This document shows positions 1 through 64,000 of a stretch of 64,000 nt of DNA, piece by piece. This DNA comes from a virus (Duplodnaviria > Caudoviricetes): the IMG/VR virus record IMGVR_UViG_3300031151_000426; one strand, written 5' to 3'. Position 1 is the first letter of the stretch. Every line of letters begins with the position of its first letter. Under the pieces are notes generated by a model. That model searched no databases and was not told where the DNA came from. It worked only from the letters and a program-made list of their open reading frames with translations. A program made the translations under genes and the position numbers.

Positions 1-861
1 TTACAGGCGGCCTTTGAGCCATGCCAGCTGCTGGTTGATCACATTGTCGAAGTGCTTGCCATCATACAAATCGTAATGCTTAGCGCCATCTTCAACGTAT
101 AAGGTTTTATCATCAGCTTTCACAGAGTCATATAACGCCACGCCCTGCTGCGGTTCATTTACCGTATCGTTGCCGGCTACAACCACCAGCGTTGGGCAGT
201 TAACCTTTTCGGCATTCTGGTACGGTTTATAATTGAGCGTTTCATACACCGTGAGGAACGGGATTTTGATATCCATCGATGGATAGCGCTCTTTATTGGC
301 CTCAAAGAAGGCTTTCGACTCTTCATCACCCAGCACTTTGGTAATGGCAACGAACATTTCCTTACCCAGACGCTCGCGTTTTTCCACCATCTTGTCGAGC
401 GTTGCGACAAATCCTTGCTTCTCCTGCTCGTCCATCTTGCCAGTGACGATGGCCTCGCCATCCGCAAAGCCCATCTGACTGATGATGCCTTTGATCCGGG
501 GGCGTTCAACCGCAGCGGCGAAGACATGGCAGGCGCCCAGCGAAGTGCCCCACAGCGCTATGCGGTGCCCGTCGATCTCTGACTGCGCCTCAGCCCAGTC
601 GATAACAGAGCAAATGTCTTCGATTTGCAGCGCAGGAACCAGCCTTCCGCGTTCCCCTCCGCTTTCACCAAAGCCCCGATAATCGAAGGTGATGGTGGCA
701 AAGCCCGCCTGAGTAAACGCCTCAGCATAGCGTGGCAGTAAAATTTCCTGAATACCGCAAAATCCATGGCAAAGGATCACAACCGGAGCCTTAACAGAAT
801 CAGCGGGGCGGCGTAATGTTACAGCGATATCATCTTTTAATTTATGTTTAGTCAATAACAT
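1..861 (-). CDS. Host alpha/beta-fold hydrolase
   Basis: 286 aa; HGF oxyanion motif, FDYRGFGES, nucleophile elbow WGTSLG, C-terminal D/H (GNDTV, AKHYD); lies outside the att repeat. Confidence 0.85.
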   Translation of the reverse strand: MLLTKHKLKDDIAVTLRRPADSVKAPVVILCHGFCGIQEILLPRYAEAFTQAGFATITFDYRGFGESGGERGRLVPALQIEDICSVIDWAEAQSEIDGHRIALWGTSLGACHVFAAAVERPRIKGIISQMGFADGEAIVTGKMDEQEKQGFVATLDKMVEKRERLGKEMFVAITKVLGDEESKAFFEANKERYPSMDIKIPFLTVYETLNYKPYQNAEKVNCPTLVVVAGNDTVNEPQQGVALYDSVKADDKTLYVEDGAKHYDLYDGKHFDNVINQQLAWLKGRL

Positions 862-1076
862 ACATACACTTCCCTTACTATCGGAGCAGAAAGCGTATCA
901 GTTTGCCCAAGAGCGTTTTTTGACATTCATCCAGTTTATGATTAATCAAATGTTTATAAATCAACAATATGTATTATGAGATGTTTCAGCGTAAGGGATT
1001 TTTATTGGTGAAGGGAATAAGGTTTGGAGGAGGACGTAAAGCGGTACAGTTAATTAAAGCGGTGAAAAAAAGATAT

Positions 1077-1101
1077 AAAAAAACCGCCTTAGGGGCGGTT
1101 T
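1077..1101 (-). terminator. Intrinsic terminator downstream of the displaced tRNA-Leu 3' end (host side)
   Basis: Minus strand AAACCGCC-CCTAA-GGCGGTTTTTTT: hairpin followed by a U-tract. Confidence 0.75.
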
Positions 1102-1135
1102 CACGACACTGCTTATTGCTTTGATTATTCTTTGC

Positions 1136-1199
1136 TTTCCCATGGTAGCCGGAGTGGGACTTGAACCCACACAGCGCGAACGCCGAGGGATTTTAAATC
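1136..1199. repeat. att core direct repeat, left copy (64 bp)
   Basis: Identical to 42213-42276; flanks prophage 1. Confidence 0.92.
1143..1199 (-). pseudogene. leuZ: 3' fragment of tRNA-Leu(UAA), from the anticodon arm to CCA
   Basis: Minus strand GATTTAAAATCCCTCGGCGTTCGCGCTGTGTGGGTTCAAGTCCCACTCCGGCTACCA; TAA anticodon, long variable arm, T-arm, CCA; 5' half absent. Confidence 0.88.
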
Positions 1200-1236
1200 A
1201 CGCGTGTTATTTATAGATATCAAAGACATAAGTTAA

Positions 1237-1313
1237 TTTTTCGCCAATAATTCATAATTTTTAGATCTGGTTAATCAACAACTTAGGCTTATCAAAAAGT
1301 CACAATGGCGAAA
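1237..1313. promoter_or_regulatory. Integrase arm-type sites (TGGCGAAA, inverted pair) and an IHF site on the left phage arm
   Basis: TTTTCGCCA ending 1246, CAATGGCGAAA 1303-1313, AATCAACAACTTA 1273-1285 matching WATCAANNNNTTR; the same TGGCGAA motif is repeated at 42118-42146. Confidence 0.65.
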
Positions 1314-1346
1314 GTTTTTGCAGCATAAACGGTTCCGAATTGATCA

Positions 1347-1667
1347 TTAAATTGCCGGGCAATCATCCTCAAGAGCTCGGTTTATAAAGAAAGTTACTCT
1401 ACCCAAGACTTCCACCTCCTCCAGTGCTACTCCCTCTATGGATTCGCCATCATCCGTGATGAGAGCCTTACCTATTAGTTTTGCAAATTGCGTCCGACCG
1501 TCGCTCAGAATCAGCAGAACGTCTCCAAGTTTTGTCTCCGCTGCAGGCTCAATGACAGCAAAGCCAACTTCAGTTTCAAGCACTCTGCTCTCGGCCCCTA
1601 TGTTGCAAATCACTTCAGGTGACAACTGGCGCTCTACATAATCTGTGGCTGGTGATGCAAATCCCAT
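1347..1667 (-). CDS. UmuD'-like (P1 HumD-like) SOS protein
   Basis: Starts MGFASPATDYVE, equivalent to the post-cleavage N-terminus of UmuD (GFPSPAADYVE); lacks the GDSM catalytic Ser motif; ends DDCPAI. Confidence 0.7.
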   Translation of the reverse strand: MGFASPATDYVERQLSPEVICNIGAESRVLETEVGFAVIEPAAETKLGDVLLILSDGRTQFAKLIGKALITDDGESIEGVALEEVEVLGRVTFFINRALEDDCPAI

Positions 1668-1906
1668 CAGTTAATCCTCCCCATGTTGCGTAAGATCCAA
1701 TAACGGTTATCGCTTCCGTCAGTCGTCTTGTCTGCGAAATCTGCTTGATAGCGTTCTATCCAGGCATTCGCATCTTCGCGCGTATAGTGCCAGTTGAAGC
1801 CCCTCAGTTTCTGAATGAAGGTGTCAGTCCTCAGGTAACGGTAACCCTTAGGGTTCAACTCTATAGCCGCAACAAACGCGGCATGGATGTCTGCTGTGCG
1901 AGGCAT
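1667..1906 (-). CDS. Small phage SOS-operon protein
   Basis: 79 aa; GGAG RBS; stop overlaps the start of the UmuD'-like gene; downstream of a LexA box. Confidence 0.7.
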   Translation of the reverse strand: MPRTADIHAAFVAAIELNPKGYRYLRTDTFIQKLRGFNWHYTREDANAWIERYQADFADKTTDGSDNRYWILRNMGRIN

Positions 1907-1927
1907 TTTTCACTCCATAAGCATTTA

Positions 1928-1972
1928 TTGACTGTATGCATATACAGTAGTATTTTTGTTTTTATGTTTCAA
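1928..1972. promoter_or_regulatory. LexA (SOS) box shared by two overlapping divergent sigma70 promoters
   Basis: CTGTATGCATATACAG 1932-1947; minus strand TTGAAA-17-TACTGT; plus strand TTGACT(1928)-17-TATTTT. Confidence 0.8.
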
Positions 1973-2003
1973 GCTCGGCCTACACATTCATAAGGAGTAA
2001 GGG

Positions 2004-2270
2004 ATGTTCGTTGAACTGGTTTATGACAAGCGTAATGTCAATGGGTTGGTGGGTGCCAGGGAGATAATCCTGGCCGAACTGACGAAGCGGGTGCATCAGA
2101 TTTTCCCTGATGCCGAAGTGAGAGTGAAGCCGATGCAGGCGAACGGCTTGAATAGCGATGCCAGCAAAAGCGATCGGGAAAAACTGAATCGTATGCTGGA
2201 GGAAATGTTTGAAGAGGCCGATATGTGGCTGGTTTCTGATTCTCCAACAGTCCGTCAGGTTGGACTTTAA
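2004..2270 (+). CDS. dinI: DinI-family protein
   Basis: 88 aa MFVELVYDKRN...ELTKRVHQIFPDAEVRVKPMQAN...EEADMWL; AGGAG RBS. Confidence 0.85.
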   Translation: MFVELVYDKRNVNGLVGAREIILAELTKRVHQIFPDAEVRVKPMQANGLNSDASKSDREKLNRMLEEMFEEADMWLVSDSPTVRQVGL

Positions 2271-2325
2271 TTATCTCTCAGGTACTATTCCCGGCGATTG
2301 CTCGGGCATGAACACTGAGCAACCA

Positions 2326-2368
2326 GCCGCCGCCCGTTCTTGCATACGACAGGCGGCGGTTTTCTTTA
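2326..2368. terminator. Hairpin terminator between convergent dinI and tail fibre genes
   Basis: GCCGCCGCC...GGCGGCGGT followed by TTTCTTT. Confidence 0.55.
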
Positions 2369-3673
2369 TGAAGCTGACTCCTGCGCCTCTCCTTTCATAG
2401 CTTCCTTCTGGTGTTGGTTCCAGATGCTGTTATCTGGCATATCCAAACGAACATCGATCCAACTGTTCGCTGGCACGTCCATCAATTCACCTTTGGTTTT
2501 GACGATCTCACCTTCATCGCTCAGGATGTATTTGCGTTTATACAGGCGGATAGTCAGACCGCCGCTTTCGGTTTGCTCTGCTTCAACCACACCCAACTCG
2601 CCCATTCCCCCCGGGTCCATTGGTGGCAATAACTGCCAGCCATCAGAGGCCAGTCCCGCTGAACCAGTTAGGACATAAACACCAACATCCAGTCTTGAAA
2701 TCTTGATCCCTTCAGCTTCCTCATTGGCAGTTCCACCTCCACACCAGCTGAAACCGTCAGAATCAATGTCCTCACGCTGGCAGTCCTCACGGGATTTAAC
2801 AATACGGGCGACAGGGGACGCCGCCTTCAAAGTACCATCACTTGATTTTGTCGTATTACCAGTAGTGTAAGCTTCGTGATAGGCCCATGCGCTCCCGCTG
2901 TAATAAGAGAACCAGGTACGACGTAGAGAGTATGCCTGATGTATTCGGGTTGGCCTGTTGCCCCGATTGAGAATGATGGAAGTGAGTCCCGTATTCGATG
3001 TCAGGCCCAACTGAGTCAGACCATCATTTTGATGTGAGGTAAATCCGGTAGGCGTGAATCCGTCCATATTATCGAGGGTGGGACCGTCCGCCTGGATAGC
3101 GCCAAGGTTGAACGCGCCTACCTGCATGACGTTTCCGGTAGCAGTTCCGACGTCCTTGGTGGCGCCACTTCCCAAACCGAGGTTTTGTCTGCCACCCTCT
3201 GCGGTTGTTGATCCTGTACCGCCCTGGGTAACTGGCACCGCGCCGCTTACCTTGTCGGCCTTGCCGTTCAGTGCCGTGGTGAAGCTATTCCATGCAGGTC
3301 CGGTAAAGCTGCTTCCGTCTGGCAGGGTCACCGTAACGTTTCCTGTACCGCTGAAAATGCTCTGCCAGTTTTGTTTGTCGTAATTGAGGCCACGCAGGGC
3401 TTCTGCGCTCTGGGCCACAAGCGCCGCAGTGACCAGGTTCATTGCCACGCGCGGTACGGCATACCATGCCGCCCCTGCCTGAGTGGGTCCGGTATAGCTG
3501 CTGACAAGCGTCAGTGAGGTATTACTGTTCACTGTTTTGATCGCCAGCGTGTAGGGAATACCGCCCACGGTCGCGACAATAAAATCTCCGGCAGCCAGTT
3601 CGGTGGTAAAGGCAGTGCCACTGCCGGTGACTGCTGCTGAGTTATTGGTCAGTGTCAGTGTTCCTGCGGACAT
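2366..3673 (-). CDS. Side tail fibre protein
   Basis: 435 aa; MSAGTLTLTNNS N-terminus, VTQGGTGSTTA...RQNLGLG fibre repeat, C-terminal GTLKAASP...WIDVRLDMP domain. Confidence 0.85.
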   Translation of the reverse strand: MSAGTLTLTNNSAAVTGSGTAFTTELAAGDFIVATVGGIPYTLAIKTVNSNTSLTLVSSYTGPTQAGAAWYAVPRVAMNLVTAALVAQSAEALRGLNYDKQNWQSIFSGTGNVTVTLPDGSSFTGPAWNSFTTALNGKADKVSGAVPVTQGGTGSTTAEGGRQNLGLGSGATKDVGTATGNVMQVGAFNLGAIQADGPTLDNMDGFTPTGFTSHQNDGLTQLGLTSNTGLTSIILNRGNRPTRIHQAYSLRRTWFSYYSGSAWAYHEAYTTGNTTKSSDGTLKAASPVARIVKSREDCQREDIDSDGFSWCGGGTANEEAEGIKISRLDVGVYVLTGSAGLASDGWQLLPPMDPGGMGELGVVEAEQTESGGLTIRLYKRKYILSDEGEIVKTKGELMDVPANSWIDVRLDMPDNSIWNQHQKEAMKGEAQESAS

Positions 3674-3737
3674 AGATGCTCCTTCGAGGCAATAAAAAAC
3701 CCCGCCGGAGCGAGGTTGGTGTTAAGACTGAAAAGGT

Positions 3738-4706
3738 TCAGACGTACATATCGGGGATAACGGGTAACGAGATCGGCGTAACCCCGGCGTTCGCGAGCTG
3801 CCTGTCAGCCCAGCCGACATACAGCCCCCTCCCCGCCCTCAGTGTGCCATTTTGCATAACCAGCCCGTAATGGTAGTGATAAATGCGACCACCGCCGAAG
3901 CTGGGCACCCTGAGACCAAAGCGGCCAACGGGCATATATCCGCCCCCGGGAACGGTCTGCGCCGTCGTGGAAGGAACAAAATTAACGCCGAGATAAACGA
4001 ACGGGCGCCGCGCAGTTGAGAACGTGCACTGGCCTGCGGCGTTATAGATATTAAATCCGGGATTCGCGGCCACCGGCGAAACGCCTCCCGCGAAGATGAC
4101 CACATCAACGGTGCCGCTCATGGGCTGGTCTTCCGTGTTTGATCCATCATTCAGAAACAGCAGCCGATTTCCGTCATAGTCCAGCGTGTAAGGGCTGTTC
4201 CACTTACAGCAAACCAGGTATTTGCTGCGATCAAATTCTGCAATGGTCGGCGTGACCCAGCCGGACGTACCGACAGTTACCCTGGCTTTATAGATGCAGT
4301 ACCCGACCCTGGACGCCGTTGTGATCGCCGTAAAGTCAGTGCTGTTCTGAACGAGTAGACCAACATTTGAGTTCTGGCTTACGGGCAGGATCTGCCACAG
4401 CGTACCGGAGAACGCCACGCGCTGCGGATTGGGAAATCCGGGGTTTGAATTGCCGCTCCAGTTCTGCGTGACGTTCGCGCCGGAGATAGTGACGCTGTCC
4501 AGCTTGAATATCCCCTCGTCGCTGATTACCGTCTGGGTCGGTATGAAAATGACATTCGACCCGGCCACGTAACCCTCAACTGTCGCAGTATTCACATTAC
4601 CGATACCGCCGGATATCGCCCCGCCATATGTCGGGCAACGTAACCCGGCGGTAATTTCCATCGGTTTACCGCCATCATTGAGATCGATTAAAAGTCCTGA
4701 AGGCAT
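3738..4706 (-). CDS. Tail-tip associated structural protein (DUF6453-like)
   Basis: 322 aa, beta-rich, two GL.I.N repeats; follows the central tail protein. Confidence 0.6.
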   Translation of the reverse strand: MPSGLLIDLNDGGKPMEITAGLRCPTYGGAISGGIGNVNTATVEGYVAGSNVIFIPTQTVISDEGIFKLDSVTISGANVTQNWSGNSNPGFPNPQRVAFSGTLWQILPVSQNSNVGLLVQNSTDFTAITTASRVGYCIYKARVTVGTSGWVTPTIAEFDRSKYLVCCKWNSPYTLDYDGNRLLFLNDGSNTEDQPMSGTVDVVIFAGGVSPVAANPGFNIYNAAGQCTFSTARRPFVYLGVNFVPSTTAQTVPGGGYMPVGRFGLRVPSFGGGRIYHYHYGLVMQNGTLRAGRGLYVGWADRQLANAGVTPISLPVIPDMYV

Positions 4707-4709
4707 AAA

Positions 4710-7508
4710 TCACCATGAACCAACGACGATACGGCCACCGCCGGGAATGTTGACGGTAATACCGTTATTGTTGATAACGACCGTGTTATTGGTCCCGTTG
4801 AACGCAAAGTTACCGCTGTCTGCGTAGAATTTGCCGTGGAATTCACAGTCGCCGCTCTTGTCGATGTTCCAGCCCCGAACTCCGGATGCGAAGTTTGTCG
4901 AGCGGATATAACTGCCGATTTTCGCATTGGTGATACTGCCGTCCTGGATCATCGCGTCACGGATAAAGACCTGTCCGTTATAGACAAAGAAGGCGGCCTC
5001 ATAGTTGCCGGGATCGCTTCCTGAGTAGATGCCGAACTGGTCAGCAGCGAATACAACCGTGGATTTGTAAGAACCACCAGAAGGCTCAATGGACATACCA
5101 AAGCCGGTGTTGTACTTCACGCCGTTACGGATAATGCCAAGGTTCAGGGTATATGAAGCCTTGCCTGTACCGTTGCTCGTCACCTCGGCGTTCATTTTCT
5201 GATTAACCGCCGTCGTCAGGTCTCCAACCTCTGCCTGAACATACGTATCGAGGGAAGCGATAGCTTTCGTGTTATCACTGATGGCCGTTTGCTGTTCGAG
5301 GATTTGCGAGTTAACGCTTTCGAACTGAGACTTAACACTGGTGGTGAGCTGGGCTAACGCCTTGTCTACCGTGGCGATCGTTGTCCTGATCGTCATGATT
5401 TCGGCATTTACTTCGCCCAGTTGCTGGAACTGGCGTTCCACCGTGCCGTTATTCGCCAGCGCGTTTTGCAGAATGCCTTCAAGGTTGGTATCAACGCCCT
5501 TCTCCACGTTTTTCATGGCGTCAGAATTCCTGACAGACTCGTCAATGACGTCAATCAGCCCCGACGTATCGGTCTGGCACAGCGCGGCCACTTCAACGAA
5601 CGCAGATGTACCAAACGCGTTGATCGTGCGGACATACCAGTAATAGGTGTGCCCGTTCTTCAGGTTATGGCTGCTCCAGGTGGTGCCGATCCCGGCACGC
5701 GTTGCCCTGCCTTCAACCGTTGACGTGCTGGTATTCGGTAGCCTGGTTTCGCCGGACGTCCAGAAATCAAACTGCGTTGATACGTTCGTCACTGCTGCCA
5801 GACGCGGGTATAGCGTGATGGCAAAATAGCTTTGCTCAATATCGACCCGTGACGGCGCTGGCGGGGCCTGAATGCTGAATTCAAGATATGCCTCCGGCGA
5901 CTCTGCCCCCATCTGGTTTACCGCAGTGACGTGAGCCGTGTAGGTTGACTGAACAAGTCCAGTCAGGCGGGTAAAGGAACCCGGAACCTGAACAGAGAGC
6001 ACCGTCTGACCCGCCTTGCGGATCACCACCTTGTTGTAAACAAACTGCCCGATGTTCTGCCAGGACAGCACGCCCTGCACCACCTGTCCGATTTCCTCCA
6101 CGGTGTATTTCAGGTTCTGCGGCTGCGCCACGCCTCCCGACGGCAGTTGCGTGAACGGTGGTCGCTCAATTGGCTTGCCAATCGCATCTCCCCAGACATC
6201 AGCAGTCTCCTGCTTCAGGGTGATCTGCACACCGTTCTGCACGCCAAATTTCCAGTCGGTCACGCGCATTTCGACATTAATGATACCGAGCGACGGGAAA
6301 TTGACCTTCACGTACATGCCTGGACGATAGCGATAGCCGCTCAGGTTAAGTGTGAGATTCATCGTGCGGGAAATGCGGGTGCGCTTCAGCTTGATGTCTG
6401 CCAGGCGCTGGGCCTGAAACTCACTGGTGACAAAACGAAGCTTCAGGTCCTGTGAAATCTCAACGCCATCTTCAGCAACCCATTCGCTGACAGACACCGC
6501 CGGGAAATCAGCCTCAGCATAGGTCTGCTTAGGATCGATAAAGGTACCGTTAATGGTGTTGACGCGCTCAGACTGCGATACTTCCGGCATGATTTCGATA
6601 TCACCGGCCAGCTGACTTTCGGTGATCACTTCGGTTGCAGGGCCATAATACGCACCAACCAGAATGCCGTGCTTACCCGCAATGTACGTTGGCTCGCCAG
6701 CTCCGGCAGCCAGCATCGCTTCAAGAATGCTGGCCTTGTTTTCGTTCAGGTCGAACTCACCGTTTAAGGTGTACCGTTTTTCCGTGGTTCCGTCGCCGTT
6801 CGTTACCATCTCGTCGCAAATGTTGGCGGCTTCCTGAAACTGGTCCCAGTTGATATCCGCATCCTGCACCTTCAGGTAATTGCGGTAATAGTCCAGCACG
6901 CAGAGTGCAAGGTTGTTGCTGTATTCCGTGCGGCCGGTGCGCGGGTCATAGACCTTGCGCCCCGTTTTCTCGACCTTGATGTTAGGAATGCCTGAGGGGA
7001 ATTTTTCAGCGTTAAACTTCAGCGACACACGTAGCCAGGAAATGCCCTTGCCGATCATGTCCTCTTTCCAGGACGGGCAATTCTGAAGCATAAACGGATC
7101 GGCGGTCTGGCGGTCGTTATGTACTTCGTAGGTGGCGTTATCAGGGTACGAACCAATATCGTCATCACCGAGATAGATGGTTCCCACACCGGAGAGAGGG
7201 TGTCCCGCCAGGGTGATCGCAAGATGAAGCCATTCGCCATCAGTCTGATCGCCTTTTTCCTCTTCGGAGAAGAAAAGCGTACCTGCTGATACCGTCCTGC
7301 CATATACCACCGTTTTCGGGCTGGCAGCCGCGCGCAGCACCTGCTTTCTTTCGGAGGTATCACGGTATGCCCCGAGCGACGGTTTTTTTGTCAGCAACTG
7401 AGTAGATACCTGGGCCGCGATGGTGATGGCAAGCGCAATGGTTGTATATCCACCAATTGCTGCAGCACCTGCTGCCACTGTGGCGACGATTGGAATAGCA
7501 GCAGGCAT
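4710..7508 (-). CDS. Central tail fibre / host-specificity protein (J-like)
   Basis: 932 aa; VYGRT, KVYDPR, SNN.ALCVLDY motifs, FN3-like region, coiled coil, C-terminal VFIRDAMIQDGSITNAKIG. Confidence 0.88.
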   Translation of the reverse strand: MPAAIPIVATVAAGAAAIGGYTTIALAITIAAQVSTQLLTKKPSLGAYRDTSERKQVLRAAASPKTVVYGRTVSAGTLFFSEEEKGDQTDGEWLHLAITLAGHPLSGVGTIYLGDDDIGSYPDNATYEVHNDRQTADPFMLQNCPSWKEDMIGKGISWLRVSLKFNAEKFPSGIPNIKVEKTGRKVYDPRTGRTEYSNNLALCVLDYYRNYLKVQDADINWDQFQEAANICDEMVTNGDGTTEKRYTLNGEFDLNENKASILEAMLAAGAGEPTYIAGKHGILVGAYYGPATEVITESQLAGDIEIMPEVSQSERVNTINGTFIDPKQTYAEADFPAVSVSEWVAEDGVEISQDLKLRFVTSEFQAQRLADIKLKRTRISRTMNLTLNLSGYRYRPGMYVKVNFPSLGIINVEMRVTDWKFGVQNGVQITLKQETADVWGDAIGKPIERPPFTQLPSGGVAQPQNLKYTVEEIGQVVQGVLSWQNIGQFVYNKVVIRKAGQTVLSVQVPGSFTRLTGLVQSTYTAHVTAVNQMGAESPEAYLEFSIQAPPAPSRVDIEQSYFAITLYPRLAAVTNVSTQFDFWTSGETRLPNTSTSTVEGRATRAGIGTTWSSHNLKNGHTYYWYVRTINAFGTSAFVEVAALCQTDTSGLIDVIDESVRNSDAMKNVEKGVDTNLEGILQNALANNGTVERQFQQLGEVNAEIMTIRTTIATVDKALAQLTTSVKSQFESVNSQILEQQTAISDNTKAIASLDTYVQAEVGDLTTAVNQKMNAEVTSNGTGKASYTLNLGIIRNGVKYNTGFGMSIEPSGGSYKSTVVFAADQFGIYSGSDPGNYEAAFFVYNGQVFIRDAMIQDGSITNAKIGSYIRSTNFASGVRGWNIDKSGDCEFHGKFYADSGNFAFNGTNNTVVINNNGITVNIPGGGRIVVGSW

Positions 7509-7906
7509 CAGCGAACCCTCCAGGTGCTCAGTGGCTTAGTCTTCAGACAAACCAGCCCGTCCTCTCCCGGCACCCACACGGCACCGCCATAAATTACCCC
7601 TGCGCACCGGGTGGCAGCATTTTCAACTACCGCGATATCGCCGCGCTGGGCCATCTTCACCGGTACTTCGTCGAGGTATTTCGCCAGCACTTTCTCCAGC
7701 GAGCCGCCGCCGCGCAGCAGCGCTTTTTTCGCCCCTATTTCGCTGTCATACGTCCCGCGCCAGCCGTCAGCAAAATTCTCTCCGGTCATCGCTTCAGCGC
7801 AGTCAGCTGCGAACAGGCAGCAGTCATGTTCGCCCCATAAAAAAGGCCGCTCTTCAGCGGCCCTTATCACGGCGATTAATCTGTTATGCCAGTCTGGATG
7901 CTTCAT
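7508..7906 (-). CDS. Tail assembly protein, NlpC/P60-like (DUF6950-like)
   Basis: PFLWGEHDCCLFAADC motif; lies in the tail-tip module. Confidence 0.75.
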   Translation of the reverse strand: MKHPDWHNRLIAVIRAAEERPFLWGEHDCCLFAADCAEAMTGENFADGWRGTYDSEIGAKKALLRGGGSLEKVLAKYLDEVPVKMAQRGDIAVVENAATRCAGVIYGGAVWVPGEDGLVCLKTKPLSTWRVR

Positions 7907-7912
7907 GCTTCC

Positions 7913-8497
7913 TCACGAATAGGTAAATCCTGGCGCATCTTTTTTACTGCCCCAGTAAATTGAACGTTCTGCCATCTGCGCGACGTAGCGGAAAATGCGG
8001 TCGCCTGGCTGTGCGGCCTGATGCGATTCGTCCGTATAGCGGTCCGGGAACGGTCGCTGCCAGTCTTCAAAAATGTTACTGACGGTGTATTGCAGGGCGT
8101 TGGTTTCCCCCGACGTCGCGCCGGTACCGGATACCCGCCCCTTAAAAATCAGGTCAGCAACTTGAACAACACCGTTGTCGTCCATAGCCACCAGATACAG
8201 TTCCGCCGGTTTCCCGACACAGCGCTCGTTAAGTGTTTTGGCAAACAGGGACATATCAAGACCGGAAAGCGTCATCCTGAGTTGCGTCGGGCTCGTCGTG
8301 TTGGTTTCGCTCACATCATCGATGGACCCCAGCGTCCCCATGCCGTAATAGACATATCCGCCCAGTACCAGCGTGCCGGTGCCGGAATGGACGTAAGCGG
8401 TCCCGGACTCAAACTGGACATTGGCCGCCAGAACCGCGGTAACCCTGTCACGGGAAAGCCAGGTGATCATCGAATCTGAAAAAGGTGAATAAAGCAT
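7913..8497 (-). CDS. Minor tail (hub-like) protein
   Basis: 194 aa; YYGMGTLGSI and RYTDESHQ...PGD motifs; coupled in the tail operon. Confidence 0.7.
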   Translation of the reverse strand: MLYSPFSDSMITWLSRDRVTAVLAANVQFESGTAYVHSGTGTLVLGGYVYYGMGTLGSIDDVSETNTTSPTQLRMTLSGLDMSLFAKTLNERCVGKPAELYLVAMDDNGVVQVADLIFKGRVSGTGATSGETNALQYTVSNIFEDWQRPFPDRYTDESHQAAQPGDRIFRYVAQMAERSIYWGSKKDAPGFTYS

Positions 8498-9090
8498 TAA
8501 AACGCCTCCTCAAATTCCAGTGTGTAGCTGGTAAAAACGCCAGGAACGCGGTTACCCGCGCCCTGCTGGTTATCTTTCAGCTTAAAAATGCCGTAGGGGT
8601 TAGCCACCTCAATTTTGCCGTTAACCGGCGGCGAGGTACGTAGCATCGGCGCAATCGGAATGATTGCGGTACCAGTTGAAGTGCTGGTCACATCAGCAGT
8701 GACCATCTTCAGCTCGTCGTTCACGGTAAGGTAATCCCCGGTGCGCAGAACGAGTTTGCCGGGCGTCCAGCCTTTGCTGCTGAGCTGGGTCCCCGTCTGG
8801 TTGGCATCCTGCACCACCGGATTTCCGGCTGGCGTTCTCCCCTCGCGCCCCCAGTCGCGGATTTTTACCCTGCCGTATTCACCGTCGAGATCGGCCACCA
8901 GCGCATCGATACGCCGGGATTTATCGTCCGTAAGGTTGTTGAACGTCAGAGAGCAGATCCAGCGAGTGCCGGGGAAACGAACGGTCTGAGACGCACCGTT
9001 AAAGGGAGAGCGAAATGTTTTGGTGTTACTTTCCGGTCGCCACGTCAGCGACGACGGGCATACATCAGCAGGCCATTCAAGCGCAGCCAT
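8497..9090 (-). CDS. Distal tail protein
   Basis: 197 aa; FRSPFNGASQTV motif; directly after the tape measure gene. Confidence 0.7.
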   Translation of the reverse strand: MAALEWPADVCPSSLTWRPESNTKTFRSPFNGASQTVRFPGTRWICSLTFNNLTDDKSRRIDALVADLDGEYGRVKIRDWGREGRTPAGNPVVQDANQTGTQLSSKGWTPGKLVLRTGDYLTVNDELKMVTADVTSTSTGTAIIPIAPMLRTSPPVNGKIEVANPYGIFKLKDNQQGAGNRVPGVFTSYTLEFEEAF

Positions 9091-9106
9091 ACTTATTCAC
9101 TCCTTA

Positions 9107-12100
9107 TTAAACGCCAAGCAGTCGCCTGCCCTGCCCGTTGGTCTGGAAATCACTCAGCATGTCCTGCCGGGCTTTTTTAGCACCATCGGCAGCTCCCTGA
9201 CGCGCGGCCTCCTGCATGGCACGATTAAGTGCTGCGTCACCGTTACCAGAAACATTGATATGCTGGGTGATATGGATTTCACCACCTCCACCACCAGCAG
9301 CTGTAGTACCGATCATCCTGACGCCAAGAGTACCATTCGGTGTCCTGGTTAGTGGCATCACAGCCTCGGGGCCAGCTTCACCCATCAATCCATCGCCTTT
9401 GGCAAATTTGAACATCGTCGGGCTGGAAATGATCGAATTACTGAAATGGCTAAGATTTGGGGAATCAAAGATGCCGCCTTTGGCAAACTTCAGTCCGCTG
9501 GCCGCGCCGGAATATGCGCCTAATGGTGTACTTCCTGCAGAGGTTGCATCCCCCCCACCAAAAAGACCGCCAAGAGAGCCGAACAGTCCCCCACCTCCTG
9601 CAGACTTCAACGAATTGACCAACATTGCGTTGAGGATAATTTTTTGCATAGAAGCCAGTACCGATTTCGACCAATCCTCCCAGTCAACTTTATTGCCTGA
9701 TAAAGCATCGGAAATATTTCCGATAAGACCTGTCATTGAGTTGTTCACAAGGTCTGCTGTCTGCGAGGAATAATCAGAAGCGGTATCAAACCAGTTTTTA
9801 AATCCCTTCTCGGCGCCTGCAGTCCAGTCAGCCTCAGAAGCAGCGATTGCTTTATATTTTTTGTCCAGCGCATCGAGAGCCGCCGCACGCTGTGCGATTG
9901 CTTCGGTACCGCCGTCAGTTTTGGCAAAAACACGGTCAATCTGCTGCGTTTCATCGAACCGGCTGCGCTGGCGATCGCTCATTCCTCTGGTTTCAGTTGT
10001 CAGAGTAGCCTCGTCCCTGAACTTCCTGGCCGCTTCAGTTAAATCCTTCAGGGCATCAGCCTGTTCGCGCTGCTTGCGCACGTTCTCATCAGCCTTTTGG
10101 GTCCACTTCGCCAGTTCTGTAGACGATGCCTGAATTGCCCTGCGCTGCTCATCCGTCCATTTAGTGCCAGCCTGGTGGGAAGCAGCATAAAGATCGGAGG
10201 CTTTTTCTCCCTCCGTTGCCCGCACGCGCTGCACATCAATAGCCACGCTCAGATCGGCCATCTTACGGGAATACTGCTCAGCGGTGCTGGCCGCTTCGCG
10301 CTCGGCTTTACTCTGCGCATTCGAAGCAGCCGTGGAGGTCTTTTTGGCCTCTGCTGCTGCCGCATCCTTTTTGGCTGCCTGATCCTTGTTGTAGATGTAC
10401 TGGGTGTAAAGAGCCCCCGTCAGCTTCAGATCTTCTGCTTCATAGACGTGCTGCTGATGGAGTTTTTCTAAGCCGCTGAGGCTGGCCAGCTCGTTATCGC
10501 GACGTGATCGCTCAAGCGCGGTTTGCTGCTGAGGTGTTGCGTTCGCCAGAGAGACAACTGGCCCGGAATACTGTGGTGGCTTGGCGCCAGCAGTCGCTGA
10601 CATCGAGCGGTTTAACAGATCATACGCACCTTTCAGGATTGAAACGGCACCAGCCTGCTCAATAGCCTTTTGTGTTGCCTTATCGCTGGCATCGTTAACC
10701 AGCTTCTGCGTTTGCTCAACCTTAGACGCTGCCTGTTCCCGCTTGTACTCCAGTTGGTTCAGCTTGTCGGTAAGTTCAACGTTTTTGGCCGTGATATCGG
10801 CCTGATCCATGAAGGTATTGATTTGAGTCAGCGTCGGATGGCGGTTGTAGTCCTGCTGGATTTGGTCAACCGCCTTAAGGCTGTCTTTCACCTTCGCGAT
10901 CTGAGAGTCGAGGTCGGCCAGGTCCTGTTTTTGCGCCTGTAAAGATGTACGGGCATCAGCCGCGGTCGAACGCAGGCCAAGCACCGACATCTGCTGCAGC
11001 TTACCGTTTATTTCATCCAGATTATTGGCAAAGCCAACCGCCTCCTTGTGCACCTGCTGGGTATGCTGATACAAACCATACATCGCCGCGCCGGCACCAA
11101 TAATTACTCCCGGCCAACCACCAAGAAGACCCAGCACATTCCCCCCCAACCTGGACATCACTGAGGCTGTATTGGTGAGATTATTAAGGGCTGAAGTTCT
11201 TCCGGCTAATGCTTTATCGAGGGAGGCCTGGGTAGCTGCTAGTTTTCGTTCAGCTACAATCTGCTCTTCAATACTGGTCGCTGCCGCTCGTGCTTTCTGC
11301 GCACGGTAAACTGCCTCTCGGCCAATCGCCACGCTAACCTGAGCACCACGAACTTGTGCCTGAGCCAACTCTATCTCTGCTGCAGTATTGGACAACACCG
11401 CCCGGGTGGATTGCGCTATGCTGCCAACCATATTCCCAAAATAACGGGCCAAGCCAACGCCAACCAGAATACCGGCTGTATTTGCCACATCATCGATGTT
11501 ATTCGCCAGACCATCCAGCACGCCGGACAGCGTGGAAGAAGCGCCGATGGCGTCGTTCGCGCCACCAACCCATGCAAGAAAGGCGTTTTGCACTTTCTGG
11601 GCTGAACCGCTGATGGAAGCAGGAAGGGTGTCAAACTCTTTACGGAGTATCTCGACGTTAGTCAGTAATGGGACGATCTTATCTGTGGTCAGCTCGCCAT
11701 TGTTGGCCATGTTTCGCAGACCACCAACAGTGGTGCCCAGCCCATCAGCCAGCAGTTTCGCTAGGCGGCCGCCGTTCTCCATGATGGAGTTAAATTCTTC
11801 ACCTCGCAAAACGCCTGAGCCAAGCGCCTGGCTAAGCTGGGTGATAACGGAGCTCGCTTCTTCGGTGCTGGCGCCAGACAGCTTCAGTGAGGTTGCAACG
11901 GTTTCCGTAACTTTTGCGACGTCAGCAGAAGCGTAACCAGCATCACGCAGGGACTGTGCAATTCGGCTGTAAAGGTTGCTGTTCGCTTCAAGGGATGTTC
12001 CGGTGCGCTGGCTGATCTCCATGAGTACGCGCTGTGATTCCACGTAATCATCGCTGGAAGAAGAAGCTAGGCGAAGGCGTCCATTCAGCTGGTTCCATGT

Positions 12101-12367
12101 ATCGGCAAACGCGATCAGCTGATGCGTGGCAAATGCACCAGCCCACGCACCGGCAAGCCCGGCAGCAGAAGATCGCACGGTTGCAAGTTGAGAGTTCAGG
12201 TCAGCCAAAGAACGCTGGGTTTCACGCGTGGCCGCTGCAGCTTTTTTACCGCCCTGTTCCATAGTGCGGTAGTAATCGGTTCCCATGCGGGACGCCCTGG
12301 CGATCTCAGACTGGAAAGAAGTTGAGTTCGCCGAAATTTTGATGATTAATTCACGCAGGGTCGCCAT
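9107..12367 (-). CDS. Tail tape measure protein
   Basis: 1086 aa, Ala-rich; QLSQALGSGVLRGEEFNSI and MGEAGPEAVMPL motifs. Confidence 0.93.
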   Translation of the reverse strand: MATLRELIIKISANSTSFQSEIARASRMGTDYYRTMEQGGKKAAAATRETQRSLADLNSQLATVRSSAAGLAGAWAGAFATHQLIAFADTWNQLNGRLRLASSSSDDYVESQRVLMEISQRTGTSLEANSNLYSRIAQSLRDAGYASADVAKVTETVATSLKLSGASTEEASSVITQLSQALGSGVLRGEEFNSIMENGGRLAKLLADGLGTTVGGLRNMANNGELTTDKIVPLLTNVEILRKEFDTLPASISGSAQKVQNAFLAWVGGANDAIGASSTLSGVLDGLANNIDDVANTAGILVGVGLARYFGNMVGSIAQSTRAVLSNTAAEIELAQAQVRGAQVSVAIGREAVYRAQKARAAATSIEEQIVAERKLAATQASLDKALAGRTSALNNLTNTASVMSRLGGNVLGLLGGWPGVIIGAGAAMYGLYQHTQQVHKEAVGFANNLDEINGKLQQMSVLGLRSTAADARTSLQAQKQDLADLDSQIAKVKDSLKAVDQIQQDYNRHPTLTQINTFMDQADITAKNVELTDKLNQLEYKREQAASKVEQTQKLVNDASDKATQKAIEQAGAVSILKGAYDLLNRSMSATAGAKPPQYSGPVVSLANATPQQQTALERSRRDNELASLSGLEKLHQQHVYEAEDLKLTGALYTQYIYNKDQAAKKDAAAAEAKKTSTAASNAQSKAEREAASTAEQYSRKMADLSVAIDVQRVRATEGEKASDLYAASHQAGTKWTDEQRRAIQASSTELAKWTQKADENVRKQREQADALKDLTEAARKFRDEATLTTETRGMSDRQRSRFDETQQIDRVFAKTDGGTEAIAQRAAALDALDKKYKAIAASEADWTAGAEKGFKNWFDTASDYSSQTADLVNNSMTGLIGNISDALSGNKVDWEDWSKSVLASMQKIILNAMLVNSLKSAGGGGLFGSLGGLFGGGDATSAGSTPLGAYSGAASGLKFAKGGIFDSPNLSHFSNSIISSPTMFKFAKGDGLMGEAGPEAVMPLTRTPNGTLGVRMIGTTAAGGGGGEIHITQHINVSGNGDAALNRAMQEAARQGAADGAKKARQDMLSDFQTNGQGRRLLGV

Positions 12368-12409
12368 ACGAAGCCTATAAAAAAAAAGCCCCGAAGGGCT
12401 TTATTTATT

Positions 12410-12751
12410 TTACTGGCATATGCTATTGAAATTAGCCTCACCTTTATCATCTTTCTCGTCAATTATTTTGACTGGACTATTATCAACAACTTTACCGTCT
12501 TTAACAGTCAGGTGAACGTAATAATTTCTATTTCCAACATAGCCGCCATATGAGTTTTTTGCATTAACAGTCCCACAGACATATCCAACACCATCGCCAA
12601 ACTGGCGATAGAATGAATTAAATTTAGCGCTCTCTGGATCTTTTAGCGATTGCTTTACTAAAGACTCGCCAAATTTAATCATTTCTTCATCGCTGGGTTT
12701 GCATGCGGTTATAAATAAAGACAAACAAATAACAAAAAGATACTTAAACAT
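12410..12751 (-). CDS. Lipoprotein moron
   Basis: Lipobox FITA-C; YVCGTVNAKNSYGGYVG motif; AT-rich; followed by a terminator at about 12378-12405. Confidence 0.75.
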   Translation of the reverse strand: MFKYLFVICLSLFITACKPSDEEMIKFGESLVKQSLKDPESAKFNSFYRQFGDGVGYVCGTVNAKNSYGGYVGNRNYYVHLTVKDGKVVDNSPVKIIDEKDDKGEANFNSICQ

Positions 12752-12823
12752 TTTCTAAATTCCCTATGAGCTTAAAAAATCACTCATAGGGTAGCGCATG
12801 AAAATGAAAAATGGCAGATTAAG

Positions 12824-13087
12824 TTACAATCCAGACATCCATTCCTCCAGCTTGCTGATCTCCCTGTCTTCTTCCTGCTCACCCCATTTCAGCATCACGT
12901 CAGGGATAGTGAATTTCCCGCCCTGAGAGTTCAGCATTGCAACGGAGATCTGTGCCGCCTGAGCATCAGCGCGCCAGTCGCCAATCGGACTAATGCGGTC
13001 GAACTCGATCCACATTTTGAGCTCGCTGGCGGTCATGGTCTGGCGCAGTTCGTGGAGAGTGCGCCCCAACCGGAGAGCCAGCGACAT
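12824..13087 (-). CDS. Tail assembly chaperone T part (C-terminus of the G-T frameshift product)
   Basis: LALRLGRTLHEL motif; this frame is open back to the GGGAAAG slippery site at 13117-13123. Confidence 0.8.
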   Translation of the reverse strand: MSLALRLGRTLHELRQTMTASELKMWIEFDRISPIGDWRADAQAAQISVAMLNSQGGKFTIPDVMLKWGEQEEDREISKLEEWMSGL

Positions 13088-13110
13088 CAGGAAGAAGGTC
13101 AGCGGCTGCT

Positions 13111-13512
13111 TTACGGCTTTCCCGCTTCTTCTTGGCTCATTCCGAGGTTGAGGGCCTGAGCCAGCAGGCGGGAGTGCACAGGACCATAAATTTTAGATAC
13201 CTGCTCCTGATCCTCATCGCTGAATACTCGCTCGCCGTTTTCATCCAGCAGAACGTCAATAAACAGAACCACATCAGCCTCTTTGTTACGCAGAAACTTT
13301 TCCGCCTCCGTCAGAGTCGGTGCCTCTTCGCCCTCGGCGAGCTGGGGATTAACGATCTCCCGGAATTTCACCCAGGCATCGCCAGAGGGTTCACGCAGCG
13401 TTACCTTTGCGCCATCCCATTCAGGGACCGTGATACCTTCTTTGGTGCGATAGGCTTTCGATGCTGTAAGCGCCACGTTGCGTAATGAATTCTGTGATGT
13501 TTTTTGCGGCAT
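13111..13512 (-). CDS. Tail assembly chaperone G
   Basis: 133 aa; VPEWDGAKVTLREPS motif; ends at the GGGAAAG site. Confidence 0.85.
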   Translation of the reverse strand: MPQKTSQNSLRNVALTASKAYRTKEGITVPEWDGAKVTLREPSGDAWVKFREIVNPQLAEGEEAPTLTEAEKFLRNKEADVVLFIDVLLDENGERVFSDEDQEQVSKIYGPVHSRLLAQALNLGMSQEEAGKP

Positions 13513-13566
13513 TTCATTTTTCTCTTGTTACATGATCGGAGGGATAAAAAAAGCGGCCGAAGCCGC

Positions 13567-14037
13567 TCAGGAACCAGACGCGTAGATGCGTTTAGGTTTG
13601 CCGCGTACACGCAGAGAATAGGTAGCGCCAACAACGGAAGAGGTTGCAGCAGACCATGAGCTCTGGCGTACCTCCACCAGCACGTAGAAACCGTTGCCAG
13701 ACGGGAATACCACGCGCAGCGCGCGCAGTTCGTCATTTTCGTAAGCGGTCTGTAGTGCCTCCTGTGCTGCTTCATCGCCAACCCAGTTACGGGTAATGCT
13801 CATTTCAGCAGGCGCGGCGAGGCCGTTGGTTTGCTCCTGTTCAGTTGAGCACAGCGTGGTTACGTCGATATCCCCTTTCTGTCCGCCGGTGAAGGTGATC
13901 TCCTTTGTTGCACAGGCTGCTTCCAGCCAGGTAACACCAGCCCCCGGGAAACCTGAGGCGTTAAAATCCTCGGCGGTTACGGGTGCGTCGGAGACGGCAA
14001 AGGTCATCCCCTTTGTGACTTCATACTTACTGGTCAT
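13567..14037 (-). CDS. Major tail (tube) protein
   Basis: 156 aa; GGQKGDIDVTTLCS motif; flanked by terminators; ends YASGS. Confidence 0.88.
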   Translation of the reverse strand: MTSKYEVTKGMTFAVSDAPVTAEDFNASGFPGAGVTWLEAACATKEITFTGGQKGDIDVTTLCSTEQEQTNGLAAPAEMSITRNWVGDEAAQEALQTAYENDELRALRVVFPSGNGFYVLVEVRQSSWSAATSSVVGATYSLRVRGKPKRIYASGS

Positions 14038-14091
14038 GGTTTCTCCAGTTAAAAAAAAGACCGCCGGAGCGGTCTGTTATGGTGGGTAAGG

Positions 14092-14439
14092 TTAAACGGT
14101 TACCTGAAATTCGAGCGTTGCCCGGTGATAGCGCAGATCAGGCTCATAGCCCGGCGTTTTCACAATGCTTTCCGGCTTCAGCACCTGCAGAGCATCAAGC
14201 GCCATATTCCTGATCGTGCGCGCTTCAGTGATGGTGCTGGAATAGACATCAACCTGCACAGAAACGGCAGATTCAGCCTGACCGCAAAGAACGTCTGCGG
14301 CCACGTCGGTAATAATCGAGAATATTACCCAGGGCGGAGAGACTGAAGGCTTCCCGTCACTGTCGAGCGGCGCAACGTAGGGATAAACCTGCCCTCCGGC
14401 CAGCGGTTCCAGCAGAGGATAGAGATCGTCTTCCGTCAT
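14092..14439 (-). CDS. Tail terminator (DUF3168/gp17-like)
   Basis: 115 aa; VYPYVAP and VQVDVY motifs; position in the operon. Confidence 0.8.
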   Translation of the reverse strand: MTEDDLYPLLEPLAGGQVYPYVAPLDSDGKPSVSPPWVIFSIITDVAADVLCGQAESAVSVQVDVYSSTITEARTIRNMALDALQVLKPESIVKTPGYEPDLRYHRATLEFQVTV

Positions 14440-14885
14440 TTGCTTAATGCCTCGTCAATGGCCTGGTTCATGCGCCTGATCGCAACCTCTGTCGCCTGCT
14501 CCTGGCGAACATCGAACGCGGGACGAATGAAAGGGTGCGGTGGCATGTTAACGGTTCCCATTTCTACGAATCGCCAGTAAAACGCATTACGCGGATCGCT
14601 GGCTTTCATGGTGTTGTCGCTATTACCGGTTCGCATGTTGCGGCCACGGATGTGAATACCAGAAGAAATTTCCCCGCGGCGGCGGCTTTTTTGGGTCACC
14701 ACCACCACGTTTTTTTTCAGTTTCCCGGTACGCACCGGCGCGCGGGCGATCACTTCTTCCTTAAGCACTTCGGCGCCAGCGCGCGTGGCGTCACGCAGAA
14801 CCTTGTTGTTTTCAGCGCGGCTAAGCGCCTCCAGATCCTTTGCGATGTCATTTAACCCGGAAAAATCGAGGCTCGTCTCAATCAT
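14436..14885 (-). CDS. HK97 gp10-family neck/tail protein
   Basis: APVRTGKLKKN and FYWRFVEMGT...HPFIRPA motifs. Confidence 0.88.
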   Translation of the reverse strand: MIETSLDFSGLNDIAKDLEALSRAENNKVLRDATRAGAEVLKEEVIARAPVRTGKLKKNVVVVTQKSRRRGEISSGIHIRGRNMRTGNSDNTMKASDPRNAFYWRFVEMGTVNMPPHPFIRPAFDVRQEQATEVAIRRMNQAIDEALSK

Positions 14886-15220
14886 TTTTCAACTCCCGTT
14901 TTGCAAAGAATTTCCAGGCGAGTGCCGGTCGCATTTGCTACAGGAGGACCGATGATATTTAGCACCTGACCTTTATACGGGCCGCTGAGGACTTCCAGAC
15001 GAGAAGAGGCATTCAGCTCTGACCTGAAGCGCATCCAGACCCGAATGGTTGCCTGCGCCGTTTCCGCGCCGCCTGACATCTGCTCTCTGCCGCTGATCCC
15101 CTTTACCTCAGCCGGGACCGGGTTGCCACCTGTCCACGATTCAACCGGCTGACCAGATGGATCGCGCGAAGTCGTGAAGGTGAGAATTTTTACCCGGTGC
15201 CTGAATCGTCCAGGTTCCAT
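14882..15220 (-). CDS. Head-tail adaptor / head closure protein
   Basis: GRFRHRV and ISGRE motifs; position in the operon. Confidence 0.85.
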   Translation of the reverse strand: MEPGRFRHRVKILTFTTSRDPSGQPVESWTGGNPVPAEVKGISGREQMSGGAETAQATIRVWMRFRSELNASSRLEVLSGPYKGQVLNIIGPPVANATGTRLEILCKTGVEK

Positions 15221-15546
15221 CAGGAGCCCTCCTCAGGTTCAGATTTACCGCGCCAGTTGCGATGGATTAACATCATCCGTTCTGCGGCGGCGTTCTCATA
15301 AAGCTGTACTTCACTCTGCGCGGTCCTGTGCTCGAACATGTCCGCAAACACCAGCAGTACGGCGCCCTTCACTGCTGCAGGAATGTCAGTTGCCGCTTTC
15401 CATGCCGGTTCATCACACCACCGGTAGCAGTAGTCAAAGGCTGCCTGTGCGTACAGCGTGATCAGCTCGTCCCTGTCATCCTCCTCAAACTCAATCTGCT
15501 GTTTGAAAAGGGGGAGGCTAATTACATCCAAAACATCTATCGCCAT
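15220..15546 (-). CDS. Head-tail connector (HK97 gp6-like)
   Basis: 108 aa MAIDVLDVISL...PAAVKGAVLLVFADMFEHR. Confidence 0.88.
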   Translation of the reverse strand: MAIDVLDVISLPLFKQQIEFEEDDRDELITLYAQAAFDYCYRWCDEPAWKAATDIPAAVKGAVLLVFADMFEHRTAQSEVQLYENAAAERMMLIHRNWRGKSEPEEGS

Positions 15547-15580
15547 ACGTTAAAAGGGCGGGTTACCCCGCCCTCCTCCA

Positions 15581-16738
15581 TCATGAGCCAGAAGAGAAAG
15601 TGCCCTTGATGATTGCCGTCGGGCGATAGTGCGCCAGCGCAAGGCGTTCTTCACACAGGATGGTCAGCATGTTTTTCACGAAGTTATCGCGGTCTTCACG
15701 GCTGACTTCCACGGTGGCATCCATGCGATCCCACACCTGTGAGGCCATATCGAAACCGCCCACCGTAAAGGTACCGGCGGCCTGTGCCTTAGTCGGGACT
15801 ACTGGCAGACCCCACATGATGTTGCTGGTAAACGCCTGAGGACCGCCGAAGATATAGCGGCCTTCATTGTCTTTCAGCAGCGCAATGTTGTGCCAGTCGC
15901 GCGGGTTCAGGACGATACCGGAAGCGCTAAACTCAGATTCGGTCACCTGATAAATAGCGTGAGCGATAATGTCAGCACGGGTGTCGCCGGTGGCATTCAG
16001 CGAGGTGTCGTAGGCGGTTGCCACTTTGTTCAGACCTTCCAGGTTATCCCCGGTGCCGTCTCCGTTCAGAAGCTGGCCTTCTTCCTTCAGTGCCAGGCCG
16101 TACATGAGGCGATTGTTAACGTAGGACTGCAGCATCGGCGCATCGTCCATCACCTGACGTGATGCCTGCACCCAGTGCGCGATGGTCTTCACGTTCGCGG
16201 TCTGTTTGCTGAAGGTGATATCCGATTCTGGCTTAAGCGCTTTCTCCGCCACCACGTCGGCGTTATTGGTAAACACCTCTTCACGCACGTATTCGAGAGC
16301 GTTGCTGGAAATTCGGCCCTGAGCCAGCAGGTCACGGATAGTCAGACGGCGCAGACCAGGCATGATGATGCCAGGCATCTGCATCGGCTGGATCAGTGAG
16401 CCAGCAGAATCAGCGTCACTGCCGAGAGACTTGTTAAACGTCTTCGCGTCGAAGGTGCCCTGTTTGCCGTCCCATGACTTGATGAGCTCTTCAGCAGCAC
16501 GTTCAGAGAAGGATTTCTTCTCACCCGGATTTTCAGCACCGGAAGCCAGTTTCTGTTCCAGATCGAAAAGACGCGTACCGGATTTGGTCAGTTCTTCCTG
16601 CACTTTGGCCAGGTCGGACTGCAGCTGTTTGGAAACCTGGCCCGTGCTTTCGATTTCAGCTTTCTGCGCATCGAACAGCTGGGTCATTTTCTGCTGGGAT
16701 TCTTCGATTGCTTTTTGAATGAGAGCGAGTTCAGACAT
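15581..16738 (-). CDS. Major capsid protein, very close to HK97 gp5
   Basis: 385 aa MSELALIQKAIEESQQ...; delta-domain junction FNK/SLGSD; cross-link residues in AEKALK and FVKNMLTILCEER; ends GTFSSGS. Confidence 0.96.
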   Translation of the reverse strand: MSELALIQKAIEESQQKMTQLFDAQKAEIESTGQVSKQLQSDLAKVQEELTKSGTRLFDLEQKLASGAENPGEKKSFSERAAEELIKSWDGKQGTFDAKTFNKSLGSDADSAGSLIQPMQMPGIIMPGLRRLTIRDLLAQGRISSNALEYVREEVFTNNADVVAEKALKPESDITFSKQTANVKTIAHWVQASRQVMDDAPMLQSYVNNRLMYGLALKEEGQLLNGDGTGDNLEGLNKVATAYDTSLNATGDTRADIIAHAIYQVTESEFSASGIVLNPRDWHNIALLKDNEGRYIFGGPQAFTSNIMWGLPVVPTKAQAAGTFTVGGFDMASQVWDRMDATVEVSREDRDNFVKNMLTILCEERLALAHYRPTAIIKGTFSSGS

Positions 16739-16740
16739 AA

Positions 16741-17418
16741 TTAATTACCTAAATTGGAAGGGAAAGATTTAATGCTCTGAAGCAGAGCGTTGATTTGTGC
16801 TTCGTTTCCGTCGCCCTCGGACTCGCTCCGAATCGCTGACTTAAACCGGGCTATTAACCCAACTGCCTGTGATTTGGTGAGCCCGACTGAATCCCTCAGC
16901 CAGTTCTCCACATCACGAATCGTTTCAATGCCATCGACACTTTTCATGGCTGCGATGCCAGCCTGTTCATTGGCGGGGAAAGTGCAGACGCTGATTTCGC
17001 GCAGAGCCTGGATATTCTTAAAAATGCGGCCTGTTGGAATGATGGTGTAATCGTCTTTCGCAACGGAAAAGCCAACCGACATACCTTCAACCGTACCGTG
17101 CTGCATTGCCGCTTTCAGGTCGGCGGCGCCGCTGTGCCCTGGCGTAAGTTGACCGCGCACATAAAGGCCTTTTTCGTCTTCGGCCAGGCTGTCCCATTTA
17201 CCAACCGGCAGCTCCCACGTCTTGTGGTTAAAAAACATCGCCACTTTGCGGGTCTGGTTCGCCAGTGCGTTTTTAAACGCCCCGGGCAGAATGATGTCGC
17301 CATCGGAATCGGTGTTGTTAAAAACAGAGGCGTAGCCTTCAAAAATCCCCTGTTTACCGTCACCGGTGAATTTGATTTCTGTCTCGTCGAAGGACAGCGT
17401 TTTTACGATCTCAGGCAT
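16741..17418 (-). CDS. HK97-family prohead protease
   Basis: FEGYASVF, MFFNH, GMSVGF and EISVCTFPANE motifs. Confidence 0.92.
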   Translation of the reverse strand: MPEIVKTLSFDETEIKFTGDGKQGIFEGYASVFNNTDSDGDIILPGAFKNALANQTRKVAMFFNHKTWELPVGKWDSLAEDEKGLYVRGQLTPGHSGAADLKAAMQHGTVEGMSVGFSVAKDDYTIIPTGRIFKNIQALREISVCTFPANEQAGIAAMKSVDGIETIRDVENWLRDSVGLTKSQAVGLIARFKSAIRSESEGDGNEAQINALLQSIKSFPSNLGN

Positions 17419-17435
17419 TACGGCCCCCATAAAAA

Positions 17436-18713
17436 TTAAGCCCCGTTATCACGGGGCTCTTTGTTGGTTCCTAAATCGGTGATCGGCACGTATTGCGACT
17501 GGCGCATTGCCACATCGCCACCCGGCAATGGCGGGAGGTTGTCCGTTCGTCGCATCTCGTTGATAGTGCGTAGCCCTGCCTCTCCCATTGCCTTCATAAA
17601 TGCAGCGCGGGATGCCGAATCGCCCCTCAGCAGGCCGTCGAGGTTGTGCTCAGCATGAATTCGGCCAACATCCTTAGCAGGAATAAGCCACCGCTGAATG
17701 CTGTTTTCCCAACGGGAGATATAGGGCTGCAGGGTGTACTGCAGGAAGCCGAGATTCTGCTGCTCGATGCCCGATCCCCAGCTCGTTGATTTCTCGACGT
17801 CGCCTACAAGGTGAGGCGGTACGCCAAAGAATCGCGCCAGTTCACTTACCTGAAATTTTCGGGACGCCATCATTTCGGCATCCTGCGGCGTTACGCCAAT
17901 TGCCGATGTGGAAAAGCCCGCTTCCAGAATCCAGAGGCGTTTTTTAACCGGACCGCCGGCGATCTCTTTGAAGTTCTCTTCGACCTGCGAGCGCTGCTGT
18001 TCAGTCAGCACCTTTTCGCCGGTGGAGAGGATTTGCGGAGACTTGGCGCCGTTGGCAAAGAAATCTCGCTGCTGGTCCTCCATCGCAACTGCCACACCTG
18101 CCGATTTACAGGCAAAAGCAATTGGTGACAGGCCGACCAGCCCGGTGAATCCGAAGCCTTTAAGGTGAAAAATCTCTCTCTGCGAAAAGTCGGCGTATTC
18201 GCTGTCGCGTTGATAGCGATAAACCACTTTTTTTCCGACGAGTTTCACATCCATATTGGCAGACTGAAGCGGGAGAAGGCTGATCACGTCACCCGCGCTG
18301 TTGCGGTCCACCAGTGCATACGCGTTACCGTAGAAACAGAGCTGCATCGTCATGGCCTCCCTGAATTCCTGGGCTGTCATGTACTGATTCGGTGAGTAGC
18401 GCAGCAATCGCGCCAGCGGATTGCTCAAACCCACTTTTTTGCGGTTGTCATTCTGGTCGGTTTCGAAGACATCAAGCGGTAAGCATGCCGTGAGCGTTGA
18501 AATCAGGCTCACGCAGCGCCAAACCGTCGAAATTTGCAGTATCCGTTCATCGTTAATGGATGAATCGCCCAGGTGTCCGTGGGCCGAGACAGGCCCCGTC
18601 TGTGAGCCCTGATTTGGGGTGACTAAACGCCCGCCGACAAACCAGGACTGCAGCCTTGCCCACCAGCCGTTATTGGTTCGCAGGTCAATCGTGTATTTAG
18701 GTTCTTCCATCAC
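17436..18713 (-). CDS. HK97-family portal protein
   Basis: 425 aa; GNAY, GLSPI and ARFFGVPPHLVG motifs. Confidence 0.94.
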   Translation of the reverse strand: MMEEPKYTIDLRTNNGWWARLQSWFVGGRLVTPNQGSQTGPVSAHGHLGDSSINDERILQISTVWRCVSLISTLTACLPLDVFETDQNDNRKKVGLSNPLARLLRYSPNQYMTAQEFREAMTMQLCFYGNAYALVDRNSAGDVISLLPLQSANMDVKLVGKKVVYRYQRDSEYADFSQREIFHLKGFGFTGLVGLSPIAFACKSAGVAVAMEDQQRDFFANGAKSPQILSTGEKVLTEQQRSQVEENFKEIAGGPVKKRLWILEAGFSTSAIGVTPQDAEMMASRKFQVSELARFFGVPPHLVGDVEKSTSWGSGIEQQNLGFLQYTLQPYISRWENSIQRWLIPAKDVGRIHAEHNLDGLLRGDSASRAAFMKAMGEAGLRTINEMRRTDNLPPLPGGDVAMRQSQYVPITDLGTNKEPRDNGA

Positions 18714-20224
18714 ATGCTCAGCGGTCGGAAAATGAAGTCATCGAAGTCACCACCCTGTTCGGTAACTTCCCCATTAGCAGCACCAACGGACATTGTCATT
18801 GCGACCATGCCATCAATACGGCCTGTTGCTTTGGACTTATCGAGCTTGCGGTTGCCAGCGGCATCTTTCACCACCACCGCATTCACAGCACACATCGTTA
18901 ATACGGGGTGCATGCCATGCCTCACGCGCCCGTTAAGCATCAGAGACTCCAGCGTGTCTACAGCTGGCCCCATATCCTTAAAGCCCTGGCCGAACTCGAC
19001 CAGCGGGAGGTTCAGCCCAATGGCATCGGCATCCTTCCTGAACTGGTCAATGCGCCAGCGGTCAAAAGCCATCGAGGTAAGGTCGAAATCACCGATAATT
19101 TCAGCGATATCCGCAACGACGAATGAGTAATCCACCGAAGCGCCTGGCGTGGTGCGCAGCAGCCCCTCCCTCACCCAAACGTCATAGGGTGCGCGGTCCG
19201 TTTTGGTTCGCTCTTCAAGAGTCTTTTGCGGTGTCCAGAAGAAGGGGAAAACATCCCAGACACCATCATCTGCTTCACCAGCTATAACCAGCGCCGTTAA
19301 GTCGTTCCTGGCTGACAGATCCAGCCCCGCGTACCACTTCCTCGGGGTGTTAATCGGCATCTCTCCGCAAAGCTCCCACACGCTGCGGGAAATAAACGGC
19401 GATACGGTAGAAACGCGCTGATTGAGGTTGAGGTTTCGGAAGGTGTTTTCGAAGCTTGGCATTCGGCCAGCTTTCTCAGCCTGGCGCGCCATGTCTTTTT
19501 CTGACCTGAATGTGCCCAGCGCCGGGTTCGCGGCCAGCCAGGACTCGCGTTTACTGATATCAGCGTCTTTTGGCGCTTCATAAACGTGGCACACGATGTG
19601 CGGGTCTTTCGATTTGACTGCATCATCAATCCAGATGCTCAGCAGGTCGGCGTCATTTGCTGCCTGCGTACTGATAACAACCAGCAGCGGGTTCTCATGC
19701 GCCCCCTGCGCGGTAGTTATTGCATCGATAAAATCATCCTGTGGTCCCCTTACCTGCCCGGTTTCATCAAGAATGGCCAGAATGGGGGAAAGGCCGTGCG
19801 TCGTCTTACCTTCTGCGGATAAAGCCTTGTATTCGACGTTACACGGCAAACCAATCAGCTTTTTGCCGCTTGGCGTAATGTGAACAATCTCCTGCAGCTT
19901 AGGGTTCAGGTTGACCATCTTCACCGCGAGGTTAAAAACGATGGCCGCCTGTTCCCGGCTGAGTGCACCGCTGACAATCTGCGTGTTCTGAACCGCTTCA
20001 GGACCCACCAGGTGAGCCAGCAGGATTCCAGCGATTAAGCCTGTTTTACCGTTTTTTCGGGCGATGCTGAGGATCGCCATATCCGTTCCGGCTGGATTGT
20101 CGTAAACCGCCAGGATGAAATCTTTCTGAAAGGGGTCCAACCGCATAGGCTGGCCGATAAGCTTGCCTTCCGGCACGATGCAAAAGCGCTCAATGAACGC
20201 TATTACACGCTCACCTCGCGTCAT
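18710..20224 (-). CDS. Terminase large subunit
   Basis: Walker A ARKNGKT, Walker B AILDE, GLDLS nuclease motif, RIDGMVA. Confidence 0.95.
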   Translation of the reverse strand: MTRGERVIAFIERFCIVPEGKLIGQPMRLDPFQKDFILAVYDNPAGTDMAILSIARKNGKTGLIAGILLAHLVGPEAVQNTQIVSGALSREQAAIVFNLAVKMVNLNPKLQEIVHITPSGKKLIGLPCNVEYKALSAEGKTTHGLSPILAILDETGQVRGPQDDFIDAITTAQGAHENPLLVVISTQAANDADLLSIWIDDAVKSKDPHIVCHVYEAPKDADISKRESWLAANPALGTFRSEKDMARQAEKAGRMPSFENTFRNLNLNQRVSTVSPFISRSVWELCGEMPINTPRKWYAGLDLSARNDLTALVIAGEADDGVWDVFPFFWTPQKTLEERTKTDRAPYDVWVREGLLRTTPGASVDYSFVVADIAEIIGDFDLTSMAFDRWRIDQFRKDADAIGLNLPLVEFGQGFKDMGPAVDTLESLMLNGRVRHGMHPVLTMCAVNAVVVKDAAGNRKLDKSKATGRIDGMVAMTMSVGAANGEVTEQGGDFDDFIFRPLSM

Positions 20225-20230
20225 AGTCTT

Positions 20231-20716
20231 TTATCCGTGCTTGGGAAAGGCGATCAGGTTGTCGTCCTGGTCCTGATGCTCGGTTTTGGTATTTCGTGCA
20301 TCACGATCATTCTGATTGCGTTTCTTCTGGTCGCGGCTTTCGCCGTTGGTTGCGTGGGAATGGATCTGGAGGTCACGGCGCTGAGCCAGAATAGTTCGCT
20401 GCAGCTCAACAATTTGCTTGCGGAGGTCTTTGATAAGCCCTTCTTCGCGGCCCTCTCCGCGTGTTCGCTCTTCTTTGCGTAAATCCTTACGTAAAACCGT
20501 GATATAGAGCTGGTTATTTGCCAGTTCTACAGCGGCCAGAAGGTCGGCCGGCGTCCAGCTGTCCAGAGCTTTCGATCTGATATTGTCATGCCAGAATGGT
20601 TCGGCTTTTTTTTCCAAACCTGCATGGGACGGAGGATCGATGGTGTCCACTGCTGCATTTTTCATGGCCTGAACCGCTGCCGCCGAACTGTCGGAACGGG
20701 TTCGTTTATCTGCCAT
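20231..20716 (-). CDS. Terminase small subunit (HK97 gp1-like)
   Basis: 161 aa; directly upstream of TerL and downstream of the cos site. Confidence 0.85.
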   Translation of the reverse strand: MADKRTRSDSSAAAVQAMKNAAVDTIDPPSHAGLEKKAEPFWHDNIRSKALDSWTPADLLAAVELANNQLYITVLRKDLRKEERTRGEGREEGLIKDLRKQIVELQRTILAQRRDLQIHSHATNGESRDQKKRNQNDRDARNTKTEHQDQDDNLIAFPKHG

Positions 20717-20765
20717 ATGTCAACACCTTAAAACTAAAAAAATCGGGTTAGCGTTAAAATCAAAC

Positions 20766-20775
20766 TTTGGCGGCG
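20766..20775 (-). other. Putative cos site (3'-overhang HK97 type)
   Basis: CGCCGCCAAA on the minus strand between HNH and terS; matches the HK97-type cohesive end as I recall it. Confidence 0.65.
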
Positions 20776-20900
20776 GTCATTTGGGGCAAAGGTTTTGAAG
20801 ATTTGCTCCCCCCCCTGCCCTTGATGGTATTCATTCTCATTTGATATCGTTGCATTTGAAATGATTTCACATGACAGGTAATCGACTTACCGCCGCCGCG

Positions 20901-21104
20901 CTATGCCGAATGTTTGTCTACCTGTTCGAGTTTCTGAGCGCCTTTCCCATGCTCGGGCCACACATGCCCTGAAAAGGTTAGCGTCGGCACGTTTTCTCCT
21001 ACCGTGTGGGAGAACTGGATAGAGGTAACGGTCTTCATCGCTACGCCATCAATTGCCAGCTGAACAAACTTACCGTCACGATACTCGATGATGAGGTCTT
21101 TCAT
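20901..21104 (-). CDS. Small hypothetical protein
   Basis: 67 aa; ATGA overlap with the HNH stop. Confidence 0.65.
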   Translation of the reverse strand: MKDLIIEYRDGKFVQLAIDGVAMKTVTSIQFSHTVGENVPTLTFSGHVWPEHGKGAQKLEQVDKHSA

Positions 21105-21445
21105 TGCGTGCTCCAGTGAGAAGCAGGATCTAGCGGGTAGCCATTGGCATCACAGCCTATTACCGCGCCGCTCTTCTCCATTCTCTGTTTGGTTGAGTCA
21201 TGATGTGCTTTGCACAGTGGCTGCCAGTTCTCTTTACTCCAGAACAGGAGCTGTGCTTTCGATATGGCCAGCGTGTTACCTGACTTAAGCGCCTCTTTGA
21301 GTTTGTGGGGCTCGATATGGTCAACCACCGTTGCTGGGGTTATGCGTCCCTGCTGCTCGCACATCACACATAGTGGGTGCTGCTGCAGGAAACGCAGACG
21401 GGCTTTATCCCATCGGCTGCCATATACGCGGGGCTCTTTGTTCAT
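21101..21445 (-). CDS. HNH endonuclease (HK97 gp74-like packaging cofactor)
   Basis: PLCVMC...VVDHIEPH...NWQPLCKAHH; ATG at 21445 overlaps the upstream TGA. Confidence 0.9.
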   Translation of the reverse strand: MNKEPRVYGSRWDKARLRFLQQHPLCVMCEQQGRITPATVVDHIEPHKLKEALKSGNTLAISKAQLLFWSKENWQPLCKAHHDSTKQRMEKSGAVIGCDANGYPLDPASHWSTQ

Positions 21446-22029
21446 GCCAGTCTCCATGCGCGGCGGCGTTCCGTCCTCGGCTCGTTGTCAGGGTGACGCT
21501 CAACCGTCGGCATGTCGGCATGATCCACCAGCGAGTAACACGGATAAATCACCCGGCCACCGAATGCCTCACCGACGGCGTAATCAGCTGCCAGCGTTTT
21601 ATTCCAGGTGCTGAGCATGCGCCCCAGCCTGCCCTGAGGAGGGCTGTAACATACGCCGTGAATCAGTTTGCTTAATACGATGTGGTCACCACAGACGCGA
21701 TCCGCATCCACCAGCATTCCGGCAATCTCTTTCTGATACTGCGGCGGTCGGCCAGTACCAAGATAAAAGCTCAGCATGTCGTCAGGGAAGCGCACCAGCC
21801 AGTCAGTTACCTTATCGGTGAAGCCCTGCACAGGAAGCGCGTCGTCTTCCAACACTACTACCCGGCAAGGTTGCTCAGCAGCCCATTCGATTGCACGACG
21901 ATGATTCCAGTTCGCGCCGTGGTTACCGCCATCAATCAGCAAATGTGCGCCTATAGCAGAGGTCAGCGCCTCAGCCTGCTGCCGTCTGGCGTGATGACCG
22001 ACCACCGCAAACTTAATCTCTTCAGCCAC
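21442..22029 (-). CDS. Putative glycosyltransferase (GT25-like GT-A domain)
   Basis: 195 aa; VVVLEDDALP DxD-type motif, LSFYLG, HGVCY, ADYAVG, SLVDHAD; GTG start with GGAG RBS. Confidence 0.65.
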   Translation of the reverse strand: MAEEIKFAVVGHHARRQQAEALTSAIGAHLLIDGGNHGANWNHRRAIEWAAEQPCRVVVLEDDALPVQGFTDKVTDWLVRFPDDMLSFYLGTGRPPQYQKEIAGMLVDADRVCGDHIVLSKLIHGVCYSPPQGRLGRMLSTWNKTLAADYAVGEAFGGRVIYPCYSLVDHADMPTVERHPDNEPRTERRRAWRLA

Positions 22030-22046
22030 CAGCGAATCTCCAATAA

Positions 22047-22068
22047 GAAAAGCCGCACGATGGCGGCT
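22047..22068 (-). terminator. Intrinsic terminator within the late operon
   Basis: Minus strand GCCGC-CATCGT-GCGGC-TTTTCTT. Confidence 0.6.
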
Positions 22069-22168
22069 ACTGTCTGAATATCAGGGTGTTGATTATGTCT
22101 AGATTTAGGTATGTTAGGTGCTACCCAAACGCTACTTGGGTGCCCCTTAAAATAAAAAAGGATTAAGT

Positions 22169-22402
22169 ATGTCTGACAATATCATGCAAGAAATCATGGA
22201 AAATTTGATTTATAAGGTCGATGCATTGAATTCAATTGTTGTTCAAATGCAAAACGTATTGACTCCTGAACAGCTTAATAAATTCCAAACCAATACAATT
22301 GAAACATGGAAATTGGTTGAAGAAAAAACACCTCATGAAGCAATTGAAACGGTACTTAAAACCAAGAAATTTGCATTTAAGTATTCTGGGATAAAAGAAT
22401 AA
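22169..22402 (+). CDS. AT-rich antisense moron, hypothetical protein
   Basis: 77 aa; AAGGA RBS; opposite to the late operon. Confidence 0.65.
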   Translation: MSDNIMQEIMENLIYKVDALNSIVVQMQNVLTPEQLNKFQTNTIETWKLVEEKTPHEAIETVLKTKKFAFKYSGIKE

Positions 22403-22498
22403 ACGTTGCAATTGCATCTTCGATGATGTTTTTTACAATTGGAGCAATTACATTCGAAGTTGCTCCATTCTTGAGATTATTCATAAATCACCCTTCCA

Positions 22499-23956
22499 TT
22501 ATTTATGTTGCCACCAAGCTGACTCTTTGCCTAAACCATCCGTTTTGAATACCGTATGAACCAGAGGGCCGGTGACCAGCCTGTCAGCGAACGACTGCGC
22601 GACAATACCGAACGCCAGCATGTCACCCACCGCGGCGCCAGCCTGTTCTTTCTTCCAGAAACGATAACTCTCGATCCGGTAGTAAAGACGGATGATGCCG
22701 TGAGCGAACGCCATTACATCAGCGCGGGTGCCACCCAGCAGACCAGCGTTAAGCATCACATCGCCGCGGTGCGCTTCAATGAATTCCTGATAGATACGCT
22801 CAGGATGATTCTGTTTCGCCCAGGAGTCGGCGTAGGTCTTCGGTTCAGAACCGACATACACCTTCCCGGGTTCCATTTCTTCCCACGGCGCGCGAAGCAT
22901 TTCGACATCGGTACCATCAGTACACCAGACGAACCGGTATTCAGGGTGATCGCGCAGGTGCTGCCAGATATGCAGCCAGCGCCGGAAGTAGACATTCATC
23001 TTCACGTCAGGTACGAGATACAGCTCAACATCTGCCGGTGCCGTCAGTAATTCATCCACCAGCGCAATACGTCCACAATTCCGAAGCGAGGCCGCCCACC
23101 TGGTCAGCATGTCAGGTGAGGCCGTCATTTTCGTGCCGCGCTGAGGGTCAGGCTGGCTGGTCAGTAACGTAGTGATAACCACGTCGCGCTGACGTCGATA
23201 TTCAACGTAATCGGTAAAGCCGGTATCACGCCGTTCGTTGTGGATTTTAACGTTACGTTCCACCAGCGCCTGTCGGTCTGGTTTCGGCACTGACCGCTCC
23301 ACAGCCTCATGCTCATCGAGGGAATGAATCAGCTTTTCTGAACCGACGACATCAGCGTAAGCCCACGTAGTCAGTCCTGCGTTATGGATGCGCAGGGCAA
23401 GGTCGCTGTGTTCGTACATGCCGCGACCATAAACCGGATCGAATCCGCCCACTTTCTCGATGGCGCTGCGGTGGTAGTACAGCATCACACCGCGCTGCCC
23501 GGTGTAAGCCATATGCTGTTCGTCACGGTAAAGCACCGAAAGGTCATTCAGCTTGTTGCGGCCAGCCAGATCGAGAAACTGGTAAGCCAGATGTGGCTCG
23601 GGTGATTCGATGTAAGGAAGATGCCAGTTATCAGCGATAGGCCAGGCGTCATCATCCCATAAAAATAGATGCTCACACCCGGCATCCATCAGGGCTGACA
23701 GGCTGGCGTTCTTCGAAGCAACAATGCCGAGTGATGTTTCATGGCGAAGCAGCTGCACGCCGTCAGGCACCACTGCGGCAGGTTTAGAGCCGTCGTCGAT
23801 AACCACCACCAGCGCACCGACAGGAAGATGTTTGGTGTGCTGCTCAATGGCGCGCTTTAGATCGTCCGCCCGGTTGTGGGTGGTAATCGCAATGCCAATC
23901 CGTGACGCTGAAACACAGGCAGGCAAATACGGGACACCATCAATAGTGACCTGCAT
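22499..23956 (-). CDS. Two-domain glycosyltransferase (GT2 plus a second GT-A domain)
   Basis: N-domain IAITTHNR, VIDDGS, FLWDDD, GGFD...YEHSDLALRI; C-domain VWCTDGTDV...LNAGLLGG. Confidence 0.85.
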   Translation of the reverse strand: MQVTIDGVPYLPACVSASRIGIAITTHNRADDLKRAIEQHTKHLPVGALVVVIDDGSKPAAVVPDGVQLLRHETSLGIVASKNASLSALMDAGCEHLFLWDDDAWPIADNWHLPYIESPEPHLAYQFLDLAGRNKLNDLSVLYRDEQHMAYTGQRGVMLYYHRSAIEKVGGFDPVYGRGMYEHSDLALRIHNAGLTTWAYADVVGSEKLIHSLDEHEAVERSVPKPDRQALVERNVKIHNERRDTGFTDYVEYRRQRDVVITTLLTSQPDPQRGTKMTASPDMLTRWAASLRNCGRIALVDELLTAPADVELYLVPDVKMNVYFRRWLHIWQHLRDHPEYRFVWCTDGTDVEMLRAPWEEMEPGKVYVGSEPKTYADSWAKQNHPERIYQEFIEAHRGDVMLNAGLLGGTRADVMAFAHGIIRLYYRIESYRFWKKEQAGAAVGDMLAFGIVAQSFADRLVTGPLVHTVFKTDGLGKESAWWQHK

Positions 23957-24073
23957 AATTTTTCCCCGATTTACTTTCTATATTGATAACTTGTTAAGGT
24001 ATTAGTTTTAAAACAAATGTAATCTGAGAAGGCAGGCGTACTTTTGCACGTTGATGGTTAACTGGAGAATAAA

Positions 24074-24634
24074 ATGCAACAACAAAGCGCTATTGCAAGA
24101 AGACTTAGTGCAGCATTCACTGAGTTTGGCACTAAAGACTACGAAACCACCTTACTTCATCTCTTTCCTGCTTTAGATTCTACGGCGAAAAAAAGAAGAC
24201 CAAAATCAGGGGTTGGAGACAGAATCCGTAAGTTTCTTGAAGATGATGAAGATCTTCTATCCTTTATCGCCCTTGGGTTATGTGTAACTAACATTGAAGC
24301 TGGTGGTAAAACCATACCTCAAGCAATTTATGAGTATGGTCGCTGCTCAATAGAACATGAGGGTGAACTTGACAAAAGGCTGACAATAACCGAAGAACAA
24401 CAAATGCTATTAGGAGGCCAGTGGGTACTTCCAGTAGGATATATTTTTGGCATGATGATGTTAGTTTTAGTCGCGCCTGAGAACAAAGATGAAAAGTTTA
24501 CCTCCGATTTTGGCATTATCGTGAGGGGTGTACAATTCAACGCTAATGAAAGTTGGGGTCAAATTTTGACGTGCAGAGAAAAAATTGGTCTCAATGCCAT
24601 GAAACAAAGAATCTCTTCAAGTCGTCACAGTTAA
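24074..24634 (+). CDS. Antisense moron with a HEPN-like RxxxxH motif
   Basis: 186 aa; GGAG RBS; YEYG-RCSIEH-EG; AT-richer than its neighbours. Confidence 0.65.
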   Translation: MQQQSAIARRLSAAFTEFGTKDYETTLLHLFPALDSTAKKRRPKSGVGDRIRKFLEDDEDLLSFIALGLCVTNIEAGGKTIPQAIYEYGRCSIEHEGELDKRLTITEEQQMLLGGQWVLPVGYIFGMMMLVLVAPENKDEKFTSDFGIIVRGVQFNANESWGQILTCREKIGLNAMKQRISSSRHS

Positions 24635-24648
24635 AATATATTTATCAT

Positions 24649-24725
24649 TTATCCCCAAATGTTGATTGCTGATTAATAAACCACTTTGGGGATAACTATT
24701 ATCAAGCCCACCAGCAGGTGAGCTT
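24649..24725. repeat. Two inverted repeats downstream of the lysis cassette (terminator/moron boundary)
   Basis: TTATCCCCAAA 24649-24659 / TTTGGGGATAA 24685-24695; AAGCCCACC-AGCA-GGTGAGCTT 24704-24725. Confidence 0.55.
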
Positions 24726-24733
24726 TGTAATGG

Positions 24734-24970
24734 CTAGCCGTCAGAAAAAGAAACGCCGAGGTCGATAATGACTTTTTTCTGTTTCTCAATACGACGTTCC
24801 AGCTCTGCTACAGCATGAGGTCGGATTGCCTCTTCAAAGGCAGCATCCTGATATGCTGACTGGATAGTCACACCGAGACCACCTCCGCCAGCGATGAGAT
24901 CGCGCTGTTTTTGCAGTTCTCGAATGTTTTCCCAGATGCTATAGGCATGACTTAAATCCTGAACTTTCAT
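24734..24970 (-). CDS. Hypothetical protein
   Basis: 78 aa from MKVQDLSHAY, helical; follows the spanins. Confidence 0.6.
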   Translation of the reverse strand: MKVQDLSHAYSIWENIRELQKQRDLIAGGGGLGVTIQSAYQDAAFEEAIRPHAVAELERRIEKQKKVIIDLGVSFSDG

Positions 24971-25036
24971 CTGTGGCTCTCTTTTGGGTGGGTATGGAAA
25001 TATCCCCGCTATTGAATGTGAACACAGTAGCATCCG

Positions 25037-25252
25037 TCACTCCTGCTTCTGGCAGTTCGCCTGCCACGCTTTGTCATGCGCCAGGATGTCTTTCTTCGTC
25101 TGGCGGGCCATAACGTCTATGTCGTGATCAGTCAGGTAGATTGGCTTTACCCAGTCACAGGCAGTATCAACCACCACCGGGACGCTTCCACGTTTCGCGC
25201 AGCTCGCGATCAACATCGTCATCAGGCATATGGTTAACAGTCTGCTGTACAT
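25037..25252 (-). CDS. o-spanin (Rz1-like lipoprotein)
   Basis: Lipobox IASC; VVDTACDWVKPI motif; overlaps the i-spanin end. Confidence 0.8.
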   Translation of the reverse strand: MYSRLLTICLMTMLIASCAKRGSVPVVVDTACDWVKPIYLTDHDIDVMARQTKKDILAHDKAWQANCQKQE

Positions 25253-25442
25253 TGCTGGCCTCTTTCGTTGCTTCTACCCGACGTTCGGCTAATGCTTCAG
25301 TGGCAGCGGCCTTATCTTCGGCGCGCTGCTGGTCAGCTTTCTCTTCCGCTTTGCTGGTGCCGCGTGAATGACCAATGCCAAAAGCACCAGCGATAGCAGC
25401 CATTACCAGCGCAGCAATACCGACGATCGTTTCTAATCCCAT
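25167..25442 (-). CDS. i-spanin (Rz-like)
   Basis: N-terminal TM segment plus Ala/Glu-rich coiled coil; follows the endolysin. Confidence 0.8.
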   Translation of the reverse strand: MGLETIVGIAALVMAAIAGAFGIGHSRGTSKAEEKADQQRAEDKAAATEALAERRVEATKEASNVQQTVNHMPDDDVDRELRETWKRPGGG

Positions 25443-25449
25443 CTCTAGC

Positions 25450-26076
25450 TCACACCAGTACCGTTTTGGCCTGACCGAAGCGAGCGCGACGATCTTCAAG
25501 TCCGTTCGTTCCGCCGTTGATAATCTTCGTCACCTGCAACAGGTCGCCGGAATACTTAAGGCAGCCCTTAGTTGTGAAGAACCACGCCGCGCTTCTTGCG
25601 GCATAAAGGTCTTTCGCTAAAAGTTCAGGCTCCTGTACAAGATCAACCTTGAGCCCATTGCCGCAATCACGGTAATTTTTGAGACCAGTAATCTGGATAA
25701 GGCCACGCCCACGGTATAACCATCCGTCACCCGGCGCATTGTTGCCGTTACGTTTGCTGTAGACCAGATTGGCAATGGCGCGCTGGCGTTCGATCGGTAA
25801 TGTCCGTTCCTCAGGACGGCGGCCAAGCTCATTTGCCTGTTCTGCTGTGAGGCGTCCAGCGCGGATGAAATTAACCAGGCCAGCAATCCGATAGTTGAAA
25901 CTCTCCACCAGCAAAGTAAAACCAGCTGATTCATGCCCTGTCTGAGCAATAAACATTGCCTGGTCTACCGGCCTGGTGATGCCGAACTCTTTCATTGCTT
26001 CGCTTACTGGCTGAAACCAGCGCGCGGCTAACTCGACGCTTAACCCAGCCGCCTTTTGAAATTGTGATTGGTTCAT
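25450..26076 (-). CDS. Endolysin, glycoside hydrolase family 19
   Basis: [20 protein letters not shown] and TKIINGG.NGL.DR motifs. Confidence 0.92.
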
Positions 26077-26357
26077 TAGTGCCTCAGTGCATCAACCAGG
26101 CGTGCTACGTTTCCCCGAGCCCAGAGAACGGCAGCACAGATCAGGACGTTGACCAGCACCACAAACCAGTGTGATTCATGGTACAAGCCGAACAGGTAAC
26201 GGAAAGGGACGCTGGCGTATACCAGCACCGTAAAATAAGCCATCAGCGAAATCAGAGGGCGATGTCTCGCCCCGCCGCGCTGGTAGAACATCAGTGCAAT
26301 AACGATAACAGCAGAGATAATTGCGTTTGCCATCGCACTCGGATCACTTGTTACCAT
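26076..26357 (-). CDS. Holin-family membrane protein
   Basis: 93 aa, three TM segments, ARGNVA C-terminal motif. Confidence 0.8.
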
Positions 26358-26739
26358 TGCTGGCCCCTCCACCACGTAATCGTGAGAGAATTCCAAACAG
26401 GCTACCCAAATCCTGACTGTTGACGAACGTCAGCAGCTTAATCGCAATAGCGGCTACTATTACCGCGCCCAGCGCATCAAGTGGCCTGTCGCTATACCCC
26501 GTCCATTTAGAGAAGTAAGATCCAAGCAGTGGAGCGCCAATAACGCCGAAGATGAATGAGGTGATGAAATAGCCCACCAGCTTAAGGCGACTGATATTAA
26601 CCGCCGTAGCGACGTAGAATACCGCACCGGCGAATGCGCCAAACACCACACCGTAATCGATGCCGGTTGCCAGGCCGAACATGCTGGCCCCCATGAGACC
26701 ACCAGCCGCTACCGTAGTGCCAGAAACAGGATCGGACAT
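26344..26739 (-). CDS. Putative holin/antiholin
   Basis: 131 aa, multiple TM segments, GAFAGAVFYV motif. Confidence 0.8.
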   Translation of the reverse strand: MSDPVSGTTVAAGGLMGASMFGLATGIDYGVVFGAFAGAVFYVATAVNISRLKLVGYFITSFIFGVIGAPLLGSYFSKWTGYSDRPLDALGAVIVAAIAIKLLTFVNSQDLGSLFGILSRLRGGGASNGNK

Positions 26740-26853
26740 TTAGCCCCCTCTTATTGCCGTGAGTCCTCTCATAACTGAGGGGAAATAAAAAAGGCCCGCC
26801 GAGGCGAGCCTTAAATTTTTTAGTTTAGAATTCAGTTCATACTACTGACCGTT

Positions 26854-27135
26854 TCATTCACGGGGAGGAGAGAGTTTAGCTTTAACTTTCAGAAACCATT
26901 TTGGAGGTTTAGATTTTGGTCGCCATAAAGCTCGTGCCTCTCTGCGTGCCCGCTCTTCTGTCATGCCAGGAATTTCCATCCATCTTTTATAGCTTCGGTG
27001 TTCAAAGAATCTATTTAATAAATATGAAAGCAGAGGAAGAATAAATTTGATTATGGTCGCGACAAAGACAAGGGTTGTCATTGCTGCAAAATGCTCTACC
27101 AACTTACCAGGAAGCGATGTTATGAATTCAAGCAT
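26854..27135 (-). CDS. Moron: small membrane-anchored protein between Q and the lysis genes
   Basis: 93 aa; hydrophobic segment then a basic C-terminus; AT-rich; bracketed by terminators (~26788-26811, ~27146-27171). Confidence 0.6.
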   Translation of the reverse strand: MLEFITSLPGKLVEHFAAMTTLVFVATIIKFILPLLSYLLNRFFEHRSYKRWMEIPGMTEERARREARALWRPKSKPPKWFLKVKAKLSPPRE

Positions 27136-27222
27136 TTTTCATCCAAAAAAACCCGCGGGTGGGGCGGGTTTATGTTTTGTTCTGTTGCTCAGTACGCTTT
27201 ACTGTCCCGAGCCTAACACAAT

Positions 27223-27801
27223 TTAAGCACTTTCTTGCTCACTCTGCAACTTATATCTGTCGCTATTTGTGCCGAACGCGTCACAAAGTGGTGCATACAG
27301 GATCGATTCGGCCAAACTTACCCATGTGTCAATTCGGCGGCGGCAGGTGATAAGGGTCCAGTCAGGATGTTTTGCATTAAGCTCGTTGGCCATCTGCAGC
27401 TTGCTCTTACGGAGTCGATGGCGGTCGACGATGACGCCATAAAGTGATCGGTAGTCGTCATTCATCAGTACGGAAGCAATAACACCATCCACCTTCAGAC
27501 CTTCTTCATCCGAGCAGAACGCCAGGCCGCTTTTGTTTTTGCTGTCGAGGATTTCGCGCAGGTATGCTTCCAGCTCAGGTTTAGTGATGCCGGATTTCTT
27601 CATGCGGCGCAGCGCATCGTTGATTGCTGTCTTGGTGATTTTCCCGGATGCCAGTAGCTGGTTAAACATGTTGCCTCCTGATCCGCCACCGATATAAGAC
27701 CAGCGGCCCCACATACGGAGCTTACCTTGTACCCAGATGCTTTCGAGAGTTCGAAGGCGAACCATCTCGCCGGATTTGCCAACTTCGGAAGGATTGATCA
27801 T
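27223..27801 (-). CDS. Late antiterminator Q-like protein (DUF1133-like)
   Basis: WVQGKLRMWGRWS and TCRRRIDTWVSLAE motifs; last gene before the late region. Confidence 0.75.
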   Translation of the reverse strand: MINPSEVGKSGEMVRLRTLESIWVQGKLRMWGRWSYIGGGSGGNMFNQLLASGKITKTAINDALRRMKKSGITKPELEAYLREILDSKNKSGLAFCSDEEGLKVDGVIASVLMNDDYRSLYGVIVDRHRLRKSKLQMANELNAKHPDWTLITCRRRIDTWVSLAESILYAPLCDAFGTNSDRYKLQSEQESA

Positions 27802-27814
27802 GTTGCGTCTCCAC

Positions 27815-28804
27815 TTACGCCAGTGCGCCGATTGCCAGCGCACGATCTAAAAACCGAAACAACAGCGTTAACTGGTCGCCGTGCTTCGCTTCAAATGCCA
27901 CAGGATCAGCGTGCAACTCATCGTGATGCGCTCTGCACAGCGGTATCACAAACAGGTCGTGCGCTTTGGTACCCATTCCACCCTGCCCGTGGCCTATCAG
28001 GTGGTGTGGGTCGTCTGCCGGGTTATTGCAGCAACTGCACTGCTGCGACTTAACCCAGCGGGTGTACGTCTCGTTCTCCCAGCGGCGGCGCTTTGGCCTC
28101 AGCATGAAAGATTCCGTTGATTCAGGGTCTACCTTAACGGAGACAACCTTCTTCACCTTCTCCTGGAGGATTTCAGTCGCCGGTAATGACGGAACAATGT
28201 CGCTTTCCCGCATCACTGAACTGTGCTTTTCTGGCTTAATCCTTAGGGCCTGGCTCGCCACTGATTCAGGAATCAAGTCAGCTAGATCGTTACGTACCAT
28301 CCACCAGCAGAGCTCCGGCAGCGTCAGGGTGTGGTCTGCGCTAAAGCCCAGCATAATATTCACCCTTTCGAGTAGCCATTTTACCAGGTTCTGCATGGCA
28401 ATTCCTGCCAGTCTTTCAGTGGTTTGTTCACGTAACTGGTTATCACAGCCCCAGCAAAGGCGAATGCTTCCGGGGGCATGACGCATCACCGTAAAGTCCT
28501 TTGAGTGCCATTCATTGTGGGGCCACTGACATTCGAATTTACGTTCCAGCCAGGCATCAAGACTGCTAAGCCCACCAGCACGCTGAATAATCCGCTCGTT
28601 CAGGAAAAGCTCCTGCATACTGACATCATCTGTCAGTGGCTGGTGCGCTTCAGGAATCAGGCCAGATGGCAGGTGCTGGATTGCTTCGGAAGGCGTTTCA
28701 ATCACTACACGGCCACGACGAAACAGCCACAGCAATTCGTTACCTGGGCGGAACAGTACCACCCCGGACATTGGCGCAACTTCAGGTGTCAGTATGGCTC
28801 TCAC
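27815..28804 (-). CDS. DUF968-family protein with C-terminal HNH-like Zn domain
   Basis: CSCCNNPADDPHHLIGHG...VIPLCRAHH. Confidence 0.85.
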   Translation of the reverse strand: MRAILTPEVAPMSGVVLFRPGNELLWLFRRGRVVIETPSEAIQHLPSGLIPEAHQPLTDDVSMQELFLNERIIQRAGGLSSLDAWLERKFECQWPHNEWHSKDFTVMRHAPGSIRLCWGCDNQLREQTTERLAGIAMQNLVKWLLERVNIMLGFSADHTLTLPELCWWMVRNDLADLIPESVASQALRIKPEKHSSVMRESDIVPSLPATEILQEKVKKVVSVKVDPESTESFMLRPKRRRWENETYTRWVKSQQCSCCNNPADDPHHLIGHGQGGMGTKAHDLFVIPLCRAHHDELHADPVAFEAKHGDQLTLLFRFLDRALAIGALA

Positions 28805-29526
28805 GCAATTTGCCCCTTAGCGATATGTTCAGCCCAAAGGCCGCCGATCCAGCGAACACCCTTTGCTGTAAAGCGCGACTGATTGAATGCGTAGTTGGTC
28901 TGGTTGGTTGTGCCGGTCTTAACTTCAAAGCGCCCTGCTTCGATATGTTTGCTCTTCGGCGTAAGCACGCGGTTCAGGCGGTACATGATGCTGTTCTCAA
29001 TGAGGAACATAGCGAACTCTGGTTCTTTGGCATTAAGAAGCTTGGCAACCTGCCGGAACGTCATTGAACCAGTGGCCTTGACATAGCGATCAACAAATTC
29101 TGCCTTTGGCGCTGCTATAGCCAGTTCTTCACTCAGGCGTTGCTTCTGTTCGGCAAGGTCAGCGGCCAGGCGGAGTGCTTCAGGAAGCGTTTGAGGTACC
29201 ACCATCCCGGCCCCGCTCTCCAGTTCCTGCCAGCGGTCAACCAGACGGGCAGTAAACTCAGGGCAAAGCTGCGCGACGATTACGTAACTGTCTCGCTTGT
29301 TAACTTCGTAGTAATGGTAAACCTGCTGGTTCTGAGGGTGGGTGTACTGCATTGCAGCATACCCCCCAATTACGCCAGAGTTCATCAGTCGTTCGATGGT
29401 CACACACACATTGCTGTGGCGTGAGTCGACAAGTTTTGCAATCTCACGGCTGGACATCGTTATCTGCTGCCCCATCGCGGCGGCGGAGTTAGTCGGGCAC
29501 ATTACGGTGATATTCATCTGATTCAT
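28801..29526 (-). CDS. Rha/KilA-C (ANT) antirepressor-like protein
   Basis: MSSREIA...RLVDRWQELE, then PQTLPEALRLAADLAE...APKAEFVD...FTAKG. Confidence 0.85.
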   Translation of the reverse strand: MNQMNITVMCPTNSAAAMGQQITMSSREIAKLVDSRHSNVCVTIERLMNSGVIGGYAAMQYTHPQNQQVYHYYEVNKRDSYVIVAQLCPEFTARLVDRWQELESGAGMVVPQTLPEALRLAADLAEQKQRLSEELAIAAPKAEFVDRYVKATGSMTFRQVAKLLNAKEPEFAMFLIENSIMYRLNRVLTPKSKHIEAGRFEVKTGTTNQTNYAFNQSRFTAKGVRWIGGLWAEHIAKGQIA

Positions 29527-29541
29527 GCTCTTCTCCACTTA

Positions 29542-29931
29542 TCAGGCGGCTGCACCCGCCAGAGGTTCATGTTTCTTGATCGATATCTCTACTCGTCCAC
29601 CAGGTACTTTCGGACCCCACTCCACCAGCATTCTCTGCACCTGGCTGTCATCCTCCCAGATGCCAGCGTGCGTAAGCGCGTCAAACAGAGCCTTGTTGTA
29701 GTTGTCGATGTCGCGGCGGCGTTCGTCAGGTGGGTACAACATTATCTCGACGGCAGCCGGTACTGTTGAAGGCTTTGGAAGGAAGCGAAGCTGCTCGACG
29801 ATCGCCACACAGGCAGCGCTTTGATATGCCCTGCCTTTGGCGCTGATAAGATGGCGGCCTTTTAACGGCCCCTTGTTCGGGGCTCGCCAGTAGGTGTTTA
29901 CGCTCGGCGGGAACGGGAGCACCAGTTTCAT
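29542..29931 (-). CDS. rusA: RusA Holliday junction resolvase
   Basis: LPFPPSVNTYWR and RRRDIDNYNKALFDAL...WEDDSQV. Confidence 0.93.
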   Translation of the reverse strand: MKLVLPFPPSVNTYWRAPNKGPLKGRHLISAKGRAYQSAACVAIVEQLRFLPKPSTVPAAVEIMLYPPDERRRDIDNYNKALFDALTHAGIWEDDSQVQRMLVEWGPKVPGGRVEISIKKHEPLAGAAA

Positions 29932-30248
29932 AAAGTCACTCCCTGTTTTTTCAGCCATTCCACCGCGTTATCTCTGGCCATGTCTCCACCGGATAACAGG
30001 CCTTTAATGATCGCTACCGGATCAGCATCCCATTCTGTTTTGACGATAGTAATGCCCCTGGCAGCGCCAGGAGCAACGGAGATATACCCTTTTTTCTTGA
30101 GCGCCTTTACGTGCTCAGCAGCAGCGTTCGGTGATGCGCAGCCAATTAACCCGGCAAGCTCCAGCATCGTCGGCGGGAATCCAGTTCTTTCCTTGTAGAG
30201 CACTATGGCATCCAGCACTTCACTCTGACGCGACGTTAATTCAGTCAT
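29928..30248 (-). CDS. Stand-alone LexA-type DNA-binding domain protein
   Basis: LTSRQ.EVLD...GFPPT..ELA...SPNAAAEHVKAL.KKGYI...ARGI; no S24 peptidase domain. Confidence 0.85.
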   Translation of the reverse strand: MTELTSRQSEVLDAIVLYKERTGFPPTMLELAGLIGCASPNAAAEHVKALKKKGYISVAPGAARGITIVKTEWDADPVAIIKGLLSGGDMARDNAVEWLKKQGVTL

Positions 30249-30907
30249 GCAACCTCCCCTTTAGCCCAGTCGATAGCGCAGACAACACCCGGTAACAAAT
30301 GAACGGCTGGGCGCTCAGCCTGATTTCCCCAATGGTCCCAGCCAGGCGCAGCGCAGCGGCTGAAGAGTTCGATGCGAGGAACGTCACCGTAAAGTTTTTC
30401 CAGGCGGAAACGCGCCTCGGCTGGCTTCTGGCTGTGTTCGCCGAGTGGGCTGTAGATAACCTGCTTGATGCTGGCACACTGGCGTTCGAGCCCATTTCCC
30501 CTGGTGGCAATCAGCAGGTCTTCAGTATTGGCTCGGGTGTAGTTGCCGCCGTTCATGCGGGTCTGTGCGTTCAGCAGGTCGAGGAAATCGTAAAAGCCCT
30601 CTACTCCACCAGCCTGAAGCGCTTTGTTGATGTGCTGCTCCGCCAGCGGGTTGAACTTCACCCAGGTAAAGCCCTTCATCGTGCGGACCTTAAAGCCCCA
30701 TGCTTCAGCCAGCTCAATGGCTTCGCGGGTATGCGTGCCGGTGAACCACATGGCCAGAACAGCATCCTCTGCAGCTAGGTCCCAAACAGGGAGGCGCTTC
30801 ATGTCGATCAGCTTCATCGTGCCGTAGTGATTAGTAGCCGCGCCGTTGCTGACGGTGTTCCCGTATTCCCAGGCAGGGTCAGCGTAAATAAGTGAATATT
30901 TCATCAT
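30245..30907 (-). CDS. MT-A70-family N6-adenine methyltransferase
   Basis: YSLIYADPAW, FTWVK, YTRANTEDLLIA, HSQKP, RIELFSR. Confidence 0.9.
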   Translation of the reverse strand: MMKYSLIYADPAWEYGNTVSNGAATNHYGTMKLIDMKRLPVWDLAAEDAVLAMWFTGTHTREAIELAEAWGFKVRTMKGFTWVKFNPLAEQHINKALQAGGVEGFYDFLDLLNAQTRMNGGNYTRANTEDLLIATRGNGLERQCASIKQVIYSPLGEHSQKPAEARFRLEKLYGDVPRIELFSRCAAPGWDHWGNQAERPAVHLLPGVVCAIDWAKGEVA

Positions 30908-30917
30908 ATTCTTCCCC

Positions 30918-31670
30918 TCAGATTTCTAAGGCCAACTGTGGAGTAAAGCGGTCTCGTACTGCGTCATACTTGAGAGCGCTTGCGCTGTTAAATGCCTCAA
31001 TACGCTCAACGAGGACGGCGGCGCGGGTTTCTTTGCTGGCTGGCGCATAGGCTGATTTATCCCATGCCTTATCAATACCGATATTGCGTGCCACGTTTGT
31101 GCTGTCAGCTGATGAGAGCGGTATGTGAGTAAAAATGTCTTTATTCAGCATGCGAAGGCCATGGAGCTTGGTAATCGGATAGCCATTTGAATCGACAACG
31201 TGACGGATAAGGTCTCGCAATTTTGCCCGGCATGCGCGGGGACGCTTTGCATCGTATTCACCCATAGAACCAATGCAGACACGCGGAAACTCATGGCAGA
31301 GACGTATGAATCTCTCGTCAGGTTCGCTCATATGCCAGACAGGCGCACCGACGAATTTACCGTGCGGCCATTCAGCGATAAGCGCATCGTTCTCTTCGCT
31401 GGTGCCTCCGATAACATCAGGGATAACTGCAAATGAGAAACGAGGGTGATTCATCCACTCCTTGACGAATTCGTAATAGTCGAACCAGTTAACAGGCTGG
31501 CCCTTATCCCAGAAGCTGAACGCTCCGTTATCAAGTGCGAAAGATTGAGTTACCTCACTGGCAAGCTTAAGTTGCCCAGGGTTAGCGAAGCTGATGAACG
31601 CATGGCGACCTTTCCAGGCTTTCAGTGCGCACGTATCAGGCGTGATTGGTCCTCCGTGGAAGTGGATCAT
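30918..31670 (-). CDS. tRNA-guanine transglycosylase (TGT/DpdA)-like protein
   Basis: Ordered motifs ALDNGAFS, IPDVI, PVWH, VCIGS, KLHGL, SSADST follow the TGT barrel pattern. Confidence 0.55.
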   Translation of the reverse strand: MIHFHGGPITPDTCALKAWKGRHAFISFANPGQLKLASEVTQSFALDNGAFSFWDKGQPVNWFDYYEFVKEWMNHPRFSFAVIPDVIGGTSEENDALIAEWPHGKFVGAPVWHMSEPDERFIRLCHEFPRVCIGSMGEYDAKRPRACRAKLRDLIRHVVDSNGYPITKLHGLRMLNKDIFTHIPLSSADSTNVARNIGIDKAWDKSAYAPASKETRAAVLVERIEAFNSASALKYDAVRDRFTPQLALEI

Positions 31671-32164
31671 CAAACGTTCCTCGCTCGGCCAGCCAGACAC
31701 CAATCATCGCCGGTGGTTTTAACCCTCGGCGCCATACTTAGGCAGCGCTTACGCTCCTTGAGAATTTTGGCTCGCTTAGTTTCGTTCTTTGATCGATTGA
31801 ATGCTTCCATCAGAACGGTTGCGGCACGCAGGAACAGGCCTTTGTCGGAAAGTTCTTTAGCCTTATCCATCAATGCAACGACAGCAGGGTTTGGTATGGT
31901 TTCCTGCTTTGGCTCAGGAGCTATTTCAGCTTTTTCTACCGGGTAGCGCGGGACAATCGGCCCGATTGGACCAACCGGCGCTTTTGCGTAGTAACGGAAG
32001 TTGTGGCGTTCGCCTTTGCGCTCAGCGCGGTTAAGCATGACCAGGCGGCATACCGCACGCTGCACGCTGTGTAATTCGTACTCCGGCAGTGCTGCGGCGA
32101 TCTCTTTGTTCGTCAGTCCAGGGTTATTGGCCACGAACAGCTGGATTGTTTTCAGAAAGCTCAT
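31670..32164 (-). CDS. PerC-family regulator with N-terminal wHTH
   Basis: NPGLTNKEIA HTH; AKELSDKGLFLRAA PerC-like motif. Confidence 0.7.
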   Translation of the reverse strand: MSFLKTIQLFVANNPGLTNKEIAAALPEYELHSVQRAVCRLVMLNRAERKGERHNFRYYAKAPVGPIGPIVPRYPVEKAEIAPEPKQETIPNPAVVALMDKAKELSDKGLFLRAATVLMEAFNRSKNETKRAKILKERKRCLSMAPRVKTTGDDWCLAGRARNV

Positions 32165-33102
32165 TGAGTACCTCCGGAAACACGAAAACCTGAGTTGGCT
32201 GGAACGCTGTAATCAACGTTCTGAAAGTTGGCTTTAAAGTTAGGGTCAGAGCCACCGCTGAGTTGCCAGCGTCCTTTGACACACGCAGGCCTGCCGCGCT
32301 TTTGCCATTTCTGAGCCTTGTCAAAATACTCAACGCAATTTTCTGGTCCAAAGAGAGTGCTCGGGCGAAGGTAATCATCCATTTTTGGATCATCAGCCCA
32401 TTTTGCTGTGAGGTAGTCCACCACAAGCATCAGGTCTTCAGCGCTGTAGTCCTCGGAAAGTCTTCCCCTGATATATCCTAAAACGGTTTTGTTGCGCCCC
32501 CCCTTCCCGTATGACGAACCAGTAACCTCGTTGAAGTGGGATAAGACACGAATTGCCGGATCGCTGTCGTCTGGTTGCGACGCAACCGGACAAGAAGGGG
32601 TTTTAATATCTGTAGTAATCTCTGTTGTATTCTCTGTAAGAACATCAGTGCAATTTGACCTGATGAGAGCGGTTCGTTTTGAACCGATGGAGCGTTCCAC
32701 TTTGACCTCTTCCATCAGTTCATTTTGACCTGATGGAAGAGTGCATTTTGAACTCTTCGATTTGGTCACTTTGACCTCATCTAAAAGCTCGCTTTCATAG
32801 TTGATCGTGTAGTAGTTCGTCATGTCGCGCTGAGACTTGTTCAGTTGCTCAACTTTGAGCACGCCAAGGTTCTTCAGGCGGGTGAATGTGCGCTTCAGCG
32901 TAGACTCAGACCAGAATGGGAACTGCTCCAGCCACTGCTCGTTGGTGTTGTAAATCCAGCGCACGCCGTCACGCTCCAGTCCGGAGGTGGTTTCTTTAAG
33001 CCAGTAGTTAACCTGCTGCAACGCAATGGCCTCGTTCAGGCCAATGCTGTACGCAAGGTCAGGGTTTATCACTATCGGCCGGGATGGCATCAACAGGCTC
33101 AT
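32161..33102 (-). CDS. Phage replication initiator (O-like)
   Basis: IGLNEAIALQQVNYW...WIYNT N-terminus; YLRPSTLFG C-terminal domain; internal iterons. Confidence 0.88.
   Translation of the reverse strand: MSLLMPSRPIVINPDLAYSIGLNEAIALQQVNYWLKETTSGLERDGVRWIYNTNEQWLEQFPFWSESTLKRTFTRLKNLGVLKVEQLNKSQRDMTNYYTINYESELLDEVKVTKSKSSKCTLPSGQNELMEEVKVERSIGSKRTALIRSNCTDVLTENTTEITTDIKTPSCPVASQPDDSDPAIRVLSHFNEVTGSSYGKGGRNKTVLGYIRGRLSEDYSAEDLMLVVDYLTAKWADDPKMDDYLRPSTLFGPENCVEYFDKAQKWQKRGRPACVKGRWQLSGGSDPNFKANFQNVDYSVPANSGFRVSGGTQ
32654..32780. repeat. Six iteron-like repeats (TTTGA(C/A)C...), probable replication origin
   Basis: TTTGA at 32654, 32678, 32701, 32724, 32747 and 32770 (23-24 bp period) inside the initiator gene. 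Confidence 0.75.
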
Positions 33103-33271
33103 GGTCGTCCTTTAACTCTGTAAATTTACGCTGGAATTGCTCAAGAGGGCTGAAGCACTCATGATCGTACCCTTCGCGAAGGTATATAACGCGTCGAGTC
33201 TCGGGCTCCCACCTGATGACGTGGACGGTGATGCCTCTGTGGTCTCTGAATCGCCGGTCAACTTCAGCCAT
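33059..33271 (-). CDS. DUF4222-like small protein
   Basis: FRDHRGITVHVIRW...RVIYLREGY...FQRKF. Confidence 0.75.
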   Translation of the reverse strand: MAEVDRRFRDHRGITVHVIRWEPETRRVIYLREGYDHECFSPLEQFQRKFTELKDDHEPVDAIPADSDKP

Positions 33272-33450
33272 TCCTCACGCCCCTTCTCGTTCATCAGTGC
33301 AAATGCCTCTACCATCGCGTTCTCAGGCTGGTAGTTGTTCTGATCCGCCTGGTTGTTTAATCTCTCCACATAGCCGAACGGGGAATCTTTTCCCACCAGT
33401 GGAAGGCATCTGAATTGCTTCGCTGGTCTCAATCGGTTTAAACTGTTCAT
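33112..33450 (-). CDS. Hypothetical protein overlapping the DUF4222-like gene
   Basis: GGAG RBS; 112 aa; C-terminal half runs in another frame over 33059-33271. Confidence 0.5.
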   Translation of the reverse strand: MNSLNRLRPAKQFRCLPLVGKDSPFGYVERLNNQADQNNYQPENAMVEAFALMNEKGREEWLKLTGDSETTEASPSTSSGGSPRLDALYTFAKGTIMSASALLSNSSVNLQS

Positions 33451-33511
33451 GCGTTAGTTTCTCCACTGAATACGACACGCCACGACGCCCGGAGCTGCAC
33501 ACTCGCGGGCG

Positions 33512-33982
33512 TCACTTTTTTTGGCTTTTCTTACGGCTAAATAGCGCGACAATCGCGCGGATCTCTTCTTCACGCGCTGCCAGATGACGGCGGTGATATT
33601 CATTGATTTCTTCAGCTTCATGACTTTCGATTACTCCATCTTCGAGAGCTCTCTGGATCACGGTATCAACACGTCCACGCGCTGCTGACGTTCTCATGGC
33701 ACGATCAAACAGGTCGACACGATCAAGGTCTTCAAGTTGAGGAACGTCCACCAGCAGCGCACCACGACGACGGGCAAAGTAATCTGCCAGGAGGGACGTA
33801 TTCGAGATGTCTTCCATGGCCTCCAGCTCGTTCACTTCAAAGAAGCGGCAGCCGTTCTTCTCGTACAGGTTGTTGTTGAACTGCGTTACTGACATGCCAA
33901 GAGCACCGGCCATAGCCTCGCGGCCTCCTGGGTACGTTTTGCACATCGCTTTAACTACTTCTTTCAGGCTTGGCTCTACCAT
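33512..33982 (-). CDS. YmfL-family (CII-position) regulator
   Basis: YPGGREAMAGALGM...FNNNLYEKNG, ALEDGVI motifs; downstream of cro. Confidence 0.82.
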   Translation of the reverse strand: MVEPSLKEVVKAMCKTYPGGREAMAGALGMSVTQFNNNLYEKNGCRFFEVNELEAMEDISNTSLLADYFARRRGALLVDVPQLEDLDRVDLFDRAMRTSAARGRVDTVIQRALEDGVIESHEAEEINEYHRRHLAAREEEIRAIVALFSRKKSQKK

Positions 33983-34013
33983 GTTGTTTTTCCTTTGGTA
34001 GTTAATTTACAAC

Positions 34014-34271
34014 TTAGAGTTGTGTATTGTTCTCAACTGTTGGCAACCCGTCATTTTGATTAGGGTAGATATCAGGTCGAAGCTGATGGGGTGTTACCGT
34101 CCAACCTCCCCACTGACACAACTGGATAACCCTTTCTGATGGCACTCTATTTTTGGCTATCCAATTAGCAACTGATTGAACTGATTGGAATTCGAATCTT
34201 CTTGATACTTCTGAAATTGATCCCACCGCCTTCACAGCTTTGGCGGTCACATTCTTAAAATGAGGTGTCAT
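34014..34271 (-). CDS. cro: Cro-like HTH protein (YdaS family)
   Basis: AGGAG RBS before the ATG at 34271; SVQSVANW and VTPHQLRPDIYP; divergent from cI. Confidence 0.85.
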   Translation of the reverse strand: MTPHFKNVTAKAVKAVGSISEVSRRFEFQSVQSVANWIAKNRVPSERVIQLCQWGGWTVTPHQLRPDIYPNQNDGLPTVENNTQL

Positions 34272-34299
34272 GTTGTCTCCTATAGTTAAGCACCAACCA

Positions 34300-34383
34300 A
34301 TACTACTTATAGTAGCATTTATTCGCAACTTAAAATAGAAATGACAACTATGTCTTGTGCGCTTAATCTTCTACTTATGGTGG
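34300..34383. promoter_or_regulatory. OR region: pR, pRM and 13-bp operators
   Basis: CTACTTATAGTAG 34303-34315, variants at 34326, 34345 and 34371; pR (minus) TTGCGA-17-TAGTAT; pRM (plus) ATGACA-17-TAATCT. Confidence 0.7.
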
Positions 34384-35060
34384 AAGATGCTAAATACAAA
34401 GACTTTGCCGACAGGCTAAATAAGTCTCTCCAAGAGAAATCTATTGGAGTAAAAGAATTGTCAGAGTTCAGTGGTGTCTCATACGAGATGGCGCGGCGCT
34501 ATACTCTTGGCACAGCAAAGCCTAGAGACGAAAAGATGATTCGGATTGCTGAAAGGCTTGCGGTCTCCCCGGCTTACCTTGATTACGGAGTTCCAGTTAA
34601 CGGTGGGGACCTGCCTCCACCGGGGACCGTAAGAATTGAGCAATTGGATGTTCATGCGTCAGCTGGTTCAGGTTTTATTAACCAACCTTTCCCAACGATA
34701 GTTAGTTCAATCGAGATCCCCGAAGAACGGATTTACGAATTATTCGGGCGAAGAACTCTCGATGGCATTGTCATGATCAACGTTGACGGCGATAGCATGA
34801 TGCCCACGCTATGCCCAAAAGATTTATTGTTCATTGATAGCCGCATTGAACGGTTTAGCGGAGATGGCGTTTATGTTTTCAACTTTGAAGACAGCACTTT
34901 TGTTAAACGGCTTCAGAAGGTTAAGGGGAGACGTTTGGCAGTACTCTCTGATAACGAGCACTACCCTCCCTTCTTCATAGAAGAACATGAAATGAACGAA
35001 GTCTATATTTTTGGAAAGCTAATCAGATGTTTACCATTAAAAATGGTTGAATTTGGTTAA
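34377..35060 (+). CDS. cI: CI-like repressor (HTH plus S24 autopeptidase)
   Basis: N-terminal HTH, ASAG cleavage site, VDGDSMMP (Ser), FVKRLQ (Lys). Confidence 0.92.
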   Translation: MVEDAKYKDFADRLNKSLQEKSIGVKELSEFSGVSYEMARRYTLGTAKPRDEKMIRIAERLAVSPAYLDYGVPVNGGDLPPPGTVRIEQLDVHASAGSGFINQPFPTIVSSIEIPEERIYELFGRRTLDGIVMINVDGDSMMPTLCPKDLLFIDSRIERFSGDGVYVFNFEDSTFVKRLQKVKGRRLAVLSDNEHYPPFFIEEHEMNEVYIFGKLIRCLPLKMVEFG

Positions 35061-35075
35061 AGCGAACATGTTCAC

Positions 35076-35099
35076 AACCGGCGAAAGCCGGTTTTTTTT
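35076..35099 (+). terminator. cI terminator
   Basis: AACCGGC-GAAA-GCCGGTT followed by a T-run. Confidence 0.85.
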
Positions 35100-35150
35100 C
35101 GCCTAAAATTCATGAGGATACCCCTACAAGCTACATAATATTCACTTTTT

Positions 35151-35193
35151 CTACTTTTTGTAGTTGATTTCATCTACTTAAAGTAGCTATATT
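35151..35193 (+). promoter_or_regulatory. OL operators and pL promoter
   Basis: CTACTTTTTGTAG 35151-35163 and CTACTTAAAGTAG 35174-35186; TTGATT(35164)-18-TATATT. Confidence 0.72.
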
Positions 35194-35228
35194 TATTCCA
35201 ACGACAGCGAACATTGTGAGTAAGCAAC

Positions 35229-35519
35229 ATGAGCGAGCAATCAAAGGGTGTAGTTAGCTTAAAGGCTGGATTCATTTATCAGAAGTTAGGGGCAACCGAA
35301 AAAGAGCCAGTTATCGACGCAAGTGGAATGTCTGATGAGCAGATCTTTGGATGGATGGAGAAAAAGGTTGAGGCAGTAAGGCGGCTTCAGAGTCTGGTTC
35401 TCACTAAAGCCGAAATTGAAAAACAATTATCTACCCTGAATGCACAAATTGAAGAGGCTACTGCGCAGAGTCGAATAGAAGTTTTTCGGCCAGATCAGGA
35501 TCCCACTCATCATCGATAA
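35229..35519 (+). CDS. First pL ORF, coiled-coil hypothetical protein
   Basis: 96 aa; 3' end overlaps a convergent gene by 62 bp. Confidence 0.55.
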   Translation: MSEQSKGVVSLKAGFIYQKLGATEKEPVIDASGMSDEQIFGWMEKKVEAVRRLQSLVLTKAEIEKQLSTLNAQIEEATAQSRIEVFRPDQDPTHHR

Positions 35520-35904
35520 AATCAGTAAAGGTAATTGGGTATCTCCCTGCAATCATTGTAGAAAAGTAGCTTTTAGCTTGACCCTCAAGAGATTCGAGTG
35601 ATAGTTCATCATGAAGTGCGATAAAAACATCTGAAAGGCTCATCGCCCGAATCTCTGACAGTGGCCAGTTATATTTCTGAAGAAGTTTGTGGTGGAGAGC
35701 TTTAGCGCCGGGGAGTTTGTTAATCGTGGTCTCATGCTTATTGCGATGTGCAGCAAGCAATAAGTCGAGGACGCATAGTTGAACGGCGCGATTGGTTACT
35801 TTGGATAATTCGTTAGAGTCAACAAAACCGATGGTTTTGATTTCTCTGATTTTTGCAATGTGCTGCTCCGTTGCGGAGTATAGGTGACCAAATCCGTTAA
35901 TCAT
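35458..35904 (-). CDS. Antisense moron, resembles the ECs1072 phage-associated family
   Basis: LDLLLAAHR...LPGAKALHHKLLQKYNWPLSEIRAMSLSD motif; AAGGG RBS before MING. Confidence 0.65.
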   Translation of the reverse strand: MINGFGHLYSATEQHIAKIREIKTIGFVDSNELSKVTNRAVQLCVLDLLLAAHRNKHETTINKLPGAKALHHKLLQKYNWPLSEIRAMSLSDVFIALHDELSLESLEGQAKSYFSTMIAGRYPITFTDFIDDEWDPDLAEKLLFDSAQ

Positions 35905-35914
35905 GAGCATTACC

Positions 35915-36660
35915 CTTCTTGGTTGTGTGAGAACTCCAAGAATACCACCGAGCCTAATGTGGTGAAAAGACAGGCAGCAGTTGCAGTACGGCATATGGCA
36001 CATGTGCCGCAGCGGTCCGGGGATTCCTTGCAAGACATATCCAGATCCAGCGGATAGCCGGAATGTGCAAGCCAGGCGAGTACGACAGCCAGAAACGCTT
36101 CACCAGCGTGGCGATCAGGTGTGACACCTCGGAACAGACGAGGATGCAACGATGAGAGCACTATCTGTGAATAAGCACACCAGATCGAAATGCGATACGT
36201 GATGCCCAATCGATAGCTGTTAGAAACATCATTTAGTGCTCTTAACGTTGTGGTGAAAGCAGGCACCGATGTGTCGGGACACAAGTGGAGTAACAAGAAA
36301 CGATGTCGGCGAGTTCCCGGCCACCACAACCAAATCACGTAGCCAGCGTGGTAACCCGTAGTAGCTGTACCAGATGCTGTGTGTAGTCTTGGCGGTCGGC
36401 AGTTGTGAATGTCCTTAATGTCGACCGCCCCTTTTACACAACTGAAAGCGCGTTCAGCCGGTTCCTTGAGAGGCCTCGGTCGTTAAATCAATCTCAGGAG
36501 AGCGCGCTCCCAATTGTGGAGAAGCTAACTGGCGGTGGCAGCCGCCCGTTTCACTAAGTGCCCAGGTAGGGTGCTTACTAAAACGAAACCCCTTTATTTT
36601 TTGTCGCCACCCGGCGAGGGATTCGTGCAACCAAAAATCAGCGCTGTGCAGAGCGCTTAT
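35915..36660 (+). ncRNA. Long structured pL leader region
   Basis: Dense run of hairpins and long stems with no credible ORF (see findings). Confidence 0.55.
36249..36332 (+). ncRNA. tRNA-like element ending in ACCA
   Basis: 7-bp stem TGTGGTG/CACCACA plus A-CCA; stacked 5-bp stem GTCGG/CCGGC with a 7-nt loop; no canonical TTC loop or anticodon arm. Confidence 0.5.
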
Positions 36661-36678
36661 AACACGGAGAAACTATCC

Positions 36679-37038
36679 ATGACGAACACACAGAACGTCA
36701 CCGAGTTACAACCACGCATGACCAGAGAGCAGCTTATCGACGCAGCTCGTAAGGCCGCCCCTCTCCTCCCTGCCGCTTACTGCTGGATGGTTAACGAACT
36801 GGCTACACGCCTTGATGTTACCAGCGTCGCGCTCTGTGAAGCGATGGCGCAGCGTAAGGAACTTGCTGAGCAGAACGCCACCCTGCGTGAGGATGTTACC
36901 TACTGGGCCAAAGAGTGCGATCGCATCGAAGAGCGCCACACCAAAACGCCTACCAACATGCACCTACTGGAAGCTCAGCGAGAACTCCGTGAGCTGCCTC
37001 GTGTCGTCATTTCCCTGAATAATGAGGTCACTCTCTAA
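36679..37038 (+). CDS. Early-left hypothetical protein
   Basis: GGAG RBS; MTNTQNVTELQPRMTREQL; coupled to the next gene. Confidence 0.75.
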   Translation: MTNTQNVTELQPRMTREQLIDAARKAAPLLPAAYCWMVNELATRLDVTSVALCEAMAQRKELAEQNATLREDVTYWAKECDRIEERHTKTPTNMHLLEAQRELRELPRVVISLNNEVTL

Positions 37039-38060
37039 TGGCTAACTCATTCAAGCAAATGACCAAGGCCGGTGTAATTAAGCGCACCGATACCGGGATG
37101 TTTATCGCTCTTTCCGATATCCACGTTCGTGAAGGTTTCAACAAGCGTGAAGACGATGAACGCACCCGCCAGGCTGATAATGACCTGTTCAACTATCTGA
37201 TGAACGGCGGATCAGTTCCACCGATTGAAGTTATCGCGCGTGATGAAGGTGGTGTTTGGGTTGTTGAAGGTCACCGCCGTCGCCGCTGCTATGCGCGCTG
37301 TGCTGAAGCTGGCAAGCCAGTAGACCGCATACACATCATGCCGTTCAACGGTAACGATGTGCAGCGCCTGGCGCGCATCATGACCAGTAATAACCAGCTG
37401 CCGCTCTCCGATATGGAACAGGCTGCAGTTATTCAGGAGCTGCATAACGCCTTCAACCAGACCACCAGCGAGATCGCAAAACTGGTCAATAAGTCAGTGG
37501 CCACGGTAGAGAAGTTGCTGCTTCTGAGCACGGCGAACCATGACGTTCAACAGGAAGTTAAATCCGGTGCGGTGTCAGTCGATGTCGCAGTCGATCGCGT
37601 CATGGAGTATGGCGAACAGGCCGGAAAAGTTCTCCAGCACGATAAGGCTGTAGCGGCAGCCCAAGGGAAAACGAAAGTTACCCGCAGTTCTATCGCTCCT
37701 GAACTCAGCGTAAAGAACGCGCGCCGGTTCGTTGAGCTTATGGCTCAGGCCACGATCAGTGATGAAGGTGTTTTCACGCTTGAAGGAACTGCCCTTGCTG
37801 AAGCGCTGGCCATTATGGACGAGCACAAAGCAATAGCGGAAGCGCGTGAAACATACCGCCTGTCACAGCCAGTGCCTGAAACAGAGGTGGTAGGAAAAAC
37901 GCTTTTCGTGAAACTGGAAGGAATTGAGATCGGTACCGCTCAAATCTATCGCGGCAAGAACGTCATCCTGAATGGGATCGTCACCAGCCGGTCAAAGGCT
38001 GTTGCCCACTTCGTTAAGCAACACAAACTGCAGCAGGAAAATAATCATGACAGCCAATAA
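37038..38060 (+). CDS. ParB/Srx-like N-terminal domain protein
   Basis: REGFNKR, VPPIEV, VVEGHRR motifs; HTH EIAKLVNKS. Confidence 0.8.
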   Translation: MANSFKQMTKAGVIKRTDTGMFIALSDIHVREGFNKREDDERTRQADNDLFNYLMNGGSVPPIEVIARDEGGVWVVEGHRRRRCYARCAEAGKPVDRIHIMPFNGNDVQRLARIMTSNNQLPLSDMEQAAVIQELHNAFNQTTSEIAKLVNKSVATVEKLLLLSTANHDVQQEVKSGAVSVDVAVDRVMEYGEQAGKVLQHDKAVAAAQGKTKVTRSSIAPELSVKNARRFVELMAQATISDEGVFTLEGTALAEALAIMDEHKAIAEARETYRLSQPVPETEVVGKTLFVKLEGIEIGTAQIYRGKNVILNGIVTSRSKAVAHFVKQHKLQQENNHDSQ

Positions 38061-38667
38061 ATTTATGACCGGCGAACAGCTGGATGAACTCATGACTGTT
38101 GCAGTGAATATGCAACGCGATAGTGAAAAATCGGGTGATCGCCCTACCGCTATGTTCGCTTATGCAGTTCAGGTTGCCGTTCTGGAGTTGCGCAAGGTTC
38201 GCAATCATGCTGCAAAAATACCTGAAACCAGCATGAGCATAGCCCGTTACTGGATTAGTCCTAACGGAATTGCCTGTGAAGATAATGAAGGCAAGTTTGT
38301 TAGATACGAAGACTATGCCGTACTTGAAGCCAGATGCACGGCGCTGGCTGCGGAGAATGCGGGGCTGAAGGACTGGAGTCCTAATCCGCATAGCGCCTCG
38401 ATGTTTGAAGCTATCGAGAAAGCTGAGCAACTCATGGATGACGGTATGCCTGAGCTGGCAATGGTCGAGGCGTTCGAGATTCTCAAGCTTAAACGAACCC
38501 AGGCCACCGATGCCTACCTGGCTGAAGTGCGGGCGCAGGCTGTTGATATGTGCTCAGCCGAGATACAGAAACAAACCTGGGATGAGCGAGAAGGTGATGG
38601 GATTGTCGCGGCAATTGACGCTATGGAAATCTATGCACTTCAGCTTCGCAAAGGAGTGCAGTCATGA
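38047..38667 (+). CDS. Ead/Ea22-like mosaic early protein
   Basis: GKFVRYEDY, ALAAENAGLK and TDAYLAEVRAQAV segments. Confidence 0.65.
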   Translation: MTANKFMTGEQLDELMTVAVNMQRDSEKSGDRPTAMFAYAVQVAVLELRKVRNHAAKIPETSMSIARYWISPNGIACEDNEGKFVRYEDYAVLEARCTALAAENAGLKDWSPNPHSASMFEAIEKAEQLMDDGMPELAMVEAFEILKLKRTQATDAYLAEVRAQAVDMCSAEIQKQTWDEREGDGIVAAIDAMEIYALQLRKGVQS

Positions 38668-38876
38668 GCAAACCAACCGACGAAGAAATTATTCAGGCAC
38701 TGACAGCGCATGGTCGATGCATGACCTACGTTGTGACCAACGTTCTCCGCCGAAAATACTGGCCTCTTGATACCGCATGCATACTGCGCCGCCTGAAGAA
38801 GCTAGAGGTGGAGGGAAAAGTTCGCCGCGTTAAAAGTAGCTACGCAGTCCAAATCTGCTGGGAGGCCGCCCAATGA
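38664..38876 (+). CDS. Small winged-helix-like protein
   Basis: 70 aa; ILRRLKKLEVEGKVRR; ATGA coupling. Confidence 0.65.
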   Translation: MSKPTDEEIIQALTAHGRCMTYVVTNVLRRKYWPLDTACILRRLKKLEVEGKVRRVKSSYAVQICWEAAQ

Positions 38877-39343
38877 GAAACATTGACAAACAAGATTTGA
38901 CTGCTGAATCAGTGCGCGAGTCAGGAAACATCCTGCTCATCGTAGCCGCTCGTATGGCTCGTCGTGAACTCTTCACACCACTGCATTACGTCAGAGAGCT
39001 TCCTCAGAAAGTGGTCAGTATGCGCGTATTCCGTGAAGCGCTGGAGAGGTCTGAGGAAACTCTACAGCGTGAAGTATGCAAAATCGTGGACGGTCACGAT
39101 CTTATGCAAAAGAAGCTGAAAGAGGCTGAAGAAAAGCTGGAAGCCGCAGAGAAGCGCGTGGCCGAGCTGGAGGCCATCGCTAAATCTGTAAAATTTGACC
39201 CAATTCCAATGGAAGATTTAGGCAACAAGAGCGACGGCAAAAAACACCCATACATGTTTGGTGCTGGATATAACAGCGCAGTGGTTCACTGTGAAAGCGT
39301 GTTGCTTCAGGCGTTCGCCGCCGCAGCCGGTAAAGGAGAGTGA
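38873..39343 (+). CDS. Ead/Ea22-like coiled-coil protein
   Basis: LEAAEKRVAELEA and AAAAGKGE tail typical of this region; ATGA coupling. Confidence 0.65.
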   Translation: MRNIDKQDLTAESVRESGNILLIVAARMARRELFTPLHYVRELPQKVVSMRVFREALERSEETLQREVCKIVDGHDLMQKKLKEAEEKLEAAEKRVAELEAIAKSVKFDPIPMEDLGNKSDGKKHPYMFGAGYNSAVVHCESVLLQAFAAAAGKGE

Positions 39344-39525
39344 GCATGAAGCTTGATGTCACTCCTGCGCAGCTCGAAGCAATTAAGCGCCTAACCGATG
39401 ACTGCGCATCGATGGTCGGCTGCGGTGAGGAAGAGTCAGACAAGGCGTGGTCGAAAAATATTGACCTGATTGACCGCATGCTCAAAAAGAATGGCCACGA
39501 ACGGGAATTCAAAGGTGAGGACTAA
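39340..39525 (+). CDS. Hypothetical protein
   Basis: 61 aa, coupled within the operon. Confidence 0.6.
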   Translation: MSMKLDVTPAQLEAIKRLTDDCASMVGCGEEESDKAWSKNIDLIDRMLKKNGHEREFKGED

Positions 39526-39528
39526 TCC

Positions 39529-40191
39529 ATGACATTAACCAAAGAATGGCTTCGGAAGACAATCGCGGAGCTTGAAGAAGAGCGCGATGCTGTGCCAGGC
39601 GCAGTAAACGAAGACGCGGCCAAGGCGCTCGCTGCGATGAAGCTGGCGCTGGCATCGCTCGAAGCTGAGCCTGCCATTCACCGCTGGCGTCGGGTGACCG
39701 TTGAGCCATACGGCCCTTATCCTTGGCATTACGGTAATTTTATCGGCTTCTCAAAACCCGTTGAGGGAATTGAGGACGAGTATTATTACTCCGCCACGCC
39801 AGCGCCGGTATCTGTGAAAGACCACCAGATTCGTGAGCTGGTAAATGAGCTGCGCGACATCGCTGTTGAGTACCACGGCACGCAGCAGCTGCGCGAACGC
39901 ATTGCCAGAACCGTCCGCGCCGCCATGCTTCAGGGTGCAGATGGCAACTCTCCGGTGATGCCGGATGGTTGGGTAGCTTGCAGTGAGCGGATGCCAGATA
40001 AAGGCCAGAATGTGCTTATATCTGTGAACTTTGATAGCCCGCTGATTGAACCTTTAATCTGTTCAGCTCGCTATACAGGTAGTACGTTTCGAAGAGGTGA
40101 CGTAACAGTTAAGCCAGGAGAGGGAGTTGAAGAGGTAACCCACTGGATGCCACTGCCAGCAGCACCGCAGCAGGAGGTGAAGAATGGCTAA
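39529..40191 (+). CDS. Eaa-like protein with DUF551 C-terminus
   Basis: PDGWVACSERMP...VTHWMPLPAAPQQE. Confidence 0.8.
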   Translation: MTLTKEWLRKTIAELEEERDAVPGAVNEDAAKALAAMKLALASLEAEPAIHRWRRVTVEPYGPYPWHYGNFIGFSKPVEGIEDEYYYSATPAPVSVKDHQIRELVNELRDIAVEYHGTQQLRERIARTVRAAMLQGADGNSPVMPDGWVACSERMPDKGQNVLISVNFDSPLIEPLICSARYTGSTFRRGDVTVKPGEGVEEVTHWMPLPAAPQQEVKNG

Positions 40192-40486
40192 CCTGCAACT
40201 GGCTGTTAACGGTGAATACTTCGACCAGATGAAGTCTGGTGAGAAAACCGAAGAGTACCGACTGGTAAATCCGTACTGGTGCCGCAGGCTATCGCATGGC
40301 CATAACCAGCAATTACCGCGGCGCTTTGACCGCCTGATTATTACCCGCGGCTATCCAAAACGCGGGGACGCGAGCAAGCGCATCGACATCCCGTATGACG
40401 GTTACGAGGTGAAGGTGATAACACATCCGCACTTCGGCCCCGACCCGGTGAAGGTCTTTGCCATCAGGGTGAACATCCATGCCTAA
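40184..40486 (+). CDS. ASCH-domain protein
   Basis: YFDQMKSGEKTEEYR (GxKxxExR) motif. Confidence 0.82.
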   Translation: MANLQLAVNGEYFDQMKSGEKTEEYRLVNPYWCRRLSHGHNQQLPRRFDRLIITRGYPKRGDASKRIDIPYDGYEVKVITHPHFGPDPVKVFAIRVNIHA

Positions 40487-40559
40487 CCCATTCGACTTCG
40501 TGATGTTCGTGCTGCTGGCAATCTGCGCACTTCAGCAAATGGGGTGGCTGCCATGGTGA
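40479..40559 (+). CDS. 26-aa hydrophobic peptide (not in the ORF track)
   Basis: MPNPFDFVMFVLLAICALQQMGWLPW; overlaps the ASCH stop; its TGA overlaps the GTG of the next gene. Confidence 0.45.
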   Translation: MPNPFDFVMFVLLAICALQQMGWLPW

Positions 40560-40822
40560 GTAAACTCAAACAGCGGCGCCTGCGCCGCCTTAAAGCCGAC
40601 GTAGTCTGGTGGAAAGGTGAAGCATCGGACCTGTACGACAGAGTCATGGAGCAGGCAGACGAAATAGCCGAACTCCGCAGGCTGGTTATCCGTGTGCCGA
40701 TGCCGGTACTCATACCTAAAGAGATGGCCCACCAGCTTTATTACACCGAAACGAACAGATGTCGTACCTGCAATGATGGCCTCCGTGGTGGTTGTTCATC
40801 ATGCATTTTCTATAAGAGATAA
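40553..40822 (+). CDS. Hypothetical protein with C-terminal CxxC/CxxC
   Basis: SKLKQRRLRRLKADV; CRTC...CSSC. Confidence 0.65.
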   Translation: MVSKLKQRRLRRLKADVVWWKGEASDLYDRVMEQADEIAELRRLVIRVPMPVLIPKEMAHQLYYTETNRCRTCNDGLRGGCSSCIFYKR

Positions 40823-40855
40823 CCGGGTGCAGCCGGTTGAGTGGAGAACTATACG

Positions 40856-41083
40856 ATGAGCGGACAAAGCCAACGTTTTCTTACCCCTGATGACCTCTAT
40901 CAGCTTACTGGTTATCGTCGCCCTTCCCTTCAGTGCCGAGCGCTGAAAGAAAGTGGTGTATTTTTCGTGCCACGTAAAGACGGCAGGCCAGGCACCACAT
41001 GGGATCATGTAACCAACCCTGCAGGCCTCAAGCTGGTAGTAAACAATCCAGAGGAAGAAGAACCAAACTTTAAGGACATGTAA
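40856..41083 (+). CDS. Excisionase-like protein (DUF4224)
   Basis: FLTPDDLYQLTGYRRPSLQCRAL...DGRP...EPNF; coupled to int. Confidence 0.82.
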   Translation: MSGQSQRFLTPDDLYQLTGYRRPSLQCRALKESGVFFVPRKDGRPGTTWDHVTNPAGLKLVVNNPEEEEPNFKDM

Positions 41084-42093
41084 TGCCCAGAATCCGCAAA
41101 AACCCAGATGATAACTGGATGCCGCCCCGCGTTCGCCGGGGCAAGTCAGCCTATGAGTTCAGAACGCCTGACGGAAGAACAGTAAGATTGTGCAACCACG
41201 ATCTCACTAAGTCTCAGGTATGGGCAGCCTATGAAAACTTCATCAACGATATCAAGGTTGGTTCCAACTTCCACGCACTTTGCGAAGAGTTTTTTAACTC
41301 TGGTGACTTTCATGAACTGGCAACAGAAACCAGAAAGGATTACCGGAAATATGGTTCGAAGGTAAATGTTGTTTTCGGAAAGATGAAACCAGAAAATATC
41401 AAGCCGGAGCACATCAGAAAGTATATGGATAAGAGAGGAGTTAAGAGCAGGGTTCAGGCGAACCGAGAGAAAGCGTTTATGTCGAGAGTGTTCAGGTGGG
41501 CATATGAGCGTGGCAAAGTGAAGATGAATCCATGCCAGGGTGTGAAGCAGTTTAAGGAGCAGGCGCGCACACGTTACGTCACGGACAAAGAATATGATGC
41601 ACTATTCAGCGTTTCTTCGGTACCGGTGAAGATTGCTATGGAATTGGCCTATTTATGCTGTGCACGTCAGGGTGACATCCTGGATCTTAAAAAGAGTCAA
41701 ATTCTTGATGAAGGTATTCTAATTCAGCAAAGCAAGACGGCAGTTAGTCAAATTAAAGCGTGGACAGTACGCCTGGCAAATGCGATCACCCTGGCTGATT
41801 CCCTTCCGTTAGCTAGCGGCATGGTAAGCCTGTACGTGATCCACCAGCAGTCAGGTTCTCGTTACACACGAGATGCATTTAACTCTCAGTGGATGAAGGC
41901 GAAAAAGTTAGCTGCAGAAAAATTTTCTGAGCTCGAATTTAACTTCACGTTCCATGATCTGAAAGCTAAAGGGATATCTGATCTGGAAGGAACGCTGCAT
42001 GAGAAACAGGAAATTTCAGGCCACAAAAATGCTTCGCAGACTGCAAGATATAACCGCAAAATATCTGTAGTGCCGGTGGTTGGAGGGCAGTAA
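41083..42093 (+). CDS. int: Tyrosine integrase
   Basis: CARQGD, QSKT, TFHDLKAK, SGH...TARY catalytic motifs; adjacent to att. Confidence 0.93.
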   Translation: MPRIRKNPDDNWMPPRVRRGKSAYEFRTPDGRTVRLCNHDLTKSQVWAAYENFINDIKVGSNFHALCEEFFNSGDFHELATETRKDYRKYGSKVNVVFGKMKPENIKPEHIRKYMDKRGVKSRVQANREKAFMSRVFRWAYERGKVKMNPCQGVKQFKEQARTRYVTDKEYDALFSVSSVPVKIAMELAYLCCARQGDILDLKKSQILDEGILIQQSKTAVSQIKAWTVRLANAITLADSLPLASGMVSLYVIHQQSGSRYTRDAFNSQWMKAKKLAAEKFSELEFNFTFHDLKAKGISDLEGTLHEKQEISGHKNASQTARYNRKISVVPVVGGQ

Positions 42094-42117
42094 TGCCCTC
42101 TTTATCTGGTGAAGTCG

Positions 42118-42146
42118 AATGGCGAAACAATGGCGAATGGCGAAAA
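42118..42146. repeat. Three tandem integrase arm-type repeats AATGGCGAA
   Basis: AATGGCGAAACAATGGCGAATGGCGAAAA between int and the att core. Confidence 0.7.
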
Positions 42147-42154
42147 ATAGACAA

Positions 42155-42178
42155 TAAAAAACCACCTTTCGGTGGTTT
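42155..42178 (-). terminator. Phage-supplied terminator for the tRNA transcript
   Basis: Minus strand AAACCACC-GAAA-GGTGGTTTTTT; same position relative to the tRNA as the host terminator at 1077-1101. Confidence 0.75.
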
Positions 42179-42212
42179 ATACGACACTGCTTATCATTGA
42201 TTTTATTCTACT

Positions 42213-42276
42213 TTTCCCATGGTAGCCGGAGTGGGACTTGAACCCACACAGCGCGAACGCCGAGGGATTTTAAATC
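42213..42276. repeat. att core direct repeat, junction between prophage 1 and prophage 2
   Basis: Identical to 1136-1199. Confidence 0.92.
42220..42276 (-). pseudogene. leuZ: Second 3' fragment of tRNA-Leu(UAA)
   Basis: Same 57 nt as 1143-1199; no tRNA 5' half follows at 42277 onward. Confidence 0.88.
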
Positions 42277-42393
42277 GTGCGCTTTCTTCTTAAATATCAA
42301 TTTGATAGCGCACTTTTTCATAACATCAAATGTTAGCGCAACCTTTATCATTCAGTTACTTACAATAAGTTAATGTCCGATATTACGTATACA

Positions 42394-42434
42394 TTGACCA
42401 TATCTACGATCCCATTTACTGTGTATGCATACAG
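42394..42434 (+). promoter_or_regulatory. SOS promoter with LexA box
   Basis: TTGACC(42394)-17-TACTGT; CTGTGTATGCATACAG 42419-42434 overlaps the -10 element. Confidence 0.8.
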
Positions 42435-42452
42435 CGAGAAAAGGATGGTTTT

Positions 42453-42722
42453 ATGGCTACCGCAAAAGAGTCGAATGCAGGAGCAATGCCTGAGTTAACT
42501 GATTTTGCTATCAGTTACTGCGCGCTCACAGAACATGTTCTGTTACACGCCAAATTTACAGACACTATGGCTTCTGTCCCATCATGGCCGTCAGTGCAAT
42601 TCCCTGATCAAACGATCTGCTTGTCCCGCAGACAAGCTGAAAATCTCCTGCATGAACTAAAGAAAGCCGTCGATTACATAGATGCTGGCATTGAGCATCC
42701 TTCCATTAAATTCATCGACTAA
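42453..42722 (+). CDS. LexA-controlled hypothetical protein
   Basis: 89 aa; AAGGA RBS; first gene after the SOS promoter. Confidence 0.7.
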   Translation: MATAKESNAGAMPELTDFAISYCALTEHVLLHAKFTDTMASVPSWPSVQFPDQTICLSRRQAENLLHELKKAVDYIDAGIEHPSIKFID

Positions 42723-42732
42723 AAGGTGTCTC

Positions 42733-42999
42733 ATGTTCGTTGAACTGGTCTATGACAAGCGAAATGTTGAAGGGCTCCAAGGGGCCAGAGAAATTATTCT
42801 GGCCGAGCTGACGAAGCGGGTGCACCAGATTTTCCCTGATGCCGAAGTGAAGGTGAAGCCGATGCAGGCGAACGGTTTGAATAGCGATGCAAGTAAAAAC
42901 GATCGTGAAAAGCTGAACCGCATGCTGGAGGATATGTTTGAAGAGTCCGACATGTGGCTGGTTTCTGAATTCCCATCAGTCCGCCAAGTTGGACTGTAA
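42733..42999 (+). CDS. dinI: DinI-family protein
   Basis: 88 aa; near-identical to 2004-2270. Confidence 0.85.
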   Translation: MFVELVYDKRNVEGLQGAREIILAELTKRVHQIFPDAEVKVKPMQANGLNSDASKNDREKLNRMLEDMFEESDMWLVSEFPSVRQVGL

Positions 43000-43127
43000 T
43001 ATCTCATAGGATTCAGCAAGATGATGCTGAGGTGTCGATCTTATGTCGTGATGGTGGTAGCCTATGTACCTTTGAAAACTGACGTATAGATTATGCGGTT
43101 CTATCTTAGGATCGAGGTGAGCGATAA

Positions 43128-43301
43128 ATGAAAATTTCCATATCATCTTTGTCAAAGTGGGCCGTTAGATTAGCTGGAAGTTTAAGCGCATTATTCCTTT
43201 TGACAGGAAAGTCATGGGGTGATATGTCACTTGCTACCATCGAGGTCTTAGCAATTATCATGTGGGCAGAAACTGAATATAGATTTTTGAAGAAAAAGTA
43301 G
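43128..43301 (+). CDS. 57-aa small membrane protein (not in the ORF track)
   Basis: GAGGTG RBS; MKISISSLSKWAVRLAGSLSALFLLTGKSWGDMSLATIEVLAIIMWAETEYRFLKKK. Confidence 0.5.
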   Translation: MKISISSLSKWAVRLAGSLSALFLLTGKSWGDMSLATIEVLAIIMWAETEYRFLKKK

Positions 43302-43359
43302 GTTTCTGGTTTTTAAATATATTTTTTAAGACAGTTACTATTTTTAAGGTTGTTCACAA

Positions 43360-44514
43360 ATGAATGTTTTTGTTGAATATGCGATTTTGTTTACTTTCTT
43401 AATAGGGTGCGGATTAATATTTTCCTTACCTAAGTTTGGTTTTGTGGATGACAAAGAAATTTCCAATACAAATCATAACACCCCAATGGATGCATTAAGA
43501 TTTTTTCTTGCGTCTTTTGTATTCATCAGTCATGAGATAGGTTTCTTTTATTATTTTACTGATGGTAAATTCACACATCCATTTGTTGGCATTAGTATGC
43601 TTTCGCATGTTGGTGTGGCTTTATTTTTCTCTATTACAGGGTATCTATTCTGGGGTAAAATTAAGCGAGGCAGTGTAAATTGGATTTCTTTGTATAAAGG
43701 GAGATTCTTTAGAATAGTTCCTTTAGTATGGTTTAATTCATTACTTATTATTTTAGTTGTTTGCTTTCTCTCTAGAGAAATGCCAAGCATGAATGCATTA
43801 CACTGGTTTGACTTTATAAATAATCACCGCCCTGATTTTACATCATATAAAGAAACATTTATGTTCACGGCTGGTGTATTTTGGACTCTTGCTTTTGAGT
43901 GGGGTTTTTACATAGCTCTTCCTGCCTTATCGTTGATTGTAAAAAGATCTTTTGAATTCAGCATGTTCTTTGTGTTCGTTCTCGTTTACGCTTCTCCTTA
44001 CATAACATTAAAAATTCCTTTTAACTTTTTTTTGTTTTTTGCTATAGGAATGCTTGCGTCAGACGTTGCGGAAAAAATTAATTTACAACAAAAACACTTT
44101 AATTTCATATTCATTTCCTCTCTGATTGCTTTGTTATTTTGCGATGACAGGATTTACCGAGTTGACTCTTTCTCGAATGTTCTTTTGTTTTTAATCATAC
44201 TTAGCGTAGCTAAAGGGGCAGATTTATTTGGATTGCTTAGCATAAGAGGATTCAGGCGGTTGGGTGTCGCAAGTTATAGCATATATGTAATGCATGCTTT
44301 CGTTATAATGTGTGCGTTCAAGCTATTCAACTCGCTAGGTATCTTAAAAAACAATCCAATTACAATAATGCTATCTCTAAGTATTTCCGTACTGTATATT
44401 TCATTAATAACATACCATTTAATTGAGAAAAGATTCATGACCCTTGGTCGAGGGGTTAAATTTAACGCACCCGCACTTACAGATAAAAATGCTAACCAAA
44501 TAGAAAAACCATAA
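43360..44514 (+). CDS. Acyltransferase family 3 (OafA/Oac-like O-antigen acetylase)
   Basis: MDALRFF...SH, GVALFFSITGYL, RFFRI.P, FWTLAFEWGFY, LGVASYSIYVMH, YHLIEK; multi-TM; very AT-rich. Confidence 0.9.
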   Translation: MNVFVEYAILFTFLIGCGLIFSLPKFGFVDDKEISNTNHNTPMDALRFFLASFVFISHEIGFFYYFTDGKFTHPFVGISMLSHVGVALFFSITGYLFWGKIKRGSVNWISLYKGRFFRIVPLVWFNSLLIILVVCFLSREMPSMNALHWFDFINNHRPDFTSYKETFMFTAGVFWTLAFEWGFYIALPALSLIVKRSFEFSMFFVFVLVYASPYITLKIPFNFFLFFAIGMLASDVAEKINLQQKHFNFIFISSLIALLFCDDRIYRVDSFSNVLLFLIILSVAKGADLFGLLSIRGFRRLGVASYSIYVMHAFVIMCAFKLFNSLGILKNNPITIMLSLSISVLYISLITYHLIEKRFMTLGRGVKFNAPALTDKNANQIEKP

Positions 44515-44556
44515 AAAGAGGGGGGGGAGCCCCTCTTTCATTTTTTGATAAATATA

Positions 44557-44958
44557 TTAAGTGGCAGGAATTTCGGGCCATGTAATATCTGGCGCAGTTG
44601 ATGTATCAACAGCCTCCAGTGCATCCATATAGTCCAGCCATTCATTAAATGACTGCTTATCCTCATCAGACAGGCGTCCAAGTGCCAATTTCGAAGGCCA
44701 CTGGTTGCTATCGATATAGCTATTGGCATCATTGATTAATGACTGCTTTTGGTTTTCTGCCTGCTCAACAAGCTCTTCATGCGTAGGTTCTGGCTCAGGC
44801 GGAGCTTTAAACTCTTTGCCGTCATAACTCCAGCCGATACCAACGCCGAGCCCATCAATGTTTACAGTCTCATACCCTTCAAAAATATTTCCCTCGCCAT
44901 CCCACACGACAGTATTTACGACCTGCCCGTCCTTAATCAGTGCATAAATAGACATCAT
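44557..44958 (-). CDS. Tail fibre assembly protein
   Basis: YALIKDGQVVNTVVWDG, GIGWSYDG, WLDYMDALEAVD...ITWPEIP. Confidence 0.85.
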   Translation of the reverse strand: MMSIYALIKDGQVVNTVVWDGEGNIFEGYETVNIDGLGVGIGWSYDGKEFKAPPEPEPTHEELVEQAENQKQSLINDANSYIDSNQWPSKLALGRLSDEDKQSFNEWLDYMDALEAVDTSTAPDITWPEIPAT

Positions 44959-45911
44959 GCATACTCCTCAATAATGACAATACCCGAAGAACCCGCTCCA
45001 CCAGCCACTGCCGTGGTGCCATTCACGTATGTGGTTGCCGCGCCTGCGCCCCCGGCACCATACCCTGTTCCGGCACCCGGCACGGAATTGATTACGAGAG
45101 CGTGTCCACCTCCACCGAGCACAGAATTACCTCCGCGACCGCCTTTTGCGGATGAGGATGTTGTCGTTCCACCAGCCGTACCCGTTGCAAAGGACATTTG
45201 CCCCCAACCACCCTCTCCAGGAACATTCAGCAGGACGCTGGAGCCGCTACAGTCACCTGTTTGATTTAAATCAGGCACCAGACTGAAAGTGGCTGTTCCC
45301 GATGCGCCATATTTTCCCCCATCTCCACCAGGCGCGGAAATAAATGTACCGAATGATGATGCTCCACCGGATGTACCGTTCCCGCCAGCTGAACTGGTGC
45401 CAGCTGATCCAACGGTAACCGCAACTGAAGATAAAGAACTGACATCAATCAGGCCCGTTTCACCATAAGTTCCCGCAGAGCCGCCATGACCCGCGGCTAA
45501 TGTCCCGGATGAGGTAGAGGCGGCAGCACCACCACCAGCCCCGCCTCCACCAACGATGCGAACCCTGATTTTCTTCGTGCCCGCTGTTGGTGTATACGTT
45601 CCACTCGCAGTGAAAGTACGAACGTTCAGCAGACGACCATTTGTATTGGCTTTCAGGGCATTGAGAAAATTGGTCAGAACTACGGATGTGTTTCCGTTAT
45701 CAAGAACGTCCTGGCCGGTACTGTCTGCGATGAATTGTCCGATAACGCTTGCCATCACCGTTCCCTGGCGAAGGGCTTTATTCACCTGCGCACTCGCAGC
45801 TTTACCGGACTGAAATCCTGTAAGTAGTGCGGTTAAGGCTTCCCAGTCTGCTTGCGACATGACGTTTGCGCCCGCGCCTGTAGCGAAAGGTTTGAAGTTA
45901 TTTGTTGCCAT
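44955..45911 (-). CDS. Tail fibre protein, Gly-rich
   Basis: MATNNFKPFA...SAQVNKALRQ N-terminus; FTASGTYTP...GGGGAGG...GIVIIEEY domain. Confidence 0.85.
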   Translation of the reverse strand: MATNNFKPFATGAGANVMSQADWEALTALLTGFQSGKAASAQVNKALRQGTVMASVIGQFIADSTGQDVLDNGNTSVVLTNFLNALKANTNGRLLNVRTFTASGTYTPTAGTKKIRVRIVGGGGAGGGAAASTSSGTLAAGHGGSAGTYGETGLIDVSSLSSVAVTVGSAGTSSAGGNGTSGGASSFGTFISAPGGDGGKYGASGTATFSLVPDLNQTGDCSGSSVLLNVPGEGGWGQMSFATGTAGGTTTSSSAKGGRGGNSVLGGGGHALVINSVPGAGTGYGAGGAGAATTYVNGTTAVAGGAGSSGIVIIEEYA

Positions 45912-46591
45912 TAAAGTAGTTTCCCCCATGCTCCTACATCGAACCCGCCGATGTATTCATTGTCCAAATCAAACCCAAAGAATTTAGAGCCCTCGGATGG
46001 TGTTTCTATCGAAGGCGTTTCAACATCACCGGCCCAGACGCCAGCAGCTTTTACAGTCAGGTAGCCCTGTTTGATAGCGGCGATCAGTTCGAGAGACACA
46101 TCAGAAATATCAGTCCCGGGAAAAACCCAGACCGAAATCGTCATGTCCTGGTTGTCGACGATCTGCATCTTCAGGCCAGAGCCTGCAGTCGCAGCGTCAA
46201 GAATGGGCGGCAGGGAATCGTTGCGGCCGTCCCAGTTGTTGATAGCGATTTTTGCTTTCAGAATGATTCGGTAGGTGTCATCACTCAGCGAGGTATAACC
46301 GGAATCAGGGTCATACGGCCCTTGCCACACACCCTGGTCATATCCAAGCCCGTCGGTGTCCCAACTGAAATAAACACCTGTAATCGGCTGGCTGATTATG
46401 CGGCTACGTCCGATCCAGAGCCCGAGGATATCAAGCTGAACGCCTACAGCTGTGTCGATGTCAAACGCGCTAACCAGCCCCCGAGTGGCTGATGTGATGT
46501 CAATCAGCGGCCGGGTGCTCAGGTCGATGTGATCAAAGTATTTCGGTCTGGTGGCGTGGTAGTTAGTGATTAAGTCTGTGTACTTGCTCAT
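45911..46591 (-). CDS. Baseplate protein (DUF2612-like)
   Basis: FDIDTAVGVQLDILGLWIG and LSDDTYRIILKAKI. Confidence 0.82.
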   Translation of the reverse strand: MSKYTDLITNYHATRPKYFDHIDLSTRPLIDITSATRGLVSAFDIDTAVGVQLDILGLWIGRSRIISQPITGVYFSWDTDGLGYDQGVWQGPYDPDSGYTSLSDDTYRIILKAKIAINNWDGRNDSLPPILDAATAGSGLKMQIVDNQDMTISVWVFPGTDISDVSLELIAAIKQGYLTVKAAGVWAGDVETPSIETPSEGSKFFGFDLDNEYIGGFDVGAWGKLL

Positions 46592-47787
46592 GACGTCACC
46601 GTTAGAACAATGTTTTCGGGCTTACATGACGCTGATTCGTTGTAGGCAATATTGATATTCGCCGCCGCTACAGTTCCCGCAGATTTTCCAATCAGCAGCT
46701 CCTGAATGTCGTAATAGCGTGCACTGCCACCACTCACCACGCCGAGGTTCGCCGGGGAGTAAATGCGGCTCAGCAGAACAGAATCACCGATCGTCAGCCC
46801 GTTGATGTAATCCGCGACGGCCTGCTGAATCTGCACGCCAATTTGCGACGTGTAGCCCGTAAAGGCTTTGAGTGTGATATGCCCGTAAATCGGAACATCC
46901 GTTGACCGTGAGAAGCGAATCACATGGGGATTCCCGTATTTGTCGGGTACCGTGACGGCTGTTGTCCCATACGTTGATACTCCCTGCCCCTTATTACCCC
47001 GGATGGCCTGGGCGATTTCAGTCAGATCACCGCCATCGACGATGGCGGAAATAGAGTGGTCCGGTAAGCCGTTGCTATCAGTCGCTCCTGTATCGTTTTC
47101 GTAGAGCTTGTGACGTGTCACGCCTGCAACGTTGGCGATCGCACCATCGACGCCTTCAAACGGAGTGATAGAGGGTAGCGCTACGCTCTGCCCCTGCCTG
47201 ATGCGCAGCTCTGCGTCGGTTTCAGCCGGTGCGCCAACGGTGGCCGCCGCTGGATTGGTCACAGATGTCCAGCCACGGGTCGGGGTGTTGATAGTTGTGA
47301 TAGTTCCAGCCAGCGCGGCAACTGCCCCACTGTTGGAACAGGTGGCCGTTACCGTCACCGTACCGTCGACACCAATAACCACCGAGGCAGGAAGACGCCA
47401 GATCACGTTATTGGTGTCTTTCACGGTACCGTTCGTGATAGTTGTCCCTGCGGTGCCGGTGAGCAGCAAATCCACGGTGGAGTTCGTCGCCCCTTTGCGC
47501 GCGATACCGTTAATTTTCACGTTACTGGTCAGCGCTGCGCCGTAACCCGTAGCAGGTGAGAAGCAGTTGTAAACAGTAATGGCCGTGTTATTGGCATCGT
47601 GAATAGCCAGCGCCACCAGCGCCACCATCTGGCCGTCTTTGCTGTCCGGCTCCAGATAAGCGTCACTGCCATAAATCTGCTGAAAATAGCTCGTCAGGGT
47701 ATCGATTATCGTCTGGTAATCAGGCGCGCTGATCCCCTCAGCGGTTACCGTTGCCGATAAGCCGAGTGTGTCCAAATTGAGGGCCAT
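46588..47787 (-). CDS. Baseplate J/gp47-family protein
   Basis: VTNPAAATVG...ETDAELRIR; VAGV; 399 aa. Confidence 0.9.
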   Translation of the reverse strand: MALNLDTLGLSATVTAEGISAPDYQTIIDTLTSYFQQIYGSDAYLEPDSKDGQMVALVALAIHDANNTAITVYNCFSPATGYGAALTSNVKINGIARKGATNSTVDLLLTGTAGTTITNGTVKDTNNVIWRLPASVVIGVDGTVTVTATCSNSGAVAALAGTITTINTPTRGWTSVTNPAAATVGAPAETDAELRIRQGQSVALPSITPFEGVDGAIANVAGVTRHKLYENDTGATDSNGLPDHSISAIVDGGDLTEIAQAIRGNKGQGVSTYGTTAVTVPDKYGNPHVIRFSRSTDVPIYGHITLKAFTGYTSQIGVQIQQAVADYINGLTIGDSVLLSRIYSPANLGVVSGGSARYYDIQELLIGKSAGTVAAANINIAYNESASCKPENIVLTVTS

Positions 47788-48141
47788 TTATGCCTCGCTG
47801 GTTACTGTCGTTGTTCCGTAGATAGTGTCGATCTCAGCGAAGAACTGGACGCGGCGCGTCGTCGTGTTCACTGTCGTATTGAAAGAGAGAATGGATTTAA
47901 CGCCCCGCATTTCGAGGATGCGCTTACGGATCGCCAGGTTGTAGGTTTCCGGCTTCTGCTTACCGAGTACGGACTGAATCCACGGTGTCCCCTCTGTGGT
48001 GTCGAGAAACCACTGCCCATACCACAATTCGAATCGCGTTTTCACAGCCTGCGCCACGGCCTCCGGTGAGTTAATCAGCCAGGTATCATCGCCGCTGCCA
48101 AAGGTGTAATCACCGTCGGCGTCTTCACGTCTGTATCGCAT
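47788..48141 (-). CDS. Baseplate wedge (W/gp46-like)
   Basis: AVAQAVKTRF...GQWFLD...G.PW; IDTIYG. Confidence 0.75.
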   Translation of the reverse strand: MRYRREDADGDYTFGSGDDTWLINSPEAVAQAVKTRFELWYGQWFLDTTEGTPWIQSVLGKQKPETYNLAIRKRILEMRGVKSILSFNTTVNTTTRRVQFFAEIDTIYGTTTVTSEA

Positions 48142-48896
48142 CAGTTAGGCGCTCCTGTGTTACCGCCGCCGGTCTGTACTCCGCCGTGCGTATGAGTCAT
48201 CAGGCTCTTACCTCCAGCTTTTACATCGTTAGTCACCGTGACAGGGCCGAGCATCGTCGCGGTACCGCCACTTTCACCCATCCCCTGAGAGAGATTCCCG
48301 TTTATTGTCACGTTGCCGTTTAGCGTGATGGTGGGTGATGTGATCGTGGTACCTCCTTCTGCTGTCGCCGTCAGCGCGCCGGGGGTTTTAACCGTGATGT
48401 TATGGCCTGTGGCCACTTCCACAAATGCAGCGCCATCATCAGTACGCAGCTGCGCGCCACTGGTGCTTATTCCGCTTATTTTCTGCGCCTGAGACTGCGG
48501 CCCGACGATACAGAACGCATCCGATAAATCATGCACCCGGTCGTCGACAGGCTCCTGCACCCCGCCGTTCTGCCACCAGAAATCGATGCAGCGATCGGCG
48601 AAAATCACCAAGCATTCATCGCCGGCTTTCACCGGGAAAGTTAACGTGCAGCCGCCGCCGCGCGGAAATATCACAGGCACATCCACCAGCAGCGGGTAAT
48701 TTTTGGTAATGCGGTTGCCGTCGTTATCCATTTCAACCGAACGGATAGCAGGCTGCACAACCGCCGTCACCGCGCCGGGATCGAATGACTGAACAATGCC
48801 AGGCAACGCGACTCGTAGCTGGTTCTTTGTTGTGTCCCGCTCAGATTTAAAGGTTTCGGCAAGGTCGCCGCTGCGGGTCTGGTCAGATACTGCCAT
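48141..48896 (-). CDS. Baseplate spike (gp138/gpV-like)
   Basis: DVPV.FP, GDECLVIFADRCID, C-terminal HTHGGV. Confidence 0.85.
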   Translation of the reverse strand: MAVSDQTRSGDLAETFKSERDTTKNQLRVALPGIVQSFDPGAVTAVVQPAIRSVEMDNDGNRITKNYPLLVDVPVIFPRGGGCTLTFPVKAGDECLVIFADRCIDFWWQNGGVQEPVDDRVHDLSDAFCIVGPQSQAQKISGISTSGAQLRTDDGAAFVEVATGHNITVKTPGALTATAEGGTTITSPTITLNGNVTINGNLSQGMGESGGTATMLGPVTVTNDVKAGGKSLMTHTHGGVQTGGGNTGAPN

Positions 48897-48915
48897 TTGG
48901 TAGGCTCCAGAAAGC

Positions 48916-48938
48916 AAAAAACCCGCCGGATGGCGGGT
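48916..48938 (-). terminator. Intrinsic terminator
   Basis: Minus strand ACCCGC-CATCCG-GCGGGT-TTTTT. Confidence 0.65.
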
Positions 48939-49118
48939 TACTGATCAAATATCAGGATATAAATTATCAGGTGTTGGTGTTACACCTTTTTCGGCTCATC
49001 TTGATGGCAATAGTCTTTAAGAACGATTTTTGCCTCTCCATAAAAGACCAAAGCCAACAAAGTTCCAGCCAGTGACCATATAGCATTAATTCTTTTCCGG
49101 AAGGAGCCGCCAAAGGTT

Positions 49119-49484
49119 ATGACTAAATCAGTTTTCAAAGTACGCCTCTCAAAATCCATAGGGGAAGAATTGATCCCTTACATCGAGGATGTTATCCCCG
49201 CTGAAGCCCGGAAAATGGGTGTAAGGGCGCGGGTAGGTGATTCAGCACCGTCTGCATCATCACCCGCATCGGTGATACTCGGGTATATTTTTGAATTTAT
49301 TCAAAACAAAGATGTTTGCTACAGCGTTGCTGCTGTTGTTGCTGCATGGATTCGAGCAAAACACAGCAAGAAGATAATTATCAAAAAAGGTGGCTACAAA
49401 ATAGAAGCAAGCAACCTCACTGATGAACAACTTTTTAAGCTATTCAGTGAGGCTAAAGAAGAAATTGAGATCAAAAAGGAATGA
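49119..49484 (+). CDS. Antisense moron, hypothetical protein
   Basis: 121 aa; opposite to the tail operon; VAAWIRAKHSKKIIIKKGGYKIEA motif. Confidence 0.65.
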   Translation: MTKSVFKVRLSKSIGEELIPYIEDVIPAEARKMGVRARVGDSAPSASSPASVILGYIFEFIQNKDVCYSVAAVVAAWIRAKHSKKIIIKKGGYKIEASNLTDEQLFKLFSEAKEEIEIKKE

Positions 49485-49503
49485 TTAAACTAAGTGCCTG
49501 CCT

Positions 49504-49851
49504 TCAACCAGGCACTTTCTTACACGGGAAAGATCCGATGATTCTCGGCGCGTCCATGCTGTTCTGCAGCAGCTGGACGTTCAGGAAACGGGTTTCGGTA
49601 CCAGGGCGATGGATATACTCAAACCCATAGTTGTTGCCATCTTTAGCAGGCATCAGTCCCATTTTGATTTGCATGCCTGTACCGTCTTTGCCCAGCATCT
49701 TAACTTTTTGGGATGTTACGGTTTCGCCATTGATTTTAAACAATGAGTCAGGGATCGCGTCCATACGAAAATTACCACATTGCATCGTTATGGTCTTTGC
49801 ACTTGCGCCAACAGACGCTAACACCAGTAATGAAAAAATCCATCGTTTCAT
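49504..49851 (-). CDS. Secreted/periplasmic protein in the baseplate operon
   Basis: Signal peptide MKRWIFSLLVLASVGASA; paired Cys. Confidence 0.7.
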   Translation of the reverse strand: MKRWIFSLLVLASVGASAKTITMQCGNFRMDAIPDSLFKINGETVTSQKVKMLGKDGTGMQIKMGLMPAKDGNNYGFEYIHRPGTETRFLNVQLLQNSMDAPRIIGSFPCKKVPG

Positions 49852-49853
49852 TT

Positions 49854-50918
49854 CTATAAACCCCTCTGCAATGCGGTGCTCGATGGCATATCCTGCGCGC
49901 CACGCGCTTCGCACATCATATCCATGTACCACGCCTGGCCCCTTGTGTCGCCAGTGTACATAATCCCGCGCACAATATAAACGCCATCCGTTGCGATGCT
50001 TGCAGGCTGCGCCGTGGTGCCGCTGAGCGTGATATTTCCGTCCGTGTTCTGGTCGGTGATGCGGCCACCAGCCATCGCGATATCATTGTTCGACAGCGCG
50101 GTGCGGAATACCGAAGCCTGATCCAGCTGAATGAGCCCGTTAACCCGGATGTTCGGGTTAATCAGTGCGCGGACGTTTACGCCGTTGCCGATAGTCTGCT
50201 GCGGCATACCGATAAGCCCGGTGGCGCTGTTGAGCACAATCGCGTCGTGAACATACTCGTTATTCGCCACCATCTGCCGCTGGCCGTCCACGAACTGCCA
50301 TGTTGCACCGCATTGTCCGGCCACGTTGTCCATAAGATGCCGTGTCATGCCGAACAGCACCCGGCCACGGGGAAACACGGTAGCAGGCATTTCAGGCGTC
50401 AGGCCTTCGGTCGCGCCTTTGGCCTCGAAGTCTTTCATCAGCGCGCGGTTCACGTCTGCGACCGTGTAACCGGCTGCCAGCGTCTGCGAGGTTATGCTGG
50501 TGGCAAACGCCAGATCCGTATCGGCTGCCTGAATCAGGACGTAGGAATCAATGGGGCTGTCTTTTCCTGTGACCGAGTAGCGAATTTCACCGCTGAAAAT
50601 CAGTCCGTAGTTCCGGCCATCACTCTGGCCCACGTCCGCCGCGTCGACTTCGCGCACGGTCCCGACATCGCTTGCCGACACCTCCGGCGCGATTCCGTCG
50701 TAACCGGCAATTAGCCGCACCTTAGAAAACTCCTGCCCGGTGATGCGGTTCACCGTATCAGCTGACAGGTTGTAAATTTTGAACGTTCCAACCCGTGACG
50801 CGCTGCTGATGTTGAACCAGTCGATCGTAAAGGTCACTTTAAAATCGCCGAGCTCGATACCCTGCCCGTTCTCGTCCACGAGCTGCAGCTCGAAATGTCT
50901 CATCCAGTTCTGTGACAT
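49854..50918 (-). CDS. Baseplate hub protein
   Basis: IYNLS, LIAGY, IFSGEI, TGLIGMP and GDTRGQAW motifs. Confidence 0.8.
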   Translation of the reverse strand: MSQNWMRHFELQLVDENGQGIELGDFKVTFTIDWFNISSASRVGTFKIYNLSADTVNRITGQEFSKVRLIAGYDGIAPEVSASDVGTVREVDAADVGQSDGRNYGLIFSGEIRYSVTGKDSPIDSYVLIQAADTDLAFATSITSQTLAAGYTVADVNRALMKDFEAKGATEGLTPEMPATVFPRGRVLFGMTRHLMDNVAGQCGATWQFVDGQRQMVANNEYVHDAIVLNSATGLIGMPQQTIGNGVNVRALINPNIRVNGLIQLDQASVFRTALSNNDIAMAGGRITDQNTDGNITLSGTTAQPASIATDGVYIVRGIMYTGDTRGQAWYMDMMCEARGAQDMPSSTALQRGL

Positions 50919-50920
50919 GC

Positions 50921-51223
50921 TTACTCCGTTGATACCAGTAAATGACTGCGACCGCCCAGGTCGGTTTTCGTCGGATAATCCTGTGTACTGTCGTCACAGA
51001 CCAGTACCAGCTTAAAGCCGAGGCCCATATAGCCATACTGCGCCAGCAGGTCAGCCCCCGTTACGAGAGGAATACCAGAGATTACCGGCTCCCCTCTGTC
51101 GTTCTGCAGGTCCATAATCCAGTACAGATCGCGCCAGATGATGCTAATCCGCCAGGTGGTCCCCGCAAGGATGATGCTGAATTGCTGGTTATCCGCTGTC
51201 AGCGGGATTTCCTGAATTGCCAT
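50921..51223 (-). CDS. Small baseplate protein
   Basis: EIPL; GIPLVTGADLLAQY motif. Confidence 0.72.
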   Translation of the reverse strand: MAIQEIPLTADNQQFSIILAGTTWRISIIWRDLYWIMDLQNDRGEPVISGIPLVTGADLLAQYGYMGLGFKLVLVCDDSTQDYPTKTDLGGRSHLLVSTE

Positions 51224-51810
51224 TAGCCGAACCCCAGTAGTGACGCCGCGTTACCCGTGATGCTTTTCAGCAGCGAGGTATTTGGCGGCTTTGTGGTTTT
51301 GTTGCCGGTATTCAGTACCGCCGACGTGCTGGCCCCGTCCTTCATGTTTGTTTTATCCGCAACGGTAATCTGCTGAGTCTGCGAGATAAGAACCTCTCTC
51401 AGAGTGAGGACGGCAGATAATACGTTTTCGGTCGTCTTGTCTGTCGTCACTTCCAGCGCACGGATCAGCATGTTGCTGTACAGCCGCTTACCGGTCACCA
51501 CATCGAAAGGAATTCGGCTCGCCTGCAGGTCGAGTATCTCCTGATACGTCTGCTGGGGACTCAGGCCCAGTAAGCTGGTGGCCGTCAGGTTACTGGCAAA
51601 ATCCAGCAACGCTCCGCCACCAGCGAAACCGACCTCCATCACCACTTCGGACGGCTTTTTGTAGGCATGGTCTGCAATGGCTGCCCCGACCTCGACAGGG
51701 TGCTCGGTTATCTCCAGCGTATCGGTATGCTTCTCAGAAACCACCACGCTGGGGACGATCATCCCGATTTTTCGGGTCTGCTGTTGAAAGAGAGTAGAGA
51801 GAAAATCCAT
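51223..51810 (-). CDS. Dit-like tail/baseplate initiator protein
   Basis: ITEHPVEVGAAIADHAY, VVTGKRLYSNMLI. Confidence 0.78.
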   Translation of the reverse strand: MDFLSTLFQQQTRKIGMIVPSVVVSEKHTDTLEITEHPVEVGAAIADHAYKKPSEVVMEVGFAGGGALLDFASNLTATSLLGLSPQQTYQEILDLQASRIPFDVVTGKRLYSNMLIRALEVTTDKTTENVLSAVLTLREVLISQTQQITVADKTNMKDGASTSAVLNTGNKTTKPPNTSLLKSITGNAASLLGFG

Positions 51811-53819
51811 TAGCCCACCTTCGTTTGATTGCCACGCATGACCTGAGCGTTTGCCGACTGCTGGCGGCGCTCGACCTCGGTACCAACAGAACGCGGATCG
51901 CCACCACCGTAGATGTGATAGGTGTTCTGCTGCTGTACCTGCGCCCCCTTCCCGGGCATGTTACTCAACACCTTAGGAATGTAGTTGCGGGTTTCCTGCG
52001 GCATCAGGGCCATTCCGTGCTTCTGCACATTCCCGATCCCCCAGTTATATGAGGCCAGCGCTTTGCTCAGGTCACCGCCGTTAGCCTTCAGCAATTGCGA
52101 GAGATATTTAGCGGCTGCCTGAGCGGCCTTTTCAGGATTGAACACGTCGTTCCCGCGCAGTCCCATATCACGCGCGGTACCGTCCATAAACTGAAACAGC
52201 CCTTTAGCGCCAGCACCTGAAACGGCGAACTGATTACCGCCCGATTCCGTGATGGCCACACTGCGCAGCAAACCTTCCGGAAGCCGATAGAGTTGTTCCA
52301 GGCTAGTGAGCATCGGCTGCATCCATCCCAGCAACTCAGAACCCGCTTTGGTTGGCTGTGGCCGCTTGACTGACTGGCCGATTTGTTCAGGCTCATCATC
52401 ACCAAACCAGCCGCGTACAGTTCGGCCCACGCTGCGAGGATCGAATCCCCAGTGCTCTTTAATCCAGTCGGCGGTACCGTTGGCGCTGTCTGTTACCATC
52501 GGCATCGCTGACGGGTTTTCACTACCTTGGTTCAGCAGTTGTTTGCCGATGCTGGCGGCATCAGCCCAGCGGCCATCTTTAATGGCGTTGAGCAGGTCGG
52601 CGATCATATTCAGCATCCTGCTGAACTCGCCCATCTGGTCGATGAAGTTGCTGAAATCCCACTTCAGGGACCACGATTTGGGGTCAATATTGAGCAGTTT
52701 CGCCAGCGCTTTCGCCAGATCGTTAACGGTCCCCTGCAGGTCATGGACCATTTTTAGCGCGGCGTCGACTTCCGGTTTCCACTTGCCCCAGTCAATCAGG
52801 CTCTGACCGCCTTCCTTCCAGGTCTTATAATCCTCCCACAGGAGGGCAATACCCGCCGCCAGCGCGGTAATCAGGCCAATCGGTGACATCCAGAACGTGC
52901 TGTTCAGAATGCGCAGCGCAATCGTCAGCGCGCCAAACAGCGAGATCAGCTCCCGCGTTTGCTTGTCCAGTGATTTCCACCAGGTAATAAGGTCTGATGT
53001 CCCCTCGATGAGCCGGAAGAACAGCCGCCCGATAATGTCCCCGAGCGCCAGAATGCCTTTTATGGCCTTCGTCAGCGTCTGCTCGATGCGCGGGAAGTTA
53101 TCCAGGATGTGGCGGCGCAGGGTGTCCAGCGAACCCGCCAGGCCACCAGCGAGATTAGAGCCGATTTTATCCCGGGCCATACCCGCCATCGCGCCGAACT
53201 CGCGCAGGGATGTCATAAACTTGTTGGAGCTTCTGGCCGCCTCGTCTGCATTGAAGCCGATCGCCTTCGCCATTGCGCTGTACTGCCCGGAGAAACCACC
53301 CACGCCACGGCGCATCGCCATGAGGGTATTTTCATCAATACCCAGCATCTGGGCATACTGGTTAGCCCGGTAATACGGCATGCTACTGAGCTTCTGGCCG
53401 ACACCCGTAAAAATGGCGGCCATATCGCGCATGTTACCGCTGGCGTCACGGGTCTGGACACCCAGTCGGTTCAGGAACCCTTCCGCGCCGGGGTTATTTC
53501 GTACAAACCGGGAGAGGCTTTCCAGAGAGCCGCGCGCCGCGTCGACGCTGCCGCCCACCTGCGAAACCGCATAGCCAATCGACTGAATCCCCTGAACCGT
53601 CGCGCCGGTGCGCTGTGATGCCCAGTAGAGATTATCCAGACCGGAGGCGATCTTAGCCGTAAAGGCCACCACGGTAAGCGCGGCACCTTCGACGGCCAGC
53701 CCCATTTTGATGGCGTTTGCGGTCGTACCTGCGAGGACTGAATCGAACTTTTCCGCGCCTGCTTCGTCGATATCGAAACCGAGCGAGACGAGGAAATCTT
53801 TAATAGTCTCAGCGTTCAT
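51810..53819 (-). CDS. Tape measure protein with C-terminal lytic transglycosylase (SLT)
   Basis: IKDFLVSLGF N-terminus; TESGG, GAKGLFQFM, ALASYNWG, ETRNYI. Confidence 0.9.
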   Translation of the reverse strand: MNAETIKDFLVSLGFDIDEAGAEKFDSVLAGTTANAIKMGLAVEGAALTVVAFTAKIASGLDNLYWASQRTGATVQGIQSIGYAVSQVGGSVDAARGSLESLSRFVRNNPGAEGFLNRLGVQTRDASGNMRDMAAIFTGVGQKLSSMPYYRANQYAQMLGIDENTLMAMRRGVGGFSGQYSAMAKAIGFNADEAARSSNKFMTSLREFGAMAGMARDKIGSNLAGGLAGSLDTLRRHILDNFPRIEQTLTKAIKGILALGDIIGRLFFRLIEGTSDLITWWKSLDKQTRELISLFGALTIALRILNSTFWMSPIGLITALAAGIALLWEDYKTWKEGGQSLIDWGKWKPEVDAALKMVHDLQGTVNDLAKALAKLLNIDPKSWSLKWDFSNFIDQMGEFSRMLNMIADLLNAIKDGRWADAASIGKQLLNQGSENPSAMPMVTDSANGTADWIKEHWGFDPRSVGRTVRGWFGDDEPEQIGQSVKRPQPTKAGSELLGWMQPMLTSLEQLYRLPEGLLRSVAITESGGNQFAVSGAGAKGLFQFMDGTARDMGLRGNDVFNPEKAAQAAAKYLSQLLKANGGDLSKALASYNWGIGNVQKHGMALMPQETRNYIPKVLSNMPGKGAQVQQQNTYHIYGGGDPRSVGTEVERRQQSANAQVMRGNQTKVG

Positions 53820-54050
53820 TATCCTCTCTCCATTTCTCTATACGGCGCTGGTTGTCAGCCTTAACGGCCAGGTGGTCATTCATCAGCGCGATATCGCACA
53901 GATCGACAGATCCATCCTTCAGCGCGTAATAAGGGATTAACCCGGCGTCAACCGGGTCAAGGAGATAAGACAGCCCGTCAGGCAGGCTGTTGAGGGTTAG
54001 CCCTGAGGCTGGTCCGCCGTCGCGCTGGTAGGGCTCACGGGCAAAAAATT
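53809..54050 (-). CDS. -1 frame extension of the tail assembly chaperone (GT-like)
   Basis: Frame open from the A AAT TTT slippery site to TGA at 53809: FAREPYQRDGG...LKDGSVDLCDIALMNDHL... Confidence 0.65.
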
Positions 54051-54449
54051 TCCCAGCGAATCGGCGACCACCCGCGCCACCAACTGCAGCATGGTCAGCA
54101 GGTCGATATCATCGAACATCAGCTGACCGCTGTTAAATACCGGCGTCCATCCGTCCATGTGCTTGCGTGATACCACGGCCAGGCAAGGATGAATAATCGC
54201 GTTGGTGTCTTCTTCGGTCAGGGAAGACAGTTCCTCAGCGATACGCGGGAGCAGGGTTTCAAACACCGGTTTCAGCTGATCGAATTTCACGGTGTCGATT
54301 TTGCCGTCAGCAGGCAGCAGGGAGCGAATGCTCCCGAAATCTGACATCATGCCTGCCAGAACCGGCAGGAGTTTGCGGGTCACTTTCAGCTGGTCAAAAA
54401 CGCTGAGTTTTGCCACGCGGTAATCGTGGCCTTTGATTGAGCATTCCAT
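53997..54449 (-). CDS. Tail assembly chaperone
   Basis: 150 aa, between tube and TMP; ends with SLGNFL slippery region. Confidence 0.8.
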   Translation of the reverse strand: MECSIKGHDYRVAKLSVFDQLKVTRKLLPVLAGMMSDFGSIRSLLPADGKIDTVKFDQLKPVFETLLPRIAEELSSLTEEDTNAIIHPCLAVVSRKHMDGWTPVFNSGQLMFDDIDLLTMLQLVARVVADSLGNFLPVSPTSATADQPQG

Positions 54450-54452
54450 CTG

Positions 54453-54893
54453 TTAAAACTCTCCGAGTACCTGGTCGATTTTGCCGCAGTCAAACACCCA
54501 GGGCATCGTATTACCTGCTTTAGCGTTGGCGTTATCCGGCTGTTTCTGGAACGCCACGCTGCGCGCCGTGATGATGTCACCGCTCACCTTGTTACGGATC
54601 ACAATGACGTTGTTCCCCCAGGTGCCTGAGGACTGACTCTGGGCGTTGTACGCCAGCGACAGCTTTTTGTTCGTCGGTGAGGTTTTCAGCAGATTGATGG
54701 TCACCGTGCCGCTTTTATCCGCGTGCAGGCTGTGCATCACTTCGCCGTCAGCACCGATGGTCATGGTGTTTTTTGGGCCGCCCATTGCAACGGTGATCCC
54801 CTCCTCTGAACTGGCGGAACCATAGCCCAGATCAATCTCACCGGTCGGGCCGGAAAGGGACGCCGTGACGTCCATAAAAGAATACGTAGCCAT
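54453..54893 (-). CDS. Tail tube protein (DUF3277-like)
   Basis: TYSF, IGADGE, LLKTSPTN motifs; follows the sheath. Confidence 0.82.
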   Translation of the reverse strand: MATYSFMDVTASLSGPTGEIDLGYGSASSEEGITVAMGGPKNTMTIGADGEVMHSLHADKSGTVTINLLKTSPTNKKLSLAYNAQSQSSGTWGNNVIVIRNKVSGDIITARSVAFQKQPDNANAKAGNTMPWVFDCGKIDQVLGEF

Positions 54894-54904
54894 TCATGTT
54901 CTCC

Positions 54905-56050
54905 TTAGCGAACGACGTTGATCTGAACATCAGCGAAATGAACCGCGCCCGCCAGCTTACAGGCCACCTGAATAACCGGTGCCTTACGTGCTTCACGGTC
55001 TGCCTGCGCCTGCTCGGAAATCGGCTGCGCGTAGACGTAATAGCCTTTTGTCAGCGTATCGCCGGAATCCAGCTGCCCGATCGGGCCGCCGTTCCATACA
55101 CCGGCAGCCACCAGCCCGTTTGTGACAGACTGATCCATTGATTTCTCAACGTTGGAAAGGAGGCGCGTCACACCCGCGTCAGTCTGTGGGACTTTGGTTG
55201 TGCTGGTGTAGAGCAGGTTATACAGGTTGGTCTGCACGTAGTTCTGCAGCCAGTCGAGCCCGTGGCGCTCATCGAAGAAATCGCCGCTGGACATGACGCC
55301 CTGCTGAAGAATTGCCGTATCGTTCTCGTAATACACGTAGACGTTACAGTTTTTGGCATCCAGCGCCGCCGCCTGATTGGTGGTCAGGGTTTCATACGTG
55401 ATCCCCGGCTCCTGCTTGAATTTCAGGGTAATGGTGGTATTGCTGCCGTTGAAATTCACCGTAAACGCGCGGCCAAACGCAGACAGCGCGGCGTACTTGC
55501 TGCTGGTGGAATACTGCACGAAGGTGCGGCTATATTTTGCCGTCTTCAGCTTATAGGCCAGATCGGTTGTGGAGGTCGTGTTAACCGCTTCCGGGTCTTG
55601 GATGGTAATCGCCAGAATACGACTGAGGCTGGAAGCCTCGATCGCGGCGGCCACGCTCAGCCAGTCGGCATCGTCGATGTCTTCATCATCGGCTATGCCC
55701 AAACCGTACCAGCTCGTGTAATTCAGTACAGCGTTCACGGCCTGCAGCAGCGTTTCCGTCGAACCGCTTTCAGCCGATGCCAGCGTTTTCGCCCAGCGGC
55801 CGACATAGACCTGCTGAGGTTTCGGTGATTGCGAGAAATACACGGTAGCAGCTTCATATTCCGGGCTATCCACGCCGAAATCAGAGCCGATATCCTCTAC
55901 AGAAGAATAAAGGCGAAGGCGCTCAGTGACCGGGATAACCGTTGAGCTCCCGAGAATGAGCAGCGAACCGAAGTTTCGACCAGTAGCCGCACGCGGCCCA
56001 ATGATCACGTCGACATTGACGACGTTTGATACAGGTAATCCCTGCGGCAT
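54905..56050 (-). CDS. Tail sheath protein (DUF3383-like)
   Basis: [17 protein letters not shown]; GLDWL; KVPQTDAG; LAGAVH. Confidence 0.85.
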
Positions 56051-56053
56051 AAT

Positions 56054-56599
56054 TTAGTCTCCGAAAAATGAGACGGGCGCATCTTGCAGCGTCCGGACGT
56101 TGTAGGTACGAATGTTCTTGCGGGAAAGAGTAATGGTGAGGTCATATCGCCTCACCCACTGGTTATTAATGAGTTCGGGCAGGTTGTAGATTGTCCCGGC
56201 ATCCACCAGCGAAAGCCCAGAGCGGTTCAGTTCGGCGTTGTTCTGCTCGACGAATATCCCCGCGCGGAAAGTTGATGCAGTGTTGGCCCCCAGAGGGCCG
56301 TAAAAGCAGCAAATCACCGTGACCTGTTCCCATGTCCATTGTTCGGACTGTTCTTCCGAAACCTGAACATCGGACTGGCTTAACGGCTGGGGAACGGTAG
56401 TGATACCGAAGCCGCACCACGTCACCCCGTTGTTGGGGATCTGCGGCTGCGGGTCAGTCCATCGGGGAAAAACAAGCGCAGCCGGCAAGCCAGAAACACC
56501 ACGAATCCACCGACTGATTTCACGCTCCAGCGCCTCGTCATACTGGGGGAGAGCCCCGACAGGCGTAAGATAACCGCGCGCGGTGCTGTCGTTACTCAA
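56054..56599 (-). CDS. Neck/tail terminator protein
   Basis: TTG start near 56599; PELINNQWVRRYD motif; precedes the sheath. Confidence 0.7.
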   Translation of the reverse strand: MSNDSTARGYLTPVGALPQYDEALEREISRWIRGVSGLPAALVFPRWTDPQPQIPNNGVTWCGFGITTVPQPLSQSDVQVSEEQSEQWTWEQVTVICCFYGPLGANTASTFRAGIFVEQNNAELNRSGLSLVDAGTIYNLPELINNQWVRRYDLTITLSRKNIRTYNVRTLQDAPVSFFGD

Positions 56600-56996
56600 C
56601 TGGCGTCCCTCCGTTAAAGTCCACCAGCTCACAATGTGCCTGGACGAATCCAGCACCGTAACGGGTGTACGGGTCAACGAACGTCACGCGGTAGTCGCGG
56701 CCGCTGTAGGTGACGATATCGGCATCCAGCCGCGGGGAGCTGTCTGAACCGGGCTGGCCCTGGGTTAATCTGAACTGTGTCACGATGAGGATCGCGCCGC
56801 TGATGTTCTGGCCTGCCTCCATTCGCCTGGCTTCCAGAGAGCGGTCAACCGTCACCACGCCAGAGAACGGGATATCCTGAGCGGTGTTTTTCGTGAAATT
56901 GTCCTCATCCGCCGTCTGAACCTGACGGTGACACACCAGGCTGGTGTCCATGAAGTCGGGATCGAGAAGAACATCGCTCACATCGAGAAGAGGCAT
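56592..56996 (-). CDS. Head-tail adaptor
   Basis: LDVSDVLLDPDF; ADIVTYSGRDYRV. Confidence 0.7.
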   Translation of the reverse strand: MPLLDVSDVLLDPDFMDTSLVCHRQVQTADEDNFTKNTAQDIPFSGVVTVDRSLEARRMEAGQNISGAILIVTQFRLTQGQPGSDSSPRLDADIVTYSGRDYRVTFVDPYTRYGAGFVQAHCELVDFNGGTPVE

Positions 56997-57502
56997 TATT
57001 TTTTCCTCACGACGTAGTTAATTGAGCGCAGCAGGTATCCATGGGCATACAGCGGCTTGTCGCCGGGAATGCCTTCGGTCCTTCTGCGTTCGAGGGTTTT
57101 CTCAGAAAGCGGGTGCAGCCGGTCGCCAGCACCGATAACGGCTTTTGCAGCGTCACGGGCGATCTGTCCGGCGCTTTCCAGCTCACGCATTGCCGCTTCA
57201 GTCTGCCCCTCCAGCGCGGCGGTTGCCGCTGCCTTGAGGTGTGCGGTGGTTCTGGGTTTTGAATCCTCGATCCCCATATCCAGAAAAGGACGCGGGGGGA
57301 GCGTGACCGTTGTACCGTCGATTTCCACCGTTGCGCCCGTCGAGTGGAGGTAGCCCAGTTCCGCGTTATTAATCGGAGAGCCATCCTCACGCCCCGCCTT
57401 GTCCTCTGGTATTCCCACCAGCACATCCATTCCGGATAGCTGCCGGAGGGATTCCAGAACAGCCAGGGCGTTATCAGTGCGAACCGTTAACCCGCTTTTC
57501 AT
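56996..57502 (-). CDS. Neck / virion morphogenesis protein
   Basis: VLVGIP, LPPRPFL, PLSEKTL...KPL motifs. Confidence 0.72.
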   Translation of the reverse strand: MKSGLTVRTDNALAVLESLRQLSGMDVLVGIPEDKAGREDGSPINNAELGYLHSTGATVEIDGTTVTLPPRPFLDMGIEDSKPRTTAHLKAAATAALEGQTEAAMRELESAGQIARDAAKAVIGAGDRLHPLSEKTLERRRTEGIPGDKPLYAHGYLLRSINYVVRKK

Positions 57503-57918
57503 TATGGTGTTCCCAGTTGTATCGCTCCCGCACCGAATATCATGAGGTATTCCCAAAATTCGGAACCGTAGCGAGTGTTATTCCAGAACCCCGCATCAGG
57601 ATTAAGCGTCGCACTGACGTCATAGCTGACAGAAACCTTATCCACTGACTTTGATGTCTGAACACCACTATTCGCACCACCAGCGCCCCCTACGGACGAC
57701 GAGCGTATGTCAGCGGCATAAAGTGTCATGTAATGCGCCACGAACAATTCAACGACATAGGGGAAAATATCCTCCCCAAACCGGGACTCGCTCATCAAAA
57801 CATCTGCCAAAGCGAGACGGGCCTGTATCATCGTGGTGGGAAATTTGGTTTCATCAGCGAACTGCGGGAGGTCAGCGCGGAATTTCTCAGGCGTCGGCAG
57901 GCTTTGGTTTTTTGCCAT
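57502..57918 (-). CDS. Head completion protein (DUF4054-like)
   Basis: [28 protein letters not shown]. Confidence 0.8.
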
Positions 57919-58168
57919 TGGCTTTAGCCTCTGCAAGTTGCTCCTCAAGCTCAGCAATGCGGGTTGCCTGGTCTGCCACCAGCGCTTCCAGCTCAGTAAT
58001 ACGCGGATCATCTGCCAGCGCAGGGGCTTCGCCATCGGGCGAGCAATGCGCTTTCACAAACCAGTGATCAGCAACGTCATTTTCTACGTCATGAAACCCG
58101 GGGGTAAAAGCCTTGATGCTGGCTCCATCGTTAAAGTTAAACGCCGACAGCACATAGATTTTTTTCAT
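57887..58168 (-). CDS. Small head-associated protein
   Basis: [18 protein letters not shown] plus coiled coil; follows the capsid gene. Confidence 0.68.
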
Positions 58169-58210
58169 AGCAGTTCCTCAGGAAAGCCCCCGTTTCCGGG
58201 GGCTACTGGC

Positions 58211-59152
58211 TTAAATGCCGTCCATGTAGTTAAGGGTTTCCGGATAGACCGGTTCAACAGCGCCCAGCTTTCCGTAGTAGGTTACGAGCTGGTAGATGCC
58301 GCGATACTGGATCGGCACGCTCTGCAGGGGAACCATAGGGAAGCGCACAAACTTTTTATCGTTCGTGTATGCGACCATACGATCTTTGTTTGCAACGCCA
58401 CGGCCGATTGCCCATTTCACAGGGCGGATATTCAGCGGTTTGCCGTTCTGGTGGAAAGCAATTGTGTTGGTTTCAAGATAGGTCAGCAGTGACTGATTAC
58501 CTGCAGATGAAACGATAGTGCTTGCCAGGAAAGAATATTGGTCTGGCGGGATCAGCAAGTCTTCCGGAACTTTTGAATATGCGGAACGGGTCCACGCATT
58601 GCTTAGTACCTGGTTAATGCTGGCGCGGATTTCGTCAGGGGTAGAGGTCGCCCAAGTTTTCGCCGCGTTCGTTGGGGTTACCTGAGACAGGTTCAAAAGC
58701 CCCTTTGCACCTTTTGCAGCGTCCCCGATATACACCTGCTCGTCAGTATCCATATTCCACTTCAACTGCATACCGTCGTATTTCTGAGTGTCAATCGGAC
58801 GCCCCACCTGTGCAGCGGCAGCAAGTTCTACAATCGTCCATCCAAGTTCCATCCCCCACAGTTCCAGAGGGAAGCCTGTTTTTGTGATATCCACATTCAG
58901 GCCAGCGATTGCGGTTGCAAGCTGGTTAATCCAGTTCTTGCCGTTCGCGTTTGGGGAGCCTGCTGCTGCAAACGTCGTGTTGGTGAAAGAACTCATCTCA
59001 TCTGCGATAGAAACGTCTTCACGCAGCTCAATGTCGCGGCTCCAGGTCTGGGACGTCAGAGGAAGGTTCAGAGTCTGGTCCAGGCGTTCCAGCTCATGGA
59101 CCAGAAAAGCACCAGTGCTGTCGACTGTTGCCTGATCGAAGGTCATTGGCAT
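58211..59152 (-). CDS. Major capsid protein (DUF2184-like)
   Basis: 313 aa; GAFLVHELERLD, GLLN, RMVAY motifs; followed by a hairpin at 58184-58204. Confidence 0.85.
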   Translation of the reverse strand: MPMTFDQATVDSTGAFLVHELERLDQTLNLPLTSQTWSRDIELREDVSIADEMSSFTNTTFAAAGSPNANGKNWINQLATAIAGLNVDITKTGFPLELWGMELGWTIVELAAAAQVGRPIDTQKYDGMQLKWNMDTDEQVYIGDAAKGAKGLLNLSQVTPTNAAKTWATSTPDEIRASINQVLSNAWTRSAYSKVPEDLLIPPDQYSFLASTIVSSAGNQSLLTYLETNTIAFHQNGKPLNIRPVKWAIGRGVANKDRMVAYTNDKKFVRFPMVPLQSVPIQYRGIYQLVTYYGKLGAVEPVYPETLNYMDGI

Positions 59153-59165
59153 TTGTCATGCTCCC

Positions 59166-59660
59166 TTAAATGTTATATGCCAGTTCAATGTTGCCGTCGG
59201 CGTCGCCGGGACCATTGAAATAAGCGTTGGTGATCTGAACGGTGTTTGTATCGTCCGCAGCCGCGAGGAAAGCTCCCAGCGGGCTTGCGGCGGTTGGGGT
59301 GCCAACGCGCATAAATACCGGGGCATAGAGAGCAACAGCAGAGGCGTCACCGCCGATATTGACCGTGACATAACCGCGTTTCAGGTTGTCGCCGGCAAAG
59401 TTGTAGCCGGTGCCAACCTGGCGAATCTTGTCGGGCTGCGAAGCTGTCGGGTAAGGGCGAACAAAAATACCTGCCAGCACCGTGACCGGGTCGGCCGCCT
59501 CAACAGGCACGAACTTACCCCCGACAATCTTCCCGCCCAGCCCATACGCCGGGAAGGGTTTAGTTGCATCGAGAATATGAGGTTCTACGGTTAAATCCTG
59601 TGGGCGTGAAATACCCCCGGCGATGCCCGCAGGCATCCGGTAAAGAATGGTGTTAGCCAT
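59166..59660 (-). CDS. Head decoration / cement protein
   Basis: YRMPAGIAG; RGYVTV; lies between protease and capsid. Confidence 0.7.
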   Translation of the reverse strand: MANTILYRMPAGIAGGISRPQDLTVEPHILDATKPFPAYGLGGKIVGGKFVPVEAADPVTVLAGIFVRPYPTASQPDKIRQVGTGYNFAGDNLKRGYVTVNIGGDASAVALYAPVFMRVGTPTAASPLGAFLAAADDTNTVQITNAYFNGPGDADGNIELAYNI

Positions 59661-59663
59661 GTT

Positions 59664-60875
<1,212 letters not shown>

Positions 60876-61091
60876 CTAAATAATCGCGAGGTCTGAGTTA
60901 CGTACGAACTCGCGGAGAAGCGCCTTTATCTGACGGACATTTCCCCGACCGGAAGCCTTCAGTTGAGACAGCTCACCGACACAACGATAAACAGCGGTGA
61001 CGCTGCCTATAGACATTTCGATAACCCGGCGGTCGCCAGCTCGCTTAGCATCGATACAAACCTTTTTCATTTTCACCTCTTCGGGCAACAA
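60876..61091 (-). CDS. Small hypothetical protein
   Basis: About 65 aa from MKKVCIDAKR with a GAGGT RBS. Confidence 0.55.
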   Translation of the reverse strand: MLPEEVKMKKVCIDAKRAGDRRVIEMSIGSVTAVYRCVGELSQLKASGRGNVRQIKALLREFVRNSDLAII

Positions 61092-61325
61092 AAAAGGCCG
61101 CTCATGAGCGACCTTGTGGAGTGGGATAAATGTTCAAAATAACGGGCTATTTAACATAAGGGTTCTTACCCGCACCGACGAAAACGGACTCGATTAAAAT
61201 GTCCTTTTAAAGCCGTAAAAGTAGCGATTAACTGGGCTGAAAATCGGCCTTTCCGTATACAACACTTTCATAACATTTCGCGGGTATTGCAGTTCGCATG
61301 AAATGAATGCTAAAAGCCGTATTTT

Positions 61326-62054
61326 TCACTTTCTCGGTGCTGGAATCTGTACTTCAGGCCAGCATTTGCAGTTCGGCAAACATCCGGCGTGTCCGGTCAT
61401 ACCGTCCAGCGTCGGCGGGTTATCCCAGCGCACAAATTTATCTTTCATCTTGCGGTGAGAATCCCGCGTTCCGGCCCCCTTAATACGCCACCAGTAGCCC
61501 TCTGAGCCAACCGAAAGGGCTCTGGCCTGCGTCAGCGCGCCGGTAGCTCGTCCAATCTCTGTACGGGCAATCAGCTGCGCCCTGCTGGCGGCCACATCAC
61601 CGGAGGCCATAATCATCTCGTAGAGCTCATCCGGACGTTCGCCAGTGATAACCGCCTGCATTGCACGCTGTTGTATGTCCATCACGCGATCGGCTGCTTC
61701 CAGCGGCAGGGACTTCATCAGCTGAATCTGGCGATACACGATATCCTGAGCCACCTGACCGACGGGGGTATTACCCACCACATCGCGCAGGCCAGCGCCG
61801 ATTTCCTCTGATACCGATTTCCACAGGTTCCATTCCTCCTGCTCGACCTGGGCAAACATCCTTCGCCCGACCTGCTCTGCCCAGTCGCTGATTACCTCGG
61901 AATAGTCCACCAGCGTTTTCGAAATGCTGTCAGCGCTGGCCTGTGAACCATCGTAGGTACCATCGACGATCTGCTCTATCTGGTTTGCTATCGCCAACAG
62001 GCTTTTTCGATACTGTATCTCCGAACGACGGCGGAGGGCTGGTTTCAGATTCAT
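61326..62054 (-). CDS. Head morphogenesis protein (SPP1 gp7/MuF-like)
   Basis: RAQLIARTE, Y.W, R.SH, PNCKC motifs. Confidence 0.85.
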   Translation of the reverse strand: MNLKPALRRRSEIQYRKSLLAIANQIEQIVDGTYDGSQASADSISKTLVDYSEVISDWAEQVGRRMFAQVEQEEWNLWKSVSEEIGAGLRDVVGNTPVGQVAQDIVYRQIQLMKSLPLEAADRVMDIQQRAMQAVITGERPDELYEMIMASGDVAASRAQLIARTEIGRATGALTQARALSVGSEGYWWRIKGAGTRDSHRKMKDKFVRWDNPPTLDGMTGHAGCLPNCKCWPEVQIPAPRK

Positions 62055-63381
62055 CCTCCGACCACTGGGCCTTCGCATGGTCAATATCCTCGTCGGTAAT
62101 AGATGCACCGATGCCCGTTACACGAGCCGTTTCCCTAAGGTCGGTTAATGCGGCGGCGGGAGGCATCCCCAGCTCACGCACGGCGGTCGCCAGTGCGGTA
62201 GTGGTGTTGGTTGCCACCGTTGAACGGTCAACGTCTGACATTTGCCAGAGGGGGTTAAACTCGAACGTAAAATCGTCCGGCAGCGGCTCCCCAAACTCCG
62301 AGCGGTGAAGCACGTCATAGAGCAGACGAACTGGGCCACGTAGCGTATTTTCCTGCGCGGCACCGACGTCATCGTAGTAGTTCGCCAGATCCGAATCGCC
62401 CGTTGAAAACCCTTTCGGAGACTGGCGAAAAAGGCGAACCAGCGGAATGCCGACGGCTCCAGCAATATCCTCCTTGAACTCGCTCAGCAGATCAGATAAC
62501 CCGGCGAACGAGTAGGAGTGCGTTTCGAAGGTATCTTCAGCATCAAAGAGAGACATCCCCTCATTGGTCTGGAACTGGCGCACCATGTCCATTTGTTTGA
62601 GCAGCGCTTCGTATGGTTTTCCACCCATCGCAATAATTTTGCGCAGTTCCTTTATTTTTGCCGTGCGCAAATGCGCTTTGTAAGCGAGCTGTGCCGCACC
62701 AACACTCGTACTGTCATACGATGTCAGGCGGTCGAAGATACGCTCTACAACAGACATTCCCCACTCGTTTTCTGTGAGAGCTTGCTGGTACGGTAGAGTT
62801 ATCCCATCCATACGAATCAGCCGACTGTAATTCACCGTCCAGGGGGGAATACCCTGTGCAGAAGTAACGATTTCGTAAGTTTCGGGTTTACCAAGCTCAG
62901 GCCCGAGTGTCTTGATGCGTCGCCCGAGATTAGGATTAATCATCCAACGATCGAGAACAGCGAGGCCTTTAAAGCTGCCTTTTCCCACTTTATCCAGCAC
63001 CAGAGGCGTCAGAGGTGCCTGACCCTCAATGAGGATTAGCCCAACGGCACCACCATACAGCCTGGACCATTTCAGTATCAGGTTCAGCCGCTCCCAGAGT
63101 TTTAGCTCTTCAAATCGGGCCTCCAGAATCCCCCGCCGCTTTGGGTCAATTTCGCTGGTTATTCTGGCCCCTTTTTTTGTCATATCGTCAGGCTTTGCAT
63201 CAACAGCTGCGCCGATGATCCATGAAGAACGATACGCCCATTCCAACAGCAGACGATTGCGGCTGGTGTAATTGGCTCGATAAGTTGACGCTGCATGCTG
63301 ATTTGGCTGCTGCATGCCAACTCGCGCGACAAAGTTATCGTAAGAGTCGGCTGTGGCGACTCTTCCTGTTTTTTTCGCCAT
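61930..63381 (-). CDS. Portal protein (DUF1073-like)
   Basis: SRLYGG, WGMSV, IPLVRLF.QSPKGF, FEFNPLWQ; follows TerL. Confidence 0.85.
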   Translation of the reverse strand: MAKKTGRVATADSYDNFVARVGMQQPNQHAASTYRANYTSRNRLLLEWAYRSSWIIGAAVDAKPDDMTKKGARITSEIDPKRRGILEARFEELKLWERLNLILKWSRLYGGAVGLILIEGQAPLTPLVLDKVGKGSFKGLAVLDRWMINPNLGRRIKTLGPELGKPETYEIVTSAQGIPPWTVNYSRLIRMDGITLPYQQALTENEWGMSVVERIFDRLTSYDSTSVGAAQLAYKAHLRTAKIKELRKIIAMGGKPYEALLKQMDMVRQFQTNEGMSLFDAEDTFETHSYSFAGLSDLLSEFKEDIAGAVGIPLVRLFRQSPKGFSTGDSDLANYYDDVGAAQENTLRGPVRLLYDVLHRSEFGEPLPDDFTFEFNPLWQMSDVDRSTVATNTTTALATAVRELGMPPAAALTDLRETARVTGIGASITDEDIDHAKAQWSEDESETSPPPSFGDTVSKKPVGDSKPDRADRRWYLRWFTGQR

Positions 63382-63386
63382 AGCTT

Positions 63387-64000
63387 TTATGCTCCGAGCT
63401 TAGTCCAGATATCGAGAGAGGAATCCATCGGCGCGTAGTTAATCATCACGGCGTCGGCGAGGTTCGGCGATTTTGTGCCTTCCGGCTGTTTATCCACGAG
63501 GATTTTACCGACGGCGTTTTTCGACCACGTAGGCTGTGAAAGCTCCATCAGCAGGCGGTCAATATTTTCTATCGCGCTGCTTATCGAAATGATTTCGTCG
63601 GGGTTGTAGTCCATCCCGTTCAGCGCGCGGAAGGTGTTACGAAACAGCTTGCGAAGATGCCACCAGCTCTGAGCTTTCGCGTTCGCGAAGAAGTCTTTAT
63701 TCAGGCGCGCCGCTTTACCGTTATCACCAGGAACGGCTTCATCTTCCGGATCGAATACGCTACCGCTACCACGGAAAGGCGTAGCTGTGATTGTTCCCCG
63801 GCCTTCAGCCTGCCTGAGCTCGTTTATCACGCGAGCATCGCCACGCGCCCCCGCGCCCAGACCGTCCTCATCAAAACGGAACTCATCCAGACCGTAATCG
63901 TCACAGTACCCAAACGATTTGACGACAGAGGCGTAGATGTCGCTGCCAATTCCAGACCATTCGTGAACGTTCTGCAGAAGGAAGCCATAGCGGCAAGAAA
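63387..64000 (-). CDS. Terminase large subunit, C-terminal part (truncated by the window edge)
   Basis: Frame open to the window end; DEDGLGAG, FFANAKAQSWW, SPNLADAV nuclease-domain motifs. Confidence 0.85.
   Translation of the reverse strand, partial: SCRYGFLLQNVHEWSGIGSDIYASVVKSFGYCDDYGLDEFRFDEDGLGAGARGDARVINELRQAEGRGTITATPFRGSGSVFDPEDEAVPGDNGKAARLNKDFFANAKAQSWWHLRKLFRNTFRALNGMDYNPDEIISISSAIENIDRLLMELSQPTWSKNAVGKILVDKQPEGTKSPNLADAVMINYAPMDSSLDIWTKLGA

Follow-up and report, generated by a model that had tools for sequence, protein, structure and literature searches.

Candidate virion protein O-glycosylation cassette next to cos in an HK97-like enterobacterial prophage

Results

Two glycosyltransferase genes lie between the spanin genes and cos

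The window, by which we mean the whole 64,000-nucleotide stretch analysed here, carries three genes of interest on its minus strand: one for a 485-aa two-domain glycosyltransferase (GT485; 22499-23956), one for a 195-aa GT-A glycosyltransferase homologous to Che8 gp110 and Corndog gp38 (GT195; 21442-22029) and one for a packaging-associated HNH endonuclease of the HK97 gp74 type (21101-21457; Pfam HNH, E 2e-5; phrog_2323, E 1e-53). In blastn searches with the HK97 genome ends, the leftmost 60 nt match 20765-20706 (98%) and the rightmost 330 nt match 21095-20766 (88.5%); cos, the meeting point of the HK97 right and left ends, thus maps to 20765/20766. Because cos maps there and the spanin genes occupy 25037-25499, both GT genes lie between spanins and cos, in good agreement with the preliminary description of this DNA. 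The first gene past cos encodes the terminase small subunit (TerS; 20231-20716, minus strand; 97% identity to the HK97 TerS region in related loci). The upstream late-operon context (25037-27843, minus strand; phrog_753, E 3e-67) is co-oriented with the GT genes throughout, and encodes a Q-like antiterminator (27223-27843), holins (26076-26739), an endolysin (25450-26076) and the spanins. Between the spanins and the GT485 gene are two more ORFs, one of 99 aa and one, low in GC and on the plus strand, of 186 aa. The order GTs–HNH–cos–TerS is common to the window, Che8 and prophiGD27-1.

The two GT genes are co-oriented but not adjacent here. A low-GC (0.35) insert of 469 bp (22030-22498) separates them, and it contains a 77-aa plus-strand ORF (22169-22402; phrog_35718, of unknown function) and a minus-strand terminator-like hairpin (22068-22051). 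In relatives this insert is missing or replaced: in mEp390 an HNH gene occupies its site, and the GT485 and GT195 genes abut in 82 of 135 related loci (some contigs being counted in duplicate views). The previously described overlap between the GT195 stop and the ATG of the HNH gene exists as ATGA; however, the ATG concerned is codon 5 of the longest HNH ORF, which has its first ATG 12 nt further upstream.

GT195 belongs to the gp110/gp38 family

GT195 matches phrog_854 over residues 4-194 of its 195 (E 3e-71) and, in BLASTP searches, Che8 gp110 (34% identity, E 2e-25), Corndog gp38 (34% identity, E 1e-16) and Sparky gp89 (E 2e-20). An excerpt of PMC12363180 names Che8 gp110 and Corndog gp38 as the two essential capsid-glycosylation enzymes. 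The AF2 model of GT195 (pLDDT 96.4) has a GT-A fold, and the translation contains the motif VLEDDA. Across 79 family members R15, D63, Y89, G91, S166, H170 and R189 are invariant and D62 nearly so; the acidic (E/D-D-D) motif and the C-terminal His, which serve as our family criterion, are both conserved on the GT-A fold. GT195 itself has no Pfam match, GT25 (PF01755) included, and 13 of the 79 family members match PF01755 (best E 8.6e-8). Its best PDB match is mimivirus R655 (Foldseek E 5e-7, TM 0.57; profile E 0.013), and the Foldseek relatives include protein-glycosylating enzymes, namely R655, LH3, COLGALT1 (Foldseek E 5e-4; profile E 0.19) and ppGalNAc-T2. The family is small (493 cluster representatives at E ≤ 1e-3 among 1.84 billion) and phage-centred (713 phage records, 654 of them Mycobacterium). 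In the window, Che8, prophiGD27-1, Corndog and ENT47670, the gp110/gp38-type gene is clustered with further GT genes by packaging or structural genes.

GT485 combines two GT-A domains

GT485 matches phrog_1579, annotated as ‘glycosyltransferase’, over its full length (E 2e-252). Its AF2 model (pLDDT 90.3) consists of two Rossmann-like halves: an N-terminal GT2-like GT-A domain (aa ~18-250; 23207-23905, minus strand) and a second, C-terminal GT-A domain (aa ~255-485; 22502-23194, minus strand). The motifs IAITTHNR, IDDGS, WDDD, CTDGTDV and LNAGLLGG are all present in the translation, so that every motif quoted in the preliminary description was recovered, as were its three GT-A-type domains, two in GT485 and one in GT195; these domain calls are based on PHROGs, profiles and predicted folds, with weak Pfam scores. 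Among 36 homologues the invariant residues include D54, D55, D101 and D103 in the N-domain and D347, T349, D350, N403, A404 and G405 in the C-domain. DxD-type residues are conserved in GT485 and GT195 alike.

The N-domain scores 18.7 bits against Pfam GT2 (PF00535), under the 23.3 cut-off, and we therefore call it ‘GT2-like’ on its fold and profile similarity rather than filing it as a GT2 member; some close homologues carry a precomputed PF00535 match. NCBIfam matches of this domain to exopolysaccharide and mycofactocin GTs are weak (E ~1e-6) and far under the cut-offs. The best solved-structure matches of GT485 by Foldseek are heparosan synthase 2 (E 6e-12) and the chondroitin polymerase K4CP (E 1e-10), and its profile matches the chondroitin synthase N-domain (E 1.5e-4). 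For the C-domain, Pfam gave no match to the PLOD/LH3 GT domain (PF25342) at E ≤ 0.1; LH3 is among the Foldseek matches (E 1.9e-7), ranked behind GT2 and GT6 enzymes, and an ESM Atlas lead (rank 15, score 0.93) links this domain to a phage cluster with GT_PLOD in 51% of its members. The earlier suggestion that the 485-aa protein resembles mycobacteriophage glycosyltransferases along its full length holds for those of Sparky and cluster F (44-48% identity), but not for Che8 gp108 and gp109, which gave no match (best E 3.3 and 0.21).

The gene pair is widespread

The orthologous GT485–GT195 pair is found in Sparky (gp88-89), many cluster F phages, mEp390 (gp54/gp56), HK542, ENT39118, ECP1, FSL SP-016, ENT47670 and Klebsiella phage phiKp24, with identities to the window of 82-94% in enterobacterial lambdoid phages, 74% in ENT47670, 55% in phiKp24 and 44-48% in mycobacteriophages. 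The two genes are adjacent in Sparky, in the jumbo phage phiKp24 and in Cronobacter phage ENT47670, where they immediately follow the major tail gene within the tail operon. Enterobacterial carriers form a very common group that includes prophages of Enterobacter, Klebsiella, Citrobacter, Cronobacter, Salmonella and E. coli; 4655 member sequences make up the closest protein cluster. The cassette is not rare: it is present in 66 of 80 HK97-type contigs (see below), and a glycosyltransferase or glucosyltransferase is already annotated in mEp390, HK542, ENT39118, ECP1 and others. All of these phage records label the products only as glycosyltransferase, glucosyltransferase or hypothetical, and neither the enterobacterial records nor the literature searched assigns them a target. 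Virion glycosylation was not reported for any enterobacterial phage in the literature searched, in line with the earlier remark that none was known for lambdoid phages.

Capsid and tail tube proteins of carriers mostly end in Gly-Ser

An excerpt of PMC12619734 reports glycans at the C-termini of mycobacteriophage capsid and tube subunits. In Che8 the capsid protein ends ...KTGS and the tail tube ...SDGS. In the window, the 385-aa HK97-type major capsid protein (15581-16738, minus strand; phrog_10, E 1e-86) ends ...KGTFSSGS and the short, 156-aa tail tube protein (13567-14037, minus strand; phrog_158, E 7e-41), which has Pfam tube domains only and no Ig-like domain, ends ...RIYASGS; we propose both as acceptors. 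Only 3 of the 131 window ORFs of at least 100 aa have a GS C-terminus, one of them being the 108-aa head-tail adaptor Ad1 (15220-15546, minus strand; phrog_40; ...EEGS), which might, speculatively, be a third acceptor. An exposed C-terminal Ser or Gly-Ser on capsid and tube is a criterion derived in this analysis, with exposure assumed.

Across nine siphoviruses with the GT195 family, the C-terminus is Gly-Ser in 13 of 18 capsid and tube proteins and Ser in 17 of 18, as compared with 2/15 and 5/15, respectively, in eight family-negative phages (absence checked by search, with positive controls); the Fisher p-values (0.0013 for GS, 0.00045 for Ser) overstate the case because the compared proteins are phylogenetically non-independent and several capsid and tube families recur. 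The background frequency of GS ends is 8/537 ORFs. For the Corndog tube (gp49), the Giles tube (gp15) and the ENT47670 capsid, the assignment was based solely on position and annotation. Ser without the preceding Gly is found at the end of the ENT47670 capsid and tube, the Ogopogo capsid and Corndog gp49, while the Syleon capsid ends -TSA. In the jumbo myovirus phiKp24 the ends are YLS (capsid), ANG (sheath) and VAI (tube).

We then turned to a set of 80 viral contigs that encode HK97-type capsids and share at least 95% identity in the capsid gene, of which 66 are GT-positive, 11 GT-negative and three of unknown status. The 66 GT-positive contigs comprise 56 with a short tube with a GS end, three with an Ig-type tube without GS and seven in which no tube was found; the 11 GT-negative ones comprise six with an Ig-type tube ending TLTIS, one with a short GS tube and four with other tails. 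The association between tube type and GT status (Fisher p 6e-6) is overstated by this p-value because the contigs are not phylogenetically independent. The capsid ends in GS in 66/66 GT-positive contigs and in 8 of the 11 GT-negative ones, the other three ending -SAD; HK97, HK022 and six further GT-negative contigs retain capsid -SGS.

Discussion

In this study we have followed up a GT gene pair for which homology, folds, conserved catalytic residues, synteny and a statistical link to C-terminal Gly-Ser converge on one function. GT485 and GT195 probably constitute a virion protein O-glycosylation module; all the computational tests point in this direction, as the preliminary description had supposed. 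The phage probably sugar-coats its own particle, because its GTs are related to mycobacterial virion enzymes and its structural proteins bear the same Gly-Ser tails as the known targets. The identity of the initiating enzyme, the residue that accepts the glycan, its constituent sugars, expression among the late genes and the glycan itself are inferences. Both genes would be switched on together with the Q-dependent late genes after induction, and their products would act in the cytoplasm. GT195, as a small Mn-type GT-A enzyme, would set the first sugar from a host nucleotide-sugar on the exposed C-terminal ...Gly-Ser of the major capsid protein and the short tail tube protein; GT485 would next add at least two further sugars, and the finished particle would carry the glycan on hundreds of capsid and tube subunits.

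The GTs could instead glycosylate another target in the infected cell, for instance a host factor, a protein involved in defence, or a phage protein that is minor or non-structural. The capsid end is the same in GT-negative phages, phiKp24 has the gene pair yet no GS end on its capsid, sheath or tube, and PHROGs classes both families as ‘moron, auxiliary metabolic gene and host takeover’. We nevertheless consider this unlikely, given that capsid glycosylation, according to the excerpt of PMC12363180, requires the gp110/gp38 homologues, that GS and Ser ends are enriched specifically on the carriers' capsid and tube proteins, and that the ENT47670 pair lies within the tail operon. Modification of host surface glycans (LPS or O-antigen), i.e. 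lysogenic conversion, is a natural thought for a temperate enterobacterial phage, since serotype-conversion glycosyltransferases are frequent in this group, and the weak NCBIfam N-domain matches fit it as well. However, the two GTs differ from gtr serotype-conversion genes in the respects noted earlier: neither has a signal peptide or TM-like segment (maximum 19-residue Kyte-Doolittle mean 1.37 for GT485 and 0.92 for GT195, versus 2.15 for the holin), and their GC (0.552 and 0.577) is like that of the TerL and capsid genes (0.545-0.549). They also belong to the late operon, ~17 kb from the integrase gene (41083-42093) and far from att. Moreover, a low-GC O-antigen-acetylase-like gene (43360-44514) lies apart from the pair near the integrase of the window, ENT47670 likewise keeps a gtrABC cluster apart, next to its integrase, and the same pair also occurs in lytic, jumbo and mycobacterial phages, which makes lysogenic conversion very unlikely.

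Glycosylation of phage DNA as protection against restriction would suit a position next to packaging genes and the PHROGs label of the small family, ‘glucosyltransferase’; genes for a DNA methyltransferase and a DpdA-like transglycosylase (30918-31703; phrog_887, E 1e-94) are also present in the prophage. We regard it as highly improbable: a computational test of this alternative, which the preliminary description had raised, found no hydroxymethyl-pyrimidine pathway gene among the 20 early-region ORFs scanned, among the 54 GT-centred loci that include a full 10 kb of upstream sequence only 2 have a DpdA homologue (RusA, 16/54), mEp390 has the cassette without an annotated DpdA, and the fold relatives belong to the GT-A enzymes, several of which glycosylate proteins. 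Finally, the sub-threshold Pfam scores and the insert that splits the two genes in the window could suggest an inactive remnant. This is hardly credible for two intact ORFs with catalytic-type residues invariant over 79 (GT195) and 36 (GT485) homologues, in a cassette retained in 66/80 related contigs and with 4655 members in the closest protein cluster.

If virion glycosylation is indeed the function, a bolder joint reading becomes possible, although we find it somewhat doubtful: Gly-Ser or Ser would be a ‘glyco-tag’ read by the gp110 family, its use would be the norm in the HK97 group, and the tube glycan would replace the Ig-like domain. A free C-terminal Gly-Ser (loosely, Ser) would then be a portable tag, gained independently by unrelated capsid and tube families in phages that infect actinobacteria and enterobacteria. 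Virions of the HK97 group would normally be glycosylated, HK97 itself having secondarily lost this trait while still bearing the tag, and on the tube the glycan would stand in functionally for the Ig-like decoration domain at the C-terminus. Thousands of Enterobacteriaceae prophages would release sugar-coated particles into the gut, and the two-gene module with a three-residue tag could be used to glycosylate chosen proteins in the E. coli cytoplasm.

To our knowledge, phage virion glycosylation so far rests on mycobacteriophages. Should the cassette do the same job, the modification would extend to the HK97 type, the best-studied capsid family, and to common enterobacterial prophages, with a bearing on how antibodies and mucus recognise gut phages, on which phages are chosen for therapy and on how capsid and tail structures are interpreted. 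The Gly-Ser end provides a concrete acceptor hypothesis, and the exchange of Ig domain for glycan on tail tubes is a new idea.

Several known systems invite comparison. gtrABC cassettes also encode phage sugar transferases, but these are membrane proteins encoded near att, whereas the window GTs are predicted to be soluble and are late genes. T4-type DNA glucosyltransferases, likewise phage sugar transferases, have a GT-B fold and need hydroxymethylcytosine DNA, for which no pathway gene was found among the 20 early ORFs scanned in the window. Collagen-type enzymes (GT25 COLGALT1, the LH3/PLOD GT domain) and mimivirus R655 share the GT-A fold; the similarity is remote (~10% identity, TM ~0.5), and the acceptor proposed here is a C-terminal Ser and not hydroxylysine. 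E. coli K4 chondroitin polymerase and Pasteurella heparosan synthase 2 are the best structural matches of GT485 across both domains, although the domain arrangement differs, as the TM-score is only ~0.3 over the whole chain. The match to these bifunctional polymerases suggests that one protein may perform two different transfers; no sign of processive polymerisation by GT485 was seen in this analysis.

The closest parallels are the mycobacteriophage virion glycosylation systems Che8 gp108-110 and Corndog gp35-38, reportedly described by Freeman et al. in 2023 (Cell Host Microbe), who are said to have seen little evidence of glycosylation outside actinobacteriophages. Unlike these, the candidate system in the window has a Gram-negative enterobacterial host and an HK97-type capsid with a delta domain. 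Its partner enzyme, the 485-aa two-domain GT, is unrelated to Che8 gp108 and gp109, and in contrast to Corndog the cassette has no methyltransferase. In common with both systems, however, it clusters several GT genes and includes a homologue of gp110 and gp38, and with Che8 it further shares the order GTs–HNH–cos and a capsid and tail tube that end in Gly-Ser.

Position of the glycosyltransferase genes in the late operon

We propose that the two glycosyltransferase proteins of the prophage, GT485 (485 aa, two GT-A domains) and GT195 (a GT-A protein of 195 aa), probably O-glycosylate the capsid and tail tube of the virion, a reading based on homology, synteny and the correlation of the enzymes with the C-terminal ends of their candidate substrates. 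The window comes from a provirus record of 81 kb in a collection of viral contigs. An HK97-like lambdoid prophage reading on the minus strand extends from window position 1 to ~42100, with the integrase gene at 41083-42093 (plus strand) and, downstream of it in prophage order, an early region encoding CI, Cro and CII-like regulators, replication genes and RusA. The late genes begin with a Q-like antiterminator (27223-27843, minus) and a lysis module of two holins, endolysin and spanins (25037-26739, minus). Separated from the spanins by a 99-aa ORF and a plus-strand ORF of 186 aa with low GC, the GT485 gene (22499-23956, minus) precedes the GT195 gene (21442-22029, minus), a packaging HNH gene (21101-21457, minus), a 67-aa ORF and cos, which alignment of both HK97 genome ends places at 20765/20766. 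The location between spanins and cos given in the preliminary description was therefore correct; its overlap of the GT195 stop with the HNH start holds as an ATGA overlap, but in the longest HNH ORF this ATG is codon five and not the start. After cos follow, in order, TerS, TerL, portal, protease, the HK97-type capsid gene (15581-16738, minus), connectors, the tail tube gene (13567-14037, minus), tape measure and fibres.

Between the two GT genes lies a hot spot for insertions (window 22030-22498; locus L002, 21499-22011). In the window it holds 469 bp of 35% GC with an opposite-strand (plus) 77-aa ORF, and in phage mEp390 an HNH endonuclease similar to Corndog gp56. Across 135 related loci, some of them on contigs viewed twice, the GT genes abut in 82 and are 400-800 bp apart in 46. 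A further low-GC (0.38) ORF of 186 aa lies inside the late operon on the plus strand (24074-24634); it has no Pfam or PHROG family and no homologue in 54 related loci, relatives carrying ~1 kb of other sequence at that place. The GC content of the inserted ORFs is 0.35-0.38, against 0.55-0.58 for both GT genes. A promoter/terminator scan (observed against shuffled sequence, 3 against 7.7 and 10 against 9.0) was uninformative on separate regulation, and among the RNA runs searched for words of the window none contained half of them. RNA-seq libraries from three studies (X1, X10 and X14), representing ~90% identical relatives, gave Logan contigs that cover TerS-HNH-GT195-GT485, those of X14 extending on to the spanin and holin genes; such contigs prove neither transcription nor a single transcript and were left out of the evidence.

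Elsewhere in the prophage, a gene for a DpdA-like ‘queuine tRNA-ribosyltransferase’ (30918-31703, minus; phrog_887, E 1e-94) adjoins a DNA methyltransferase gene (30245-30907), which suggests a predicted 7-deazaguanine modification of the phage DNA. Beyond the integrase gene lie a DinI-like gene (42682-42999, plus) and an O-acetyltransferase/O-antigen-acetylase-like gene of low GC content (~0.35-0.39; 43360-44514, plus). Judged by its sequence, the latter is a classical lysogenic-conversion moron, unlike the GT pair. The remainder of the window (44557-64000, minus) belongs to another prophage, unrelated to the first, whose myovirus genes encode a baseplate wedge, a tape measure bearing a lytic domain, tail sheath, protease and portal.

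Both proteins have homologues in mycobacteriophages

The preliminary description had counted three GT-A-type domains in the two proteins, and predicted folds, PHROGs and conserved acidic motifs bear this count out; the motifs it quoted are all present in the window translations. Its GT2, GT25 and PLOD labels are resemblances and not memberships, the Pfam matches being below threshold or lacking. GT195 is placed over its full length in phrog_854 (PHROGs, E 3e-71) and has no Pfam match; Pfam GT25 is reached by 13 of 79 members of its family. This small family comprises 493 cluster representatives among 1.84 billion at E ≤ 1e-3, and R15, D63, Y89, G91, S166, H170 and R189 are invariant in the alignment of the 79 members. 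The predicted structure of GT195 is a GT-A fold (pLDDT 96.4), to which the closest solved structures are mimivirus R655, GnT-I, LH3, COLGALT1 and polypeptide GalNAc-transferases (TM ~0.5-0.57). GT485, placed over its full length in phrog_1579 (E 2e-252), is predicted to fold into two Rossmann-like halves (pLDDT 90.3), and the acidic motifs in both are invariant among 36 homologues. Its best structural matches, heparosan synthase 2 and chondroitin polymerase, are two-domain bifunctional enzymes. Pfam GT2 scores 18.7 bits on the N-domain, under the cut-off; NCBIfam yields just N-domain matches far under threshold, a sequence search of the PDB no match at E ≤ 1, and the likeness of the C-domain to the PLOD GT domain is a lead only (ESM Atlas rank 15, score 0.93).

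Compared with actinobacteriophage glycosyltransferases, GT195 is a clear homologue of Che8 gp110 (34% identity, E 2e-25), and equally of Corndog gp38 and Sparky gp89. Che8 gp110 and Corndog gp38 are described as the two enzymes essential for glycosylating the capsid (PMC12363180). The expected likeness to the Che8-type enzymes thus holds for GT195 and fails for GT485, to which Che8 gp108 and gp109 have no similarity; the full-length resemblance of GT485 to mycobacteriophage glycosyltransferases is nonetheless real, at 44-48% identity to proteins of Sparky and cluster F. In a tblastn search of 50,697 phage records, GT195 matched 713 (654 Mycobacterium, 23 Gordonia) and GT485 matched 605 (567 Mycobacterium), with at least 80% of GT485 covered in 383 records. 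Among enterobacterial lambdoid phages, GT485 is 82-94% identical in Fostie, LMessi, mEp390, HK542, ENT39118, FSL SP-016, ECP1, Fraca and AsXd-1; identity is 74% in Cronobacter phage ENT47670 and 55% in Klebsiella jumbo phages. The best 120 of 783 matches in a protein collection all have identities of 82% or more, carry the name ‘glycosyltransferase family 2 protein’ and come from Enterobacter, Klebsiella, Citrobacter, Cronobacter, Salmonella and E. coli; the cluster nearest to GT485 has 4655 members. The cassette is widespread and has already been annotated, in generic terms.

We compared gene order in distant family members sampled as annotated GenBank phages. The Che8 genome ends with the glycosyltransferases gp108-110, gp111, the HNH protein gp112 and then cos, and prophiGD27-1 has glycosyltransferase gp82, gp83, HNH gp84 and TerS gp85; the window shares the gene order of both. 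GT485 and GT195 homologues are adjacent in Sparky and phiKp24. The tail operon of ENT47670 contains the pair, directly 3' of the gene for the major tail protein, and Corndog has its GT genes flanked by portal-region genes on one side and the capsid gene on the other. That GT genes stand among virion genes in four genome layouts unrelated to one another speaks for a function directed at the virion.

C-terminal Gly-Ser on capsid and tail tube

The window capsid ends in ...KGTFSSGS and its tail tube in ...RIYASGS; those of Che8 end in ...NKTGS and ...YSDGS. Since both phages share these Gly-Ser (GS) ends, we compared C-termini more widely. In nine family-positive siphoviruses, i.e. phages with a GT195 (gp110/gp38-type) homologue, the capsid/tube ends are SGS/SGS in the window, TGS/DGS in Che8, DES/DGS in Ogopogo, VGS/GDS in Corndog, ATS/PSS in ENT47670, GGS/GGS in Sparky, TSA/AGS in Syleon, AGS/AGS in prophiGD27-1 and SGS/DGS in MooMoo. 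In eight family-negative phages they are QLA/TAS in lambda, KLA/TVS in N15, SGS/TIS in HK97, SGS/VTP in HK022, TEA/PEG in L5, PAA/ISV in TM4 and VTP/TAA in Giles, with SVG for the capsid of Bxb1, whose tube was left out of the comparison. A GS end was found in 13 of 18 family-positive proteins against 2 of 15 family-negative ones, both HK97-type capsids, and a terminal Ser in 17 of 18 against 5 of 15; the Corndog gp49 tube, Giles gp15 tube and ENT47670 capsid in these counts are assigned by position or annotation only. Fisher tests gave p = 0.0013 for GS and p = 0.00045 for Ser, values that overstate independence because several of the compared proteins are homologous to one another. Negative status was based on annotation, whole-record search and the family profile, with Che8, Corndog and Syleon matched as positive controls. 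The background, taken over 537 ORFs of 100 aa or longer, is 8 with a GS end and 53 with a terminal Ser.

Within the window, 3 of 131 ORFs of at least 100 aa end in GS: capsid, tube and the head-tail adaptor Ad1 (15220-15546, minus). Ad1 ends in ...EEGS and its HK97 homologue in ...SEEGS; it is a possible further acceptor. In Ogopogo (locus L164, 4568-5116) the scaffolding protein ends in ...SGAGS, whereas the capsid ends in ...DADES.

The cassette and tail-tube type in the HK97 group

A scan with the window capsid protein gave 80 viral contigs with capsids at least 95% identical to it. The cassette is present in 66, absent from 11, and 3 are fragments, so it is the rule in this group and HK97 the exception; non-carriers were established by whole-record searches, HK97 by annotation. 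HK97 (locus L004, 4028-7437) has a KilA-N gene in place of the cassette and keeps the -SGS capsid end. The capsid ends in GS in all 66 carriers and in 8 of the 11 non-carriers, the other 3 ending in -SAD (contigs L070, L072 and L075). Tail tubes separate carriers from non-carriers more clearly: 56 carriers have a short tube (147-156 aa) with a GS end, 3 have an HK97 gp12-type tube with a C-terminal Ig-like domain, ending in TLTIS or TLTVN, and in 7 none was found, while among the 11 non-carriers an Ig-type tube occurs in 6, a short GS tube in 1 and some other tail in 4 (Fisher p = 6e-6, ignoring relatedness among contigs). In HK97 gp12, Pfam places the Ig domain at residues 153-224; it finds none in the short tubes. 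Cassette and short GS-ended tube go together, and tubes decorated with an Ig domain mostly occur where the cassette is absent.

Alternative targets and comparison with known systems

Could the pair act on something other than the virion? Modification of LPS, as in serotype conversion, is unlikely: both proteins are soluble, free of TM-like segments as previously described, and late-encoded, with a normal GC content (0.55-0.58, as for TerL and the capsid gene), the window has a low-GC O-antigen-acetylase-like gene of its own near the integrase, and in ENT47670 a gtrABC cluster stands beside the integrase, apart from the pair. That the pair glycosylates phage DNA would fit a prophage encoding a DpdA-like protein and a DNA methyltransferase, but is likewise improbable, given that a scan of 20 early ORFs found no hydroxymethyl-pyrimidine pathway gene, that a DpdA homologue occurs in 2 of 54 cassette-centred loci with the full 10 kb upstream (RusA in 16 of 54), and that mEp390 has no annotated DpdA. 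A different protein target may apply, since phiKp24 has the pair, yet its capsid, sheath and tube lack a GS end, and since the capsid tag is kept in non-carriers. Two of 347 phiKp24 ORFs with 120 aa or more have a GS end, one a ‘virion structural protein’ (E 3e-9), a count too thin for use. A complex prediction for GT195 with the tail tube gave ‘no answer’ (score 0.00), neutral either way.

Our literature searches, covering virion and capsid glycosylation, named enterobacterial phages and phiKp24, returned no report of virion glycosylation in any phage of enterobacteria, in line with the earlier remark that it is not known in lambdoid phages; the survey of Freeman et al. 2023 may include the enterobacterial homologues. 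Virion glycosylation goes unmentioned in the phiKp24 paper, and a structural-dendrogram preprint and the Jabs preprint have nothing about Che8 glycosylation. Freeman et al. 2023 reportedly saw little evidence of glycosylation across the broader phage population. The comparison of GS ends is new here, although that study may already include the Gly-Ser end. Two reports place the mycobacteriophage glycans at the C-terminal ends of capsid and tail-tube subunits (PMC12619734, PMC11600133). Glycoprotein staining of ten phages, E. coli phage JEP7 among them, gave no positives, and the available part of that report names no glycosyltransferase genes for them (PMC12894461).

Virion glycosylation remains our preferred reading. 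The window cassette shares with Che8 the order of glycosyltransferase genes, HNH and cos as well as the kinship of gp110 and GT195, and differs from it in gp108 and gp109, which are unlike GT485. Seen against this system, the cassette is probably an enterobacterial case of gp110-type virion glycosylation.
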